A stretch of 64,000 nucleotides of DNA, counting the filler, from Stramenopiles sp. TOSAG23-6 (taxonomy: Eukaryota), in assembly GCA_900128565.1 (NCBI GenBank). It is 40 parts of 40 records of this genome, joined end to end, with 100 filler letters (N's around TTAATTAATTAA, not from the genome) between each part and the next. Parts side by side here need not be neighbours in the genome. Positions count along the whole stretch, not along the records: positions 41,845 to 43,345 come from LT638961.1; 39 more parts are not named here. The stretch is one strand, 5' to 3'. The notes below the pieces were generated by a model. That model was not told the origin of the DNA. It was given only the letters and a program-made list of their open reading frames with translations, and made no database searches. The position numbers and the translations under genes were made by a program. Of the stretch, positions 1-64,000 are shown one piece after another (within the stretch, counting starts at the first letter, position 1; each line of letters opens with the position of its first letter).

Positions 1-107
1 GAAATAATTTTTTTTTTTTTTTTTTTACGAAATTTTTTACCTAACGATTTTTTTTTCTAAAAAAAAAAAAAAAAAATTATATATATATATATATTTTCAC
101 AATACAT

Positions 108-197
108 CCACTACTTAATAATGGACATAATGTACAGCAAGGACATAGTATATTTTCATCAAGTAGTGCAGACACGACTGTGCGGTTATGGTCTTAA
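108..197 (+). CDS. Last exon of a WD40-repeat protein
   Basis: After the intron end CACAATACAT it reads PLLNNGHNVQQGHSIFSSSSADTTVRLWS*, containing the WD40 S-x-D-x-T-V-R-L-W motif. Confidence 0.7.
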   Translation, partial: PLLNNGHNVQQGHSIFSSSSADTTVRLWS

Positions 198-507
198 TTC
201 GTGCCGTTACTGCTCTGCAAAAATTCTATATAAAATTTCAAAATTATTTCAAAATTAATTTTTTTTTTTTTTTTTTTTTTGTTGGTATAAAATGTACTAA
301 ATTGAAAAACACATGTACGAAAACATTGTAGGTCATATATGAATCTGTATATCCTGGATTCCGTACCATTTTTTCGTACTTAAAAAAAAAAATTAAAATA
401 ATAATATCCAATATGTTTAGATTTGTTTTGTACCAAAATGTGTTCCTTGACAAGACAATTTTACAAAAAAAAAAAAAAAGTAAAACAACAGAGAATCATT
501 GTAATAA

Positions 508-605
508 ATAACTAACTAACTAACTGAATAACTAACAAACTAACTAACTAAATAACTAACAAACTAACTAACAAACTAACAAACTAAATAACTAACTAAC
601 TAACA
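508..605. repeat. Imperfect (AACT)n microsatellite
   Basis: Direct inspection of the sequence. Confidence 0.85.
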
Positions 606-1125
606 AAAATAAAAGTACAACAACAGTGTATATATATAATACTGATTGTAAATCAATGACCTTTAACATTCACGTTTTATGTTTTCGTACGAAATTTTGT
701 ACCTAACGTTTTTTTTAATGGTTGAAGAAAATTTGATGATATAGTAAAAACATTTTTTTCCGAGTTCAAAGTGTTTAAAATGATGCACGCATAGACATTT
801 TACGTTTAGGGTTAGGGTTAAATGTAGCTAGAAAAATAGGATCAATATGGTTTCATTATAATTAAAAATTAAGCGTCTGATTATTATAGTAATACTCATT
901 TTTATATATATTGTAAATAGTGTTAATACTTTACTACAGTATACATTATAAATGCATATACTACTATTTCTTTGTTATATTCCATTTGTTGTAGCAAATT
1001 CCACATATTATCATTTTCTTCTTCTTTCTTAGAATAAAGGAATTGATGCAACATTAAAAAAAAAACACACCTTTTTACAGGACTTGATAACCACTTTGGT
1101 AATTAAGTTTAAAAGATGTTATTTT

Positions 1126-1515
1126 TTAAGGTGCTTCCCTCGATCCACCCCCTCTTTTTGAAAGGCCTTTGGGAATAAATGTCTTTAATCGCTTCCCGTA
1201 ATCTTCCAAAGATTCCTTCTTAGAAACTATATTCACAGCTCGTTTAGGTTGAGGTTTTTGTGGAAACTTATCAAATGAGGGTTTTGGTGTTGAATTAAAA
1301 AAGACTTGTCTTTGTGCGACAGTACCAGCAGGACGTTTAGCAGGAACACCTACGCCGAACCCAAAATCACGACGACCACGACCACCACCACCACCAGCAG
1401 CAGGTCCAGCAACATTAGCAGTACCACCACCACCACCACCACCATTATCACCACCACCAGCAGCAGGTTGAGCAGCAGGTTGAGCAGCAGGTTGAGCAGC
1501 AGGTTGAGCAGCAGG
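1126..1515 (-). CDS. 3' part of a Gly-rich/PAAQ-repeat hypothetical protein
   Basis: Open frame from the contig edge: (PAAQ)4...GGGG...KRGGGSREAP*. Not in the ORF track because it has no start codon. Confidence 0.6.
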   Translation of the reverse strand, partial: PAAQPAAQPAAQPAAQPAAGGGDNGGGGGGGTANVAGPAAGGGGGRGRRDFGFGVGVPAKRPAGTVAQRQVFFNSTPKPSFDKFPQKPQPKRAVNIVSKKESLEDYGKRLKTFIPKGLSKRGGGSREAP

Positions 1516-1615
1516 NNNNNNNNNNNNNNNNNNNNNNNNNNNNNNNNNNNNNNNNNNNNTTAATTAATTAANNNNNNNNNNNNNNNNNNNNNNNNNNNNN
1601 NNNNNNNNNNNNNNN
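1516..1615. other. Artificial contig-joining spacer N44-TTAATTAATTAA-N44 (representative; recurs about every 1.6 kb)
   Basis: An identical 100-nt spacer with six-frame stops recurs between unrelated sequences. Contig lengths fall from ~1515 to ~1492 bp across the window. Confidence 0.97.
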
Positions 1616-1955
1616 AGTAAACGCAATAGAAGATACTATTGATGATTCATCTTCGTCCACATCATCATCATCAGACAACGAAGAATTTGCTGCAGGTGAG
1701 TGGCTATGAGAAAGATAGTTGAAAAAAATGAAGTTTTAAAACCAAAACTATCTGCCAAAAGAGGACAATCAATGTAAATCTGGAAAAAATGGTGTCAGTA
1801 AAAGAAAATTTTAGTAAAAGACAGGATTAACATCTTATGTAATAAAAAGCAAAATAAAATATAATCCTTTTCATGGTAAATCTTTGGAACATTTAATTAA
1901 ATACATATTTTTCATTGTATTTTTTTGGCAATGTTTTTTTCATTACATTTTCCAG

Positions 1956-2198
1956 ACAAAATACTCCTTATGTATAAAGATGACATTCTTGGAACTACGT
2001 AATGAAGTTATGCGAATACGAAAACCCAGGCCAATGTGGGTACAAACAAATCTTTCAAAACAAGATGAAAATGTCGAAATGAAAATGTTTGAAACAACTG
2101 TAGAAGGAGTTATTCAATCATTTTCACGTCGATTTCCTTCTTGTGACCCTGAATTAATTTCACTTGCTATTAGCGAATCTAAATTTCACAAATATTAA
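1956..2198 (+). CDS. Probable terminal exon of a hypothetical protein
   Basis: Follows TTTCCAG and gives a protein-like frame (...FETTVEGVIQSFSRRFP...HKY*). Confidence 0.4.
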   Translation, partial: TKYSLCIKMTFLELRNEVMRIRKPRPMWVQTNLSKQDENVEMKMFETTVEGVIQSFSRRFPSCDPELISLAISESKFHKY

Positions 2199-2258
2199 AA
2201 AATATTAAAAACAATACTTTGTAAATTATACTTTTTTTGTATTTTTTTATTATAATAA

Positions 2259-3129
2259 TTACATCATCCCTTGGATGAACTTAAAGGAACCATCACTTTG
2301 TTGTTGCTGTTTTGCCAATTGATTTGATCTATTACTACCTCGTTGGTATATCATTCTCGGCCTTTGCTGCCGTAAATTTTGTTGAGAAAATGCATTTGAA
2401 ATACAATGATTGTTCAAACTATTCACATTTCCAGCCATTGGAGTACCCACAGAACGTGGAGTTGGTGTAGATAATTTATCTTTAGATTCTTGACTAGCCG
2501 CGATACGCATTGGATTCAAATTTGCTTGCATGAAGTCATCAATGTTGACACAAGATGTTTTTATGATTTCGTCCTTTTTTGGTATCGACGGTGGCAAATT
2601 AGAATCAAAAAGATCATTTGTCAATTCTACATTAGCATTACTATTGGTGCTTCCAGTTTCTGGACTTTTGATTCCCATTCCACTAAATAAATTGTCATCG
2701 AAAGTACGACCTTCTTGATTGCTTTCCATAAAACCAAACACTTTCGTCTCACTAGAGAGGTCAAGTTTTTCTTGATTTGGTGCTATCGATCCATCAATAT
2801 CATCAAGAATATCCATGCCACCAAACATATTTTCTAGAGCTTTGCTAGGCTGCACAGCTTCAACATGTTTTGACATTTTCTCATCGCTATCACCAAACTC
2901 TAACAGATTTGTTTCACCGCCTAGGCGTTCTTCAATGTTTAGAGTCGCAGGATTTCTTCGACCGCTCCTTTTATTTTTAGCTTTAGAGGATGTAACTTCT
3001 TTGGATGTTGCTTCCAAAGCACGAAGAACTTTCTTCACTTGGAGTCGAACTTTTACTTTTTCAGATGATTGTAACTCTTCGATCACGTCAATGTTATCAA
3101 CAAAATATTCTTTATATTTGCCAAAATTG
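2259..3129 (-). CDS. C-terminal part of a tepsin/MTV1-like AP-4 accessory protein (tentative)
   Basis: EYFVDNIDVIEELQSS...VRLQVKKVLRAL resembles the end of the tepsin VHS/ENTH-like domain. It is followed by a disordered tail with LLEF/MFGGM/LFSGM motifs and a terminal FKFIQGMM. Confidence 0.5.
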
Positions 3130-3338
3130 NNNNNNNNNNNNNNNNNNNNNNNNNNNNNNNNNNNNNNNNNNNNTTAATTAATTAANNNNNNNNNNNNNNN
3201 NNNNNNNNNNNNNNNNNNNNNNNNNNNNNTTAGGTACAAAATTTACTATAAAAAAAAATTAGACTAAACATTGAAAAAAAAAAAAAAAAAAAAAAATTGT
3301 TAGGTACAAAATGTACTACAAAACAAAAATAAACATAC

Positions 3339-4743
3339 ATGCGCCAATGAATGAGACAATACCTAAAAATATAAGAAACAAAGATTGATATTTTGGCATT
3401 GATAAAAACGAAAATAAAATAGGCATACAAATACGACCAGCCGATCCTGCACTTCCAATCCATCCCATATTTGTGCATGTACTTTTAAAAAGTACTTTTA
3501 AAAAATATTTTTTTTTGTTAGGTACAAAATTAACTACGAAAAAAAAAATTACTAAAAAAAAAAAATTTTAAAAAAACATATACTGTGTAGATAAATAGTA
3601 TAAATGCATGAAAACTATGCATTACAAACAATACTTTGAAAATAAAGAAAAACATTGAAACGAATAGGTTAAAAAAATCATGTGTGTCAATATTGAAAAT
3701 TCAAAAAAAAATTTAAAAAAAAATTCCAAAAAAAAAAAAAAAAATGTTTTTCTATGAAAATGTACTACAAAAAAAAAATATTGAAAACATAGAAAAAACG
3801 TACCAGGCGATGAATTTCCAATGACATGAGAAAAAGTACTAATTACGGATGCTCCTGCAAGAGGCGCACCGATAGACCAAACCAATATTTCTGATATAAC
3901 TAAAATATTAAATGTCGGATTTAAAATTGTCTAAATAAATCGAAAATATTTGAATTTTTTTTTTTTTTTTGTTAGGTACAAAATTTTGTATGAAAAAAAA
4001 GATTGTAAAAAAATTATTTAAAAAAAAAATTACAAAAGCAGTGCAAAATGTTCCGAATCCAATCATTGCAAATGCAAATACATTCCAGTTATGATCCTTT
4101 ATTGTGAATTTTTTACCTAAAAATCCTTTCGAGCTACACGCCACAGAATGTGAAAAATATTTCAATAAAAATTTAAAAAAAATCGTTAGGTACAAAATTT
4201 CGTATGAAATTTTTTTTTTTTTTTTTTTTTAAATTCATGATAAACACGAAAAAGACATACATTGTGAGCATTACAAAAAAACCTATTATACCAAGATACA
4301 TTAAAAATAAAGAAATATTTGTTGAATGTGTATGGAGTATACTATCTGAATTATTTGAATGAAGCAATATAGTTGTAGGTTTCGTGTTATTTTGAAATGT
4401 TTGAGTTGTATTTGTTATATTTGTTATATTTGTTGTATTTGTTGTAAGGTTAACCCTACTAGGGTTAGGGTTATTTTGTGTTATTTTCATATTTTTTGTT
4501 TTTAAATATAGAAATGGGGTAATTGTTTCAAAAATTGACAAAATTCCCTTAGCTAACAAATTTAGTATGATAAATAAGATATATCCTTTCCAATAAAGAA
4601 AAGAAGGTAAAATTTGACTTTTATCTATAGGGTTAGGGTTAGGGTTAGTTTTTTTTTTCATAGACATTTTTGTATTAATTTTTGTATTAATTTTTGTATT
4701 AATTTTTGTATCAATTTTTGTATTAATTTTTGTATCAATTTTT
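3339..4743 (-). CDS. MFS transporter (MFSD8-like), multi-exon, partial
   Basis: Hydrophobic helices. The spliced motif FSHVIGNSSPG|TNMGWIGSAGSAGRICMP is restored by removing intron 3477-3803. Confidence 0.7.
3477..3803 (-). other. GT-AT intron (two family units) in the MFS gene
   Basis: CCT G|GTACG...AAGTACAT|GC ACA gives P-G-T-N-M-G. The upstream exon does not end in AT, so the register is not ambiguous. Confidence 0.7.
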
Positions 4744-6037
4744 NNNNNNNNNNNNNNNNNNNNNNNNNNNNNNNNNNNNNNNNNNNNTTAATTAATTAAN
4801 NNNNNNNNNNNNNNNNNNNNNNNNNNNNNNNNNNNNNNNNNNNTTTACATCTTCTTGTAGAGAAAATCTATTCTCAAGACCTACTTTAGCGGGAGAAGGT
4901 TTGATTTGGTACAAAATTTCATACCTAAATATATTGTATATAAATGAATAAGTCAGTCGACCGACCAGATGAAGTCGAGGTCTAGTGAAGTATAGTTTCA
5001 CTATAGTGATTCCAATGTCTAGCTTTATTGTACCGACGGGTTGAAACATTGTGGTGACTCTATATGATATTTCATTGTTATACACAGCATTATCATATTT
5101 TAAAACGATTTTTAATTTCTTCTCCGTCTATATTCTTTCCATCCTCTGGGTCATGTCTATCGATTGTGTAACGTTACTTTTATAAATCGTTTATAATTCG
5201 TTTTCTACGGTATCGTTTTTCTCTTTTGAAGCTAGTTTTACTTGTATTATATTTTTTGCTTATATGTTATGGATTTTTGATTGTGGTTTAGAAATATAGT
5301 GAATAATGAACAACGTACCTTTTTGAAAGATTTTAGAGATTGGATTGGATTTTGAGTACTGTATAGACAGACTTCTTGAAGTTGATTAACCGACATCAAA
5401 AGTTGAACAATTTTTGTTGAAATGAAAATAACGCCAAAACACGAAATTTCCTTGGTTTTCAGACCGAAGGTTTGGAAAGAAAGGTCTTTTCAGTGTTAAG
5501 GCTTTTTTGAAATTTGGTCGTGTTTGTTGTGTTTGAAGCAGGTATGTGCACTACGTACCAATTAAGTAACAATTTTTTTTTTCATAATTTTCATTAACAA
5601 ATAAAGTACATTGTACACAGTTGATGTTAATTTCTACTGTATGTGTATGAATGAGGATGTGACTTAGTTTTATGGTATACTGGTTTTCAATTGTTTTACG
5701 TATTACTGTTGTAGTATTGAACATTTTTTGTATAAGACAGTTACGTCTATTTACAGCAGGTTTGTGCCATTTGTACCATTTAACTACGAATTTTATGAAA
5801 AATTAGTGAACGGCTAAATTGACAATCATGACAAGCGCTTTACAAATTTCATAAACATTTCGTTGTTTTTTTGAATTTATCTATCAAATCTTACAATTAA
5901 ATTAATAAATTCAATAAATTCAAAATTCAAAATATAGGAGCTTCATAGATACACTTAAATGAAATTTGCATAAGCAGGTAATTCATTCCAAATCTCACCT
6001 TTTGGACCACTACTATCATTATAAATACTTCATGATT

Positions 6038-6357
6038 AACTAGGAAATTTTGTATAAATATTTGTAGTATTACTATTTGTAATAGATATTTGTATAAATA
6101 TTTGTAGTATAAATATTTGTATAGATATTTGTAGTATAGATATTTTTTACAAATTTCACAAAGATTTTGTTGTTTTTTTAATGTTTTAACTAGGAAATTT
6201 TGTATAGATATTTGTAGTATTATTATTTGTAGTATAGATACATGTATAGATATTTGTATAGAAATTTGTAGTATAAATATTTTTTACAAATTTCACAAAG
6301 ATTTTGTTGTTTTTTTAATGTTTTAACTAGGAAATTTTGTATAGATATTTGTAGTAT
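6038..6357. repeat. Degenerate tandem repeat (~140-150 bp unit with ATATTTGTAGTAT subrepeats)
   Basis: AACTAGGAAATTTTGTATA recurs at ~6038, 6188 and 6325. Confidence 0.75.
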
Positions 6358-6496
6358 NNNNNNNNNNNNNNNNNNNNNNNNNNNNNNNNNNNNNNNNNNN
6401 NTTAATTAATTAANNNNNNNNNNNNNNNNNNNNNNNNNNNNNNNNNNNNNNNNNNNNAAATTTTTTTTTTTTTTTTTTTTTTCTTTGGGAAAAAAA

Positions 6497-6539
<43 letters not shown>

Positions 6540-6554
6540 TTTTGTACAATATAG

Positions 6555-7676
6555 GGTAGTAGTGGTTATACTAGTGTTATTCATTCAGGCTATGCTTCAT
6601 TAAATGATTCACAGGCCCCATCAAGACAATTATCTGGTATTGGTTCACCAACAATGATGATGTCATCACGTCCATTAAGTTCAAGTAGTAGTCATCAGAA
6701 CCCTAACCCTACTGGGCGATCTTCATCGACTAACCCTAACCCTAACTCAATGTCATTTCGCCCCATTTTGAATTTATCTACTGGAAATACTCCTTCTATT
6801 GCATCATCTGATTCAAGACAATTATCACCAACATTGTTTATGGGTACATCTACATTGAATACAGCAGTTGGGACACGAAAAAATAGTATTTCAAGTTCAA
6901 CTGGGGTAGGGTTAGGGCTCAATTTGATAGGAAGTGGAATTCAAACACCAATACATGAAAAGATACCCGGTACCGATCAAAATAATGATCATACCATCAT
7001 GGCAGCTGAACTCGCTGATGCTTTGCGTAATTTACCTTCAGATGGATTGTCATCTAGTGATGAAGGAAAAAATAAAATGACAATGGCCGCTGCCTTTGCT
7101 GATGATCTGTTGCAATTAGATGATGATGATGATGAAAGTGATGATGATGGTGAAAGTGATGATGATGATAAAAAAGATGATATATATAGTAAAGATAATG
7201 ATGATTTCTTGGATCAGAGAGATGGTGGAATCTTGGATAATATCAGTAGTAATACACTAAAAAATGATGAAAATGATGATGAAAATGAAGAAGATGGTGA
7301 AAGTGATGATGATGAAAGTGATGATGATGAAAGTGATGATGATGAAAGTGATGATGATGAAAATGATGATGAAAATGATGATGAAAGTGATGATGAAAGT
7401 GATGATGATGATGATGATGATGAAAATGATGATGATGAAAATGATGATGAAAGTGAAAATGATGAAAATTCAACTGATGATGAAGAAAAAAATAAACGAC
7501 AATCACAAAAAATAATTCTGCAAACTCAAGTGGATGAATTAAATGACCGAATCAATAAATTAGAAAAAAGAATAGAAAATACAAGTAATGCAACAATGCG
7601 TATGAGAAGGGAAAAACAATTAGAAGAACAGAAAAAAAATCGTGAAGATTTAATTAGAAAAATGAATGATTTTTGA
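6555..7676 (+). CDS. Terminal exon of a Ser-rich/acidic coiled-coil protein
   Basis: The open frame extends upstream of the annotated ATG to a family intron ending in CAATATAG. It has an Asp-rich tract and a C-terminal coiled coil. Confidence 0.7.
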   Translation, partial: GSSGYTSVIHSGYASLNDSQAPSRQLSGIGSPTMMMSSRPLSSSSSHQNPNPTGRSSSTNPNPNSMSFRPILNLSTGNTPSIASSDSRQLSPTLFMGTSTLNTAVGTRKNSISSSTGVGLGLNLIGSGIQTPIHEKIPGTDQNNDHTIMAAELADALRNLPSDGLSSSDEGKNKMTMAAAFADDLLQLDDDDDESDDDGESDDDDKKDDIYSKDNDDFLDQRDGGILDNISSNTLKNDENDDENEEDGESDDDESDDDESDDDESDDDENDDENDDESDDESDDDDDDDENDDDENDDESENDENSTDDEEKNKRQSQKIILQTQVDELNDRINKLEKRIENTSNATMRMRREKQLEEQKKNREDLIRKMNDF

Positions 7677-8223
7677 AAAAAATAAAAAAAAAATTTTAAA
7701 ATTAGAAAAATATATGATTTTTGAAAAAAATAAAAAAATAAAAAAAATATAAATTTTTAAATACTCTTTTTCTTTTTAAAATCAAACCAATAAATAAATT
7801 TATTAGAAATCATTTATACACATGTAATTATTGTAATACAATGAATAATGATTATGTGCACATTCTACATTCAAACATCATCATATAATTGAGAAATTAG
7901 CATTTATTTTTTAAATACATTCAAACATCATCATATAATTGAGAAATTAGCATTTATTTTTTAAATACATNNNNNNNNNNNNNNNNNNNNNNNNNNNNNN
8001 NNNNNNNNNNNNNNTTAATTAATTAANNNNNNNNNNNNNNNNNNNNNNNNNNNNNNNNNNNNNNNNNNNNAAATGTTTTTTTTCATACGAAATTTTTTTA
8101 CGTAACCTTTTTTTTTTAGTATCTACCTTTTCATTGTGAATTTCAAATGTATTGTTTTTTTTTCATTGAAAATTTCATACCTAATGAATTTTAAACTTTA
8201 AAAAATATTTTTCCATAATACAT

Positions 8224-8580
8224 GTAAATACTGAAGATCGTATTTTGCTTTTAGCCTTACGATTAAAACACGCTGGTTGGATTTATTTAACATACAATAG
8301 GAAATGGAATCAATTTCATGAATATATATGTATGACAGCAGGAGAAAATCTAGGGGATTTGGGAAGAACTGGTTTACTAAATATAGTCGGTTACCCAAAA
8401 CATCGGTGGTTAACTCCAGAAGGATACAATGATCCAAATCATCCTTGGCCGAAAACCCCAAACGAGACCCGATTTTGTGGGTGCGAAAAAAACATACACC
8501 TAAAAATAAAAATACATTTATTGAGAAAAATATTTGGTCTTGCATGTTTTAATTATTTCGCAATACCCGACTTCTACTAG
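8224..8580 (+). CDS. Terminal exon of a hypothetical protein
   Basis: Starts after the family acceptor ATAATACAT and has a protein-like composition. Confidence 0.55.
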   Translation, partial: VNTEDRILLLALRLKHAGWIYLTYNRKWNQFHEYICMTAGENLGDLGRTGLLNIVGYPKHRWLTPEGYNDPNHPWPKTPNETRFCGCEKNIHLKIKIHLLRKIFGLACFNYFAIPDFY

Positions 8581-8880
8581 TATCAACATCTTGCAGAAAG
8601 TAAATCTATTATGGAGTCAAAAAAAAGAAAAATTAAATGCGAATTAAATTTAAAAACGTAATAATTAATTGATGACGTGTCAAAACGTGATCAGTTGAGT
8701 TGAGTTGACTCACAACGTCGACGTCAAAAATCAATCATTAGATTCTCAGATTCTCAAAAAAAACACAGACAAAAAGGACAAAAAGTCACAAAACAACAAC
8801 AACATCGTTTTCTCTTTGACATCGTCGTTGACCAAACTATTTTGACTCGTAGCATACATATCATTATATAGCATTTAATA

Positions 8881-9495
8881 ATGGTGAAGAGCGTACCCTC
8901 TAGCAAAAAGAAAAAAACATCTGAAGTAAAGCCTACCGTGAAAACAGACTACGCAAATGGGGAAGTAGTTTTTGCGATTCACGAAGGTTCGAAAATAATG
9001 TATAAAGCAAAAATTCTCCATTCTCGTGAAGGCGATACACCAGAAAGCCCTAGGTACTTTTTCATTCATTATGATGGCTGGAAAAAGAAGTGGGATGAGT
9101 GGGTTACTCCAAGTCGTTTAATGGTATTTTCAAAGGAAAATGAGGCAAAAGCAAAGCAAATAGCTGCCGAAGTTAAAGCTGCTAAGAAATCGAGAAAGGA
9201 AAATAATAACAAATCAAACACTTTAGATAAAGATACACAACCTAAGAAAAAGAAGAAGAAGAAAAAAGTATTCAGCGATCGAGAGTTGGAAGATAAATGT
9301 GATAACACAGCAGAAGTTCCAATTCCTTTAACATTTACTTTAAAAAAGCAACTGGTTGTTGACTGGGAAAATATCACGAAACATCGCATAGTTTCATTGC
9401 CTCGAACACCCACAATCACTGATATATTGAAGAAGTTTCAGGATGCCAAGAAGGCGTTAAACAAAGGAAAAGTTAGCGATACTGCAGTCCAAGTT
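8881..9495 (+). CDS. MRG15/Eaf3 family chromo-barrel + MRG domain protein, first exon
   Basis: YKAKIL, YFFIHYDGWKKKWDEWV (chromo barrel) and LKKQLVVDWENIT...LPRTPTITDIL (MRG domain). Ends at a family intron. Confidence 0.9.
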
Positions 9496-9683
9496 GTGTG
9501 CGTTTTCATTTCAATTTTTTATCTAAATTGTTTTTTCATACGAAATTTTGTACCTAACAATTTTTTTTTTTTTTTTAAATATTNNNNNNNNNNNNNNNNN
9601 NNNNNNNNNNNNNNNNNNNNNNNNNNNTTAATTAATTAANNNNNNNNNNNNNNNNNNNNNNNNNNNNNNNNNNNNNNNNNNNN

Positions 9684-9865
9684 AGCGATAATAATCCTAT
9701 AAATAAGGCTATCCATTCAGTAATTTTGCGTACACGCCAACTAAACCGTCTGGTACAACCAGTCATGACTCGCCTTTGGCATTTATAATAGACAGCTTCA
9801 ATATCTTCAACAGTAGGATCTGCTTCCGAAAATGATCTACTATTACGACGAGTGACGCGATTCAT
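9684..9865 (-). CDS. N-terminal fragment of a membrane protein, possibly CLC-family
   Basis: EWIALFIGLLS at the contig edge resembles the first CLC helix. The match is short. Confidence 0.35.
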
Positions 9866-10377
9866 CCTATTAAGTATATTAAATTATACATATATATATA
9901 TATATATATATATATGAACGATTTTTACATGTAGAATGATACAATGATTTTAGAAAAGTAATTAATATTGATTTCAGACACCTTTTTTTTGGTGGTGTTT
10001 TCGTGAGCGTGACAAAAAAAAAGTAAAAAATAAATTCGAAATTGGTAAATTCATAATTAGATGGACTTTATTCATTTATATTTGGTTGATATTTAATACC
10101 TTGATTGAATATAAAAATTTTGTGAATTTTGTATCACTTAAGAAACAGTCAAAAAACAAATAATGGGGTGTTCCAATGTCTAACGACAATCTTTTTATTT
10201 TTCTTTTACTACTAATAAACAGATTTTCTTTATTATTATTATTTTCAAAAAGTCATTCATTTCAAGGATATAGACAATACATTTATAAATGCATTCATAA
10301 TTTCACACTGTTTAGACAAGTCTTTACAAACACCAAACTAAATTCACAGAGACAAAAAAAAAGGCTCGTCGTTGCCG

Positions 10378-11196
10378 TTATTGTTGCCCAGCAGCTGCTT
10401 GAGCTTCAGCATAACGAGCTCCTACACGCTTCGCATAATCAAAAAACTTTGTCGCACATAAATTGAAAAAAAAAAACGTACAAACACATCCAGGGATTTT
10501 TTTCGTATATAAAAGTGCCGAATCTCTACCTTTTGCTTGATGTATAATATGAACTAGTCTCCGATACTCAAACATTTCACATTCATTTTTCATTTCAGTG
10601 GCGTGTCGAATTGATCTTTTTTGTTCATGAGATGTCGGAGAGAACCAGACAGATTTATTTTTGTTTTTTCGTTCAAAAAGTGTAGAAATGACCAACTCTA
10701 CAACTGTCAAAGTATCCTCAAGTGGACCACGCGGTTGTTTACACAATGGCATGATTGTACATTCAACAGTATTGACGCATTCGTCAACTAAATTATATAT
10801 GATACTCTTGACCAGACTTCTCGTAATGTGCCGAGAGATCATGGCACCACTAAAAATCATCTTTCCTCCTGACATGAGAGAACAAGAAGATATATTATTT
10901 GGATTCTCTTCTATTTTATCATATTGTTTTGTATGTACAAATACACTTCCTCGATGCCAACCCCATAGTTTTGGTATATCAGTAATATGTTCCTTATTTA
11001 TTTTGTCACGCTTTGAAAATTCTTCATGAATGAGTTTTAGTGTAGAGTGGACGTCTTTTTGAAATAATAAGGCAATTTTTTCCCTATGTGAAACAGGATG
11101 CCACCAAGCGACACCAACAGAAGCTAGTCGTTTTCGATTGCGTATGCGCAAGGGACATTTACAACGACGCATGTATTCTGACTGACAAGCTTCGGG
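10378..11196 (-). CDS. Hypothetical protein, partial
   Basis: Open frame of 264+ codons running from the contig edge. Confidence 0.55.
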   Translation of the reverse strand, partial: PEACQSEYMRRCKCPLRIRNRKRLASVGVAWWHPVSHREKIALLFQKDVHSTLKLIHEEFSKRDKINKEHITDIPKLWGWHRGSVFVHTKQYDKIEENPNNISSCSLMSGGKMIFSGAMISRHITRSLVKSIIYNLVDECVNTVECTIMPLCKQPRGPLEDTLTVVELVISTLFERKNKNKSVWFSPTSHEQKRSIRHATEMKNECEMFEYRRLVHIIHQAKGRDSALLYTKKIPGCVCTFFFFNLCATKFFDYAKRVGARYAEAQAAAGQQ

Positions 11197-11296
11197 NNNN
11201 NNNNNNNNNNNNNNNNNNNNNNNNNNNNNNNNNNNNNNNNTTAATTAATTAANNNNNNNNNNNNNNNNNNNNNNNNNNNNNNNNNNNNNNNNNNNN

Positions 11297-12034
11297 ACAC
11301 AAGAATTAGGTAAACTATTTGGATTTAGAATTCCATCACCACCACATAATTTACATAAATTTAATTGTAGTGATAATTTTAAGCAAGAGAGAATGCGACA
11401 TCGTATACGAAAAAATCCTTTTTGGCAATATTTCTGATTATTATTTTTTTGTTTTGAAAATGTTTGATTATTTTTGATATTTTCAAAATCATCTTTTTTG
11501 TTATTTTTGTTAGGGTTAGGGTTAACTTGATGATGATTCTTTGCTGGTTGTAAAAATTGGTCATGATAGCTAGGGTTAGGGTTATTAGGGTTAGGGTTAC
11601 TAGGGTTAGGGTTACCTATATTAGAATTTGTTGTTGTACGTAAATTATGATCAGATAAATATCGTCTTCGACCATTTTCAACAGGTTTGTTACTTTTTTT
11701 CGTAGGAAATTCTGTACGTAAAAGAAATTGAGTATCGTTTTTTTTTACATCATCAGTATGACTAGGGTTAGGGTTACTAGGGTTAGGGTGTAGATGCTGT
11801 TTCTCAATAACAGTTGTAGAAATGATGTCGCTACCTGAAGGGTTAGGGTTAGGGTTGAAATTCGCATCGATATTATTTTTTGTACCTTTTGTAATTTCAT
11901 TATTTTTAGTATGTTTTGTGTTTTTTTCATTTTTTTCATTTTTTTCATTTTTTTCGTTTTTCGTGTTTTTCGTGTTTTTCATTTGTGCTACTGGACTTTT
12001 ACTACTAAAGGAAGATCCTGGAGAATTGACGGGA
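11297..12034 (-). CDS. Exon of a low-complexity Asn/Lys-rich protein with NPNP tracts
   Basis: The open frame begins right after the family acceptor AGAATACAT. Confidence 0.55.
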
Positions 12035-12909
12035 ATGTATTCTGGAAAAATATTTCAAAAAAAATCTTAAAAAAATTGTTAGGTACAAAATTTCCGATAA
12101 AAAAAAATCTAAAAAAATTTTTTACGTACAAAATTTCCTACAAAAANNNNNNNNNNNNNNNNNNNNNNNNNNNNNNNNNNNNNNNNNNNNNNNNNNNNNN
12201 NNNNNNNNNNNNNNNNNNNNNNNNNNNNNNNNNNNNNNNNNNNNNNNNNNNNNNNNNNNNNNNNNNNNNNNNNNNNNNNNNNNNNNNNNNNNNNNNNNNN
12301 NNNNNNNNNNNNNNNNNNNNNNNNNNNNNNNNNNNNNNNNNNNAAAAAAAAAAAAAAAAAAAAAAATTTGATTTTTTTTTTTTACCGAAAAAAAAAAATT
12401 TCATAGTAAAAACTTGCATTGTCACTACAGTTATTAAAGTCATTAAGCTCAGTGTCTTGATCTTCTAAATATTTCTCAATTTTACTTTTTTCATCAAAAT
12501 GTTCAAGAAGCCAAAGAAGTCTCTATATTGTACAAAAATGTTTAATTTTTTTTGTTAGGTACGAAATTTACTACAAAAAAAAAAAAAAAAAAAAAAAAAT
12601 TTCGCATGAAAAAAAAACATTTTAAAATTCGTTAGGTACGACATTTCGTATGAAAAAAACATTTCTTTACAATAAAACGTACACGTAATACGAAAGTTTT
12701 TTTTTTTTTTTCGTAGACCAAGTCCAGAGTGAAGCAATTTTCTTTTCTGGAGGAGGAAATCACGATGTTTTTCAATGTATTTTGGAAAAATATTTCAAAA
12801 TTTTTTTTTNNNNNNNNNNNNNNNNNNNNNNNNNNNNNNNNNNNNNNNNNNNNTTAATTAATTAANNNNNNNNNNNNNNNNNNNNNNNNNNNNNNNNNNN
12901 NNNNNNNNN

Positions 12910-14421
12910 GACGATGATTTCTTGTTAAACATTGGATGTATTTGTTTTTTCGATTTCATGTTTTTCTCTTCTTCTATTCTAGCATCGGATACAATATCTA
13001 ATGACGATGTAGATGATATATTTTCATCTAAAACATCGTTTATTTCAGTATTCTTTTCAGCATTGAAATTTTCTTCCAATTTATTTTGAGGTGAAGTAGA
13101 ATTCGGGTTAGGCTTACATTCTTCTTTTTCTTTGACTATGTTAACTCCAGATTCAACAACTTTGTTTTTTTGTATCACAGTATTATCTTTGCATTCTTTT
13201 GTGTCTTTTTTGTTGCTACTATTTTGTTCTATGACGGACTCACTTTTTGTAGTACATTTTATCTTAGTATTGATGTCAACTTTTGCAACGAGTTGTTCAT
13301 CTTCATCATCGGAGTCAATAATTATTTTCTGTTGCCGCTTTGATTGAGTAAGTTTTCGTTTTGAAACTTCAATTTCAACACAAGGATCTGTTTTTTTATC
13401 ACCAACAGGGCTAAAAAATGACGTCATACGTTTTGTAGTTTGAGGAAAAGTTTCGACCTCATGATCGTCATGTAATTTTGTGAAAATATTTCAAACATTT
13501 GATGTTTTGTTAGGTACAAAATTTTGTTTTCGTAAAAAAAAAAAAAAAAAACTTGAAATAAAAGATGAAAACTTACATCATCTATATCCATACTATCATC
13601 AATATCATCACCAAGTATTTTGTAAAAATATTTCAAAAAAAAATTCGTTAGGTACAAAATTTCGTACGAAATTTTGTACCTAACGAATTTTTTTTTGAAA
13701 TATTTTTACAAAATACTTGGTGATGATATTGATGATAGTATGGATATAGATGATGTAAGTTTTCATCTTTTATTTCAAGTTTTTTTTTTTTTTTTTTACG
13801 AAAACAAAATTTTGTACCTAACAAAACATCAAATGTTTGAAATATTTTCACAAAATTACATGACGATCATGAGGTCGAAACTTTTCCTCAAACTACAAAA
13901 CGTATGACGTCATTTTTTAGCCCTGTTGGTGATAAAAAAACAGATCCTTGTGTTGAAATTGAAGTTTCAAAACGAAAACTTACTCAATCAAAGCGGCAAC
14001 AGAAAATAATTATTGACTCCGATGATGAAGATGAACAACTCGTTGCAAAAGTTGACATCAATACTAAGATAAAATGTACTACAAAAAGTGAGTCCGTCAT
14101 AGAACAAAATAGTAGCAACAAAAAAGACACAAAAGAATGCAAAGATAATACTGTGATACAAAAAAACAAAGTTGTTGAATCTGGAGTTAACATAGTCAAA
14201 GAAAAAGAAGAATGTAAGCCTAACCCGAATTCTACTTCACCTCAAAATAAATTGGAAGAAAATTTCAATGCTGAAAAGAATACTGAAATAAACGATGTTT
14301 TAGATGAAAATATATCATCTACATCGTCATTAGATATTGTATCCGATGCTAGAATAGAAGAAGAGAAAAACATGAAATCGAAAAAACAAATACATCCAAT
14401 GTTTAACAAGAAATCATCGTC
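12910..14421. repeat. Whole-contig perfect palindrome (probable fold-back or assembly artefact)
   Basis: Mirror-image ORFs with the symmetry axis at 13665/13666, inside the intron palindrome TTTCGTACGAAA. Confidence 0.9.
13719..14421 (+). CDS. Low-complexity hypothetical protein exons with GT-AT intron 13755-13861
   Basis: GAT|GTAAG...TTACAT|GAC joins in frame to the 13904 ORF. A mirrored copy lies on the minus strand. Confidence 0.55.
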
Positions 14422-14527
14422 NNNNNNNNNNNNNNNNNNNNNNNNNNNNNNNNNNNNNNNNNNNNTTAATTAATTAANNNNNNNNNNNNNNNNNNNNNNN
14501 NNNNNNNNNNNNNNNNNNNNNCCTGCC

Positions 14528-15553
14528 ATGGAAGAGTTAAATGAAACGGACGCAACCGTTTTTACCCCTGAAGAAGGGGATGAAGAAAGTCCGACTTTGA
14601 TGGATATTATGTATCCAGTAGAATTGTTAACTCGTTTTCTCTCTGTACCTGATATGGTATCACTTTCCGCTACAAATAAAGCGATGCGTGAGCGTGTCAG
14701 TGACAATGCTAAGTCAATGATTACGAAATTTGCCAGAGAAGTTGGACGATACACTGGTGAAGAACAAATAAAAGATTCTTCCGAAAACACAGAAGGCGAA
14801 ACTTCATTAAAAATGTTATATCGTATACAAAGGATTGAAGAAATGGTTTCTCGAATTTCTAATCACTTCAAAGCAACAACAAACACTCTTACAAAGAAAG
14901 AAAACGAAAGCCGTGATGTTTGGCTAAACCGTATAGAAAGCACATTATTGGAAAGGCAAGCTTTGACTGCGTTGTATAATAATACGAATGGAGATAACTG
15001 GAAGCGTAAAGATTGTTGGAACACAGATGTGAATACTTGTATGTGGTATGGAGTCACGTGTACTGAAGGAAGTGTTACTAAATTAGATTTGTCATTCAAC
15101 AACCTCTCTGATTCAATTCCAAACGAAATTGGTCAACTAACAAGTCTTGAATATTTGTACTTGTATAGCAACAACCTATCTGGTTCAATTCCGAGTGAAA
15201 TTGGTAAACTAAAAAAGCTCACTGGGTTGTACTTGTCAAATAACGAACTATCTGGTTCAATTCCAAGTGAAATTGGTCAACTGACAAAACTCAGAAGTTT
15301 GAACTTGGCAAACAACAAAGTATCTGGTTCAATTCCAACGGAAATTGGTCAACTAAGAAAGCTTTGGGCTTTGAACTTGCGCGAAAACGAACTATCTGGT
15401 ACAATTCCAAGTGAAATTGGTCAACTAACAAATCTCAGTCGTTTGTTTTTGTCCAAAAACCAACTATCTGGTCCAATTCCAGAGGAAATTGGTCAACTAA
15501 CANATCTCACACATGTTGCTATTAGTCAGGCAACAACCTATCTCATCAAATGA
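14528..15553 (+). CDS. Leucine-rich repeat protein (plant-type LRR, LSGSIPSEIGQL) with LRRNT cap, intronless
   Basis: About six 24-aa LRRs and a CMWYGVTC cap motif. Confidence 0.9.
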   Translation: MEELNETDATVFTPEEGDEESPTLMDIMYPVELLTRFLSVPDMVSLSATNKAMRERVSDNAKSMITKFAREVGRYTGEEQIKDSSENTEGETSLKMLYRIQRIEEMVSRISNHFKATTNTLTKKENESRDVWLNRIESTLLERQALTALYNNTNGDNWKRKDCWNTDVNTCMWYGVTCTEGSVTKLDLSFNNLSDSIPNEIGQLTSLEYLYLYSNNLSGSIPSEIGKLKKLTGLYLSNNELSGSIPSEIGQLTKLRSLNLANNKVSGSIPTEIGQLRKLWALNLRENELSGTIPSEIGQLTNLSRLFLSKNQLSGPIPEEIGQLTXLTHVAISQATTYLIK

Positions 15554-16215
15554 ATGAATAAATGAACCGAATTAATAGTATGAAAAGTCAACATTGAGAA
15601 TACACTGTTTGTATTAAATATTATTCGTTCATCCAGTTATATATTCAGTACACATGGATGGACTTTGTTAATTTATATTTGGTTGATTTAATACCTTGAT
15701 TGAATCTATGAAAATCTGAAAATTTTGTATTTCTAACTAAATCATATGAAAATACAGCAGCCTGATACTTGTAGTAAGGTTGCAAGTACACAACAAAATA
15801 CATTTCAGAACGTTTCAATTTGTTAATTTATTTTTTTTCATATGAAATTTTCTACTTAACAAAAAAATAAAACAATTTATCAAAACACTAACTAGTAACA
15901 AAATATAACCCGAATTTCACTCCAATATCGTTTTACTTTCACCCGAATTTCACAATTTTTAACTTTGTAAAAATTCCTAGTTAAATGGTACAAATAATAC
16001 ACATCTGTTGTAAATAAAAATAACCNGCCTAAANNNNNNNNNNNNNNNNNNNNNNNNNNNNNNNNNNNNNNNNNNNNTTAATTAATTAANNNNNNNNNNN
16101 NNNNNNNNNNNNNNNNNNNNNNNNNNNNNNNNNTTCAAAAAAAAAAATTCAAAAATTTGTTAGGTACAAAATTTCGTATGAAAAAAAAATCATACAAAAA
16201 AAAAAAAAAACATAC

Positions 16216-17554
16216 ATGCAACCGTTTAGGTAATTCAACAGAATCATCAGCAATGTATTCTTCTTTTAATGTAATCATGTATTTTGGAAAAATATTTCAA
16301 AAAAATCAAAAAAAAATTGTTAGGTACAAAATTTACTATAAAAAAATGTAGACAAAAAATTAAAAAAATAAAACATAAAAAACAAAAATTTCTTAGGTAC
16401 AAAATTTACTAGAAAAAAATGTAGACAAAAAATTAAAAAAAATAAAACATACATTTTTGATTCCTGTTCAAGTTCAGTAATTGTGTCCATTGGTTGTAGA
16501 TCACCAGAAGCAACAGTCGTTGCAGTAGCGACAGACCATTGAATTAATTTTACTAAAAGCCACCAACAAGGGAGTTTTAAATGAGCGGCGTCGATTTATT
16601 GTGAAAAAATATTTCAAAAAAAAATTAAAATTTGTTAGGTACGAAATGTCGTACGAAAAAAAAAAAATTTTTTCTGAAAAAATATTTCAAAAAAAAAAAA
16701 AATTTGTTAGGTACAAAATGTCGTACGAAAACCAAAAAATGAAAACGTACATACAACTAGAGTCTCCATATAAAGCAATTCGACCTCCAGACATTTTATT
16801 TACTTTTTCTGTTTCATTATTTTGAGATACGTTTGTATCAAATAATCCCAAAATAGGTATGTATTTCAAAAAAATATTTCAAAAAAAAATTAAAAAATTT
16901 GTTAGGTACAAAAATTTTTTTACCAAAAAAAAAAAAAAATAAATGTGAAATTAAAAAAAACATACATATCATATTCCAAGATATGGTTTGTATTATTCAT
17001 CATTTCTTTACCTTGATTATACAAAGGCACACGAAATAATTTCCCCCCTCGTGGAAATCGAGCAATAGAACTTCCAGATGAATATTGAAATCGTCGTTGT
17101 GAAAATGGAAGATATATTTTAAAAAAATATTTCAAAAAAAAAAAAAATTCTTAGGTACAAAATTTACTACAAAAAAAAAAAATATTTTTAGAAAATATTT
17201 CAAAAAAAAAAATCATAAAAAATTTGTTAGGTACAAAAATTGTTTTACCAAAAAAAAAAATAAATAAATAAAACATACATAGATTTCACCATTAAACACT
17301 TGATTACTCAAAGAAATACCAAATGGAGCTAATAATTCATTATACGCCGGTGCATTCGCACCACCTCCAATAACACTTTTCCAAAATACTGAAGTATTTG
17401 TATCAAAAAATCCAATTTTTTCGTGTGTCAATTTCGAATTAAACCACTCTGCAAAGACAACAACAGAAAGACCTTTTTCTCTTATATCATTTTCTAATTT
17501 AATTCGTTCTTCAGGGATGAAATTTTCTTCAGAATCCGCGAGAAGTAAAACTCC
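16216..17554 (-). CDS. MBTPS1: Site-1 protease (subtilisin-like), C-terminal exons
   Basis: GVLLLADSEENF, GLSVVVFAEWFN, FFDTNT, GGANAPAYNELLAPFGI, GRIALYGDSSC|IDAAH. Joined by GT-AT introns 17112-17278, 16859-16965, 16594-16750 and 16277-16452. Confidence 0.88.
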
Positions 17555-17774
17555 ATTTATTTTGGAAAAATATTTCAAAATTTTCTTTAAAAAAAAATTG
17601 TTAGGTACAAAATTTCGTACGAAAAAAAAATTCGATTTTTTTGTNNNNNNNNNNNNNNNNNNNNNNNNNNNNNNNNNNNNNNNNNNNNTTAATTAATTAA
17701 NNNNNNNNNNNNNNNNNNNNNNNNNNNNNNNNNNNNNNNNNNNNAATACATTTTGTAAAGATTTTTTTGAAAAA

Positions 17775-19148
17775 ATGTTGAATTCAAAACAAGATGATGA
17801 TGCTAAGACTGATGATGCAAAAGCTGATGATGCTAAAGCTAAAGCTGCAAAAGCTGATGATGCTAAACAAAAGGAAGAAATAGTTGCCCAAATTTCTTCA
17901 AATCCTAAAACGGCTTTTAATGATTTACTTGAACTTTTCAAGAAGAAGTATGGTATGATCCCAATGAATTTTGAAACATTTCTAGCATTTATAGAGAATG
18001 AACCGAATGAACCAATCCAACCAAGTCAACCAAAAAAGGGAAAAAATGAGAAAAAATACAAAAAGCAAATGGCAAAATACAAAAAAATCATGAAAAAATA
18101 CAAGAAAAGCATGGCAAAATACGAAGAGAAGTTGAACAAATACAGGGAGAAGTTGAACAAATACAAGGAGATTCAGGAACCATTTAAATCATATATTTCT
18201 ACACAGCAAGAATTTAAAGAATTTAACGATGTGAGTATAGAAGTTTTTTTTTCAAATATAGCGCAACTAGATGAGACTTTCTTGAAGGAAAGCATTGTAG
18301 CATTTCAAAAGGTTTATAAGACAGATGTAATCGATGATAGTGATAAGCTTATCATTTGGGGATTTATTAAAGGAATTCTAAAACTACATTCAATCAAAGT
18401 GCCAGAAAATTTGAAACTTCATTTTTTTGGAGTATTCTCTATTGTCGAAAAGGAGCAATTAAAATCGCCAAAATCGTCAAAATCGTCAAAACCAAAAGTT
18501 GTTGAATATAATGTACAATGTAGTCATCATCATATCATACCTCAAGCAATGCTTAAACGTGTATGGGAGCATTTAACAGCTGCACTCACAGTACAAGATA
18601 TTGGGTTTCGTGATGATAAAGAGATAAAACAACTCTTTTTCAAGTTATTAGCTACACTTGATCCTACTTTATTGTATAATCCTATTGAAAACAAAAATAT
18701 ACATGATGCTACAAAATATTTAACACGTTTTATGTGGATGAAAGGAGATATTGTTGTAGGTCCTACCAAGAGACACAATGAAAAAGAAAATGAAGCAAGA
18801 GAAAAACTATGGGATGTGTATAGAGAAATGAAAGAAATGAAAGAAAAAGCAGCAGTCATCTACGGGGTGAAGCCGAATGCTGTCAAAGACGCAGGCCGTC
18901 GATTTGGTGCCAACTTGGACAATCAAACAATCGATTTTGTTACTGACGTTCTCAACAAGAGAGATGAAACAGTACAACCGACACCTTTTATGAAGAAAAA
19001 ACAATATTCTGTTGTTATTGATGATGCTAAAAATAATTTTTATTTTGCTTCAAAAGCTTTACAAAAAGCAAAATTGGATATGCAAAAACGTGATGAATTA
19101 TTTAAAAAGAGTGATATCATGTATCGATATGATGAAACACAAGACTAT
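17775..19148 (+). CDS. Hypothetical protein with HHIIP motif, long exon
   Basis: Open frame of ~458 codons ending at a family donor TAT|GTATG. Confidence 0.65.
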
Positions 19149-19674
19149 GTATGTTTTACTTTTTTTCAAATTCGAAATGTTTTTTTATAGTAAATTTTGT
19201 ACCTAACAAAATTTTAGTTTTTTTTTTTTTGAAATATTTTTCCAAAATACATGANNNNNNNNNNNNNNNNNNNNNNNNNNNNNNNNNNNNNNNNNNNNTT
19301 AATTAATTAANNNNNNNNNNNNNNNNNNNNNNNNNNNNNNNNNNNNNNNNNNNNAATATGGTAAAGATGGTTAACTCTGTAATTAATGCCGACAATGGTA
19401 TATATCCAAGTTCTGTCCGAAATGCAGCTAAAAACTGTGGGTCTACTCTTGAGGCTTGGGTTGCAGGAACCGTATTTGTTGAAAAGAAGAAGAAGGTATC
19501 TAATGGGAAGAAGAGAAAAGCTAGTGCGAAAAATGTTCAGCAAAAATCATCAAAGAAGAAAAAGTCAAATGTAAATCGTAATAGTCTGTTGTAGAAGTCT
19601 ATACATAACACTTCTATATTATATTATATTTTATGTCAATAATATAAAATTTCATTCATAATTTATCTATTTAT

Positions 19675-20668
19675 CTATTCATCAAACAAATTGGCTGGTT
19701 GCCGTAATACTTTCACATATCTATATATTTTTGTAATTAAATATGTACCATAGACGAGAATTGCAAGCACCAGCTGAGTGATTAAACTAGCAACCATAAA
19801 CTCAGTAACCCATTGCGTACAACCTGGTCCACCATTCCATAAGTTTAGTTTCTTCAAACCAATCCAACCATAAATTTGAAATACAATGATCAATTGAAAG
19901 AGAACGAGACCACAAATTTTCACATATCGGACTTCAATTACTTTTCTCTTTGATTTAGTAGGTATTATGCCACGGCCTTTGCACAAACATGTTACTACAG
20001 AGGATGTAATCCAGACCAAACAACTTACATAAAAGATAATTGGAGGTATACTTATATACCAAATAGTTCTCTCTAGTAGTTTTGAGTCACACTTAATGGT
20101 CTCATCAGCAAGACAAGTTTGCATTTGTTGCGCGCACTCATTTTTTTTCAAGGTTTCCAGTTCGTAGGGTAATGTCTCTTTTTTATGACAACTTTCTACG
20201 CATCCGGGTCCTTTTTCTTGGTGATTTCCTTGGCGGACAAGAATTCCAATAAGTAAAACATCTGGGCTTTGTAAATGCAGTCATAGCTCCTGGTTTCCCG
20301 CAGGAGTATGCACAATTCATGAGTTTAGGGTTCGGGAAAAGCTTTTGTTTAATTGTTATTGTTGTATATGTTGAGAAAGAAGGAGAATAATTCCACGCAA
20401 CAAATAAGTCTCTTGCTTGCCCCAATCTTTCCGAAGGTGTGATTAAAAATGGAGCCAGTACAACAATAACTAAACCTAGATAGAACATATATAATGGGAA
20501 GTGTTTCCCCCATTGAGCTTTACCATTAGAGCAAAATTTTTTCAAGGCCATTTTACAATCTTTAAGACGCAGTTTTTTTTTTTGTGCATGTGCTTTCGGA
20601 ACTTGCTCAGCAGCGGCCTCGACTTCAAAGCTGTTTCTAATTCTGTCCCCTACTTCTTGAGATTCCAT
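19675..20668 (-). pseudogene. Multi-TM protein with a Cys-rich loop, split by a +1 frameshift near 20225-20240
   Basis: Two consecutive ORFs. The downstream frame is open upstream (QEKGPGCVESCH...) and overlaps the upstream frame. Could be a sequencing error. Confidence 0.45.
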
Positions 20669-21351
20669 CGTCAGATATATAAGGGGAAGTGAAACTTATT
20701 TCAATTTCAAAGAACAATGATGGGTAAATATATTATTTATATTGCCTAATATTATGGAGAGAGCATTTGTTCGTGAGGGAGCATTGACGATTATTTGAGA
20801 TTCAAAATCGTATTTTTTTACGTTAAATTTTGATTTGAAATCAAACGGCAAAGCAAACCAAACANNNNNNNNNNNNNNNNNNNNNNNNNNNNNNNNNNNN
20901 NNNNNNNNTTAATTAATTAANNNNNNNNNNNNNNNNNNNNNNNNNNNNNNNNNNNNNNNNNNNNCTAGTGGTTTTATTGTTATGCATGCCATAATAAGGA
21001 GAAGTCTGTTTAGGTATGAATGTTTAGCCATGTTATTAGTAAATACACTTAAGGAATAGATAATATATTATCGTATCCACTGTATCGGATTCGGATGTGA
21101 TTCAAGATACGAATCGTACCGTATATATTACACGGACATACCCGTGCTACAAAGTGAGCCAACCCAAATATATATACGCGTCGATCTCGAGCTGACTCTT
21201 TTGGGGAACTAACAAATCAAATCTACTAGTTAGGCTTATAGTAGTAGCTTTTTCGAACGATTTGGCCACGATTTGGCCAAACCTATTACGAATATTCAAT
21301 ATTATACATCTTTCTTCCGTGTATTCTGCATACATTTTCACTTCTAACAAG

Positions 21352-22427
21352 ATGCCTATATTACTTGTTCGACATGCAGAGCGAGCCGACTACGTTGCAA
21401 AGAAGTGTAATAAAAATTGGATTAAAGTGAGTCAAACTATGGAACCTTGGAATCCCCCTTTATCACAACGTGGGATACGCCAAGCTTATTGGTTAGGAAA
21501 GTTGATTGAAAGAGAGATTTCACGACTAGGGTTGCCACCCGTAGCACGTATTTTTAGTTCACCTTTTCATAGATGCTTACAAACAGCTGTTGGTGCCATT
21601 GAAGGACTAGGGGGAAGCCGGAAACTGAAAGTTGCAATAGAACCAAGCTTGGTGGAATCGTATTTTATATAATACTATCATAACACACACGATTGTAAAA
21701 AAAGTATCACTGTTTATTAACTTGTATTTTGATTAATATATTGTACAGATTATGTTATGTGTGAAGATTTTTTCAGATCTTGGTGTACCAAAAAAAGTGA
21801 TGGTACTTGGGGGGGAGCAAAAGGATTTCGAAAAGGTGTTCCAATAAATGACGAAGACTTACACTTTGCATCAAAAGATAACTTTGGTAAATGGATAGAT
21901 AGACCAGATGAAATTGCTCAGAAATACTTGAAAATTAGCCCATATATAGATCAGTCATATATGTCTCTACTATATACAAATGAAAAAAGAACAGAAAATA
22001 CCATGGCGGAAAATCACTGTAAAGTTTCATCCTTTACCTTTCAATGGGAACAATTCGAAGACTGTCCAGGAACATTAACCTCACCTGGTGTTTGTATTGG
22101 AAATTACAAAATTAACCATAGTGCAAAGAGTTCAAGTAAAGGTAGTGGCCTCTTAGGTAGACTTGGTCGTTTTTTTGAATATGTATCGACAATGTATCCA
22201 AATGAAACTGTAATTCTTGTTTCGCATGGCATGTGCATAAATCTACTTTTCCGTCATAGTCAACGTGGCTCTCTTGATGTTCCTCGTGTAGGATATACTT
22301 CTCTATTCATCTTAGAAAAGCCGCTTGTAACTAATGACAAATGGAATCCGTTGGTTATAGCCAATGGTTCAGCCATTGAAATAGAACGTCTTGGCAGTCT
22401 TTCCTTGAATAATGCATTCGAAGTCAT
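21352..22427 (+). CDS. Histidine phosphatase (phosphoglycerate mutase-like) family protein, two exons visible
   Basis: LVRHAERAD, FSSPFHRCLQTA, IEPSLVE and ILVSHG motifs. Intron at ~21660-21755. Confidence 0.85.
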
Positions 22428-22669
22428 GTATGTTTTATTTTTTTTTCAATTTCAAATTTATTTTTTTTCGTANNNNNNNNNNNNNNNNNNNNNNNNNNNN
22501 NNNNNNNNNNNNNNNNTTAATTAATTAANNNNNNNNNNNNNNNNNNNNNNNNNNNNNNNNNNNNNNNNNNNNAAAATATTTTTTAAAATTTTTTTGTAAT
22601 TTGTTTTGTTAGGTACAAAATTTCGTACGAAAAAAAAATAAATTTGAAATTTAAAAAAATAAAACATAC

Positions 22670-23725
22670 GTGCAATGCAGGTTGACAATTTTCGAAACTA
22701 TTTATCATTGCGACAAAGACTAATACGATAATAGACACAATAAAATGAAAACTACGCCAAATTTTTGGACTACGAGCAGGCCAACCACCAATTGCTTTGA
22801 CTAACTCAGGAGTCTTATATAGCGAGTAAACCCTCCAAAATATATATATATTGATAAAAAATATATCAAATTTGAAATTCGTTAGGTATAGAATTTTTTT
22901 AACGAAAAAAAAAAAAAANACTTTCGTTAGGTACAAAATTTCGTACGAAAACTATTAAAAAAAAAATTAAAATTGTTTGTACAGGTGAAAACATANAAGC
23001 CGCTATAAGCAAAGTAGATAAAATAGATAGAACAAAGCCAACTGTATTCATATTCTCCTTTGTAATACCACTTGAATTTAAAAGAGTACTCACTTGACCA
23101 TTTCCTGTTCCAGTCGCATGTATTGTGAAAAAATACTTTCAAAAAAAATCGTTAGGTACAAAATTTTCATAGTAAAAAAATAAATTTGAAATTTATGATA
23201 AAAACGTACAAGAATTGTAATGTCAGCACAATTATAATAATTCTGATCACCGTCCCAGAACCACTGAAGAACACAATTATCGCATGTAGCTGTAGATGGT
23301 ATTGTAACTTGCTTGGTTTCTGTTCCTTGAGCAGCACCACAGTTGAAAGATCCAGTGAGGTCAAATGTATCAGGAGACGTTGCATCAAGAACTCCTTGGT
23401 TGTTTACAGTGTATTCCGCATCGTCATTTTCTCCTGGTGCAATGGACTTTGTAGTCAAGCTTATTCGACAAGTGCCACCATGTGGAATAGTAATTTGATG
23501 TGTTACTGTCATGGTTTGACCTGCCTCAAAGACTGCTGAAGGAGCACCCTTTATTTGCTGGTTTTCATCACCACAAGGACCAACCCCAGCTCCACCTTTG
23601 TTGTTTCCTGCGTCACTGACACCAGTTCTAGGTTGAGGTACCGTCAGAAGTCCATGACCATATACTAAAGGCTGCGACACAAGCAAAACTAAAATATGTG
23701 CCGTAGTGGATAATAAAGAATACAT
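22670..23725 (-). CDS. Secreted LPMO-like (N-terminal His) domain fused to transmembrane helices, partial
   Basis: A signal peptide is followed by HGLLTVPQPR, IPHGGTC, CDNCVLQWFW and YYNCADITI. GT-AT intron 23118-23209 leads into hydrophobic helices. Confidence 0.7.
23118..23209 (-). other. GT-AT family intron (no AT duplication)
   Basis: CTT|GTACG...CAATACAT|GCG is in frame. Confidence 0.75.
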
Positions 23726-24270
23726 TTCAATGAAATCTTTTTATAAGCACAAAGATATATTATATTTTATGTCGAGATAAATCACGATTCAAACGATTCA
23801 AAGTCGAAGACGCTAAAAAACGCGCCAACCCCAACCCTAACCAAAGGTATATAGATACCTTTGACCCTATAACCGCTAGCCTAAAATAATTAATGAATCT
23901 TATTTTTATGCATATGAGAGAGAGAGAGAGAGAGAGGGTACCGTTTCACATTTTGCATATATAAATTCAAAATTGAGTAATATATATATATATAAATGAA
24001 AGATTATTCATATTTGTTGTACGTAATAAATTCAAAATTGAGTAATATATATATATATAAATGAAAGATTATTCATATTTNNNNNNNNNNNNNNNNNNNN
24101 NNNNNNNNNNNNNNNNNNNNNNNNTTAATTAATTAANNNNNNNNNNNNNNNNNNNNNNNNNNNNNNNNNNNNNNNNNNNNAAAAAAAAAAACTAAAATTT
24201 GTTAGGTACAAAATTTCGTACGAAAAAAAAAATCGTTTTTTTTTGAAAAAAAAAATAAAATAAAACATAC

Positions 24271-25527
24271 ATGCCTTATATTGTTGAATTCTACATATTT
24301 GAACAATTTTTCCATTAACTTTTTCCCAAGACCGCGACCTCGTACAGATTCGTCTATACAAAAAAATGCAACTTCACAAAAAAAACGAGTGGGGTGCATT
24401 TGAAATGTCACACCTCCTAAAACTTGTTTTTCTGTATTAGTTTTTGTCTTTGTCAAATATGCTTTTATTCCCTCTTGCCTCAAGACTGGCGATATTTTTA
24501 CTTGCTTAGTCTTTTTGTTTTGTGTGTTTTTTTTTTCTAGATTTAAATTACTTTTGTCATTTGATTCAGTTTTATTGTTTTTTTTCATATTGGATTCAGT
24601 TTTATTATTTTTTTTAGTATTGGATTCAGTTTTATTATTTTCTTTAGTATTGGATTCAGTTTTATTGCTTTGTTTTTTTTCATTTTCACCAACTATTATT
24701 ATTGATGAATGATCAGGAGATGTCACAAGCCATCTTACATAATTCTCATCCATTTCAGGCAACGCTGCTGACACAAGTTTGATTAAAGTATCGCAACGTG
24801 TCGTGACCAAGTCCTCTTGTTTACTTTGTACCAACGTTACTTTACATCTTTTATTTTGAGTTTTTGATTTTGGAATAATCAGAAAAGTCGATTCTTTAAG
24901 CTTAGAAGACAAAGAAATACCTTTGAACCTAGTTTTGTTCAATTCAAGAATATCCTTTGAAGCAACACAAAGTTTTCTGGCTACTTCTTTGGGCGTTTCG
25001 TCATCGATAGTAGAGTATAATAAAAATTTTCCTTCTTTCCAGAACTCTCCAGGATTCCGTTTTTGTTTTTTCAGTAAGATATACTCTATATTACCATCAA
25101 CACCAAATAAATTGGCTTTAGCCAGACGTTTTTTCTTTTCTGAAATCTTTCTTTTACGTTTGACTTCGTCCTGTTTTTCGTGAAACTCGCAGCAACTATT
25201 CAAGGATTTGTTCTGAACTGTTTTTCTTTGATTTGGATTCGCAAGAAATAAGCCACCATTTACATTATCTTGTAGTGCATGGTTAGCAGAAAACGCGGAC
25301 GTTCGCTTAAAAAGTTCGCTACATTGGGCACTATTTAATACTGTTTCAGAACTATCTGTTGTTTCTTTTTTTGTTCGTTGTTTTTTTGAGTTACGTACAT
25401 CCGCTTGCATTTCCTCCCGTGCCATAACACTATCTACAGTCTCAAAGTCCTCTACATAGCCCAGGTATAATCCAGGATCAACTGATCGACCTTTAGATGG
25501 TCGACGAGAACTTCTTCGCTTTGGCAT
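24271..25527 (-). CDS. GCN5-like acetyltransferase with an upstream LysM-like domain, partial
   Basis: LPEMDENYVRWLV and VLGGVTFQMHPTRFFCEVAFFCIDESVRGRGLGKKLM (GCN5 HAT). ETPKEVARKL...ILELN...LIIP (LysM). Confidence 0.75.
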
Positions 25528-26312
25528 TTTCTCCAGTAAAGAATGGGTCAAAGAAGCGATATAATGAAAGTTCACTTGTTGAAAAAGTACTCGATATTCC
25601 TGATGAATTTTGAATTTTGAATTTGTTTTATTTTTCGTGTTTTTTTTTTCAGTTTCTTCAGTTTCTTCAAAAGTTTTCAAGTTTGTTANNNNNNNNNNNN
25701 NNNNNNNNNNNNNNNNNNNNNNNNNNNNNNNNTTAATTAATTAANNNNNNNNNNNNNNNNNNNNNNNNNNNNNNNNNNNNNNNNNNNNCTTTCTTGGATT
25801 TTTTTTCTTTGACTTTGCAGGTGTTGAAATACTACGATTGGGAATTCTTCTCGTTGTTTTCTTCGTCCAATATGTATTTTCAGTTGCTTTTAACCCCGAA
25901 AGACGACGCAAAAAAGATGGATTAGTATTATTGTGATGCTTTGTCATTATTGAGTGGTTGTTATCAATGTTTTATACTGTTACAACGTGAGTGTTCTCTG
26001 ATAAACTTTGAGATTGTAATTATCACAATCGCCTCCAAAACTAGCCAATGAATTTTTGACAGCAGCAATCTATCATCTATCACCAAATCGAATCTCGATG
26101 GTTAGTTAGGGTTAGGGTCGACATATCACATAAAAATGGAGAAACACAATTAAAATATGCGTCAAGAGAAATGTCTCAATAATATGAATGTGTACCATCA
26201 ACAAAATTGACTTGAGTATGACTATCGCACTTCTACTAACCAGAGACAGTTGTATACTACTACATGATGTAACAATACCAGAGCAATCCACGTTTTGTAC
26301 TTAGGGTTAGGG

Positions 26313-26792
26313 CTATCTTTTATTTTGTGCTTTGAGTTCTTTAATACGGCAGCATTTTTTGTACTTCTTTTTTGAGCCACAATGGCATGGTTCATTAGGC
26401 TTAGGTTTTTTAATTATTTTTGATCTATCTACAGGAATTCTCACATTATCACAAAAATATGTGGTCTTTCCCGTGCGTAAAGGCGGGTTGAATTCTAACT
26501 CCAAGCACATTGTCATTATATTCGCATTTTCTGGATGACAGCCATGATGCATCCCCGTGACAATGCCTCTCTTCCCATTGCTACGTGAATCAGGTCCTTT
26601 TAAACCATGAAATTCTACTTCAGAGCCAATGCCGTAATTTACTTTACAACCGGACTTCGTCATGGTAGGCCTGGCAGGATTAGCCTTTATGAGATTAACC
26701 ATTTCTTCAGACACATTCGGAGTGATTGTCAGCTTCTTTGACTTTGGATTATTTACTTTATGTAATGTTACTGGATCAATGAAACCGGACAT
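26313..26792 (-). CDS. SEC-C motif protein
   Basis: NEPCHCGSKKKYKKCC. Confidence 0.75.
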   Translation of the reverse strand: MSGFIDPVTLHKVNNPKSKKLTITPNVSEEMVNLIKANPARPTMTKSGCKVNYGIGSEVEFHGLKGPDSRSNGKRGIVTGMHHGCHPENANIMTMCLELEFNPPLRTGKTTYFCDNVRIPVDRSKIIKKPKPNEPCHCGSKKKYKKCCRIKELKAQNKR

Positions 26793-27430
26793 CTTTGTCG
26801 CTAATTTATGGAAGCAATCTGCAGCGAATCAAAATAGTAAACGCGAGTTGTACACAGTATAGCCTACACTAGCTATATTGATAAGGTAGGTCGTGGCCAA
26901 TCATTGTGTTTTTAGTCAAGAAAAAATATACAATGACGTCATCGTCGAATTTGATAAGTTAAATTAAGAAATTCACAANNNNNNNTTAAATTAATAAATT
27001 CATATTTAAATCGCTTTTTTTTCGAATAGGAAAAATCGCGGAAAAATCTTGTGTTTCAACTTGTTGCACACCAAAATAGAAGTTTAATAAGTTTTAATAA
27101 GAAATAAGGTTGAAAACGGAAAAACAAGAACGCGTGATACTCAGAAATGGCGATGGAACAGATGCAAGATGTTGATCAAATGGTCAACGAAGAGGAAGAT
27201 CAAGAAATGGTAATCAATATTTTGTTCATCCAGTAGACACTTCAAACTTCAGTTCACACCTTCCCCTCTTGTTCATTTGAACTTAATAACTTACAANNNN
27301 NNNNNNNNNNNNNNNNNNNNNNNNNNNNNNNNNNNNNNNNTTAATTAATTAANNNNNNNNNNNNNNNNNNNNNNNNNNNNNNNNNNNNNNNNNNNNCGAT
27401 TTTTTTGTTAAAAAAAAAAATAAAACATAC

Positions 27431-28470
27431 ATCTTCAGGTCGATGTTTTGCCGGGAGTACATGTATAATTCTCCCTTGAAAGATTTTACCGTCAGTGGCA
27501 CCCATTGCTCGCACAGATTCTTCAGGAAAAACAAAGGTCACATAGCCATGTATTTTGAAAAATATAGAAATTAAATATTTTTGTTAGGTACAAAATTTCG
27601 TATGAAAAAAAAATAAATTTTGAAATTCATGATATAAACGTACATATCCCTTTGGTCGTTTTGAATCATCTAATGGTAAATAAATCTCTGCAATTTTTCC
27701 ATGCTGTGCAAAATGAGCTTCTAAGTCATCGTCGTGTTGGACTCAACAGAAGCAGGGTTAGGGTTAATTTTCATACCGGAATTTGGAGGAATTGTATTAT
27801 CAAATGTACTCACAACTTTAGATTGTAGGAACTCAAGATCTGAGATTTCTTTTGTGGTAGTACATGCTTCCAATAGTTTCTCATCATTAGTAGCAGTAGT
27901 ATTATCCGTACTTGAGACGATATTTAAAGTGCCATCAGCATTATCATTAGCCCAGCTTTGTTTGCCACCTTTTTGTTTGGATACACCAATGCCCATTAAC
28001 TCTAAAAACTCCTGTAACTTTTTACTCTTCTCTGCTTTCGTCTTTTCATGATTTTGCTTTTGTTTTTGCTCTTCTTTAAGTTTATCTCCTTTTGCAGTAG
28101 GTTTCTTTAGGTTACCCCTTTTATCATAAAGTTCTGGGTGTTTTTGACGATGTCTTGAACTACCCTTTGTGTACTTACTCCATGGACGATTCTCTACGTC
28201 AGAATTTCCACCAATAGTGCGGGCAAATTCTACTTGAATCTTAGAAGTATCTACATATGATTTATTAAAGTATGTTAGAGCTTGTTTGGCATCTTTAGAA
28301 TCCGCAAAACCGATGAAGCCGAACCTCCTTGATACCCCCTCTTTTGTTTTCATAATGCGAACATCAGTCACTTGACCACGCTTAGAGAAGAGGGATTTGA
28401 GCTGATCAGATGTGTAATACTTCGGCAAGCCTTTGACACACAGCCTTGTTTGCTCTGTTGCTACAGTCAT
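27431..28470 (-). CDS. RBM19: RBM19/MRD1 multi-RRM protein, 5' part (frame break near 27730)
   Basis: TRLCVKGLP, SRRFGFIGF, RPWSKY and EFL...WAND. RRM2 reads KGY|GYVTF...DGKIFQGRIIHVLPA across GT-AT intron 27548-27643. Confidence 0.85.
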
Positions 28471-28709
28471 GACAGTGTGATACCTAAGAAAAACGTCTCA
28501 CGCTTGACTTGTACTACTATATTGAGGGTGTGTGTGTTTGTGTATGTCGTTGATAGTCGTTGAAAAAAAGAATGATGCTGAACTCATTGTCAAAAAAAAA
28601 ACAGGTTTGTTCCAAAATTGAAAAAATTTAATATATTTATTGATTTTATCAAACTCGTTAAGGAGATTAAACAAATATGTCGTCAAAGACAACTGATTAG
28701 ATACTCATA

Positions 28710-28903
28710 TTAAGCACTTTTTTGGCACTTTGAGACAATGTATTTTACACGAGCAATACATTGCTTCGCAGTACGACCTGAAACCGCTCTGTTGATCGCA
28801 CGCCATGTATAGTGAAAAAATATTTCTTTTAGTAAAAAAAATGTTAGGTACAAAATTTCATACGAAAAAAAAAACTGAAATTTATGATGAACACCTACAT
28901 CGA
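28710..28903 (-). CDS. C-terminal SANT/Myb domain exon (DNAJC2-like), with GT-AT intron 28805-28898
   Basis: CGA T|GG gives RWRAINRAVSGRTAKQCIARVKYI...*. Confidence 0.65.
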
Positions 28904-29003
28904 NNNNNNNNNNNNNNNNNNNNNNNNNNNNNNNNNNNNNNNNNNNNTTAATTAATTAANNNNNNNNNNNNNNNNNNNNNNNNNNNNNNNNNNNNNNNNN
29001 NNN

Positions 29004-29863
29004 AATCACCTCGTGTGAACTCTAAGTGACCTACCGAATCATCGATAACTTTTTTCTTCTTTTTCTTATTCCACTTTTTACTATGAGAATACCTTTTGCG
29101 TTCTTCATCACTTGAAGAGGAGTCCGAATATGAACATCGTTCCTCTGCACGACTTCGACTGTACGAGTTCCAGGAACTACGACAACTCCTAGTAGCCGAA
29201 CTAGTCCTACGCCTATTTGAGGATGATCGCCTTTNNNNNNNNNNNNNNNNNNNNNNNNNNNNNNNNNNNNNNNNNNNNNNNNNNNNNNNNNNNNNNNNNN
29301 NNNNNNNNNNNNNNNNNNNNNNNNNNNNNNNNNNNNNNNNNNNNNNNNNNNNNNNNNNNNNNNNNNNNNNNNNNNNNNNNNNNNNNNNNNNNNNNNNNNN
29401 NNNNNNNNNNNNNNNNNNNNNNNNNNNNNNNNNNNNNNNNNNNNNNNNNNNNNNNNNNNNNNNNNNNNNNNNNNNNNNNNNNNNNNNNNNNNNNNNNNNN
29501 NNNNNNNNNNNAATCACCTCGTGTGAACTCTAAGTGACCTACCGAATCATCGATAACTTTTTTCTTCTTTTTCTTATTCCACTTTTTACTATGAGAATAC
29601 CTTTTGCGTTCTTCATCACTTGAAGAGGAGTCCGAATATGAACATCGTTCCTCTGCACGACTTCGACTGTACGAGTTCCAGGAACTACGACAACTCCTAG
29701 TAGCCGAACTAGTCCTACGCCTATTTGAGGATGATCGCCTTTNNNNNNNNNNNNNNNNNNNNNNNNNNNNNNNNNNNNNNNNNNNNNNNNNNNNNNNNNN
29801 NNNNNNNNNNNNNNNNTAACGGCGGGATTGATGATAAGACTTGGTGTACCATCCTTCACTCAT
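29004..29863 (-). CDS. SR-rich N-terminal fragment, gapped; 29004-29234 duplicated at 29512-29742
   Basis: Arg/Ser-rich frame. The duplicated block flanks scaffold gaps. Confidence 0.4.
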
Positions 29864-30092
29864 TCTAAGGATTCGTACGTTTCCACTTGTTGCAGGTACT
29901 GGAAAAATATAGTTTATTGAAAAGAAAAAGTAAGAGTCAATATCCGCGCGAGTCACATCAAAAAAAAAAGCCCTAATCCTAGCTACTAGCGCGTAAAGAT
30001 TCGCGATTCGCGAATTTCTTATTCTTTCATTCTTTCGCAAAGATCTTGTTGAAAGATTCTGTGCGACTACATTTGCGACAAAAAGATGTCAA

Positions 30093-30478
30093 ATGTCGCT
30101 TTATTTGAAGCACATAGCAACTTCTAAAAGTGAAATAAGTAAGGCGAATGTGCTAAATTATTTGATAAAGGAAAGTATCAATTTGCTACAAGAAAAGAAA
30201 AACATTGCATCTACAGAGATGTGTATTCAGAAGAAAGTTGAAAACCATTCTTCACTGCTCAAAGATGACAATATAGTTCCTATAGATGAGGAAATTTCTG
30301 TGAAGGATAAAAAGACTAATCAGGAAAGTTCTGTGAAGGATAAAAAGACTAACCAGGAAAGCATTACAGAACAATTGGATATGGAAAAGGCTAAAAATAA
30401 TTTAGCATATCTTCTTCAAGCTGGTGAATGGCAAGGATTAGAGACAAGACTGATGGAACTTTTACAGAAAGGAAAAAT
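30093..30478 (+). CDS. First exon of a hypothetical protein
   Basis: Open frame ending at an AT|GTAC family-like donor. Confidence 0.5.
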
Positions 30479-30663
30479 GTACTTTTTCGTCATGAATTTA
30501 TTAATTTAATNNNNNNNNNNNNNNNNNNNNNNNNNNNNNNNNNNNNNNNNNNNNTTAATTAATTAANNNNNNNNNNNNNNNNNNNNNNNNNNNNNNNNNN
30601 NNNNNNNNNNGTACAAAATTTCGTATGAAAAAAAAATCGAATTTGAAAAAAAATAAAACATAC

Positions 30664-32045
30664 ATTCCTGTCAATATCATTTTTTAAAATGTTTTCTTTC
30701 TCTTCTTCCAGATTATGGTGCTGATCTTTAATAAATTCTTCTAATTCATTCCGCCCAATACCCAAAAATCTATTAAATGAAACAAGACTGGCCATTTCAC
30801 CACGTTTGTGTTCCAAACCAAATTTTAAGGAAAATAATCTACGCAATACCATTATATCTTTCCGACTTAAATTCGATACACCACCTATTATTGCCACAAA
30901 CTCGCTCCATGGTAGAATATTCTGATGTGAATTTTTCAATTCCCACTTAAAAGCTGTCGTTATATTTCGTCCAGCACGTAAGTATGCAGCAGAAACAAGG
31001 CTCCGATGTAAAATTCTCGTTTCTTGAATCTCTCGTTCACTCACGTTATATTCAAAGTTACGATGATTCAACTTCAGAGTTGCATTTTGAGAATTCGTTT
31101 TTGAAGAAATTATTGACTTTTGAGAAATCCTCGCCTTTTGATGTCTCTGTTTTGTTTTGTTATTACGTCTAGTGTTGGAACCCTTCTTCTTTGCACGTTT
31201 ACACCTAATTTCATGTGCGACAACATCGGCTGTAATAAAAAAATATTTCAAAAAATTGATTCTTTTGTTAGGTGCAAAATTTACGATGAAAGAAATAAAC
31301 TCAAAATTGAAATGAATGACAAAAACGTACAGTATATACCTTGAAATCCACATCGATACTCACAAGCCCACAATTGTTGAGTTTTTTGATCAATTATATG
31401 TTTACTAGGATTTTGTTCAATTATATTTTTACTAGAATTTGTTATTCGCTGATCTTTTTCTATCTGTTCTTTTTTTTGTTGATCTTTTCTTCTATGATGG
31501 TGGATATTTTGACTATTTTGACTATTTTGGCTAATTTGGCTATTTTGGCTATTTTGAAAACTTGTTTTTGTTTTTTTAATCTGTTTTGATTCCATTTTCC
31601 CTCGTAGATGAAACATTTGCTTCGACAAAATTACCTTTTCGGGTGAATGAATGCTCTCTTTGTTTTGTTTTCTTCCTATATTTTCGTCCAATTCGGATAA
31701 AATACATAGAAAATCTGCAAAATCAATCGTCAATCTAGGATTTCGTCGTTGCTGGCTTAAATATTTCGTTGTATTAGAAAATTCCATCGGATTACGCAAT
31801 ACTAATGCTTTTGCCCGAGATTTACTAATGTCTTTACCTAGAGAGTGAAAGAGTTGACGTAACTGCTCAGCATCTATGTGCCCGTTACCCCTCTTATCTA
31901 TATTTTTAAACATTCTTGAAAGTCTTTTCATTTCATTTTCTTTTGTAGATACCGTATTTACTCTAAAACGCTGACTTGTCGCTGCTGCCGCAGCGGCGTT
32001 CATCACAGATCTTGACGTTGGACTTTTTACGCTACTTTTCTTCAT
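30664..32045 (-). CDS. EF-hand protein, two exons, with GT-AG family intron 31230-31330
   Basis: FKNIDKRGNGHIDAEQL and IDFADF. The splice T|CC restores CEYRCGFQGIYSDVVAHEIRC. Confidence 0.75.
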
Positions 32046-32216
32046 GTCTTTGATTCCGTTCTTTTTATGTGAATAATAGTGGAGTCTCCGGGAAGGATAT
32101 GCATGGGCCGAGGATANNNNNNNNNNNNNNNNNNNNNNNNNNNNNNNNNNNNNNNNNNNNTTAATTAATTAANNNNNNNNNNNNNNNNNNNNNNNNNNNN
32201 NNNNNNNNNNNNNNNN

Positions 32217-32544
32217 GTGTAACTAAATCTACCATTTGTGTAATGATTTTAATGATTTCTTCCGGCTTATTTGCTTGTATACACATCATCCACAATGCTT
32301 CTATATCACTTTTATTCCTACTTTCTTCTTCCTTCCATGCAATACAACGTGATTTACAAAGAAAGTTCGGCACTAGATTTTTATGATCCAACACTTCATT
32401 TGTTAAAGGTGATGTATTTTTTGTACGAAAGTGTAGCAATATTGCAGCTCGATCATACGTGTGACCATCACCAGCAAAAACAGGATCTTCAAATATATCT
32501 TGTGTTATTGGACATAGTAAGTCATTGGGTATTTCTTGTGGCAT
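32217..32544 (-). CDS. U-box domain protein, 5' part
   Basis: IPNDLLCPITQDIFEDPV...DGHTYDRAAI...TSPLTNE...LVPN. Confidence 0.92.
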
Positions 32545-32854
32545 TCTTAGTCAATTACTCTGATATTATTATATGTATTATCGTGTGTACTCTAAAAATA
32601 TATTCGATTTCTTCGTCGAATCGAAAACATTCGATTTCTTCGTCGAATCGAAAACATCCATCAAGAATTTTTATTTTTGACTAGCGCTAGAGATGAAAAA
32701 AATCACGAAAAAAATAAAAAAAAAAATTATCAAAAAATTGAAAATATTGAAAATGAAATTAAAAATAGAGATTCATGTGGAAATGGTTTATTTGCACAAA
32801 TGGTGAATCATACAGGTCCATTAAAATCATCACATTTAAAATTTATTTTAAAAT

Positions 32855-33666
32855 TTAATCAGATTCAAGTTCAACCAATGCTTTTGTAATAGATGGATAA
32901 GTCTCAACATGCTGTGAAGAAAACCAATTCCATGGACTATGAAAAAATATTTCAAAAAAAAACTCGTTAGGTACAAAATTTCGTACGAAACCAAAAAAAA
33001 AAAAAAATTTAAATTCGAAATTGAAATGAAAACGTACATGTAGCGCAAAATGAAACTCTTAAAAATACTGTATTAATCATCTGCAAGAAACCACCTAAAG
33101 CGGTGCCTTGAATTCCACCTAACAAATACTTTACAACATGTAATTTTAGCAAATATTTTTTAATTTTTTTTTTACATTTTTGTTAGGTACAAAATTTCGT
33201 ATTAAAAAAAATAAATTTGAAATTCATGATGAAAACGAACATCTTTCGTTCCCGATGTTTTACCTTTTGTTAACATTATAAATGTACATGCATTCAGTAT
33301 ATGTTGACCTATTGAAGTTCCAATAAAGTATAAAAAAATATTTTCAAAAATTTCAATTTTTGTTAGAACTAAAAAAATAAATTTGAAATTGAACATTTCA
33401 ACAACGTGTAAACAACAATGTGTAAACAACATTAGGGTTAGGATTGTGTAAACAACAATGTGTAAAAAACAAATTTCCGTATACATTTTTCATAGTAAAA
33501 TAAAACGCACATTATTGTTTTAAAAAACGCAAAATCGACACAAAATATGTCAAACACACGGGCAATACTTTTTTTAAACACATTTTTTTGATCTTCATCT
33601 TTCCAAGAATTTGGAACGATACTACTAAATTCAGTATTTGGACCTGCTTTTTCTTGTTGGGTCAAA
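32855..33666 (-). CDS. Hypothetical multi-exon protein
   Basis: Four exons join in frame via family introns ending in TTTAT, TACAT and TCCAT. The last acceptor is ambiguous. Confidence 0.5.
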
Positions 33667-33876
33667 ATATTGTGAAAAAATATTTCAAAAAAAAATCTAA
33701 AAAAATTTGTTAGGTACGAAATNNNNNNNNNNNNNNNNNNNNNNNNNNNNNNNNNNNNNNNNNNNNTTAATTAATTAANNNNNNNNNNNNNNNNNNNNNN
33801 NNNNNNNNNNNNNNNNNNNNNNTTGTACCTAACAAATTTTTTTAGATTTTTTTTGAAATATTTTTCCAAAATACAT

Positions 33877-34077
33877 GGAGCTCCAACCAGTATTAATCTG
33901 CGTAACAAATCCTCTGCAACGCCATTGCATTCCGCGTGTGCTTCAGGAAATGTAAAAGTTGCAGAATTTCTTTTGAAGCATGGAGCTGATCCAACTGCAC
34001 TTGATAACAACAATACAATAAGTTTTCCTCAATCAAATCCACATGATCCACATGAGAGTTTTTTCAAAACAAAATGA
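33877..34077 (+). CDS. Ankyrin-repeat exon
   Basis: TPLHSACASGNVKVAEFLLKHGADP. Confidence 0.85.
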   Translation, partial: GAPTSINLRNKSSATPLHSACASGNVKVAEFLLKHGADPTALDNNNTISFPQSNPHDPHESFFKTK

Positions 34078-34489
34078 CCAAAGAAAAAAAAAATATTTTC
34101 TTTTTTATTTTTTAAAAAAATTTTTTCGTATGAAAAAAATTATTCTATGAATTTTTTTTTTTTTTTTTTTTTCCAAACATTTTTTTTATAACAAATTTCA
34201 AATGATTCAATCATATTGTTCACAACAAATACTCCATTAAGTCTTGGCATGCAAAAGGCAAACTCAAAAATTATGAAAGAGATGACTGAAATGTTTGAAT
34301 CACATTTTTCTGAAATAAAATCAGCACAAGGAAATATTACAAATGAGTTGTAACTTTGTAACTGAAAATTACGATATTCCGTACCATTTTTTCGTACTTG
34401 AAAAAAAAATTAAAAATTAAAAATTAAAAATTTTGAATTTTGAATTTCAACAAAAAACAATTTATTTTTGTACAATTATTTTGTTTTTT

Positions 34490-35184
34490 TTAAGAAATAA
34501 CTCCGCATTTTTTTCCTACTTCAATAAATGTATCTACAGCTCGGCTCACTTCCTCTGGTGAGTGAGCGGCTGAAAGTTGTACACGAATTCTTGCCTTTCC
34601 ATGTATTGTGAAAAAAAAAAAAATTTTTTGGTAAAAAAAAATCGTTAGGTACGAAATTTACTATGAAAAAAAATTAGGTGAAAAATGAAAAAAAATAAAA
34701 CATACATGTGGAACAACAGGATAAGAAAACCCAATTACATAAATTCCTCTTTGAAGCATCTCATCAGCCATCTCACTAGCAAGCCGAGCATCACCAAGCA
34801 TGTATTTTGAAAAAATATTTTTTTTTTTTTGTACAATTTGAATTTTTTTTTTGTTAGGTATAAAATAAAATGTATTATAAAAAATATTTAAATTTCACAA
34901 AATAAAAAAAAAATAAATAAATAAAGAATAATAATGTTGGACACATACATGACTGGCACAATAGGATGATCTCTATCGCCCGATAGAGTAAACCCTGCAG
35001 CGGTCAAACCATCTCGGAAAGTGTGTGCGTTTTTTCGTGTTTTTTCGACGGCATCAGATGATGCTTGCAGCATTTCAAATACTTTAATGGATGCTCCAAC
35101 TACAGGCGGTGCCATTGAATTTGAAAATAAATAAGGTCGCGCACGTTGACGAAGAAGATCGATAATTTCTTTACGACCTGTTGT
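34490..35184 (-). CDS. GCAT: 2-amino-3-ketobutyrate CoA ligase (glycine C-acetyltransferase), last three exons
   Basis: [33 protein letters not shown] and [31 protein letters not shown] introns 34800-34948 and 34601-34705; the upstream acceptor is TACAG. Confidence 0.92.
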
Positions 35185-35427
35185 CTGTACTAGTAGAAAA
35201 ATTCAAAATTTTTTTTTTTAGAATTTTTTTTGTTAGGTACAACATTTTTTTACTAAAAAAAAAAAAAAAAAAAAAAAAAAATTTAAAAAAGTTGTTAAAA
35301 AAAAAAAAAAAATTAAAAAAAAAAAAANNNNNNNNNNNNNNNNNNNNNNNNNNNNNNNNNNNNNNNNNNNNTTAATTAATTAANNNNNNNNNNNNNNNNN
35401 NNNNNNNNNNNNNNNNNNNNNNNNNNN

Positions 35428-35501
<74 letters not shown>

Positions 35502-35565
35502 GTACGAAAAGTTGTACCTAATGTTTTTTTTTCAAAACATTTAAAAATATTTTTACAAAATAAAT

Positions 35566-36872
<1,307 letters not shown>

Positions 36873-36874
36873 GT

Positions 36875-36915
<41 letters not shown>

Positions 36916-37899
36916 TTTTTTTTTTTTTTTTTNNNNNNNNNNNNNNNNNNNNNNNNNNNNNNNNNNNNNNNNNNNNTTAATTAATTAANNNNNNNNNNNN
37001 NNNNNNNNNNNNNNNNNNNNNNNNNNNNNNNNTGTATACAATATCTGAATAATAAACAAAATGAATAATCATAATTTTATCATGATATTCATTGTTGTAG
37101 ATATATTCATAATAAATCTAAAATACTCCATATATAATATGCAATATCAAAATGACAAAACAAAATGAATCATCACAATTCAATCAAGACATTCAATGTT
37201 GTACTTGTATTTGTAATAGAACAAAAAATACTCGATATAATGTGTATGATATGCAAATTACAAACATTGTGAATAAACAGCAAAAAAAATCAAATATATG
37301 TCATTTGATTCTCTTTTGTAATAAATATAACATACTTCAAATAATGTATATGATATGCAAATTACAAATGTAATCAATAAATGTAAATGTTTTTGGAATA
37401 ATACAGGTTCTGTTTTCCTATTGATTTGAAAAACATACATATTTGCTTTCCTCTCTGGTTCTGTTTGATTACAAAACCTTGAGAATCTTCGATTTTTGCC
37501 TATACTGCATAATGTACATGCTTGTTCTCGCTTGTTAGTACGTTTCTTTGCAAGACTCAATTGCTTCTTAAATTTGTTTTCTTTCATTTTCATTTGATTC
37601 TCAATTAATTCATGTTGACTTGCTTCAAATGATCCTTGAAGAGGTGAATTATACATGCCCTTAATTTTATACCTCAAGTCATTATCCTTATCTTCGGTAT
37701 TGCCTTTAATAAAATTGCAGGCAATCTTTTTATTTTCGTTTTCTCCACCAGCATCAGAAATCTCTTTGCATTTATTCCGATCTTGTGTTGCTCCTCTGTA
37801 ACTTGAAATTCCATTACAAATCTCTGTAGCATTTGTTTGGGTCCCATCGTGTATTTGGGTTTGCTTTTTGTTACATGTACAATATGTCAAATTTCATAC

Positions 37900-38536
37900 A
37901 TATCAATAATAATATATACTATAAAGCAACACTGTAGTTACCTTGATGTTGATATGACATATTTCAACTCTTTATACTTGATGTAATATGTCAAATGTAC
38001 TATTTATGAATAATCATAAATTGTACCAAAGAATGCACAATTGTAAATATTCTGTTATTGATACAAGATATTCTCTATACTGTTGATAATATGTCAAATG
38101 TAGTATTTATGAATAATCATAAATTGTACCAAAGAATGCACAATTGTAATTATTCTGTTATTGATACAAAATATCTGCTATACTGTTGATAATATGTCAA
38201 ATGTAGTATTTATGAATAATAACATATACTATGAAAGGACACATAATATACTTTTGCTTTCTCTAAATACAGCATATTCTCTATACTGTTGATGATATCT
38301 CAAATATACTATTTGTGAATAAATATATATACTACAAAAGATCAAATCATTGCAGTTACAATGTTATTATAGATAAAACATATTGTCTATACTGTTGATA
38401 ATATGTCAAATATACTAGAAATGAATATTTATAAATTATATCAAACAAGACATTACAGTAGTCACCTTGATATTGATACAACATATTCGATAAACTGTGT
38501 GTAATACATAAAATGTACTATAAATGAATATTCATC
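37900..38536. repeat. Degenerate ~102-bp tandem repeat
   Basis: TAATATGTCAAAT recurs at ~37985, 38087, 38190 and 38399. Confidence 0.7.
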
Positions 38537-38689
38537 NNNNNNNNNNNNNNNNNNNNNNNNNNNNNNNNNNNNNNNNNNNNTTAATTAATTAANNNNNNNN
38601 NNNNNNNNNNNNNNNNNNNNNNNNNNNNNNNNNNNNTACAAAATTTCGTACGAAAAATAAATCCGAAATTGAAAAAAAATAAAACATAC

Positions 38690-40053
38690 ATTGACCTCTT
38701 TCTTTGTCTTCACCACACGAAATCTTTGCTGATTCTGAACATATTTTACAGTCTTTCTGACTGTTTGGAGCTACTGCTCTATCTATTGCAGGTTCGGTTG
38801 AAGTATGAGGTAAACAAGGAATGCAACGATTTCGTCTACTTTTCATGTATTCAATGTTCCCAGTACCAAGTTGGTTGATAAATTCCCTTCCTTTTCTTCT
38901 CATTATAGATGTATTTTAGAAAAATATTTCAAAATTTTTTTTACCAAAAAAAAAAAAAAAATTTGTTAGGTACAAAATTTCCTATAAAAAAAAATGTAGA
39001 CAAAAAAAATGAAAAAAAAATAAAACATACATACATCAGTGATTGATGTAATCATTGAATACACGAGTTCCTCTTGTTTTCGAATTTCATAATTGAATTG
39101 TTCATCAATCCAAAAACCAACTGGACAAACTTCATTATCACAAATTCCAGCACATAGTTGTCGGAATACATATCTATCTTCAATATCCATGTATTGTAAA
39201 AAAATATTTTTGTTTTTGTTTTTGTTTTTTTGTTAGGTACGAAATTTCGTATGAAAAAAAATATTTTTTTAGTAACAAAAAAATTGAAAAAAAAAAAAAC
39301 ATACATATTTTCAGCACAACGAAATAAATTACCCGCAAGATTACACTCAAAACTACGATGTTTTTGTTGTTTTATCGTTCGAGTATCTCTATCATAATAT
39401 GTTAATCTAGATTCCGGACAAATTGTACTTGGATCTTCATATTCTACTTTATCAACATCTAACAATTTTCTCATATAATTAAATACTTCATTTTGTATTT
39501 TTATTTTTTTGATTGCTTTTGTTCTCTCTCTACTATTTTTAGCATGATCACAACCATCTGTATGTATTTTGGAAAATATTTCAAAAAAAATCTAAAAAAA
39601 ATTGTTAGGTACAAAATTTCGTACGAAAAAACAATTCAATTTCAAATTTAAAAAAAAAAATAAAACATACATTTCTTCTCCAAAATTTTCGTAGTCCTTT
39701 AGGAACATCAACAAGTCTATTACCTTCTAAATTTAAAGATTCTAATAAGGGTAATTTATCCATAAAATCATCAGGCATTCTAAGGAGCATATTTTGACTT
39801 AAATCAAGTCGTGCATGTAATGTGAAGAAAATATTTTGTTTTTGGTTTTAAAAAAATCGTTAGGTACAAAATTTGGTACAAAAAAAAAAAAAAAAAAATT
39901 TCGAAAACATACAATTCCTTTGTGATTGTTTAAAATTTCATTCAACGTTTCCTGAAAAGACGCTAATTTTGTATCGCGATTTACAACCATTTGTTGAGCC
40001 GTCACAGTATCGTAATTATATAACCCAAGCGTACCTATTAGATTTCTACTCAG
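38690..40053 (-). CDS. LRR-containing multi-exon protein
   Basis: KGI|ARLDLSQNMLLRMPDDFMDKLPLLESLNLEGNRL. GT-AT introns 39815-39912, 39562-39670, 39189-39304 and 38909-39030 all join in frame. Confidence 0.75.
39815..39912 (-). other. GT-AT family intron (diagnostic, exon ends in TT)
   Basis: ATT|GTATG...CATTACAT|GCA restores the LRR I-x-x-L-x-L pattern. Confidence 0.8.
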
Positions 40054-40240
40054 ATGTATTTTGGAAAAATATTTTTTTTTTGAATAAAAAAATCGTTAGG
40101 TACAAAATTTCGTACGAAAAAAAAAATCGAATTTGAAAAANNNNNNNNNNNNNNNNNNNNNNNNNNNNNNNNNNNNNNNNNNNNTTAATTAATTAANNNN
40201 NNNNNNNNNNNNNNNNNNNNNNNNNNNNNNNNNNNNNNNN

Positions 40241-41520
40241 ATGTTTGCTTTTACATGATAAAAATATTTATTTATTTCAAATACTATTGACATATCGTAC
40301 AGAATATTCTGTGTACGTTTGTTTTTATTAAAATGATGAATGATGTTTGCTTTTACATGATCAAAATATTTTTTTATTTTAAATACTATTGACATATTGT
40401 ACAGAATATTGTTGGTATTTTTGTTTTTATTTAAAAGATGACTGATGTTTGTTTTTACATGATAAAAATGTTTTCTTATTTCAAATACTATTTACATATT
40501 GTACACATTATTGGCCGTATTTTTGTTTTTATTCAAACAATGAATGATGTTTGCTTTAGAATGATGAAGATGTGTATTTATTTCAAATATTATTGAAATA
40601 TTGTACACATTATTTCACATATTTTTGTTTTGATTCAAACAATGAATGATGTTTGCTTTTACATGATAAAAGTGTTTATTTATTTTGTCTTGATATATTG
40701 TACAGATTATTGTATGTATTTTTTTTTTATTCAAAAGACGAATGATGTTTGCTTTTACATGATAAAAATGTATATATATTTCAAATACTCTTGATATATT
40801 GTACAGATTATTTGCAGTATTTTTTGTTTTTATTCAAAAGATGAATGATGTTTGCTTTTGCATGATAAAAATATTTATTTATTTCAAATACTATTGGCAT
40901 ATTGTACAGATTATTTGAAGCATTTTTGTTTTTATTCAAAGATTGAATGATGCTAACTTTTACATGATAAAAATGTTTATTTATTTCAAATACTATTGAC
41001 ATATTGTACAGATTATTGATAGTATTTTTGTTTTCATTCAAAAGATGAATGATGTTTGCTTTTACATGGTAAAAAACATTATTTATTTCAAATACTATTG
41101 ACATATTGTACAGATTATTGGAAGTATTTTTGTTTTTATTCAAAAGATGAATGATGTTTGCTTTTACATTATAAAAATATTTTTTTATTTTTAATACTAT
41201 TAACATATTGTATAGATTATTAAAGGTATTTCAGTTTTCATTCAAAAGATTAATGATGTTTGCTTTTACATGATACAAATGTTTATTTATTTTGAATACT
41301 ACTGACATATTGCATAGATTCTTTTGCGTATTTTTGTTTTTATTCAAAAGATGAATGGTGTTTGCTTTAGAATGATAAAGATGTGTATTTATTTTAAATA
41401 CTATTGACATATTGTACACATTATTAAAAATATTTTTGTTTTTATTCAAAAGATGAATGATGTTTGCTTTTACATGATAAAAATGTTTATTTTTTTTTTA
41501 TATATTTAACATATTGTACA
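40241..41520. repeat. ~102-bp tandem array, about 12-13 copies
   Basis: ATGTTTGCTTTTACATGATAAAA recurs about every 102 bp. Confidence 0.92.
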
Positions 41521-42176
41521 TATTAAATACCATGTTGTCAATATTTTATAATTATTAAATGCAAAACTACTATAGTTCACATTATTTACCAAACTGTGAT
41601 TAATCCATTGTCCATTAAATATATTATTCATATCATACAATATGTCCTTCTTCTTTTATGCCGGAAAAAAACCCAAAAAATGGTAAAGCAACAATTCGCA
41701 TTCAACAAGATGACATGTATGTTTTATTTTTTTTTTTACAAAAANNNNNNNNNNNNNNNNNNNNNNNNNNNNNNNNNNNNNNNNNNNNTTAATTAATTAA
41801 NNNNNNNNNNNNNNNNNNNNNNNNNNNNNNNNNNNNNNNNNNNNTTTTTTTTCGTACGAAATTTTGTACCTAACAATTTTTTTTTTTTGAAATATTTTTT
41901 CCAATACATGTATGCTGGTCTCTGGACTGATATGGCGAAAATGTATGAGACTGTTAAAGAGTTGTAGAATGTTTTGCACTACTTGACTTGTGTGGCTTCA
42001 ACGTCATAACCCTAACCCTAACTCTACGCACGAAATTTCAGAAAATGTAGGAAAAAAAAAAATAAAAAATTCCCTTAATTTTTTAAATACTTTATTTGTA
42101 ATACACGTTTATTTTTCATATCAATGTAGTTGATTTATTTATGTTATTTAGTTGTATGACTTTTTTTCTTATAAGT

Positions 42177-43291
42177 TTATTCTTTCATGGAGACTATCGA
42201 ATATCGTAATGATAAAGCAATTATTCCAAATGTCCATGTATTTTGGAAAAATATTTCAAAAAAAAAAAAAAAAAAAAAATTTCGTATGAAAAATAAATTC
42301 GAATTTTTTTGTAAAAAAAAAAAATAAAACATACATTGAATAAAAAGTAACAAAAAACACAAACTTTCTTCTTTCATTGGTCCAAAGACACCTAATGTAT
42401 TTTGGAAAAATATTTCAAGAAAAATCTAAAAAAATTTGTTAGGTACAAAATTTTTATAAAAAATAAATTCGATTTTTTTGTAAAAAAAAAATAAAACATA
42501 CATGTATTGTGAAAAAATATTTCAAAATTTTTTTTTAATTTGTTAGGTACGAAATTTCGTACGAAAAAACAAATTAAATTAGAAATTCATATAAAACCTA
42601 CATGCAACATTGATCAGTGTCCGATTCATTTGACCAGTAGATGCACATATTGTGAAAAATTATGTTTTATAGTTTGAAATTCGTTAGATATTTTACAAAA
42701 TAAGATTTAAAAAATGTGAAATGTATGATGAGAATGATACAAAATAAGATTTTTTTTTTTTTTAAATAAAAATAAATATGAAATGTATGATGAGAATGTA
42801 CATAAGAAGGCCCACGAAGTCCTGTTTTTACATTAAATATAGGAAGTCGATGTCGAGGATTTGGGATGGCACCCGGTACCCAATTTGGAATTAATTGTGG
42901 AATTGAAATGACAAAATTCAGTAATTGAGGGATCAAAAATAAAAGTAAAGTTTTTGAAAAATGACCCATGATCCCGGTAACAGCAAATGTCATTCCTGCA
43001 AAGTAGCAGAATGTATCACCAACAAAAACCGATGCCGGGAACCAATTGTAGCGTAATATGTATTTTGGAAAAATACTTTTAAAAAAAATTATAAAAAATT
43101 TGTTAGGTACAAAATTTCGTATGAAAACCAAAAAAAACAAAAAAAGTAAAACATACATACCCGCAGTTACTGCAATGAATGGACTTATCAAAGTGGCTGA
43201 TAATAAATGATTTGCGACGTAAACAGGAGGCGAATAACCAGGAGAGCCATCTCCTTGATGACTGACTAATTCATACAAATTCATTGTAAGT
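42177..43291 (-). CDS. DPAGT1: UDP-GlcNAc:dolichol-P GlcNAc-1-P transferase, 3' exons
   Basis: [24 protein letters not shown]...[17 protein letters not shown]...[23 protein letters not shown] and LRY. Five family introns. Confidence 0.93.
42395..42601 (-). mobile_element. Two back-to-back family introns (42502-42601 and 42395-42501) with a zero-length exon
   Basis: The junction reads ...CAATACAT|GTATGTTTT. Removing both units gives GCA T|TA GGT. Confidence 0.75.
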
Positions 43292-43532
43292 ATGTATTTT
43301 GGAAAAATATTTCAAAAAAAATCTAAAAAATTTTGTTAGGTACAANNNNNNNNNNNNNNNNNNNNNNNNNNNNNNNNNNNNNNNNNNNNTTAATTAATTA
43401 ANNNNNNNNNNNNNNNNNNNNNNNNNNNNNNNNNNNNNNNNNNNNTTTGGAAAAATATTTCAAAATGTTTTTTGTTAGGTACAAAATTTCGTACGAAAAA
43501 AAAATCATACAAAAAAAAAAAATAAAACATAT

Positions 43533-44894
43533 GTCCACTAAACTGAACAATTCTTGGAAGATACTTTAATAAAGCAACTTGAACATCTTGTGGAAATCGT
43601 GCTGCTGGAAGAATTTCTTGTTTTGGTACAGATACTAATAGTGACCTTAATTCTCTCATCAACTGAAGTGGAGTAATACGAATACCATGAATTGTGAAAA
43701 AATATTTCTAGTTTTTTTTTTTTTTTTTTTTCATTGAAATATTTTTCGTGATGTAGAAAATTTCATAGTAAAAAAATGTAGATAAAAAATTCAATTTTGA
43801 AAACGTACATTCTTCCAACGAATAGGACTTGAAAACATTGCAAGAACATCAATTTGTCGACGTTCAACTGTATCTTCTGGATTACCAAGGTAAGATGTAT
43901 TTTGAAAAATATTTCAAAAAAAAACCTTAAATTTGTTAGGTACAAAATTTCGTACGAAAAAATTATTCAAATTTGAAAAATATAAAACATACGTTCTAGT
44001 TGTTTCTACGGTTTGGCATATTGCTGAAGGTAGATTTGTTACGGGTAAGCAAAGCTTTTTTTGTGTCATTGGTGATATTCTACTTGTCACAAAATGTAGT
44101 CGTTCTGGTCGATACGAAGTAGTTGGTCGATGTGATGAATTTGATGTAACATCAAAAGCATTTATGTCACTACTTCCTTTGATTTCATCATCCGTTGTAA
44201 TATTGTGTATGCTACTAAATCTATTTAGAATACGAAGTGAATTATCACGTCTTTGCATCGCCTCATTCATTTCAAGTTTAGCTAGTGCAGCTTTTGATTT
44301 TGATTTCAACTCTGCAGTTGTTTCTTCCTCCACTTTATCTTGCACAAAGATAGTATTTGTCATTGCAGATACAGTTTCTTCTCGAATATCTATCCCGGAA
44401 AACATTTTGAAAATAAGCATACATACATTTACCTCAAATGGGTGTTTAAATGCTTCTCGAGAGGATGGACACGAGTAGTAAAATCCATGTCTAATTGCCC
44501 GGGATAATGCATTAGGAAAGTATTGAAGTAAAGAGTCCTTCTCTCCTCCCAAAGCCATAACTTTATCCACCGAAATCTTCTTATATCGTTTTGTAGTTAA
44601 TCGATCCCCAGGTCTAAGATGATCACTGTGTTTATTATGTTTCCGTTTTCGGACACGAGTAGACGATGTTGAATCAATCTTGCAATTTCCCTTTTGACGT
44701 TTTTGATTGTTATTGCTGTTTTTCTGATTCAATTTTACAGATTTTGCATTTTTATTTACATCACATGATAGGCTAGATAGTGAATCCATGTGTGATATAA
44801 TACGTAAATATGAATACTGTATCTTTGATAATTGAACTTGGCATTCGGTTTCTGAATTCTTCTGGAAAAAACTAGCTTGAATAAACCAATATAG
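43533..44894 (-). CDS. CHAT-domain (caspase-like) protein exons
   Basis: DVLAMFSSP...PLQLMREL...LPAAR...ALLKYLPRIVQFSGH. Confidence 0.65.
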
Positions 44895-45048
44895 ATGTAT
44901 TTTGGAAAAATATTTCAAAAAAAAATCGTTAGGTACAAAATTTCGTNNNNNNNNNNNNNNNNNNNNNNNNNNNNNNNNNNNNNNNNNNNNTTAATTAATT
45001 AANNNNNNNNNNNNNNNNNNNNNNNNNNNNNNNNNNNNNNNNNNNNAT

Positions 45049-45759
45049 ACCAAAATTTTCAACTTTAAAGAGATCTTTGATTATTGTATCCAAAATGGAA
45101 TTCCACGTGAGGAACTTGGTATTGATCAAAATGGAAAAATCGTCAATGATGACTTTAATGTTGAATCGTATGAATCAAAATATATTGAGTACCCTGAATA
45201 TTTAAAATCTCTTAATGAAAATATTGAAAAAACAGCAAAACCAAACACGAAAAATAAAAGAAAAAATCCACCAACACCGACATCGTCTAATTCACAAGAG
45301 AATTCACAAGAGAATTCACAAGAGAATTCACAAGAGAATTCACAAAAGAGATTCAAAACAATTAGCTCATCAAACAAACCCAAAACAATTAGTTCATCAA
45401 ACAACTCAAACAAGAGGAAAATTGATGATTCACCAGATAAATCCATTCACAATAAAAGTATGAATAAAAAACAGAAATGTCGCAACATTGATAATGAATC
45501 AAAGAACACTGATCCAAATAACACTGAAATGAAATGTTCAGAATCAAAACAATCTAATGACAACAAAGAATTGAATTGTAAAATCTTGGATATACTTGGA
45601 GAAGACAATATCGATATCATCGCAATTAATAATTTGCAATCAATGTTAAATGTAACAGAAAATGAATTAAATATTTGTATCAGAAATCTTGTAATTGAAA
45701 AAAAAGTAATTTCAACTAATGGAGATGTATTTCTGACGAACCTTTATGATCAAAAATGA
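45049..45759 (+). CDS. 3' part of a hypothetical protein with a winged-helix-like C-terminus
   Basis: Open from the contig edge and in frame with the 45460 ORF. NSQE repeats. Confidence 0.5.
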   Translation, partial: TKIFNFKEIFDYCIQNGIPREELGIDQNGKIVNDDFNVESYESKYIEYPEYLKSLNENIEKTAKPNTKNKRKNPPTPTSSNSQENSQENSQENSQENSQKRFKTISSSNKPKTISSSNNSNKRKIDDSPDKSIHNKSMNKKQKCRNIDNESKNTDPNNTEMKCSESKQSNDNKELNCKILDILGEDNIDIIAINNLQSMLNVTENELNICIRNLVIEKKVISTNGDVFLTNLYDQK

Positions 45760-46676
45760 TGTTGGATGAATTATTAAAACCCGATGAATGGCGATTTATT
45801 GAAACTTGATGATAACTTGATAAAATTGGCAGTGTATTGAAATTTTGATGGCAGTGTATTGAAATTTTGATGGCAAAGTATTGAAATTTTGATGGCAAAG
45901 TATTGATACTCAACGGCGATTTATTAATTGTAAAAAACTTTTGTTGTTTTGTAGAGGTATATATAAAAATAACTACTAGTATACCTCTATATTTATAATT
46001 TGAAATCAAATCACATGTGAAGATTTAAGGACAATATTTATATATAATTTATTATAAACAAATACTCTCTTTTTAGATACTCAGTTAAACACCCGTGAAC
46101 TCTGCTCGTTAGAAACAACAATTGCGTTGCTATTGTATGACTTCCTGTCAAACTCTCGTTCANNNNNNNNNNNNNNNNNNNNNNNNNNNNNNNNNNNNNN
46201 NNNNNNNNNNNNNNNNNNNNNNNNNNNNNNNNNNNNNNNNNNNNNNNNNNNNNNNNNNNTCATTGTTGTGGTGTTAAGCATCAAATGATATCGTATACCA
46301 CCAGCCTCCCGTAATTGGCTAGGCCCAGCTACTTTGTATTTGATATCCTTACAAGTGGTAGATTCGCAATTGCTACCACAATCATCTGGTGGGGATGCAA
46401 CGAGCAGTTGAGAACATCCAAGCTTATCCATCTCAATTTCGTCTTCTTCTAGCACTCAATTTTGAATTTTCTATGAGGAACAATATCTTTCTACTTTGTA
46501 ATCGTAGAGCCAATATCTTTCTATAGAGCCGAGCGGTTAAAATNNNNNNNNNNNNNNNNNNNNNNNNNNNNNNNNNNNNNNNNNNNNTTAATTAATTAAN
46601 NNNNNNNNNNNNNNNNNNNNNNNNNNNNNNNNNNNNNNNNNNNATTTATTCAATAAACTCCCGCATATCAAAATGC

Positions 46677-48139
46677 TTATGACGGGTCAAATGTAACATT
46701 TGGTGGAATTCTACTAGGAGCCACTATTCTTCGTTTAGGTCTGGCATATCGGATTTTGAATTTGTAACCACCTAAATTAATATTCGCATCAATTGCCTTG
46801 ATTGCAGATGACGAGTCTGAAAATGTGATAAATGCATAATTTCTTCCTGAAGTATTTATGTGATGTACATTTTCGATATTACCAAAATTTAAAAACATTT
46901 TGCGTAACAAAGTGTATTCAATATCGATCTTTATCGAAAGATTTCTTTCGCTTCCGCTTGCCATGGGATACATGCAAAGTGTCTGTTTTAAGTTTTGTAT
47001 TTGGATTGATATTTTCTACATTATCCAATGATACATTACATCTAGGTTGACTTCTGGGAAGAGTATATGGGATATAAAAACTACCAACAGGACAACCAGC
47101 ACCACCAGCATGGTTATTTCGTCTAAAATTTTGTCTATCAGTAAGATTAGAATGACACTTCTTTCGATTAGGATTAATTGGAAACTTAATTTCTCCAACA
47201 GTAGGGTCAATTGGAAACTTAATTTCTCCAACATTAAGGTTATTTTCTTTACGATATTCTCCAACATTTCTAGTTTCAACAGTATTTGATTTAGTATTTG
47301 ATGTAGCGAAAGAAGTCGTATTTGGTTCTTCCGTTACTTTCAATATATCTATGACCGGGGCATCTATGTTATGATATTGAGTTTTTTCTTTCAATTCATC
47401 TATAACTGGAGCATCTATATTATGATATTGAGATGTTTCTTTGTTTAAACTATCGGATGAATTTGTTTTGTTGCAATTGTCGGATGAGCTATTTGAGACA
47501 AATATAGCAGCAGAGATGTCAGAAGTGGAACCTACAACGTTTTGTTGAAGCTCATCATCATATTCAGATATGGTATCAGAATCAGATGAATTCGATCCAC
47601 AGTCGATGTGTATTACCTCGTTGTCAGTAGCTTTTGTGTATTTCATACTTTTTGTGTTGTTTACATTAGATATAGCTTCAGAATTAGATATGGCTTCAGC
47701 ATTTTTTGTGTATTTCATACTTTTTGTGTTCTTAGATGTGGCTTCAGAATTAGATATGGCTACAGAATTAGATATGGCTTCAGAATTAGATATGGCATCA
47801 GAATTAGATATTGGTGTACTTCTTGTAGGTACAATATCATCTTCCATTGGCTCATCCTTTGTATGCAATATGTCATTTGTTAGACATTGGCTTAATAATT
47901 GAACTACCTTCTCCTTCAAATCTTTCAAGTCTTTTTGCGTATTAAAATATAGCTTCTTGTACCCCTCACAAGACTCTGTAACTTCCATTATCTTCTCTTC
48001 CGTTTGCTTTCTCACTTCATCAAGAGTATGATCAAAAAACTTTTTCATTTCTTCATTTTTTTGTTCTTCTGATATTCTTTTCCCAGTTTCATACTCACTT
48101 AAATGGTTATTCAAAGTATCCATCGATTCATTCAGAGAA
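46677..48139 (-). CDS. Coiled-coil + repeats + RRM protein, with the RRM in the +1 frame
   Basis: A 401-aa ORF overlaps a 98-aa RRM ORF (LRKMFLNFGNI, RNYAFITF). Confidence 0.55.
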
Positions 48140-48465
48140 NNNNNNNNNNNNNNNNNNNNNNNNNNNNNNNNNNNNNNNNNNNNTTAATTAATTAANNNNN
48201 NNNNNNNNNNNNNNNNNNNNNNNNNNNNNNNNNNNNNNNAAAAATTGGGCAAAATTTTTTTTTTTTTTTTTTTTTTTTTCAAATGTTGGCTTGGCTAGTA
48301 TTTATTATAGTCAGTGTATCGTCGTCAAGTCAGTCAGTTTTTTTGTGGTCAATGGCTGGCATTTTTCTTCTTTTTTTTTTAATTAGGCCTCTCTTAGTCT
48401 TAGGCCATTTTATTCTTTATCCAAAGAGAACAATTTTAATATTACAGCTACAAAAACAGTAGCGC

Positions 48466-48501
<36 letters not shown>

Positions 48502-48609
48502 CAGTACGAGTAAAGTTTTACATTTAAATTGTTCGTATAAAGAGTTGTAGGAGGAGCTATTTCAATTCATTCAAAGTGTACGGTTCATTAAACAACGTAT
48601 TCGTTAGGA

Positions 48610-49639
48610 ATGACGTGTGAGGCACCAAGACCTTCTAAACGACTTAAAAGTACAACACATACTCAAACTACAGATACAATATATAATTGTACAAAGGCAC
48701 CACATGATACAGGTGATGTTTCATGTCTTTCTAATGTTGTACAACAAGATAGAAGTTGTACAAAAACAAAAGACATGTATAAAAGTGAAAATGACAAAAA
48801 TGACGAGAATAACACGTTTGAAAGTCATGGAAAAAACGTTTCTACAACATTCATGATGACCAAGGAACACAAACAGAAGTCACAATCTAGTATACAACAT
48901 ACAGATACATCTGTAGTTACGAGCAGTACAATGAATACTAAAAATGATTCTATACAAAACTCGTTTGATTGTCTTCAAAAGCGAAATGAAGTCAACCCTA
49001 ACCCTAATTGTCTTCTTGAGGGAAATGAAGTCGATCTTTCTACTACCCCTACTACCTCTACTACCTCTACAACAAATTGTACAAAACATTCAAAATATAT
49101 TTCTTTACCATTGTATAATACTATACAAAACAATCAATTCAATGTTACACAAAGAAATCAAAGAAATCAAAAAAATTCTAAAAATTCTAAAAATTCTGAA
49201 AATTCTGAAAATTCTGAAAATTCTAAATCCCAAAAAAAACGAAAAAAAAATATTTTGGTTCCAGAAATGTTTAATTTTGAAAATCCTGGTAAAATTAGGT
49301 CAAGAGTGGATCGAACATCATCAATGCTTACTCAAAAAGTTCTATCGAAAATGTCGTCAAAAAATTCATTGTATGTTTTTTTTTTTTTTTTTGTTTTNNN
49401 NNNNNNNNNNNNNNNNNNNNNAAAATTTGTATGAAAAAAAAAAAAAATTTTTTTTTTTTTTTTTTTTTTAATGTTTTGATATGAAAATTTTGTATCTAAT
49501 AATTTTTTATTTTGAATTTTTTTTATTGTACATGTTTTCAAACGTTTCAAATGTTGTAACAAAAATGTTTTCCATATTTGAGTCTGACGTCATTCAACAA
49601 CTTAATTTAAAGGCAATTTATAGCATTCAACAGAGACAG
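48610..49639 (+). CDS. Low-complexity hypothetical protein, two exons
   Basis: TT|GTATG...TGTACAT|G join (the intron contains a gap). The next intron is CAG|GT...TAG. Confidence 0.5.
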
Positions 49640-49835
49640 GTTTGTTTTCAGTATGAATTTTTGAATTTTTGAATTTCAATTTTTTTTGATTTCTTTGATT
49701 TCTTTGTGTAACATTGAATTGATTGTTTTGTATAGNNNNNNNNNNNNNNNNNNNNNNNNNNNNNNNNNNNNNNNNNNNNTTAATTAATTAANNNNNNNNN
49801 NNNNNNNNNNNNNNNNNNNNNNNNNNNNNNNNNNN

Positions 49836-51230
49836 TTTCTTGTTTTCAAAAATACCACATCTATAAAACAATCGACCTCTATTAATATCTTTTTTTTTCG
49901 ACAAAGGTTTAACTAAAACTCGAGCAGCATATCCACACCAACATTTCGGTGCATTCTTTTCTGCTTCAGCGATTTCTACTTCCGTATTATTTTTTTTCAA
50001 TGTAAGAATATGTTTTTGAATTGGAGATTTTGAACGATTTCTGCATTTCTTTTTCATAGTTGTAGAGTTTCTTGTTTCGATATTTCTTTTTAAAAGATTA
50101 TTATTATGAGTCGTTGTCACTTTGGGAGATAAAGTCTTTACATAAAATGGAACAAAAGATAAACTTATTAATAAAAAGCCTGGTAAATATGATAGTGATG
50201 ACCAATGTCGAAGCAAAATGAAATACAGTGATATTATCATTACAACACATAATAACACTATCATTGATGTGAACATATTATTCGTTACTACTATAACATA
50301 TGGTTCTAACGGCTGCCATATCGGGAAACGTTTCACCATATAAGTACCTTCTAAGGTATAACCACGCTTACGATAATATTCTCGGGTACCGACACCAGCA
50401 ATTACAGAAATTCCTTTGAATCCAGCTGCAATGGCTTCTTTTTCGGCAGCCCGCATTAACCGTTTTCCAAATCCGGAATGTTGGGTCTCCAAATTACTAT
50501 TCTTTTCTATTACTGAATTACTAACATTACGGGTTTTACTACCTTTCTTTCTCACTTCGCGAACTTGACCGTACATGTACAAGGAAAAAATATGTCAAAT
50601 TCGAAAATTTGTTAGGTACAGAATTTGGTAAAAACAAATTGAAATTGAAATGAATGTTAAAAACATACACATGCAATTCACGAACAAGTGCTGTGTGTGC
50701 GATCTCTGGAAATACATGAGTAGAACCAAATGGTTGACTCTTACGCCATATTACATCATTGATTTTTCTATTTTCTGCAGCATCTTTTGCCTCTTTCAAT
50801 CGAGGTTTTGAGTTCTGTTTAGCAGCTATTGATGGTCGTAATGAATTTTCCTCCCAATTTAATGGAATTCCGGCATTTTGGCTTAATCGAAGTCGAAGAA
50901 ATCCAAATATTACCTCATCATTAGGGGGACCTTTTGATTCATAGGAAAGGAATATTTCACGACCACCGGATGATTTATATTCCCGACGGACTAAAACCGC
51001 ATGTAGTTTGGAAAAATATTTCAAAAAAAAATACTTAGGTACAAAATTTCGTACGAAAAAAAAATCGAATTAAAAAAAATAAAACATACATTATCCACTG
51101 ACCATTCAGGTTTTTCATTGTTACGATTTCTAATTTCACGACATCGAATACAACGACAACGTTCTCCCCGTCTTATTAGTTCCTTTTGTATAGTTTGTCG
51201 AAGATTTGTGGTTGAATTCCCACCCATGAT
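49836..51230 (-). CDS. ELP3: Elp3-like acetyltransferase C-terminal half with TM helices and a zf-GRF-like motif (copy 1)
   Basis: [52 protein letters not shown] and [19 protein letters not shown] introns 51001-51089 and 50575-50668. Confidence 0.9.
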
Positions 51231-51429
51231 ATGCATTGTGAAAAAGTATTTCAAAAAAAATAAATTGTTAGGTACAAAATTTCGTACGAAAAAAAATAAA
51301 TTCGAAATTGAAAAAAAAATAAAACATACNNNNNNNNNNNNNNNNNNNNNNNNNNNNNNNNNNNNNNNNNNNNTTAATTAATTAANNNNNNNNNNNNNNN
51401 NNNNNNNNNNNNNNNNNNNNNNNNNNNNN

Positions 51430-52824
51430 TTTCTTGTTTTCAAAAATACCACATCTATAAAACAATCGACCTCTATTAATATCTTTTTTTTTCGACAAAG
51501 GTTTAACTAAAACTCGAGCAGCATATCCACACCAACATTTCGGTGCATTCTTTTCTGCTTCAGCGATTTCTACTTCCGTATTATTTTTTTTCAATGTAAG
51601 AATATGTTTTTGAATTGGAGATTTTGAACGATTTCTGCATTTCTTTTTCATAGTTGTAGAGTTTCTTGTTTCGATATTTCTTTTTAAAAGATTATTATTA
51701 TGAGTCGTTGTCACTTTGGGAGATAAAGTCTTTACATAAAATGGAACAAAAGATAAACTTATTAATAAAAAGCCTGGTAAATATGATAGTGATGACCAAT
51801 GTCGAAGCAAAATGAAATACAGTGATATTATCATTACAACACATAATAACACTATCATTGATGTGAACATATTATTCGTTACTACTATAACATATGGTTC
51901 TAACGGCTGCCATATCGGGAAACGTTTCACCATATAAGTACCTTCTAAGGTATAACCACGCTTACGATAATATTCTCGGGTACCGACACCAGCAATTACA
52001 GAAATTCCTTTGAATCCAGCTGCAATGGCTTCTTTTTCGGCAGCCCGCATTAACCGTTTTCCAAATCCGGAATGTTGGGTCTCCAAATTACTATTCTTTT
52101 CTATTACTGAATTACTAACATTACGGGTTTTACTACCTTTCTTTCTCACTTCGCGAACTTGACCGTACATGTACAAGGAAAAAATATGTCAAATTCGAAA
52201 ATTTGTTAGGTACAGAATTTGGTAAAAACAAATTGAAATTGAAATGAATGTTAAAAACATACACATGCAATTCACGAACAAGTGCTGTGTGTGCGATCTC
52301 TGGAAATACATGAGTAGAACCAAATGGTTGACTCTTACGCCATATTACATCATTGATTTTTCTATTTTCTGCAGCATCTTTTGCCTCTTTCAATCGAGGT
52401 TTTGAGTTCTGTTTAGCAGCTATTGATGGTCGTAATGAATTTTCCTCCCAATTTAATGGAATTCCGGCATTTTGGCTTAATCGAAGTCGAAGAAATCCAA
52501 ATATTACCTCATCATTAGGGGGACCTTTTGATTCATAGGAAAGGAATATTTCACGACCACCGGATGATTTATATTCCCGACGGACTAAAACCGCATGTAG
52601 TTTGGAAAAATATTTCAAAAAAAAATACTTAGGTACAAAATTTCGTACGAAAAAAAAATCGAATTAAAAAAAATAAAACATACATTATCCACTGACCATT
52701 CAGGTTTTTCATTGTTACGATTTCTAATTTCACGACATCGAATACAACGACAACGTTCTCCCCGTCTTATTAGTTCCTTTTGTATAGTTTGTCGAAGATT
52801 TGTGGTTGAATTCCCACCCATGAT
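51430..52824 (-). CDS. ELP3: Identical Elp3-like contig (copy 2)
   Basis: Same sequence and ends, offset by 1594. Confidence 0.85.
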
Positions 52825-53023
52825 ATGCATTGTGAAAAAGTATTTCAAAAAAAATAAATTGTTAGGTACAAAATTTCGTACGAAAAAAAATAAATTCGAA
52901 ATTGAAAAAAAAATAAAACATACNNNNNNNNNNNNNNNNNNNNNNNNNNNNNNNNNNNNNNNNNNNNTTAATTAATTAANNNNNNNNNNNNNNNNNNNNN
53001 NNNNNNNNNNNNNNNNNNNNNNN

Positions 53024-54418
53024 TTTCTTGTTTTCAAAAATACCACATCTATAAAACAATCGACCTCTATTAATATCTTTTTTTTTCGACAAAGGTTTAA
53101 CTAAAACTCGAGCAGCATATCCACACCAACATTTCGGTGCATTCTTTTCTGCTTCAGCGATTTCTACTTCCGTATTATTTTTTTTCAATGTAAGAATATG
53201 TTTTTGAATTGGAGATTTTGAACGATTTCTGCATTTCTTTTTCATAGTTGTAGAGTTTCTTGTTTCGATATTTCTTTTTAAAAGATTATTATTATGAGTC
53301 GTTGTCACTTTGGGAGATAAAGTCTTTACATAAAATGGAACAAAAGATAAACTTATTAATAAAAAGCCTGGTAAATATGATAGTGATGACCAATGTCGAA
53401 GCAAAATGAAATACAGTGATATTATCATTACAACACATAATAACACTATCATTGATGTGAACATATTATTCGTTACTACTATAACATATGGTTCTAACGG
53501 CTGCCATATCGGGAAACGTTTCACCATATAAGTACCTTCTAAGGTATAACCACGCTTACGATAATATTCTCGGGTACCGACACCAGCAATTACAGAAATT
53601 CCTTTGAATCCAGCTGCAATGGCTTCTTTTTCGGCAGCCCGCATTAACCGTTTTCCAAATCCGGAATGTTGGGTCTCCAAATTACTATTCTTTTCTATTA
53701 CTGAATTACTAACATTACGGGTTTTACTACCTTTCTTTCTCACTTCGCGAACTTGACCGTACATGTACAAGGAAAAAATATGTCAAATTCGAAAATTTGT
53801 TAGGTACAGAATTTGGTAAAAACAAATTGAAATTGAAATGAATGTTAAAAACATACACATGCAATTCACGAACAAGTGCTGTGTGTGCGATCTCTGGAAA
53901 TACATGAGTAGAACCAAATGGTTGACTCTTACGCCATATTACATCATTGATTTTTCTATTTTCTGCAGCATCTTTTGCCTCTTTCAATCGAGGTTTTGAG
54001 TTCTGTTTAGCAGCTATTGATGGTCGTAATGAATTTTCCTCCCAATTTAATGGAATTCCGGCATTTTGGCTTAATCGAAGTCGAAGAAATCCAAATATTA
54101 CCTCATCATTAGGGGGACCTTTTGATTCATAGGAAAGGAATATTTCACGACCACCGGATGATTTATATTCCCGACGGACTAAAACCGCATGTAGTTTGGA
54201 AAAATATTTCAAAAAAAAATACTTAGGTACAAAATTTCGTACGAAAAAAAAATCGAATTAAAAAAAATAAAACATACATTATCCACTGACCATTCAGGTT
54301 TTTCATTGTTACGATTTCTAATTTCACGACATCGAATACAACGACAACGTTCTCCCCGTCTTATTAGTTCCTTTTGTATAGTTTGTCGAAGATTTGTGGT
54401 TGAATTCCCACCCATGAT
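53024..54418 (-). CDS. ELP3: Identical Elp3-like contig (copy 3)
   Basis: Same sequence and ends, offset by 3188. Confidence 0.85.
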
Positions 54419-54670
54419 ATGCATTGTGAAAAAGTATTTCAAAAAAAATAAATTGTTAGGTACAAAATTTCGTACGAAAAAAAATAAATTCGAAATTGAA
54501 AAAAAAATAAAACATACNNNNNNNNNNNNNNNNNNNNNNNNNNNNNNNNNNNNNNNNNNNNTTAATTAATTAANNNNNNNNNNNNNNNNNNNNNNNNNNN
54601 NNNNNNNNNNNNNNNNNACAAAATTTCGTACGAAAAATAAATTCGAAATTGAAAAAAAAATAAAACATGC

Positions 54671-56056
54671 ATGCTACTGTTACAGGTAATTTAAATGGTA
54701 TTGACCGAGGTATCTCATTGATTGACCTAGTATTCCATATTTTTGCTTCAGCTCTATTTGTATGTTTCACAAAATTATCATTATTCATACTTGGATGAAA
54801 TATTTCAATTTCTTTATTTTTTGCATTTTTTGCATTTTGGTCCAAAGATTCATCTGAATGAACAATACGATAATAAGTCCCTTCTCGGTGTAATGGAAGC
54901 AATTTCAGATATGTACAATTACCTTTCAATTGAATAAACAAACCTGCCTTTGATAAATCGTTGTTGAGGTCTATTTTTTGCTTTTGACGTCTTTGTTTTA
55001 CTTTTGTATCAAATTCTGTCCTAAACGAAATCATTTCATTTGGAGCTATTGTTACTGGGGTATTATCTTCTTCATTTGATCCTGGTAATTTTACAAGAAT
55101 TGGCCAACCTGTACGATTCGTTAATTCATATTGAGTGTAATTATTTTTTAAGATACCTGTGAATAATCGCCGTCTATTTTTTGATGACACAGAGAGTGGT
55201 TCTAGACTAGCGTTATTAGGGTTATTAGGGTTAGGGTTATGTGTACTATTTATCCATTCTTTACAATGGTGAATAGAACGATTGAGAAATTTATGGGTAA
55301 TTGTAATATTAAGCTTATTTTCCGCTGTAATCATTGCAGATGTTGCTGGTGAAATATTTGAACCAAATCGAGCAGTTACATTTATTGTGAAGAAATATTT
55401 TTTTGTTTTTTTTGTTTTTTTTGTTAGTGTTGTACAAAAAAATAAAATAATTTTCGAGATTAGGTACAAAATATACTAGAAAAAAAAAATTTTGAATTTT
55501 TTTTTTTTTAAATTCGATGTAGGGTTAGGGTTAGTTGTACCATACATTTGCATTCCAAGGTTCAATAATCGGTTCCCAAACAGGATGTACATAACTTTCA
55601 ATTTCTACCTTTACATGAAGATCAAAATTTATTGTTTCATGCTTTTTACATATACTAGCTTTAATTTGCTTTAGCTCTGCATGTAAAAATGGAAGTTCAA
55701 CTTTATTCAATCCTGCTTTAGAAGATCCTTGTAACAAAATACTAATACTTGGCATGATTACATCAACTGAATATTCATTTTTAACTGTTTCATTTCTTTT
55801 AGATTTTGTTTCATTTTCAAATCCTTCTCCAAATTTTTTTTTTTCAATTTTTTTTTTTTTTTTGAAAAATGAAAATACATTATTTAATGCTTTTCTAGTA
55901 TTGTCAAAATCTTCGCGAGAGAATGCTAGAGATACACGATCAAATTGTAGACGAATAATTGTTTTGATTTGAGATTGAATCAAGAACCATGTATATGTAG
56001 TATAAAAATTCAAAGGGCGGCAAATAACTACACCAGTATTACTATAAGAAAGATCC
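54671..56056 (-). CDS. VPS13: VPS13 family protein, internal exons
   Basis: VWEPIIEPW, LNITIT and YELTNRTGWPI. GT-AT intron 55380-55545. Confidence 0.8.
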
Positions 56057-56242
56057 ATGTATTTTGGAANAATATTTCAAAATTTTCTAAAAAAAAAANT
56101 TTGTTANGTACNNNNNNNNNNNNNNNNNNNNNNNNNNNNNNNNNNNNNNNNNNNNTTAATTAATTAANNNNNNNNNNNNNNNNNNNNNNNNNNNNNNNNN
56201 NNNNNNNNNNNGTACAAAATTTCGTACGAAATATAAATAAAT

Positions 56243-57547
56243 TTAAAATTGATCCTGAAAACATACCGCGGAATGCCCAGAGCGAGGATCTGGTGAAGGA
56301 ATAGATTTTAAATCTTTTGAAGGTTGATGCAATTGAATAACGTTTGGTGAGTATTTCCTATTCAATACTTTTTGGTATCCTGTGCCATTGGCATCTAGAT
56401 CTATAGATTGTCGTTTTTCAATTAAATTTGTTTCCTTCGATTTTTTTTTATCAAACAATGGAGAACATAAAATGGTGACGTCATTATTATCTCCACGAGA
56501 AGATACTCCACCAAATAGTACAGCTACGGTTTTTGTAAGAGATGTAAGAGAATGCCATTGAAGTCCAGATAAAATAGAGTGCTCTTGAGTAACAGAAAAT
56601 GTACTCCAATTCCCAGTAACTGTATGAAATAATTTATTACGATTTGGAATTTCTAAGTTCAATTTCATAATTTTTAATGTTGACGGAGAGCGACCCAAAG
56701 ACCGACCACCAAACATTAAAAATTGCTCTTGTGGTTTTTCTGGTTTAACAAAGTCACATGAGAAATTGACCATTCTCATACCGGTTGCAGCATCAGGTAG
56801 TGGGTTACCTTTAATATTATGTTTTGCCCATTTGAGAATGTTACAATGCTTTAGAAGTAAATTTCTCACTTGCATTAACTCAATGCTTTCAGGAAGTTCT
56901 TTGAAAAGATTTTTGTATTGTAATTGAACAGATTTTTCGTACTTTGCTTTCTCTCTCAACATGTTGAACCATTTTTTATACACATTTTTGTGTATAGACC
57001 TNAGCAATACTGTTAAGCTTTCCCTGGTTGTTTTAGCTGTTGGATGTAAGTTAAGGGCTGTAATGAAGTCGTCAACTGCTTTGTCATTTTGTTTTAAACT
57101 CTTGTGACCCAGTGCTCGACGAGCATAGCATTTGCTCTTCAGTAATTTCGATGTCGAAATATTAGGGTAGCTGAATATAGAAATAGCCAAAGTACAATCT
57201 GCGATCGCATCTTCAAATCGTTCTTGTTTTAGTCTCACAGCAGCCCGGTTTATATAGAGGGCTGGGACTTGCCTATTATAAGTCAATGCCTCTGAATAGT
57301 ATTTCGCAGCTAAATCCCAGGAATGATTTGAAAATGCATTATTTCCAAGCTGTTTTGCAGTTTCTGCTTTCTCGCACTGCTCCGGTGTTGCTGGTGGATA
57401 TTTGTTTTGTTTTTCGATGCTAGATACACCAGTATATCCTGCTGTTTGAAGTAAGGACTGAACTTCTTTTGGGGTCATCTTTCCAAGCATTTCAGCAGTG
57501 GTTGACGGTGATGGTAACATTACCTTTACACTGTTCAAAAATCTCAC
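56243..57547 (-). CDS. TPR + Kelch-like repeat protein, partial
   Basis: KQLGNNAF...YYSEAL...YINRAAVRLK...AIADC (TPR). LMFGG, HSLT...VLFGG and PRSGHSAV (Kelch). Confidence 0.85.
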   Translation of the reverse strand: MRFLNSVKVMLPSPSTTAEMLGKMTPKEVQSLLQTAGYTGVSSIEKQNKYPPATPEQCEKAETAKQLGNNAFSNHSWDLAAKYYSEALTYNRQVPALYINRAAVRLKQERFEDAIADCTLAISIFSYPNISTSKLLKSKCYARRALGHKSLKQNDKAVDDFITALNLHPTAKTTRESLTVLXRSIHKNVYKKWFNMLREKAKYEKSVQLQYKNLFKELPESIELMQVRNLLLKHCNILKWAKHNIKGNPLPDAATGMRMVNFSCDFVKPEKPQEQFLMFGGRSLGRSPSTLKIMKLNLEIPNRNKLFHTVTGNWSTFSVTQEHSILSGLQWHSLTSLTKTVAVLFGGVSSRGDNNDVTILCSPLFDKKKSKETNLIEKRQSIDLDANGTGYQKVLNRKYSPNVIQLHQPSKDLKSIPSPDPRSGHSAVCFQDQF

Positions 57548-57837
57548 GTTTTCTGTCTGGTATTGCCTATAGGTAATTTAAATTAAGATTCATCTCTTTT
57601 ATGAATTTATTTAGGAGGCATGTCGAGTAGCTATTAAGATGAGCAACTAACTTGCTCGAGAAAAAAATATATTTGAATTTAAATTTCAAATTGAATGCCA
57701 TTTTNNNNNNNNNNNNNNNNNNNNNNNNNNNNNNNNNNNNNNNNNNNNTTAATTAATTAANNNNNNNNNNNNNNNNNNNNNNNNNNNNNNNNNNNNNNNN
57801 NNNNTTCTTGAGTGTGCTAACGCTACATCATCTAAAG

Positions 57838-58311
57838 TTAATACTCTACCATCATGATATTATTATTATGATCTATTTTTATATTATTATCTATTTTTAT
57901 GTTTTCATTATTTTTCATATTAATAGGTACATTACTTAAATCAATGGCAATAAGAGGATATTTGTCTTTATTTTTTCTATTCATATTTATTCTATCTAAA
58001 GTTCCTTCCATCACTTTTTTAGCTGTCTTTTTATGAAATAATGATAATGTAAGTTTACATATAAAACAATCATTTAAAAGTTCATAAAGTGAATTTTGAA
58101 ATATACTTTCCAATGTCAATGAAGATAAATTTTGAATTTTGAGTTGAATAATAGGTTCAGTTGATTTTAAAATTGTATGTAAGGAATGATTTATATCTTT
58201 ATCTAAATTAATATTTTCATTATTATTTTGAGTCTTCATTGATGAGTTTTTACAAATAGATGACGGAGCAATGATCCAAGAAAAACTATTCTCTTGAAAA
58301 CTTTGATACAT
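57838..58311 (-). CDS. Hypothetical protein on the circular-mapping contig
   Basis: 157-aa ORF. Confidence 0.45.
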   Translation of the reverse strand: MYQSFQENSFSWIIAPSSICKNSSMKTQNNNENINLDKDINHSLHTILKSTEPIIQLKIQNLSSLTLESIFQNSLYELLNDCFICKLTLSLFHKKTAKKVMEGTLDRINMNRKNKDKYPLIAIDLSNVPINMKNNENIKIDNNIKIDHNNNIMMVEY

Positions 58312-58394
58312 TGGTTCATACTTAAAATGATTTAAATATTTTTTTTATAGTTAAATATTAATCAATAATTATTTTGATGATTAGTCACCACCTG

Positions 58395-58964
58395 TTACAG
58401 TGTAGTCACAGGATTAGTCGCCACCTGTGTTCCGGATACTACGGGTGTCGATTGTACTGCATTTGCAGATTGTACAAGAGGATTTGTATGGTTTCCTTCC
58501 ACAACAATTTTTATCCTTGATCTTTTCCACCTAAACGAAAACCCAAAATTATATACTTCTGGAAAAATTCGAATATGGTAAGATCTCAGCTGTAAATTTA
58601 TGGTGTTACAATACTCTACTGTATCTTGTTTAAATTTATTCCTACGTGAACTCATCCAACAAGATAACAATATTATTCCCACAATAAATATTCCTCCTAT
58701 GCCAATCATAACTATTTTACCATGTTTATGTGAAAAGTGAGTCTTTGCGAATACAGCCGCGGCAATTATTGATAAAATACCCAAAATTCCACAAAACATA
58801 GCACAAAATCCCCCCTTTTTAACTGGCTCATACAATTCATTTATTCGATCAAAAATGTTCAAAATTTCTTTATGTGGTACGTTGTTAAATACTGGATGTC
58901 TTAAATTAGGAGAATATGTATCACCACAGCCATATGGCCAACATTCATATCTTGTCGGCATCAT
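58395..58964 (-). CDS. Two-TM membrane protein on the circular-mapping contig
   Basis: 189-aa intronless ORF with two hydrophobic helices. Confidence 0.7.
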   Translation of the reverse strand: MMPTRYECWPYGCGDTYSPNLRHPVFNNVPHKEILNIFDRINELYEPVKKGGFCAMFCGILGILSIIAAAVFAKTHFSHKHGKIVMIGIGGIFIVGIILLSCWMSSRRNKFKQDTVEYCNTINLQLRSYHIRIFPEVYNFGFSFRWKRSRIKIVVEGNHTNPLVQSANAVQSTPVVSGTQVATNPVTTL

Positions 58965-59396
58965 ATTTTATAATTTTTAACAGTAAAACTGGACTTTCGT
59001 ACGTGATTGACAAAAGTACAAATATATGTAACAGTAACAGTACACGTACGTAGAGACAGAATATGGCAAATTGCAAAATACAACGGTCGGTATTATTTTG
59101 TAATACTTAAGACAGGTTTGCGCAAGAAGTAAGCGATTAGAGTAGTCTATTGAATTTGTTAATTAGAAATTTTGTTATTTATTTTATTACTTTTATTTTA
59201 TATTTTCAAAACAATCTTGCCAATATGCTTACTTGATTCCATTCTTGAGTGTGCTAACGCTACATCATCTAAAGTTAATACTCTACCATCATGATANNNN
59301 NNNNNNNNNNNNNNNNNNNNNNNNNNNNNNNNNNNNNNNNTTAATTAATTAANNNNNNNNNNNNNNNNNNNNNNNNNNNNNNNNNNNNNNNNNNNN

Positions 59397-60888
59397 TATC
59401 ATGATGGTAGAGTATTAACTTTAGATGATGTAGCGTTAGCACACTCAAGAATGGAATCAAGTAAGCATATTGGCAAGATTGTTTTGAAAATATAAAATAA
59501 AAGTAATAAAATAAATAACAAAATTTCTAATTAACAAATTCAATAGACTACTCTAATCGCTTACTTCTTGCGCAAACCTGTCTTAAGTATTACAAAATAA
59601 TACCGACCGTTGTATTTTGCAATTTGCCATATTCTGTCTCTACGTACGTGTACTGTTACTGTTACATATATTTGTACTTTTGTCAATCACGTACGAAAGT
59701 CCAGTTTTACTGTTAAAAATTATAAAATATGATGCCGACAAGATATGAATGTTGGCCATATGGCTGTGGTGATACATATTCTCCTAATTTAAGACATCCA
59801 GTATTTAACAACGTACCACATAAAGAAATTTTGAACATTTTTGATCGAATAAATGAATTGTATGAGCCAGTTAAAAAGGGGGGATTTTGTGCTATGTTTT
59901 GTGGAATTTTGGGTATTTTATCAATAATTGCCGCGGCTGTATTCGCAAAGACTCACTTTTCACATAAACATGGTAAAATAGTTATGATTGGCATAGGAGG
60001 AATATTTATTGTGGGAATAATATTGTTATCTTGTTGGATGAGTTCACGTAGGAATAAATTTAAACAAGATACAGTAGAGTATTGTAACACCATAAATTTA
60101 CAGCTGAGATCTTACCATATTCGAATTTTTCCAGAAGTATATAATTTTGGGTTTTCGTTTAGGTGGAAAAGATCAAGGATAAAAATTGTTGTGGAAGGAA
60201 ACCATACAAATCCTCTTGTACAATCTGCAAATGCAGTACAATCGACACCCGTAGTATCCGGAACACAGGTGGCGACTAATCCTGTGACTACACTGTAACA
60301 GGTGGTGACTAATCATCAAAATAATTATTGATTAATATTTAACTATAAAAAAAATATTTAAATCATTTTAAGTATGAACCAATGTATCAAAGTTTTCAAG
60401 AGAATAGTTTTTCTTGGATCATTGCTCCGTCATCTATTTGTAAAAACTCATCAATGAAGACTCAAAATAATAATGAAAATATTAATTTAGATAAAGATAT
60501 AAATCATTCCTTACATACAATTTTAAAATCAACTGAACCTATTATTCAACTCAAAATTCAAAATTTATCTTCATTGACATTGGAAAGTATATTTCAAAAT
60601 TCACTTTATGAACTTTTAAATGATTGTTTTATATGTAAACTTACATTATCATTATTTCATAAAAAGACAGCTAAAAAAGTGATGGAAGGAACTTTAGATA
60701 GAATAAATATGAATAGAAAAAATAAAGACAAATATCCTCTTATTGCCATTGATTTAAGTAATGTACCTATTAATATGAAAAATAATGAAAACATAAAAAT
60801 AGATAATAATATAAAAATAGATCATAATAATAATATCATGATGGTAGAGTATTAACTTTAGATGATGTAGCGTTAGCACACTCAAGAA
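59397..60888 (+). repeat. Reverse-complement duplicate of contig 57805-59296 (ORFs 59729-60298 and 60382-60855)
   Basis: Identical proteins and identical ends. Confidence 0.9.
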
Positions 60889-60988
60889 NNNNNNNNNNNN
60901 NNNNNNNNNNNNNNNNNNNNNNNNNNNNNNNNTTAATTAATTAANNNNNNNNNNNNNNNNNNNNNNNNNNNNNNNNNNNNNNNNNNNN

Positions 60989-61387
60989 AAGGAACAACCA
61001 GATTCCCGTAAAAACAAAATCGAGTTCGGCAACACATCAAAGTGTCAGTTGTGTCATACAACGTTTCGTACATTTACAAGACAACATCACTGTAGAATGT
61101 GTGGGTTATCGGTGTGTTCTAAATGTGCAGTACATGATACATCTTATATACCAGAAGAAGTTAAAACATTATTTGAGGGCTATGAAAAAGAAAAACAAAA
61201 ATTTTGGAAGTATGTGAGAGAGCAAGAATTTCAGCTTAGCGATGGTGGTATTGTCAACATATATACCGAAATTTCTTATGGTGGATGGAGTGGGCTTAAA
61301 CCTTGGATTTGTCGTAAAGGGAGTGAATCGCGTAAATCATGCCTCGAATTTCTTTGGGAAGAGTTTTTAAAAAACAAAAAGAAGTAA
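60989..61387 (+). CDS. FYVE-domain protein, partial
   Basis: CQLCHTTFRTFTRQHHCRMCGLSVCSKC. Confidence 0.85.
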   Translation, partial: KEQPDSRKNKIEFGNTSKCQLCHTTFRTFTRQHHCRMCGLSVCSKCAVHDTSYIPEEVKTLFEGYEKEKQKFWKYVREQEFQLSDGGIVNIYTEISYGGWSGLKPWICRKGSESRKSCLEFLWEEFLKNKKK

Positions 61388-61959
61388 ACCATGTTCCAGG
61401 CAGTATTATTGATTCCATGATGGGTAACATGGGATTTTTATTTTTTAAATTAATTCTTATTATATTATATAAAGACCACCCTGGTATATTATATACTACA
61501 ATTACTACTAGAATTGGAAGGTTTTTTATTTTTCAATGCGATGAATTTCAAACTTTTTTTTTTGGTACGAAATTTTGTACTTAAACAAAGAAACATTTTT
61601 TATGTGAATTGGTGAAATCTTAGTCTTTCGATCCCCGCCCCCAAGTTCACGAGAATTCACTTTGTTTGATAGACTAGATTATTCAATGAAATTTCCTTTA
61701 AAAATTTTTTAAAAATTTAGAATTTACATAATTCATTTTCAAGAATAGCGACCAAGAAAAAATAATATTTTCCCCCCGGATTTCGTGATAACGCGATATC
61801 GATATATACGGAGTCAGCGCTGTTTTGCTTTTGCTGATTCAATACTCTTCTTTTCTCAACGATTGACACAAAACAGTTGAATATTATACGACCAATGTTG
61901 ATGATACTAAATCGTTTTCCTTAATCTTTGTTGAAATTTGTTTAGAATCTATCGACAAA

Positions 61960-62480
61960 ATGCCAAAACAAAAGAACCACACTTTCCAGGGTCTCACACT
62001 AAAAGGCAAAAAGAAGGGCAAACGAGCTCAAAAGATGCCATTGTGTTCATATGGTGCTGGTTGTCGTCGCAAGGGTTGTATGTATCGGCATCCTCCAAAG
62101 TTGAAGAGTGGTGAGGTAGCACCGACGAATACATCGGGTACTGTTTGCACTCATTTCCTCGCAGGTTATTGTGCATGGGGAAAGGGTTGTCGTAATATTC
62201 ATCCTTCTGAAAACGTTAGAGTCGTTCCAACACATCCTCCACAATACACTGATACTGGTAATTATTATGAAACTCCACAATATTTGGAAACATTTTCAAG
62301 AGTAGCTCCAGCAGGTTTTGGTGGTGTTGGGGCGGGTTATGGTCATGTACAAGTTATTCATTCACCTGCAATACAAAACCAGCAGCAAATTCAGCAGCAG
62401 CAGCATCCCTTTTATTATCAAAATATGGTATCTACACAAAATGCTGGCAGAGGTCTGGGAAATATTTCATCTAATAATAT
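61960..62480 (+). CDS. Tandem CCCH zinc-finger protein, 5' part
   Basis: CSYGAGCRRKGCMYRH and CTHFLAGYCAWGKGCRNIH. Confidence 0.85.
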
Positions 62481-62603
62481 NNNNNNNNNNNNNNNNNNNN
62501 NNNNNNNNNNNNNNNNNNNNNNNNTTAATTAATTAANNNNNNNNNNNNNNNNNNNNNNNNNNNNNNNNNNNNNNNNNNNNAAAAAAAAAATAAAAAAACA
62601 TAC

Positions 62604-63532
62604 ATTACCATTTTCATGACCTTTTCTATTCACATTTTTCTCTTCCACTAGAAATAAAATAGAATGAGATGCACCTATAGCTCTTGCAACTGTTGATGCA
62701 GCGATACAAAATAAAGACTCAAATGGAGACATTTCACCCTATATTGTGAAAAAACACAAAATTGTACCAACAACAAAAACGTTAGGTACAAAATTTCGTA
62801 TAAAAAAAAAAAACACTCAAAATTATCTACGAAAAAAAAAAAATTGAAAAAAAAAAAAAAAAAAAAATCAAAAAAAAATTTTTTAGGTAAAAAACATGGA
62901 CTCGTTTTTTTGATATATTATCCCAATGTAAAGATTGTAGTTCTGTCGCTACTTGATGAACACCAATGGATAATCGATTCATTGCTACTTTATTACGTTC
63001 TTGTGTCCAAACAAATTCATGTATTGTGAAGAAATATTATTTTGTATTTTTTTATATATTTGTTAGGTACAAAATTTACTATGAAAAATTTTTTTTTCCG
63101 TAAAAAAAAAAATAAAAAAAAAAAAAATAAAAAAATAAAAAAAAAAAAACAGTGTTTACCATACATGCCATTGTTTCATCGCATCACCAACGGAACTAAT
63201 AATTCTTGCTTTATTTGAACGTTCAACAGAATATAACAAACGTTTAATTGCTTCATTTCGTAATTCTTCAATCATTAAAGCATCATTATAACGAGTCGAA
63301 TAGATTGTCCACGAGTTCCAACCGGAATACAGTAACTTATGTTGACATCTATTAATAATACGCAGAATGACTTGATCTCTTTTTTTCTGTATTGTATACA
63401 ATGAAATCCATGTATTTTGGAAAAATATTTTAAGAAAAAAAATATTCGAAATTTATTAGGTACAAAATTTACTATAAAAAAAAAATTAAAAAAAAAAAAA
63501 TTTCAAAATTTGTTAGGTACAAAATTTACTAT

Positions 63533-63571
<39 letters not shown>

Positions 63572-63923
63572 AACGTACATGATGTCCAACCTCGTAGAAT
63601 AAAATGATGTTGCCATTTTTGTACCATTCGTACAACTATATTTTTTTGTCGTTGAATTTTTTCAGCTTGTTCTTCTTTGACTCGAAGTAAGTAATACTTT
63701 TTTTCTAAATCCTTCTGTTTCCATGTTTGCAATCCTATATAAAGATGTTTATATAAAAACCGGTTCATGACTTTTTGCACAAGTTTTCTTCGATGTTGTG
63801 TAGATAATCTAAATTTGTTCCATATTGTAAATACTTTAAATATATCCCTTTTTCGCCAACGTTGCACAAATCGATGTATAATGATTTCTTGTTTATACAA
63901 TATTCTTGTAGTCGTAGCCCACG
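62604..63923 (-). CDS. Trp-periodic helical repeat protein (Sfi1-like), possibly followed by a GAF start
   Basis: Repeats FTIW, LQTW, GWTS|W and GWNSW. GT-AT introns 63410-63578 and 63019-63164 join in frame. Confidence 0.55.
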
Positions 63924-64000
63924 ATTTATTTTGGAAAAATATTTAAAAATTTTTTTTACCAAAAAAAAAAAAAAATTGTTAGATAAAAAATTTTTTTACC

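What the first reader, a model, noticed from the sequence alone, without database searches (positions are those of the whole stretch)
16216..17644. The introns are one repeated, introner-like family with AT duplication, inverted termini and a palindromic core
Seen: roughly 70 copies by eye, including duplicated contigs, share the layout AT|GTATGTTTTATT-Tn-TTTCGTACGAAATTTTGTACCTAAC-Tn-GAAATATTTTT-CCAAAATACAT. The site-1 protease fragment alone has six in 1.5 kb. Most are flanked by AT on both sides, and the ends are inverted (ATGTAT...ATACAT). Copies in genes always lie in the sense orientation, and many contigs break inside them. Inference: a non-autonomous DNA element GTAT...ATAC inserts at AT with a 2-bp duplication, and the duplicated AT serves as the acceptor. 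An alternative is an unusually long splicing signal maintained by selection.
Basis: partly seen in the sequence, partly recalled or inferred. Interest (0 to 1): 0.82.

Follow-up and report, generated by a model that had tools for sequence, protein, structure and literature searches.

The report
One intron family ending in AT
Almost every intron visible in this marine protist's DNA is a copy of one roughly 100-base sequence that begins GTATGT but ends in AT instead of the near-universal AG, an unusual splicing rule that also makes standard gene prediction go wrong.

Summary
A profile built from 12 copies finds 80 hits (E<0.01), 71 clusters and 63 distinct copies in 64 kb. Six interrupt the site-1 protease fragment.

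The layout is fixed:
- GTATGTTTTAT
- a T-run
- (TTTCGTACGAAA)TTTTGTACCTAAC
- a T-run
- GAAATATTTTT
- C(C/A)AAATACAT

Removing exactly GT...A(T) restores open frames. It also restores colinearity with homologues in KBL, ELP3, an ABCC transporter and an RRM protein. These are real introns, always in the sense orientation, and AG is rare at the 3' end (3 of 43).

AT precedes the donor in 26 of 38 copies against a 13% background. All 27 complete introns fall into one blastn cluster. A seawater metagenome holds thousands of contigs carrying the family.

Not shown:
- the transposon mechanism. The inverted termini are only 4-6 nt, I found no transposase, and only one partial intergenic copy;
- the exact cut. 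GT..AT and AT..AC give the same product whenever AT lies upstream;
- splicing at the RNA level. The RNA runs covered no exon.

Two introns need an AC end. A public gene model on this DNA forces GT-AG and loses conserved residues.

Verdict: an introner-like intron family with a non-AG acceptor, a new variant of a known kind.

The parts
17555..17644 (-). 3' part of a family intron cut by the contig end. It ends ...CCAAAATAAAT before the exon that starts GGAGTT.
17279..17554 (-). Site-1 protease exon (92 aa).
   Evidence: Pfam MBTPS1_4th, profile 75-163, E=5e-29
17112..17278 (-). Composite family intron (167 nt): AT|GTATGT...AAAATATAT|. It holds two branch-box to 3'-box units.
   Evidence: phase 0, unique open frame
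16966..17111 (-). Site-1 protease exon.
   Evidence: Pfam MBTPS1_4th, profile 166-203
16859..16965 (-). Simple family intron (107 nt): AT|GTATGT...GAAATACAT|.
   Evidence: full-length profile match 1-108; phase 2
16751..16858 (-). Site-1 protease exon.
   Evidence: Pfam MBTPS1_4th, profile 215-239
16594..16750 (-). Composite family intron (157 nt): AT|GTACGT...CACAATAAAT|. It contains a 72-nt tandem duplication.
   Evidence: Tandem Repeats Finder period 72, 2.0 copies, 90% matches
16453..16593 (-). Exon with the ...C.D..H....C.WLL motif. It also has a chance-level likeness to a K+ channel filter.
16277..16452 (-). Composite family intron (176 nt): AT|GTATGT...CCAAAATACAT|. It contains a 73-nt tandem duplication.
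   Evidence: Tandem Repeats Finder period 73, 1.9 copies, 94% matches
16216..16276 (-). Short exon (61 nt).
   Evidence: open through-frame across both neighbouring introns
16134..16215 (-). 5' part of a family intron (AT|GTATGT...) cut by the contig end.
50575..50668 (-). ELP3 intron with GT, not AT, upstream: GT|GTATGT...TTGTACAT|. Cutting at GT..AT gives HVY|GQV.
   Evidence: the PDB homologue has LVRELHVYG
39815..39912 (-). LRR-protein intron with TT upstream: TT|GTATGT...CACATTACAT|.
   Evidence: only offset 0 gives an open frame
34601..34705 (-). KBL intron: AT|GTATGT...CACAATACAT|. The junction is VVPH|GKAR.
   Evidence: the flanking exons match adjoining residues of 3tqx_A (..363 +1 | 365..) and 1fc4_A and are colinear with P0013
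34800..34948 (-). KBL intron, a diverged composite: AT|GTATGTGTCC...CAAAATACAT|. The junction is PVM|LGD.
35185..35327 (-). 3' part of a KBL intron of the same family that ends ...CTAGTACAG| (an AG end).
42395..42601 (-). Two complete family introns abutting with no exon between them (42601-42502, then 42501-42395), in the ALG7/GlcNAc-1-P transferase gene.
42236..42334 (-). Family intron that lacks the GTACCTAAC box but keeps the 5' box and both 3' boxes. It must be removed to keep the frame.
43897..43992 (-). Exception: AC|GTATGT...CAAAATAC|AT. The frame closes only if the intron ends at AC, or one base beyond the AT.
   Evidence: exon length counted by hand
36142..36241 (+). Exception in the ABCC gene: AT|GTGAGT...GATATAC|GT. 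The frame needs an AC end. The intron holds TTAGGGTTAGGGTTA.
668..721 (+). Partial family copy (branch-box region only, no splice ends) between two convergent genes.

Best explanation
These are the organism's own nuclear introns, removed from pre-mRNA by a spliceosome-type mechanism. As far as this sample shows, nearly all belong to one sequence family of about 90-125 nt, longer when parts are tandemly duplicated.

Each copy carries:
- a yeast-like donor, GTA(T/C)GT followed by TTTAT;
- a branch-type box, (C/T)(G/A)TA(C/G)GAAATTTTGTACCTAAC, whose CTAAC adenosine lies a median 42 nt from the 3' end;
- T-runs;
- a two-part 3' signal, GAAATATTTTT and C(C/A)AAATACAT.

The cut removes GT...AT, so the acceptor is A+T. 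It is A+G in a few copies and apparently A+C in two.

Shown: the family, its orientation, and the exact length and place of the removed segment.

Inferred: the family arose by copying, like an introner, and the boxes are now held by selection as splicing signals. The AT before the donor could be the remaining copy of a 2-bp target duplication. It could also be this lineage's counterpart of the usual exonic AG. I cannot tell which.
For: Family:
- 80 profile hits, 63 distinct copies.
- One blastn cluster of 27 introns against 0-2 pairs in shuffles. Similarity reaches the exon flanks in only 4 and 2 pairs.
- Mean pairwise identity 0.72, maximum 0.93.
- In a seawater DNA metagenome, 6824 contigs were laid on the five introns of one contig. 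Summed depth was 10^4-10^5 on the intron parts and about 3-7 on the exons.

Boundaries:
- With GT...A(T/G) an open through-frame exists in 15 of 25 introns, against 3 of 25 at other offsets. With 90-nt flanks it is 20 of 25 against 7-9 of 25.
- 23 of 27 introns have a unique open frame.
- Exact colinearity with homologues: both KBL junctions; ELP3 HVY|G; ABCC IIPQN|PVLF (motif partly recalled); RRM RNP1 KGY|GYVTF (consensus recalled).

GT..AT rather than a cut two bases upstream:
- ELP3 keeps the conserved Val. The shifted cut would give Met.
- LRR intron 39912 keeps Ile at the first LRR position. The shifted cut would give Asn.

Spliceosomal character:
- G at +1 in 34 of 37 donors; GTAYGT in 29 of 38.
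- CTAAC within 90 nt of the end in 35 of 42.
- A at -2 in 42 of 42.
- Sense orientation only.

Copying:
- Abutting twin copies.
- Subfamily-like linkage of the two halves.
- Shared oddities such as the AGA insert in the T-run, by my reading.
- Copies with upstream AT sit slightly nearer the consensus, 0.82 against 0.78 (p=0.07).

A public gene model on this same DNA (P0003) uses GT-AG and thereby loses the conserved HVYG motif and 52 partly conserved residues.
Against: - There is no RNA evidence. The three metatranscriptome runs laid on contig 41845-43345 covered intron parts only. They gave no exon cover and no splice joint, and DNA carry-over cannot be excluded.
- Where AT lies upstream (26 of 38), GT..AT, TG..CA and AT..AC give the same product. 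The preference for GT..AT rests on two introns.
- Two introns (43992, 36142) do not fit the AT end.
- A G at the first and a U at the last intron position is not a known productive pair in studied spliceosomes (recalled).
- My acceptor caller looked only for AT or AG.
- The sample is 64 kb of a fragmentary, amplification-type assembly.
- For the copying origin: conservation is concentrated in four boxes, the spacers are low-complexity T-runs, and the Mantel p is only 0.03.
- I could not compare intron positions with orthologues.
Confidence: 0.6

Rival explanations
1. The introns are old and were never mobile. This lineage simply evolved unusually long, strict splicing signals, and every intron has converged on them under selection.
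For: Information content is concentrated in four boxes, with little in the T-rich spacers. Even very diverged members keep the end boxes (42800 and 43810 regions; 21661 region). Every intron seen in conserved genes is of this type. The exonic AT|...|G looks like a G-to-T version of the usual AG|...|G.
Against: About 55 of 100 positions are conserved, far more than known signals need. Some pairs are 85-93% identical over 70-112 nt, spacers included. Two complete copies abut. The similarities of the two halves are correlated. One copy works without the CTAAC box, so that box is not strictly required. The phase spectrum 10:4:9 fits random insertion at AT sites (p=0.46) and departs marginally from a phase-2 share of about 22%, a background value I recalled (p=0.048).
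Confidence: 0.25
2. One reading: a non-autonomous DNA transposon, GTAT...ATAC, inserts at AT with a 2-bp duplication. The duplicated AT serves as the acceptor, so splicing restores the original sequence.
For: AT upstream in 26 of 38 against 13%. The terminal AT is nearly invariant. The twin copy sits exactly at the terminal AT of another copy. The principle is known for introners (Huff et al. 2016, recalled; passages of PMC12130899). There is a weak trend for AT-flanked copies to lie closer to the consensus.
Against: The inverted termini are only 4-6 nt, show no covariation and give weak pairing. There is no full copy in antisense or intergenic position. No transposase in 35 translations. AG-ended copies lack an upstream AG. 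The strand-asymmetric T-richness is unlike a typical MITE. Reverse splicing into AT|G sites would give the same picture and would explain the sense-only orientation directly.
Confidence: 0.35
3. The true cut lies two bases upstream at both ends, making these AT..AC introns (ATGTATGT...ATAC). That satisfies the known first-A/last-C rule and might use a transformed minor-spliceosome-like system.
For: The product is identical for the 26 of 38 copies with upstream AT. Both exceptions end at ATAC. Two donors start ATATGT. [quoted passage not shown]
Against: Twelve of 38 donors lack an upstream AT and would then start with GT, TT, AC, CT or AG. In ELP3 and the LRR gene the shifted cut replaces a conserved Val and a consensus Ile. 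The donor is GTATGT, not [AG]TATCCTT. The branch box lies a median 42 nt from the end, not 10-15 nt.
Confidence: 0.2
4. Removal does not use the spliceosome. Either the ends pair, as in euglenid and diplonemid nonconventional introns, or the elements are cut out of the DNA, as in ciliate IES.
For: The ends are complementary over 4-6 nt and flanked by a short direct repeat. The 3' end is not AG.
Against: The borders are strongly conserved and include a canonical-looking donor and a CTAAC box. Folding is weak (mean z -0.83, ends paired in 7 of 21). The strict sense orientation and one-strand T-richness argue for recognition at the RNA level. The elements are abundant in metagenomic DNA.
Confidence: 0.06

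Closest known systems
Introners (intron-generating transposons of Micromonas, Aureococcus, fungi, dinoflagellates and others; Gozashti et al. 2022 and 2025, Huff et al. 2016)
   Same: Many near-alike introns at unrelated positions in one genome, with similarity stopping at the exon border. The operational blastn test is met. The idea that a target duplication supplies a splice site is recalled for Huff 2016. For PMC12130899 I saw passages. For the 2022 preprint I saw only the search listing.
   Different: As far as I know, known introners use GT-AG and coexist with ordinary introns. Here the acceptor is AT and no ordinary intron was seen. No autonomous element, clear TIR or proven TSD was found.
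Amoebophrya non-canonical introns and introner elements (PMC7789003, passages)
   Same: A marine protist whose non-canonical introns form repeated families. Short direct repeats overlap the borders and the ends are inverted, so the borders are ambiguous.
   Different: Amoebophrya shows no dominant dinucleotide pair, 8-20 nt inverted repeats that form hairpins, and many families. Here there is one family, a fixed GTATGT donor and CTAAC box, only 4-6 nt of end complementarity, and a fixed AT end.
Fritillaria borealis non-canonical introns (PMC13326754, abstract and outline)
   Same: A genome in which most introns escape GT-AG and the machinery that reads the 3' end has adapted (divergent U2AF paralogues).
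   Different: That is an animal, and both ends are non-canonical. Here the 5' end is canonical.
Nonconventional introns of euglenids and marine diplonemids (PMC6221363 and PMC12621601, passages)
   Same: Non-AG ends, short flanking direct repeats, complementary ends, and a proposed MITE origin. In diplonemid single-cell genomes they were predicted without RNA data.
   Different: Those lack conserved borders and rely on stable end pairing, G/C-rich in hemistasiids. Here the borders are highly conserved, AT-rich and weakly paired.
Expanded U12-type introns of Physarum (10.1101/2020.10.12.336362, passages)
   Same: Massive gain of one intron class. The last base is tolerated as variable with A kept at -2, and GT-AT occurs.
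   Different: The donor and branch motifs and the branch-to-3' distance of U12-type introns are not met here. In Physarum GT-AT is a small minority.
Extended fused branch/3' motifs of Giardia and Trichomonas introns (recalled)
   Same: Long, nearly invariant intron-internal motifs shared by all introns of a genome.
   Different: Those genomes have few introns, and they end in AG. Here introns are dense (six in 1.5 kb) and end in AT.

Membership tests
Introner, operational definition used in the literature (PMC12768974 methods) | Two or more introns of one genome are alike at blastn E<1e-5, and the likeness does not run into the exons. | tested here: met
   263 of 351 pairs among 27 introns, one cluster. 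Ten shuffles gave 0-2 pairs. Only 4 pairs (5' side) and 2 pairs (3' side) reach 6 nt or more into both exon flanks. The E-values are for a small database; the best pairs are at 1e-20 to 1e-30.
Introner as a DNA transposon (MITE-like) | Target site duplication flanking the element. | tested here: inconclusive
   AT upstream in 26 of 38 and terminal AT in 40 of 43. However, the 3' AT persists without the 5' AT, and the pattern fits a splice-site consensus equally well.
Introner as a DNA transposon (MITE-like) | Terminal inverted repeats of about 10 nt or more. | tested here: not met
   Only GTAT/ATAC, or ATGTAT/ATACAT with the flanks. No covariation by my reading. Ends pair in 7 of 21 folds.
Introner as a DNA transposon (MITE-like) | An autonomous partner with a transposase, and copies in both orientations outside genes. 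| not testable with these tools
   No such domain in 35 translations, and one partial intergenic copy. No whole genome is held and the contigs are about 1.5 kb.
Introner (any mechanism) | Positions absent in orthologues of relatives, or polymorphic. | not testable with these tools
   No eukaryote genomes are on hand. The metagenome scan with the core motif found only 3 unrelated loci.
U2-type spliceosomal intron | GT donor with a U1/U6-type consensus. | tested here: met
   G at +1 in 34 of 37 and T at +2 in 37 of 37. GTATGT 21, GTACGT 8, GTAGGT 3 of 38.
U2-type spliceosomal intron | yUnAy branch motif and a pyrimidine-rich stretch upstream of the 3' end. | tested here: met
   CTAAC within 90 nt in 35 of 42, at a median of 42 nt. 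The introns are 52% T. One working copy lacks the box.
U2-type spliceosomal intron | AG at the 3' end. | tested here: not met
   AG in 3 of 43 and AT in 40 of 43. No AG is available in, for example, intron 39912-39815.
U12-type intron | [AG]TATCCTT donor, and a TCCTTAAC branch 10-15 nt from the end. | tested here: not met
   The donor is GTATGTTTT. The branch box is 31-63 nt from the end.
Euglenid/diplonemid nonconventional intron | No conserved borders; a stable structure joins the ends. | tested here: not met
   The borders are highly conserved. Mean fold z is -0.83.
Ciliate-type internal eliminated sequence | TA-bounded, symmetric ends, independent of orientation, removed from DNA. | tested here: not met
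   AT, not TA. The internal layout is asymmetric and sense-only. Removal from DNA was not tested.

The most novel reading that the evidence does not exclude
A free-living marine eukaryote lineage has rewired 3' splice-site choice. Its spliceosome uses A+U (more loosely A+N, placed by the upstream GAAATATTTTT / CMAAATACAT boxes) as the general acceptor. Its whole intron set has been replaced or created by a single self-copying intron family whose insertion at AT sites supplies that acceptor. This would be the first genome-wide GU-AU intron system. It would also be a live case of introners and the spliceosome evolving together.
Probability: 0.35. Interest if true: 0.9.

Novelty: new variant of a known kind. 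Interest (0 to 1): 0.78.

Why it matters
If RNA data confirm it, this organism breaks the AG rule at the 3' splice site for nearly all its introns while keeping a textbook donor and branch box. That makes it a natural experiment on how the second step of splicing reads the intron end. It also bears on how an intron family and the splicing machinery adapt to each other.

The finding touches the old question of where introns come from. One family appears to account for an intron density like that of vertebrates: six introns in 1.5 kb of the site-1 protease gene.

In practice, gene models that assume GT-AG are wrong for this lineage. The public model P0003 on this very DNA loses the conserved HVYG motif and 52 partly conserved residues and reads into an intron. 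Protein catalogues and functional inferences for this group of uncultured marine protists may therefore be systematically damaged.

My literature searches found no report of genome-wide GT-AT introns. Searches for introns in single-cell or MAST stramenopile genomes listed no paper reporting unusual introns. Passages I read in two such papers mention only intron density or gene-prediction methods. Gawryluk et al. 2016 is not held and supplements are closed, so an earlier description cannot be ruled out.

Tried and rejected
- Metagenome scan with the 19-nt core motif: 3 loci, GC 0.38-0.44, matching only the core. I judged them unrelated.
- RNA proof of splicing: three metatranscriptome runs and one DNA run were laid on contig 41845-43345. 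The RNA contigs lay on intron parts only. There was no exon cover and no usable joint, so no verdict. The joints listed link different copies of the repeat.
- Same-species transcript-derived proteins: the ELP3 'near' search found 2 weak hits. The 'longer' search found only the genomic gene model P0003. The KBL 'near' search found homologues but no identical protein.
- Rfam: no RNA family in the window, so no snRNA to compare with the signals.
- Protein atlas for taxonomy: uninformative.
- PDB search with the 20-aa ABCC exon: no hit. The colinearity of exception 36142 therefore rests on recalled ABCC sequence.
- A rule of 'deletion between 2-nt direct repeats' was considered and rejected. It fits the two exceptions but fails for ELP3 and for intron 39912.
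- A hairpin formed by the two GTAC motifs was considered and rejected. Variant copies do not keep the pairs (my reading).
- Intron phase as a test of age: low power.
- The regex hunt for non-family introns gave mostly spurious hits. The one clear candidate without the core box (about 21661-21730) can be read as GT..AT, but its borders are not settled.
Full report
WHAT THE WINDOW IS. The 64 kb window is a string of about 40 contigs of roughly 1.5 kb, joined by N runs and TTAATTAATTAA spacers. GC is 0.20-0.34. The standard code gives long ORFs with eukaryotic domains:
- site-1 protease MBTPS1_4th, aminotransferase (KBL), ABC transporter, glycosyltransferase family 4 (ALG7-type) and plant-type LRR;
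- RRM and FWWh;
- GNAT, SEC-C and peptidase M49;
- EF-hand, TPR and FYVE;
- ELP3.

Some contigs are duplicated: the ELP3 contig occurs three times, and one contig occurs in both orientations. One contig (12910-14421) is an inverted chimera, as amplified single-cell DNA tends to give. Run look-up places the DNA in seawater metagenomes and metatranscriptomes. The source-given name of protein P0003 reads to me like a label of a marine stramenopile (MAST) group. I did not pursue this further.

GTACCTAAC occurs 58 times against 0.2 expected. An nhmmer profile from 12 full copies (108 positions) finds 80 hits at E<0.01 in 71 clusters, 63 of them distinct. The layout is constant:
- exon ...A-T | GTATGTTTTAT;
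- a T-run, often with AATTTCGAATTT;
- (C/T)(G/A)TA(C/G)GAAATTTTGTACCTAAC;
- a T-run;
- GAAATATTTTT;
- C(C/A)AAATACAT | G... exon.

The site-1 protease contig holds six copies. Its five exons are ordered along the Pfam profile. The other points of the observation also check out:
- AT precedes the donor in 26 of 38 copies against a 12.9% background (p=4.5e-15).
- The palindrome TTTCGTACGAAA occurs 23 times.
- Eighteen of 78 contig ends fall in or beside a copy, while copies cover 9.3% of the bases.

THEY ARE INTRONS, AND THE REMOVED SEGMENT IS DEFINED TO THE BASE.
- Joining the exons after removing GT...A(T/G) leaves an open frame in 15 of 25 testable introns, against 3 of 25 for offsets of 1 or 2 bases. 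With 90-nt flanks the figures are 20 of 25 against 7-9 of 25.
- 23 of 27 distinct complete introns have a single open through-frame. Of the other four, one has too short an exon. One is the abutting pair, which I read by hand as colinear with recalled DPAGT1 sequence. Two are the exceptions described below.
- KBL, intron 34705-34601: the upstream exon matches residues 334-363 of PDB chain 3tqx_A and carries one more residue. The downstream exon starts at residue 365.
- Both KBL junctions (PVM|LGD and VVPH|GKAR) are colinear with the homologue P0013.
- ELP3: the upstream exon ends ...LVRELHVY, and the archaeal-type structure 5l7j has LVRELHVYG. The downstream exon supplies the G.
- ABCC transporter: the exon after intron 35902-36053 starts at PVLF, which is ABCC4 residue 1124, following ...IIPQN.
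- An RRM gene is split inside RNP1, KGY|GYVTF (the consensus is recalled).

THE 3' END IS NOT AG. The last two bases are AT in 40 of 43 distinct acceptors and AG in 3 of 43. The last four are ACAT in 30 of 43. My caller accepted only AT or AG near the predicted end, but the profile alignment itself ends in ACAT. A at -2 is invariant (42 of 42) and T at -1 occurs in 39 of 42. In intron 39912-39815 there is no AG between the branch box and the exon, and the next AG downstream gives a stop. AG-ended members of the same family do exist: 31330-31230, 12682-12523, 62739, and the KBL intron ending at 35185.

THE TWO-BASE AMBIGUITY. Where AT precedes the donor, cuts at GT..AT, TG..CA and AT..AC give the same mRNA. 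Frame alone cannot separate them even without an upstream AT, because shifting both cuts keeps the length. Two introns without upstream AT speak for GT..AT:
- In ELP3 it gives the conserved Val of HVYG, and the shifted cut gives Met.
- In the LRR gene it gives Ile at the first hydrophobic LRR position, and the shifted cut gives Asn (the consensus is recalled).

Under the shifted model 12 of 38 introns would begin with GT, TT, AC, CT or AG, which is less economical than a uniform GT.

Two introns do not fit the AT end:
- 43992-43895 (AC upstream) closes the frame of the 86-nt exon only if the intron ends at ...ATAC, or one base beyond the AT.
- 36142-36241 (GTGAGT...GATATAC|GT) also needs the AC end. 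The resulting spacing matches ABCC4/MRP1 as I recall them (the direct search failed).

The acceptor therefore looks like A+N, with T strongly preferred. Assembly errors cannot be excluded for these two.

ONE FAMILY BY DESCENT, OR ONE SIGNAL?
- By the operational test used for introners (methods passage of PMC12768974), all 27 complete introns form one cluster. There are 263 of 351 pairs at E<1e-5, against 0-2 in ten shuffles. Likeness seldom enters the exons.
- The best pairs are 85-93% identical over 70-112 nt. Mean identity over match columns is 0.72.
- Distances in the 5' third and the 3' third are correlated (Mantel r=0.23, p=0.03).
- By eye there is a GTACGT...CATGAATTTCAAATTT...CACAATACAT type and a GTATGT...CCAAAATACAT type.
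- Two complete copies abut with no exon between them (42601-42502 | 42501-42395).
- Seven of 27 introns are composites. Tandem Repeats Finder shows 72-73-nt duplications in two of the site-1 protease introns.
- One fragment lies between convergent genes (668-721).
- In a seawater DNA metagenome, 6824 contigs at 90% likeness or more lay on the five introns of a single contig. Summed depths were 10^4-10^5 on the intron parts and 3-7 on the exons. The flanks of those contigs disagree with each other (loose-end agreement 0.38-0.79). Depth sums are not copy numbers, but the family is clearly present at thousands of places.
- Against descent as the only cause: information is concentrated in four boxes and the spacers are T-runs.
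- Both readings can be true at once.

THE TRANSPOSON MECHANISM IS NOT SHOWN.
- The inverted termini amount to GTAT/ATAC, six bases when the flanking AT is counted. Variant donors are not matched by compensating 3' changes (my reading).
- Folds are weak, with mean z -0.83 and ends paired in 7 of 21.
- The element is 52% T on the sense strand throughout, which is unlike a palindromic MITE.
- None of 35 ORF or exon translations has a transposase, integrase or reverse-transcriptase domain. With 1.5-kb contigs this says little.
- The exonic A-T | ... | G resembles the ordinary A-G | ... | G with G changed to T at both places where AG normally stands. A changed U1 and 3'-site reader would explain that as well as a target duplication does.
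- Copies with upstream AT are slightly closer to the consensus (0.82 against 0.78, p=0.07).
- The phase spectrum (10:4:9) fits random insertion at AT sites (p=0.46) and is marginally rich in phase 2. Both are weak hints for insertion.
- Reverse splicing into AT|G sites would give the same structure and would explain directly why copies are sense-only.

PUBLIC ANNOTATION. P0003, from a public eukaryote protein collection, maps letter for letter onto contig 49836-51329 in five blocks. It uses AGs inside true exons, drops AVLV, drops 52 residues that include the conserved FGFLRLR stretch aligned, reads into the intron after RELHVY and skips the exon start that carries the G of HVYG. This shows the cost of assuming GT-AG here.

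COMPARISON WITH WHAT IS KNOWN.
- It works like an introner family (for PMC12130899, passages; for the 2022 preprint, search listing only) and meets the operational definition. The transposon hallmarks, however, are unmet or untestable.
- It shares short boundary repeats, inverted ends and non-canonical borders with Amoebophrya introner elements (PMC7789003, passages). It differs in having one family, a fixed donor and a fixed AT end.
- It shares the escape from AG with Fritillaria (PMC13326754, abstract).
- It shares that escape, and the end complementarity, with euglenid and diplonemid nonconventional introns. It fails their defining lack of conserved borders.
- GT-AT occurs as a minor U12-type class in Physarum, but the U12 donor, branch motif and branch distance are not met here.
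- My literature searches found no report of genome-wide GT-AT introns. Searches for introns in single-cell or MAST stramenopile genomes listed no paper reporting unusual introns. Passages read in two such papers mention only intron density or gene-prediction methods. Gawryluk et al. 2016 is not held and supplements are closed, so an earlier description cannot be excluded.

VERDICT. The family and the exact excised segment are solid. The AT acceptor is well supported in silico but unproven in RNA. The mobile-element origin is plausible but open. I file it as a new variant of a known kind, with interest 0.78.

Noticed in passing
806-820, 4633-4647, 6731-6745, 11510-11524, 11585-11599, 36153-36167, 42007-42021, 55225-55239: The telomere-type 15-mer TTAGGGTTAGGGTTA occurs 8 times in 64 kb against 0 expected. 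Two lie between convergent genes, and one lies inside a family intron. The sites at 4633, 6731, 11510, 11585 and 55225 fall inside long ORFs that contain NPNPN runs. I did not map the sites onto those runs.
   Followed up: partly
49836-51329 (also 51430-52923 and 53024-54517): The public gene model P0003 is letter for letter on this contig. It forces GT-AG introns, losing the conserved ELP3 HVYG motif and 52 partly conserved residues and reading into an intron.
   Followed up: yes
16455-16592 (-): The exon ...LIQWSVATATTVASGDLQPM resembles the K+ channel selectivity-filter region of KcsA (WSVATATTVGYGDL) at E about 0.01. This is probably chance in a low-complexity stretch.
   Followed up: no
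12910-14421; 57805-59296 vs 59397-60888; 49836 / 51430 / 53024: One contig is an inverted-repeat chimera, one contig is present in both orientations, and one is present three times. This fits amplified single-cell DNA and a redundant assembly.
   Followed up: partly
16311-16451, 16594-16740: Tandem duplications of 72-73 nt (1.9-2.0 copies, 90-94% matches) lie inside introns of the site-1 protease gene. Seven of 27 complete introns are composites of this kind.
   Followed up: partly
40241-41744 (-): A contig filled with a diverged tandem repeat. It reads as repeated NLYNMSIVFEINKYFYHVKANIIHLLNKNKNT-like units, with exact 40-mers repeated about 100 nt apart.
   Followed up: no
49857-50300 (-): The ELP3 reading frame runs on past the conserved C-terminus (...YMVKRF). 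It continues through a hydrophobic stretch and a CWCG...FYRCG zinc-finger-like motif without a stop. This could be a fusion, a missed intron or a neighbouring gene.
   Followed up: no
510-605 (+): A microsatellite of (AACTAACT)-like units sits in the intergenic region of the first contig, next to the partial intron-family copy.
   Followed up: no
21661-21750 (+): An intron-like gap in the phosphoglycerate-mutase-family gene lacks the GTACCTAAC box. It has the donor GTATTTTATAT, a TTATTAAC motif, and both ...GATTAAT and ...TTGTACAG near its end. Only AT-ended readings keep the frame with a GT donor.
   Followed up: partly
41845-43345: Contigs from poly(A) and other metatranscriptome runs (73, 140 and 1134 laid) carry intron-family sequence with varied flanks but none of this gene's exons. 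Unspliced RNA, stable intron RNA and DNA carry-over cannot be told apart.
   Followed up: partly

Follow-up and report, generated by a model that had tools for sequence, protein, structure and literature searches.

How can two complete introns meet inside a coding sequence with no exon between them, and how would such a pair be removed? The question is raised by the DPAGT1 gene of Stramenopiles sp. TOSAG23-6, on the minus strand of positions 41845-43345 (G000:C6099) of the window, the whole 64,000-nt stretch of DNA that was analysed, which consists of 40 unrelated contigs of ~1.5 kb joined by spacers. Two complete introns of one family, 100 and 107 nt long, abut here at CAT/GTATG (a slash within a sequence marks a splice or target-site boundary) and occupy 207 nt in total. 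The contig ends on both sides inside further copies of the family. In a protein search, the largest exon of the locus matched DPAGT1 proteins with PF00953, and its only 100% match was a EukProt gene model labelled GSMAST32, a label that points to a marine stramenopile of the MAST-3 group. The 5′ half of DPAGT1 is on a separate contig (C1643). In addition, the gene is present only once in the assembly, so there is no second contig with which the junction can be compared. The features of the locus, from 5′ to 3′ along the gene, are as follows.

43157..43291, minus strand: DPAGT1 exon, 135 nt (spliced alignment)
43058..43156, minus strand: family intron A, 99 nt, GT...AT (sequence and spliced alignment)
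42802..43057, minus strand: DPAGT1 exon, 256 nt, best relatives with PF00953 (protein search and alignment)
42645..42801, minus strand: diverged intron B, 157 nt, containing an internal repeat (length required by the gap-free model)
42602..42644, minus strand: DPAGT1 exon upstream of the stack, 43 nt (spliced alignment)
42602..42603, minus strand: exonic AT, the first of three duplicated dinucleotides (the others at 42503-42502 and 42396-42395)
42502..42601, minus strand: unit 1 of the stack, 100 nt, donor GTAGGT, end CAATACAT (sequence and census)
42542..42549, minus strand: branch-like motif TACCTAAC of unit 1, 41 nt before the unit end (sequence)
42494..42504, minus strand: inner junction CAT/GTATGTTT with a zero-nucleotide exon (sequence and U1 pairing)
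42395..42501, minus strand: unit 2 of the stack, 107 nt, donor GTATGT, end AAATACAT / CCAAAATACAT (sequence and census)
42438..42445, minus strand: branch-like motif TACCTAAC of unit 2, 44 nt before the unit end (sequence)
42392..42394, minus strand: TAG directly past unit 2, an in-frame canonical acceptor that would cost one codon (rival 3′ splice site)
42335..42394, minus strand: DPAGT1 exon downstream of the stack, 60 nt (spliced alignment)
42236..42334, minus strand: family intron D, 99 nt, GT...AT, with the 5′ subtype of unit 2 (sequence)
42177..42235, minus strand: last DPAGT1 coding exon, including the TAA stop (spliced alignment)

The original prediction had described two complete introns stacked with a zero-nucleotide exon, and this is what is seen at 42601-42395 on the minus strand. 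Each unit has its own branch-like motif and its own AAATATTTT box; both branch motifs are perfect, and the median distance from this motif to the intron end in the family is 39 nt. Unit 1 belongs to a minor subtype (3 of the 150 single copies in the census described below), and the 5′ subtype of unit 2 is common to 10 of the 150. In a predicted fold, computed without a control, unit 1 contains the family hairpin and the two outer ends are unpaired. In the same gene, intron B fits the homologs only as GT...GT, or as an AT...AT cut of equal length that is also in frame. Intron D (42334-42236, minus strand) has a run of T at the usual place of the branch motif, which may be a degenerate branch site or an assembly collapse. 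At the other end of the contig, 41845-41969 on the plus strand holds the 3′ end of a family intron and the short final exon of a gene that converges on DPAGT1. This exon happens to begin with GTATG and so mimics the stack junction.

The removal of both units had also been predicted to give a protein collinear with DPAGT1, and the homologs bear this out. When both units and the three other introns of the contig were removed, the product was a model of 183 aa, which aligned gap-free with P0002 (133/183 identical) and with P0003 (129/183 identical). At the stack site, the spacing from N to G is six residues in the spliced model and in all 109 homologs with the motif (126 homologs were examined; 16 had no motif match and one had no anchor). 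The gap-free alignment and the constant spacing thus indicate that no DPAGT1 exon was lost, and the misassembly with a dropped exon that had been named as fatal to the prediction is not what is found. Furthermore, with 45 and 61 nt of flank, the frame opened only if both units were removed, and keeping either unit closed all three frames.

A check for spanning sequence had been proposed, and it was run on assembled contigs from four sequencing runs, two of which were RNA. Pieces flanking the stack were found, and among the pieces listed none bridged the junction at 42502/42501. For instance, an independent seawater DNA run gave near-identical pieces of the contig at 41928-42244 and 42870-43037. 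In addition, an RNA run contains an unspliced contig of 150 nt, with five differences, that extends from the 3′ part of unit 2 through the next exon into intron D, and therefore places unit 2 at this site in an independent sample. The two RNA runs cover chiefly repeat sequence, and their pieces are repeat or unspliced. Among the joints listed, which come from repeats, there was no splice joint at the stack, and none skipped one or both units. When metagenome contigs were searched for exact matches to a 22-nt exon word, 0 stretches were returned. Meanwhile, a search for transcript-derived proteins of the same species found only public gene models. The models for the two loci examined, the DPAGT1 stack and a stack in an IscA gene, are spliced differently from the double-removal reading, and at DPAGT1 the intron of the model (P0001) ends at the TAG at 42392..42394. 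Elsewhere in the window, signs of assembly redundancy or amplification were seen at 12910-14421, 49836-54517 and 57805-60888 (one fold-back contig, three identical contigs and one reverse-complement pair), and 40241-41520 is a tandem array with a unit of ~120 nt.

Both units belong to a large intron family. In the assembly, a donor-to-branch pattern had 4473 matches and the 3′ 18-mer, which comes from the end of unit 2, had 2409 exact copies, both counts including duplicated contigs; the reversed controls had 0. Since 111 of 165 census copies match the donor-to-branch pattern, the family size was estimated at ~6700 copies or more, duplicated contigs included. The census held 165 copies in all, and its 150 single copies came from ~0.84 Mb of the 21.1 Mb. 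Copies with donor-like, branch-like and 3′ motifs were admitted; N, T-rich flanks and a GC content of 27% or more were excluded. Blindly chosen DNA supplied 116 of the 150 single copies, and at least one of the 150 (L042) is really a stack member. AT precedes 106 of the 150 and ends 123, and AG ends 6. We applied a locus-specific test for target-site duplication as described in the available part of PMC9860276. Of the 27 ends other than AT, 17 repeat the dinucleotide found upstream of the intron, whereas permutation gave a mean of 1.4 and 0 of 20000 shuffles reached 17. The non-AT duplications in the family are TT, GT, AG, AA, CT and TG. When the copies were divided into thirds by their likeness to the consensus, the upstream and terminal dinucleotides were identical in 48 of 50 in the closest third and in 34-35 of 50 in each of the remaining two. 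A non-AT dinucleotide upstream of an AT end was seen in 1 of 50 in the most consensus-like third and in 11 of 50 in each other third. Such AT ends on diverged copies suggest selection or gene conversion towards an AT acceptor.

The register of the introns follows from the copies in which the two sides differ. A non-AT upstream dinucleotide with a terminal AT occurs in 23 copies versus 6 with the reverse (p=0.002). In addition, the upstream letters yield motifs such as TPLHIA and DIWAAG, which we take to be conserved protein motifs, and in one case AT would create a stop. The terminal AT and the sensible codons from the upstream letters therefore show that the intron is read GT...AT, not AT...AC. 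The U12-type AT-AC register failed the test for the same reasons: conservation falls on the 3′ copy, and sensible codons come from the upstream letters. No match to U12 snRNA was found in the incomplete assembly, where the controls were equally silent. Furthermore, removal opened the frame in 106 of 119 testable copies, versus 38-48 for shifts of 1-2 nt. The register, duplication and frame results all rest on DNA.

Several variants were also observed. Some single copies of the family contain a partial duplication of their own branch and 3′ region. A 149-nt GT...AT intron at 34948-34800 on the minus strand, in a gene that is presumably aminotransferase-like, contains another family 3′ end, at 34870, and removal of the intron reopens the frame. 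Another copy, at 43533-43446 on the minus strand and cut by the contig end, starts with ATATGTTTT after AC, not with GTATGTTTT. Outside the family, a rough search turned up just two candidate AG-ending introns, both unvalidated, and at L046:968-1149 an AG-ending intron apparently stands alongside family introns in the IscA gene.

To see which spliceosome could read these introns, we turn to the snRNAs. A tandem cluster of U5, U2, U1 and U4 was found at L136:9-645 (G000:C1146, duplicate C6122), on a contig that also carries a family copy. U6 lies outside this cluster, and the recognition motifs of U2 and U6 are standard. U1 aligns over the whole Rfam model (E=1.5e-12, 54.1 bits, below the gathering cut-off of 69.5). 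Three positions of its 5′ arm depart from the Rfam consensus, each to a base that matches the family donor. The arm is the exact complement of CATGTACGTTT, namely the family exon-intron junction CAU/GUACGUUU. This U1 beats the consensus arm on 150 of 150 census donors, with a mean of 10.2 versus 7.4 of 11 pairs, where the intron positions, unlike the exon positions, were selected by the search patterns. The last exon position (-1) is T in 137 of the 150 copies. Only one U1 was found (on the two duplicate contigs) in an incomplete assembly, from which a standard U1 could be missing. U2AF1 could not be distinguished among 15 zinc-finger matches. At DPAGT1, the U1 arm can pair with the inner junction at 11 of 11 positions (10 Watson-Crick and one G-U) and with the outer donor, that of unit 1, at 10, with a mismatch at +4.

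The stack of DPAGT1 is not alone. A genome scan with the junction word AATACATGTATGTTTT had been proposed, and it did return six stacks. As a structure the junction goes beyond coincidence, but the word by itself is not diagnostic: 22 of the 29 matches were ordinary exon ends, and one was ambiguous. A branch-anchored pattern gave 25 matches, comprising 13 stacks (11 complete and two cut by contig ends), one match into coding-like sequence and 11 exon ends. A third pattern had 12 matches at seven distinct places, with three new candidate stacks judged from the matched text only. The assembly holds at least 13 stacks. In all 11 complete stacks, only double removal opens the frame, and this restores IscA-like motifs as well as motifs that we take to be TBC-, kinesin- and RCC1-like; the IscA stack matches PF01521 and is collinear with its relative P0129. 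In three of the 11, the middle and terminal dinucleotides are the same or almost so, but the outer one departs from the middle one, and one stack has three different dinucleotides. Later changes are therefore needed in these stacks. The upstream and terminal dinucleotides differ, for example, in the kinesin stack (L033), and a candidate stack at G000:C3301:255-334 (= C5703) has GT instead of AT as its middle dinucleotide.

The number of stacks can be compared with chance. Corrected for pattern sensitivity (13; 122/165 x 128/165), the count is ~23. With AT preference alone, a simple model (6500-8000 copies, 11-17 Mb of exon) expects 15-34. When the flanking bases are weighted too, 64-150 are expected at the same copy numbers, several times above those seen; under that model, stacks may thus be under-assembled or mildly selected against. 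Stacks are not in excess, and their number is about the chance expectation, depending on the model. The strength of the inner signals across stacks is partly circular, as the search patterns required those signals. A weaker outer donor was found in 5 of 11 stacks versus 24 of 150 single copies (p=0.03), which we discount because an equally weak donor is seen in 17 of the 50 single copies that have diverged most.

Is the DPAGT1 stack real, and did it arise by two insertions? An artefact of assembly or amplification, in which two family copies were wrongly joined, would find some room in this material: the assembly is broken at these repeats, fold-back and duplicated contigs are present, no contig bridges the junction among the pieces listed, and DPAGT1 is in one copy. 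Nevertheless, no exon is missing, the join is head to tail and exact at AT between different subtypes, at least 13 loci show the same arrangement with the frame restored exactly, and the 150-nt contig ties unit 2 to the next exon and intron D. We thus regard such an artefact as very improbable, and there is a high likelihood that the stack is real. The tandem duplication of one intron by slippage or unequal crossing-over would recall the partial duplications within single copies, and yet the units do not look like duplicates. Their similarity in DPAGT1 is 0.50, the 55th percentile of random family pairs, and each has a closer relative elsewhere (0.80 and 0.82); in the 11 complete stacks, the likeness of unit to unit lies between the 10th and 71st percentiles. 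As far as the sequences can tell, a tandem duplication is largely refuted, and we give it almost no credence. The different subtypes, the random-level likeness and the closer relatives elsewhere argue for two insertions instead. The original prediction of a second element inserted into the AT at the edge of the first agrees well with the three ATs, the unlike units and the 2-bp duplications of the family, from which we infer transposition. Unit 1 is probably the older insertion, since its subtype is rarer and its donor has mutated; the order cannot be read from the three ATs by themselves. Local hopping from the neighbouring intron D was considered and rejected, for the 5′ subtype is shared with unit 2 but the overall similarity reaches only the 72nd percentile.

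We therefore come to how the stack would form and be removed. The element, GTAY...ATAC and ~100 nt long, would duplicate 2 bp on insertion and bring its own donor and branch site, and its 3′ splice site would be taken from the duplicated dinucleotide, mostly AT. Each copy would leave AT at both edges, and the arrival of a later copy at one of these would produce AT[unit]AT[unit]AT, in which no exon separates the two units. For the DPAGT1 pair, the unit of the rarer subtype was probably inserted first, and its 3′ AT then served as the target for the common subtype. Equipped with a U1 arm that reads CAU/GUA(C/U)GUUU, the major spliceosome would treat each unit as an ordinary short intron, and the units would most likely be removed successively. 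If unit 1 went first, GCAU/GUAUGUUU would be regenerated as an equally strong donor, which is the recursive order; if unit 2 went first, unit 1 would remain as a complete intron. One step, or two steps in either order, gives an identical mRNA. Since each unit is a normal family intron, two ordinary reactions appear most likely, and the inner junction, a full donor for the U1 found, also favours removal in two steps. On balance we think it fairly probable that the stack is a neutral by-product of an introner family, its units being removed one after another. The splicing steps themselves we infer from these signals, which make recursive removal plausible. The AT/GT ratchet point of the original prediction thus holds in form, with pairing at all 11 U1 positions of the inner junction, and its use in recursion is a prediction.

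Excision of all 207 nt at once, between the outer donor and the final AT and with the inner signals as unused leftovers, seems unlikely to us. It gives the same mRNA, length alone would be no bar, as the 157-nt intron in the same gene shows, and no intermediate was seen among the RNA joints listed. However, the inner donor has 11 pairs with U1 against 10 and the +4 mismatch of the outer one, both branch motifs are perfect and stand at distances typical of the family, and a stronger donor and a full 3′ end would have to be skipped. In fungal complex introns, moreover, the smallest possible intron is spliced first, according to the available part of PMC7138796. The last cut may instead fall at the TAG 3 nt past unit 2, which would make a 210-nt GT-AG intron and a protein one residue shorter (NVA-C-VFGP). 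This acceptor is in frame and ends the intron of P0001. Among other copies, only 1 of 142 is followed by AG at this position (8.2 expected, p=0.002 before correction for 14 positions), and the scarcity suggests that such an AG competes. Against this cut, all 109 motif-bearing homologs have the six residues from N to G, and the Leu that it would remove is retained in 108. In addition, an in-frame AG within 12 nt downstream is found in only 36 of the 144 copies that do not end in AG, so rescue by AG cannot account for the family. We consider this reading quite doubtful. Successive removal of the two units at their ATs is the account that we carry forward.

The stack had been said to support AT-targeted insertion directly, and this goes too far. 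U1 pairs with the exon-terminal CAU, and the stack is therefore no direct proof of AT targeting; the same bias could be selected by this pairing, and other dinucleotides are duplicated too. It may well be, though we lean slightly the other way, that the AT bias reflects splicing selection and not transposase targeting, with loose insertion and the survival of copies after (C)AT that pair with U1. The complementarity of U1 to exon CAU, the existence of non-AT duplications and the rise of AT ends after a non-AT dinucleotide from 1 of 50 to 11 of 50 outside the most consensus-like third would all fit. This reading, which includes a drift of the 3′ copy to AT by selection or by gene conversion among copies, concerns the cause of the AT bias and is compatible with the account that we favour. 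On the other side, the bases flanking AT are symmetric, with C enriched 2.1-fold at -3 and G 2.5-fold at +1, as a dimeric transposase would give. Both of these biases are also usual spliceosomal or exon preferences. Furthermore, transposons that duplicate AT do exist, as reported in the accessible text of PMC4482050.

The commonest ends of the family, GTATGTTTT and CCAAAATAC, share an inverted repeat, exact over 4 nt and imperfect over ~8 nt, which is too short for a firm assignment. A search with PF13359 for an autonomous partner gave five matches at two distinct loci, and in the stretches examined around Harbinger-like transposases in that one search, no matching family ends were found. Harbinger-like DDE_Tnp_4 transposases lie at L133:143-2769 and L132:389-1648. 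In L133, the transposase faces a second ORF, which we take to be Myb/SANT-like, and a fragment of intron core lies just past the stop of that ORF.

The stack alone is an expected by-product and needs no special function; the surprising part is a family of AT-ending introns with a matching U1. A bolder reading, which we offer tentatively, is that the transposon family and the major spliceosome have jointly shifted CAG/GU...CAG/G to CAU/GU...CAU/G, with U1 compensating opposite the last exon base. Under this reading, the two ends of the element would rebuild a splice site, and repeated insertion would therefore make true ratchet points, with zero-nucleotide exons, in introns of 200 nt that are removed recursively. 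If so, recursive splice sites can arise from mobile introns in one step. The locus offers a test case. With a 200-nt intron made of two complete units, it can be decided whether removal takes one step or two, and the nearby TAG, 3 nt beyond unit 2, can test whether this spliceosome prefers AT or a neighbouring AG. Thousands of introns appear to end in AT in this marine protist, public gene models mis-splice them, and the stack lies in an essential gene. If RNA confirms the pattern, this would be one of the rare cases in nature in which a splice-site rule that holds almost everywhere has been rewired, here in connection with a transposon that makes introns.

A literature search, with most subscription journals outside its scope, found no paper on this AT-ending family or on stacked introners, and the available main text of PMC12130899 has no mention of MAST, stramenopile, GT-AT, nested or tandem. 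The comparisons below draw on the available parts of the cited papers. In introners of the Chrysochromulina type, the donor is carried by the element and the 3′ splice site comes from the target duplication (PMC9860276). The present family shares this arrangement, a carried 5′ splice site with an acceptor from the duplication, as well as the many similar short introns at unrelated sites, the locus-specific duplication and an mRNA that would be left unchanged. Repeated similar introns at unrelated gene positions and a locus-specific duplication are the introner traits that the family displays. However, the duplication here is 2 bp and mostly AT, hence the acceptor is not AG, and the head-to-tail stacks have no counterpart described for the Chrysochromulina type in that part of PMC9860276. 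ISL2EU elements of the PHIS transposons also duplicate AT, and a DDE_Tnp_4 transposase is present in this genome. ISL2EU elements prefer A/AT/T, have inverted repeats that usually start with GG and were reported from animals only (PMC4482050), whereas the context here is C/AT/G and the ends start with GT, so the family does not fit ISL2EU.

The ratchet points of Drosophila are AG/GT sites, mainly in long introns, which are conserved and need a cryptic exon (PMC8605326). The DPAGT1 junction is like them in that an acceptor stands directly against a donor with a zero-nucleotide exon, and a donor would be regenerated after the first cut. The resemblance is one of form: the core is AT/GT in place of AG/GT, the intron is 207 nt and not long, and the site, whose use is putative, joins two complete mobile units. 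The stwintrons and other complex introns of fungi consist of two U2 units removed by consecutive reactions or in one step (PMC7138796), and they share with the stack a short complex intervening sequence of two intron units. In stwintrons, one unit is nested in the other and interrupts its donor, branch point or acceptor, whereas the DPAGT1 units are uninterrupted, lie side by side, and would work in either order.

The closest case of a major spliceosome that accepts non-AG ends genome-wide is Fritillaria borealis, in which 95% of introns escape GT/AG, the non-canonical introns are linked with transposons, U2AF is duplicated and the 5′ end of U1 is unchanged (PMC13326754). The present family differs in its strict GT donor and mainly AT acceptor, and in that the U1 arm itself is changed. 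An altered U1 pairing arm that fits an atypical donor is known from Entamoeba and Mastigamoeba (10.1101/2022.06.08.495308). The ACGUAC core is the same as in Mastigamoeba, and the U1 pairing extends to +7 as in Entamoeba. The changes described there lie opposite intron positions, whereas the U1 found here is also changed opposite the last exon base (C to A), which fits the duplication of AT.
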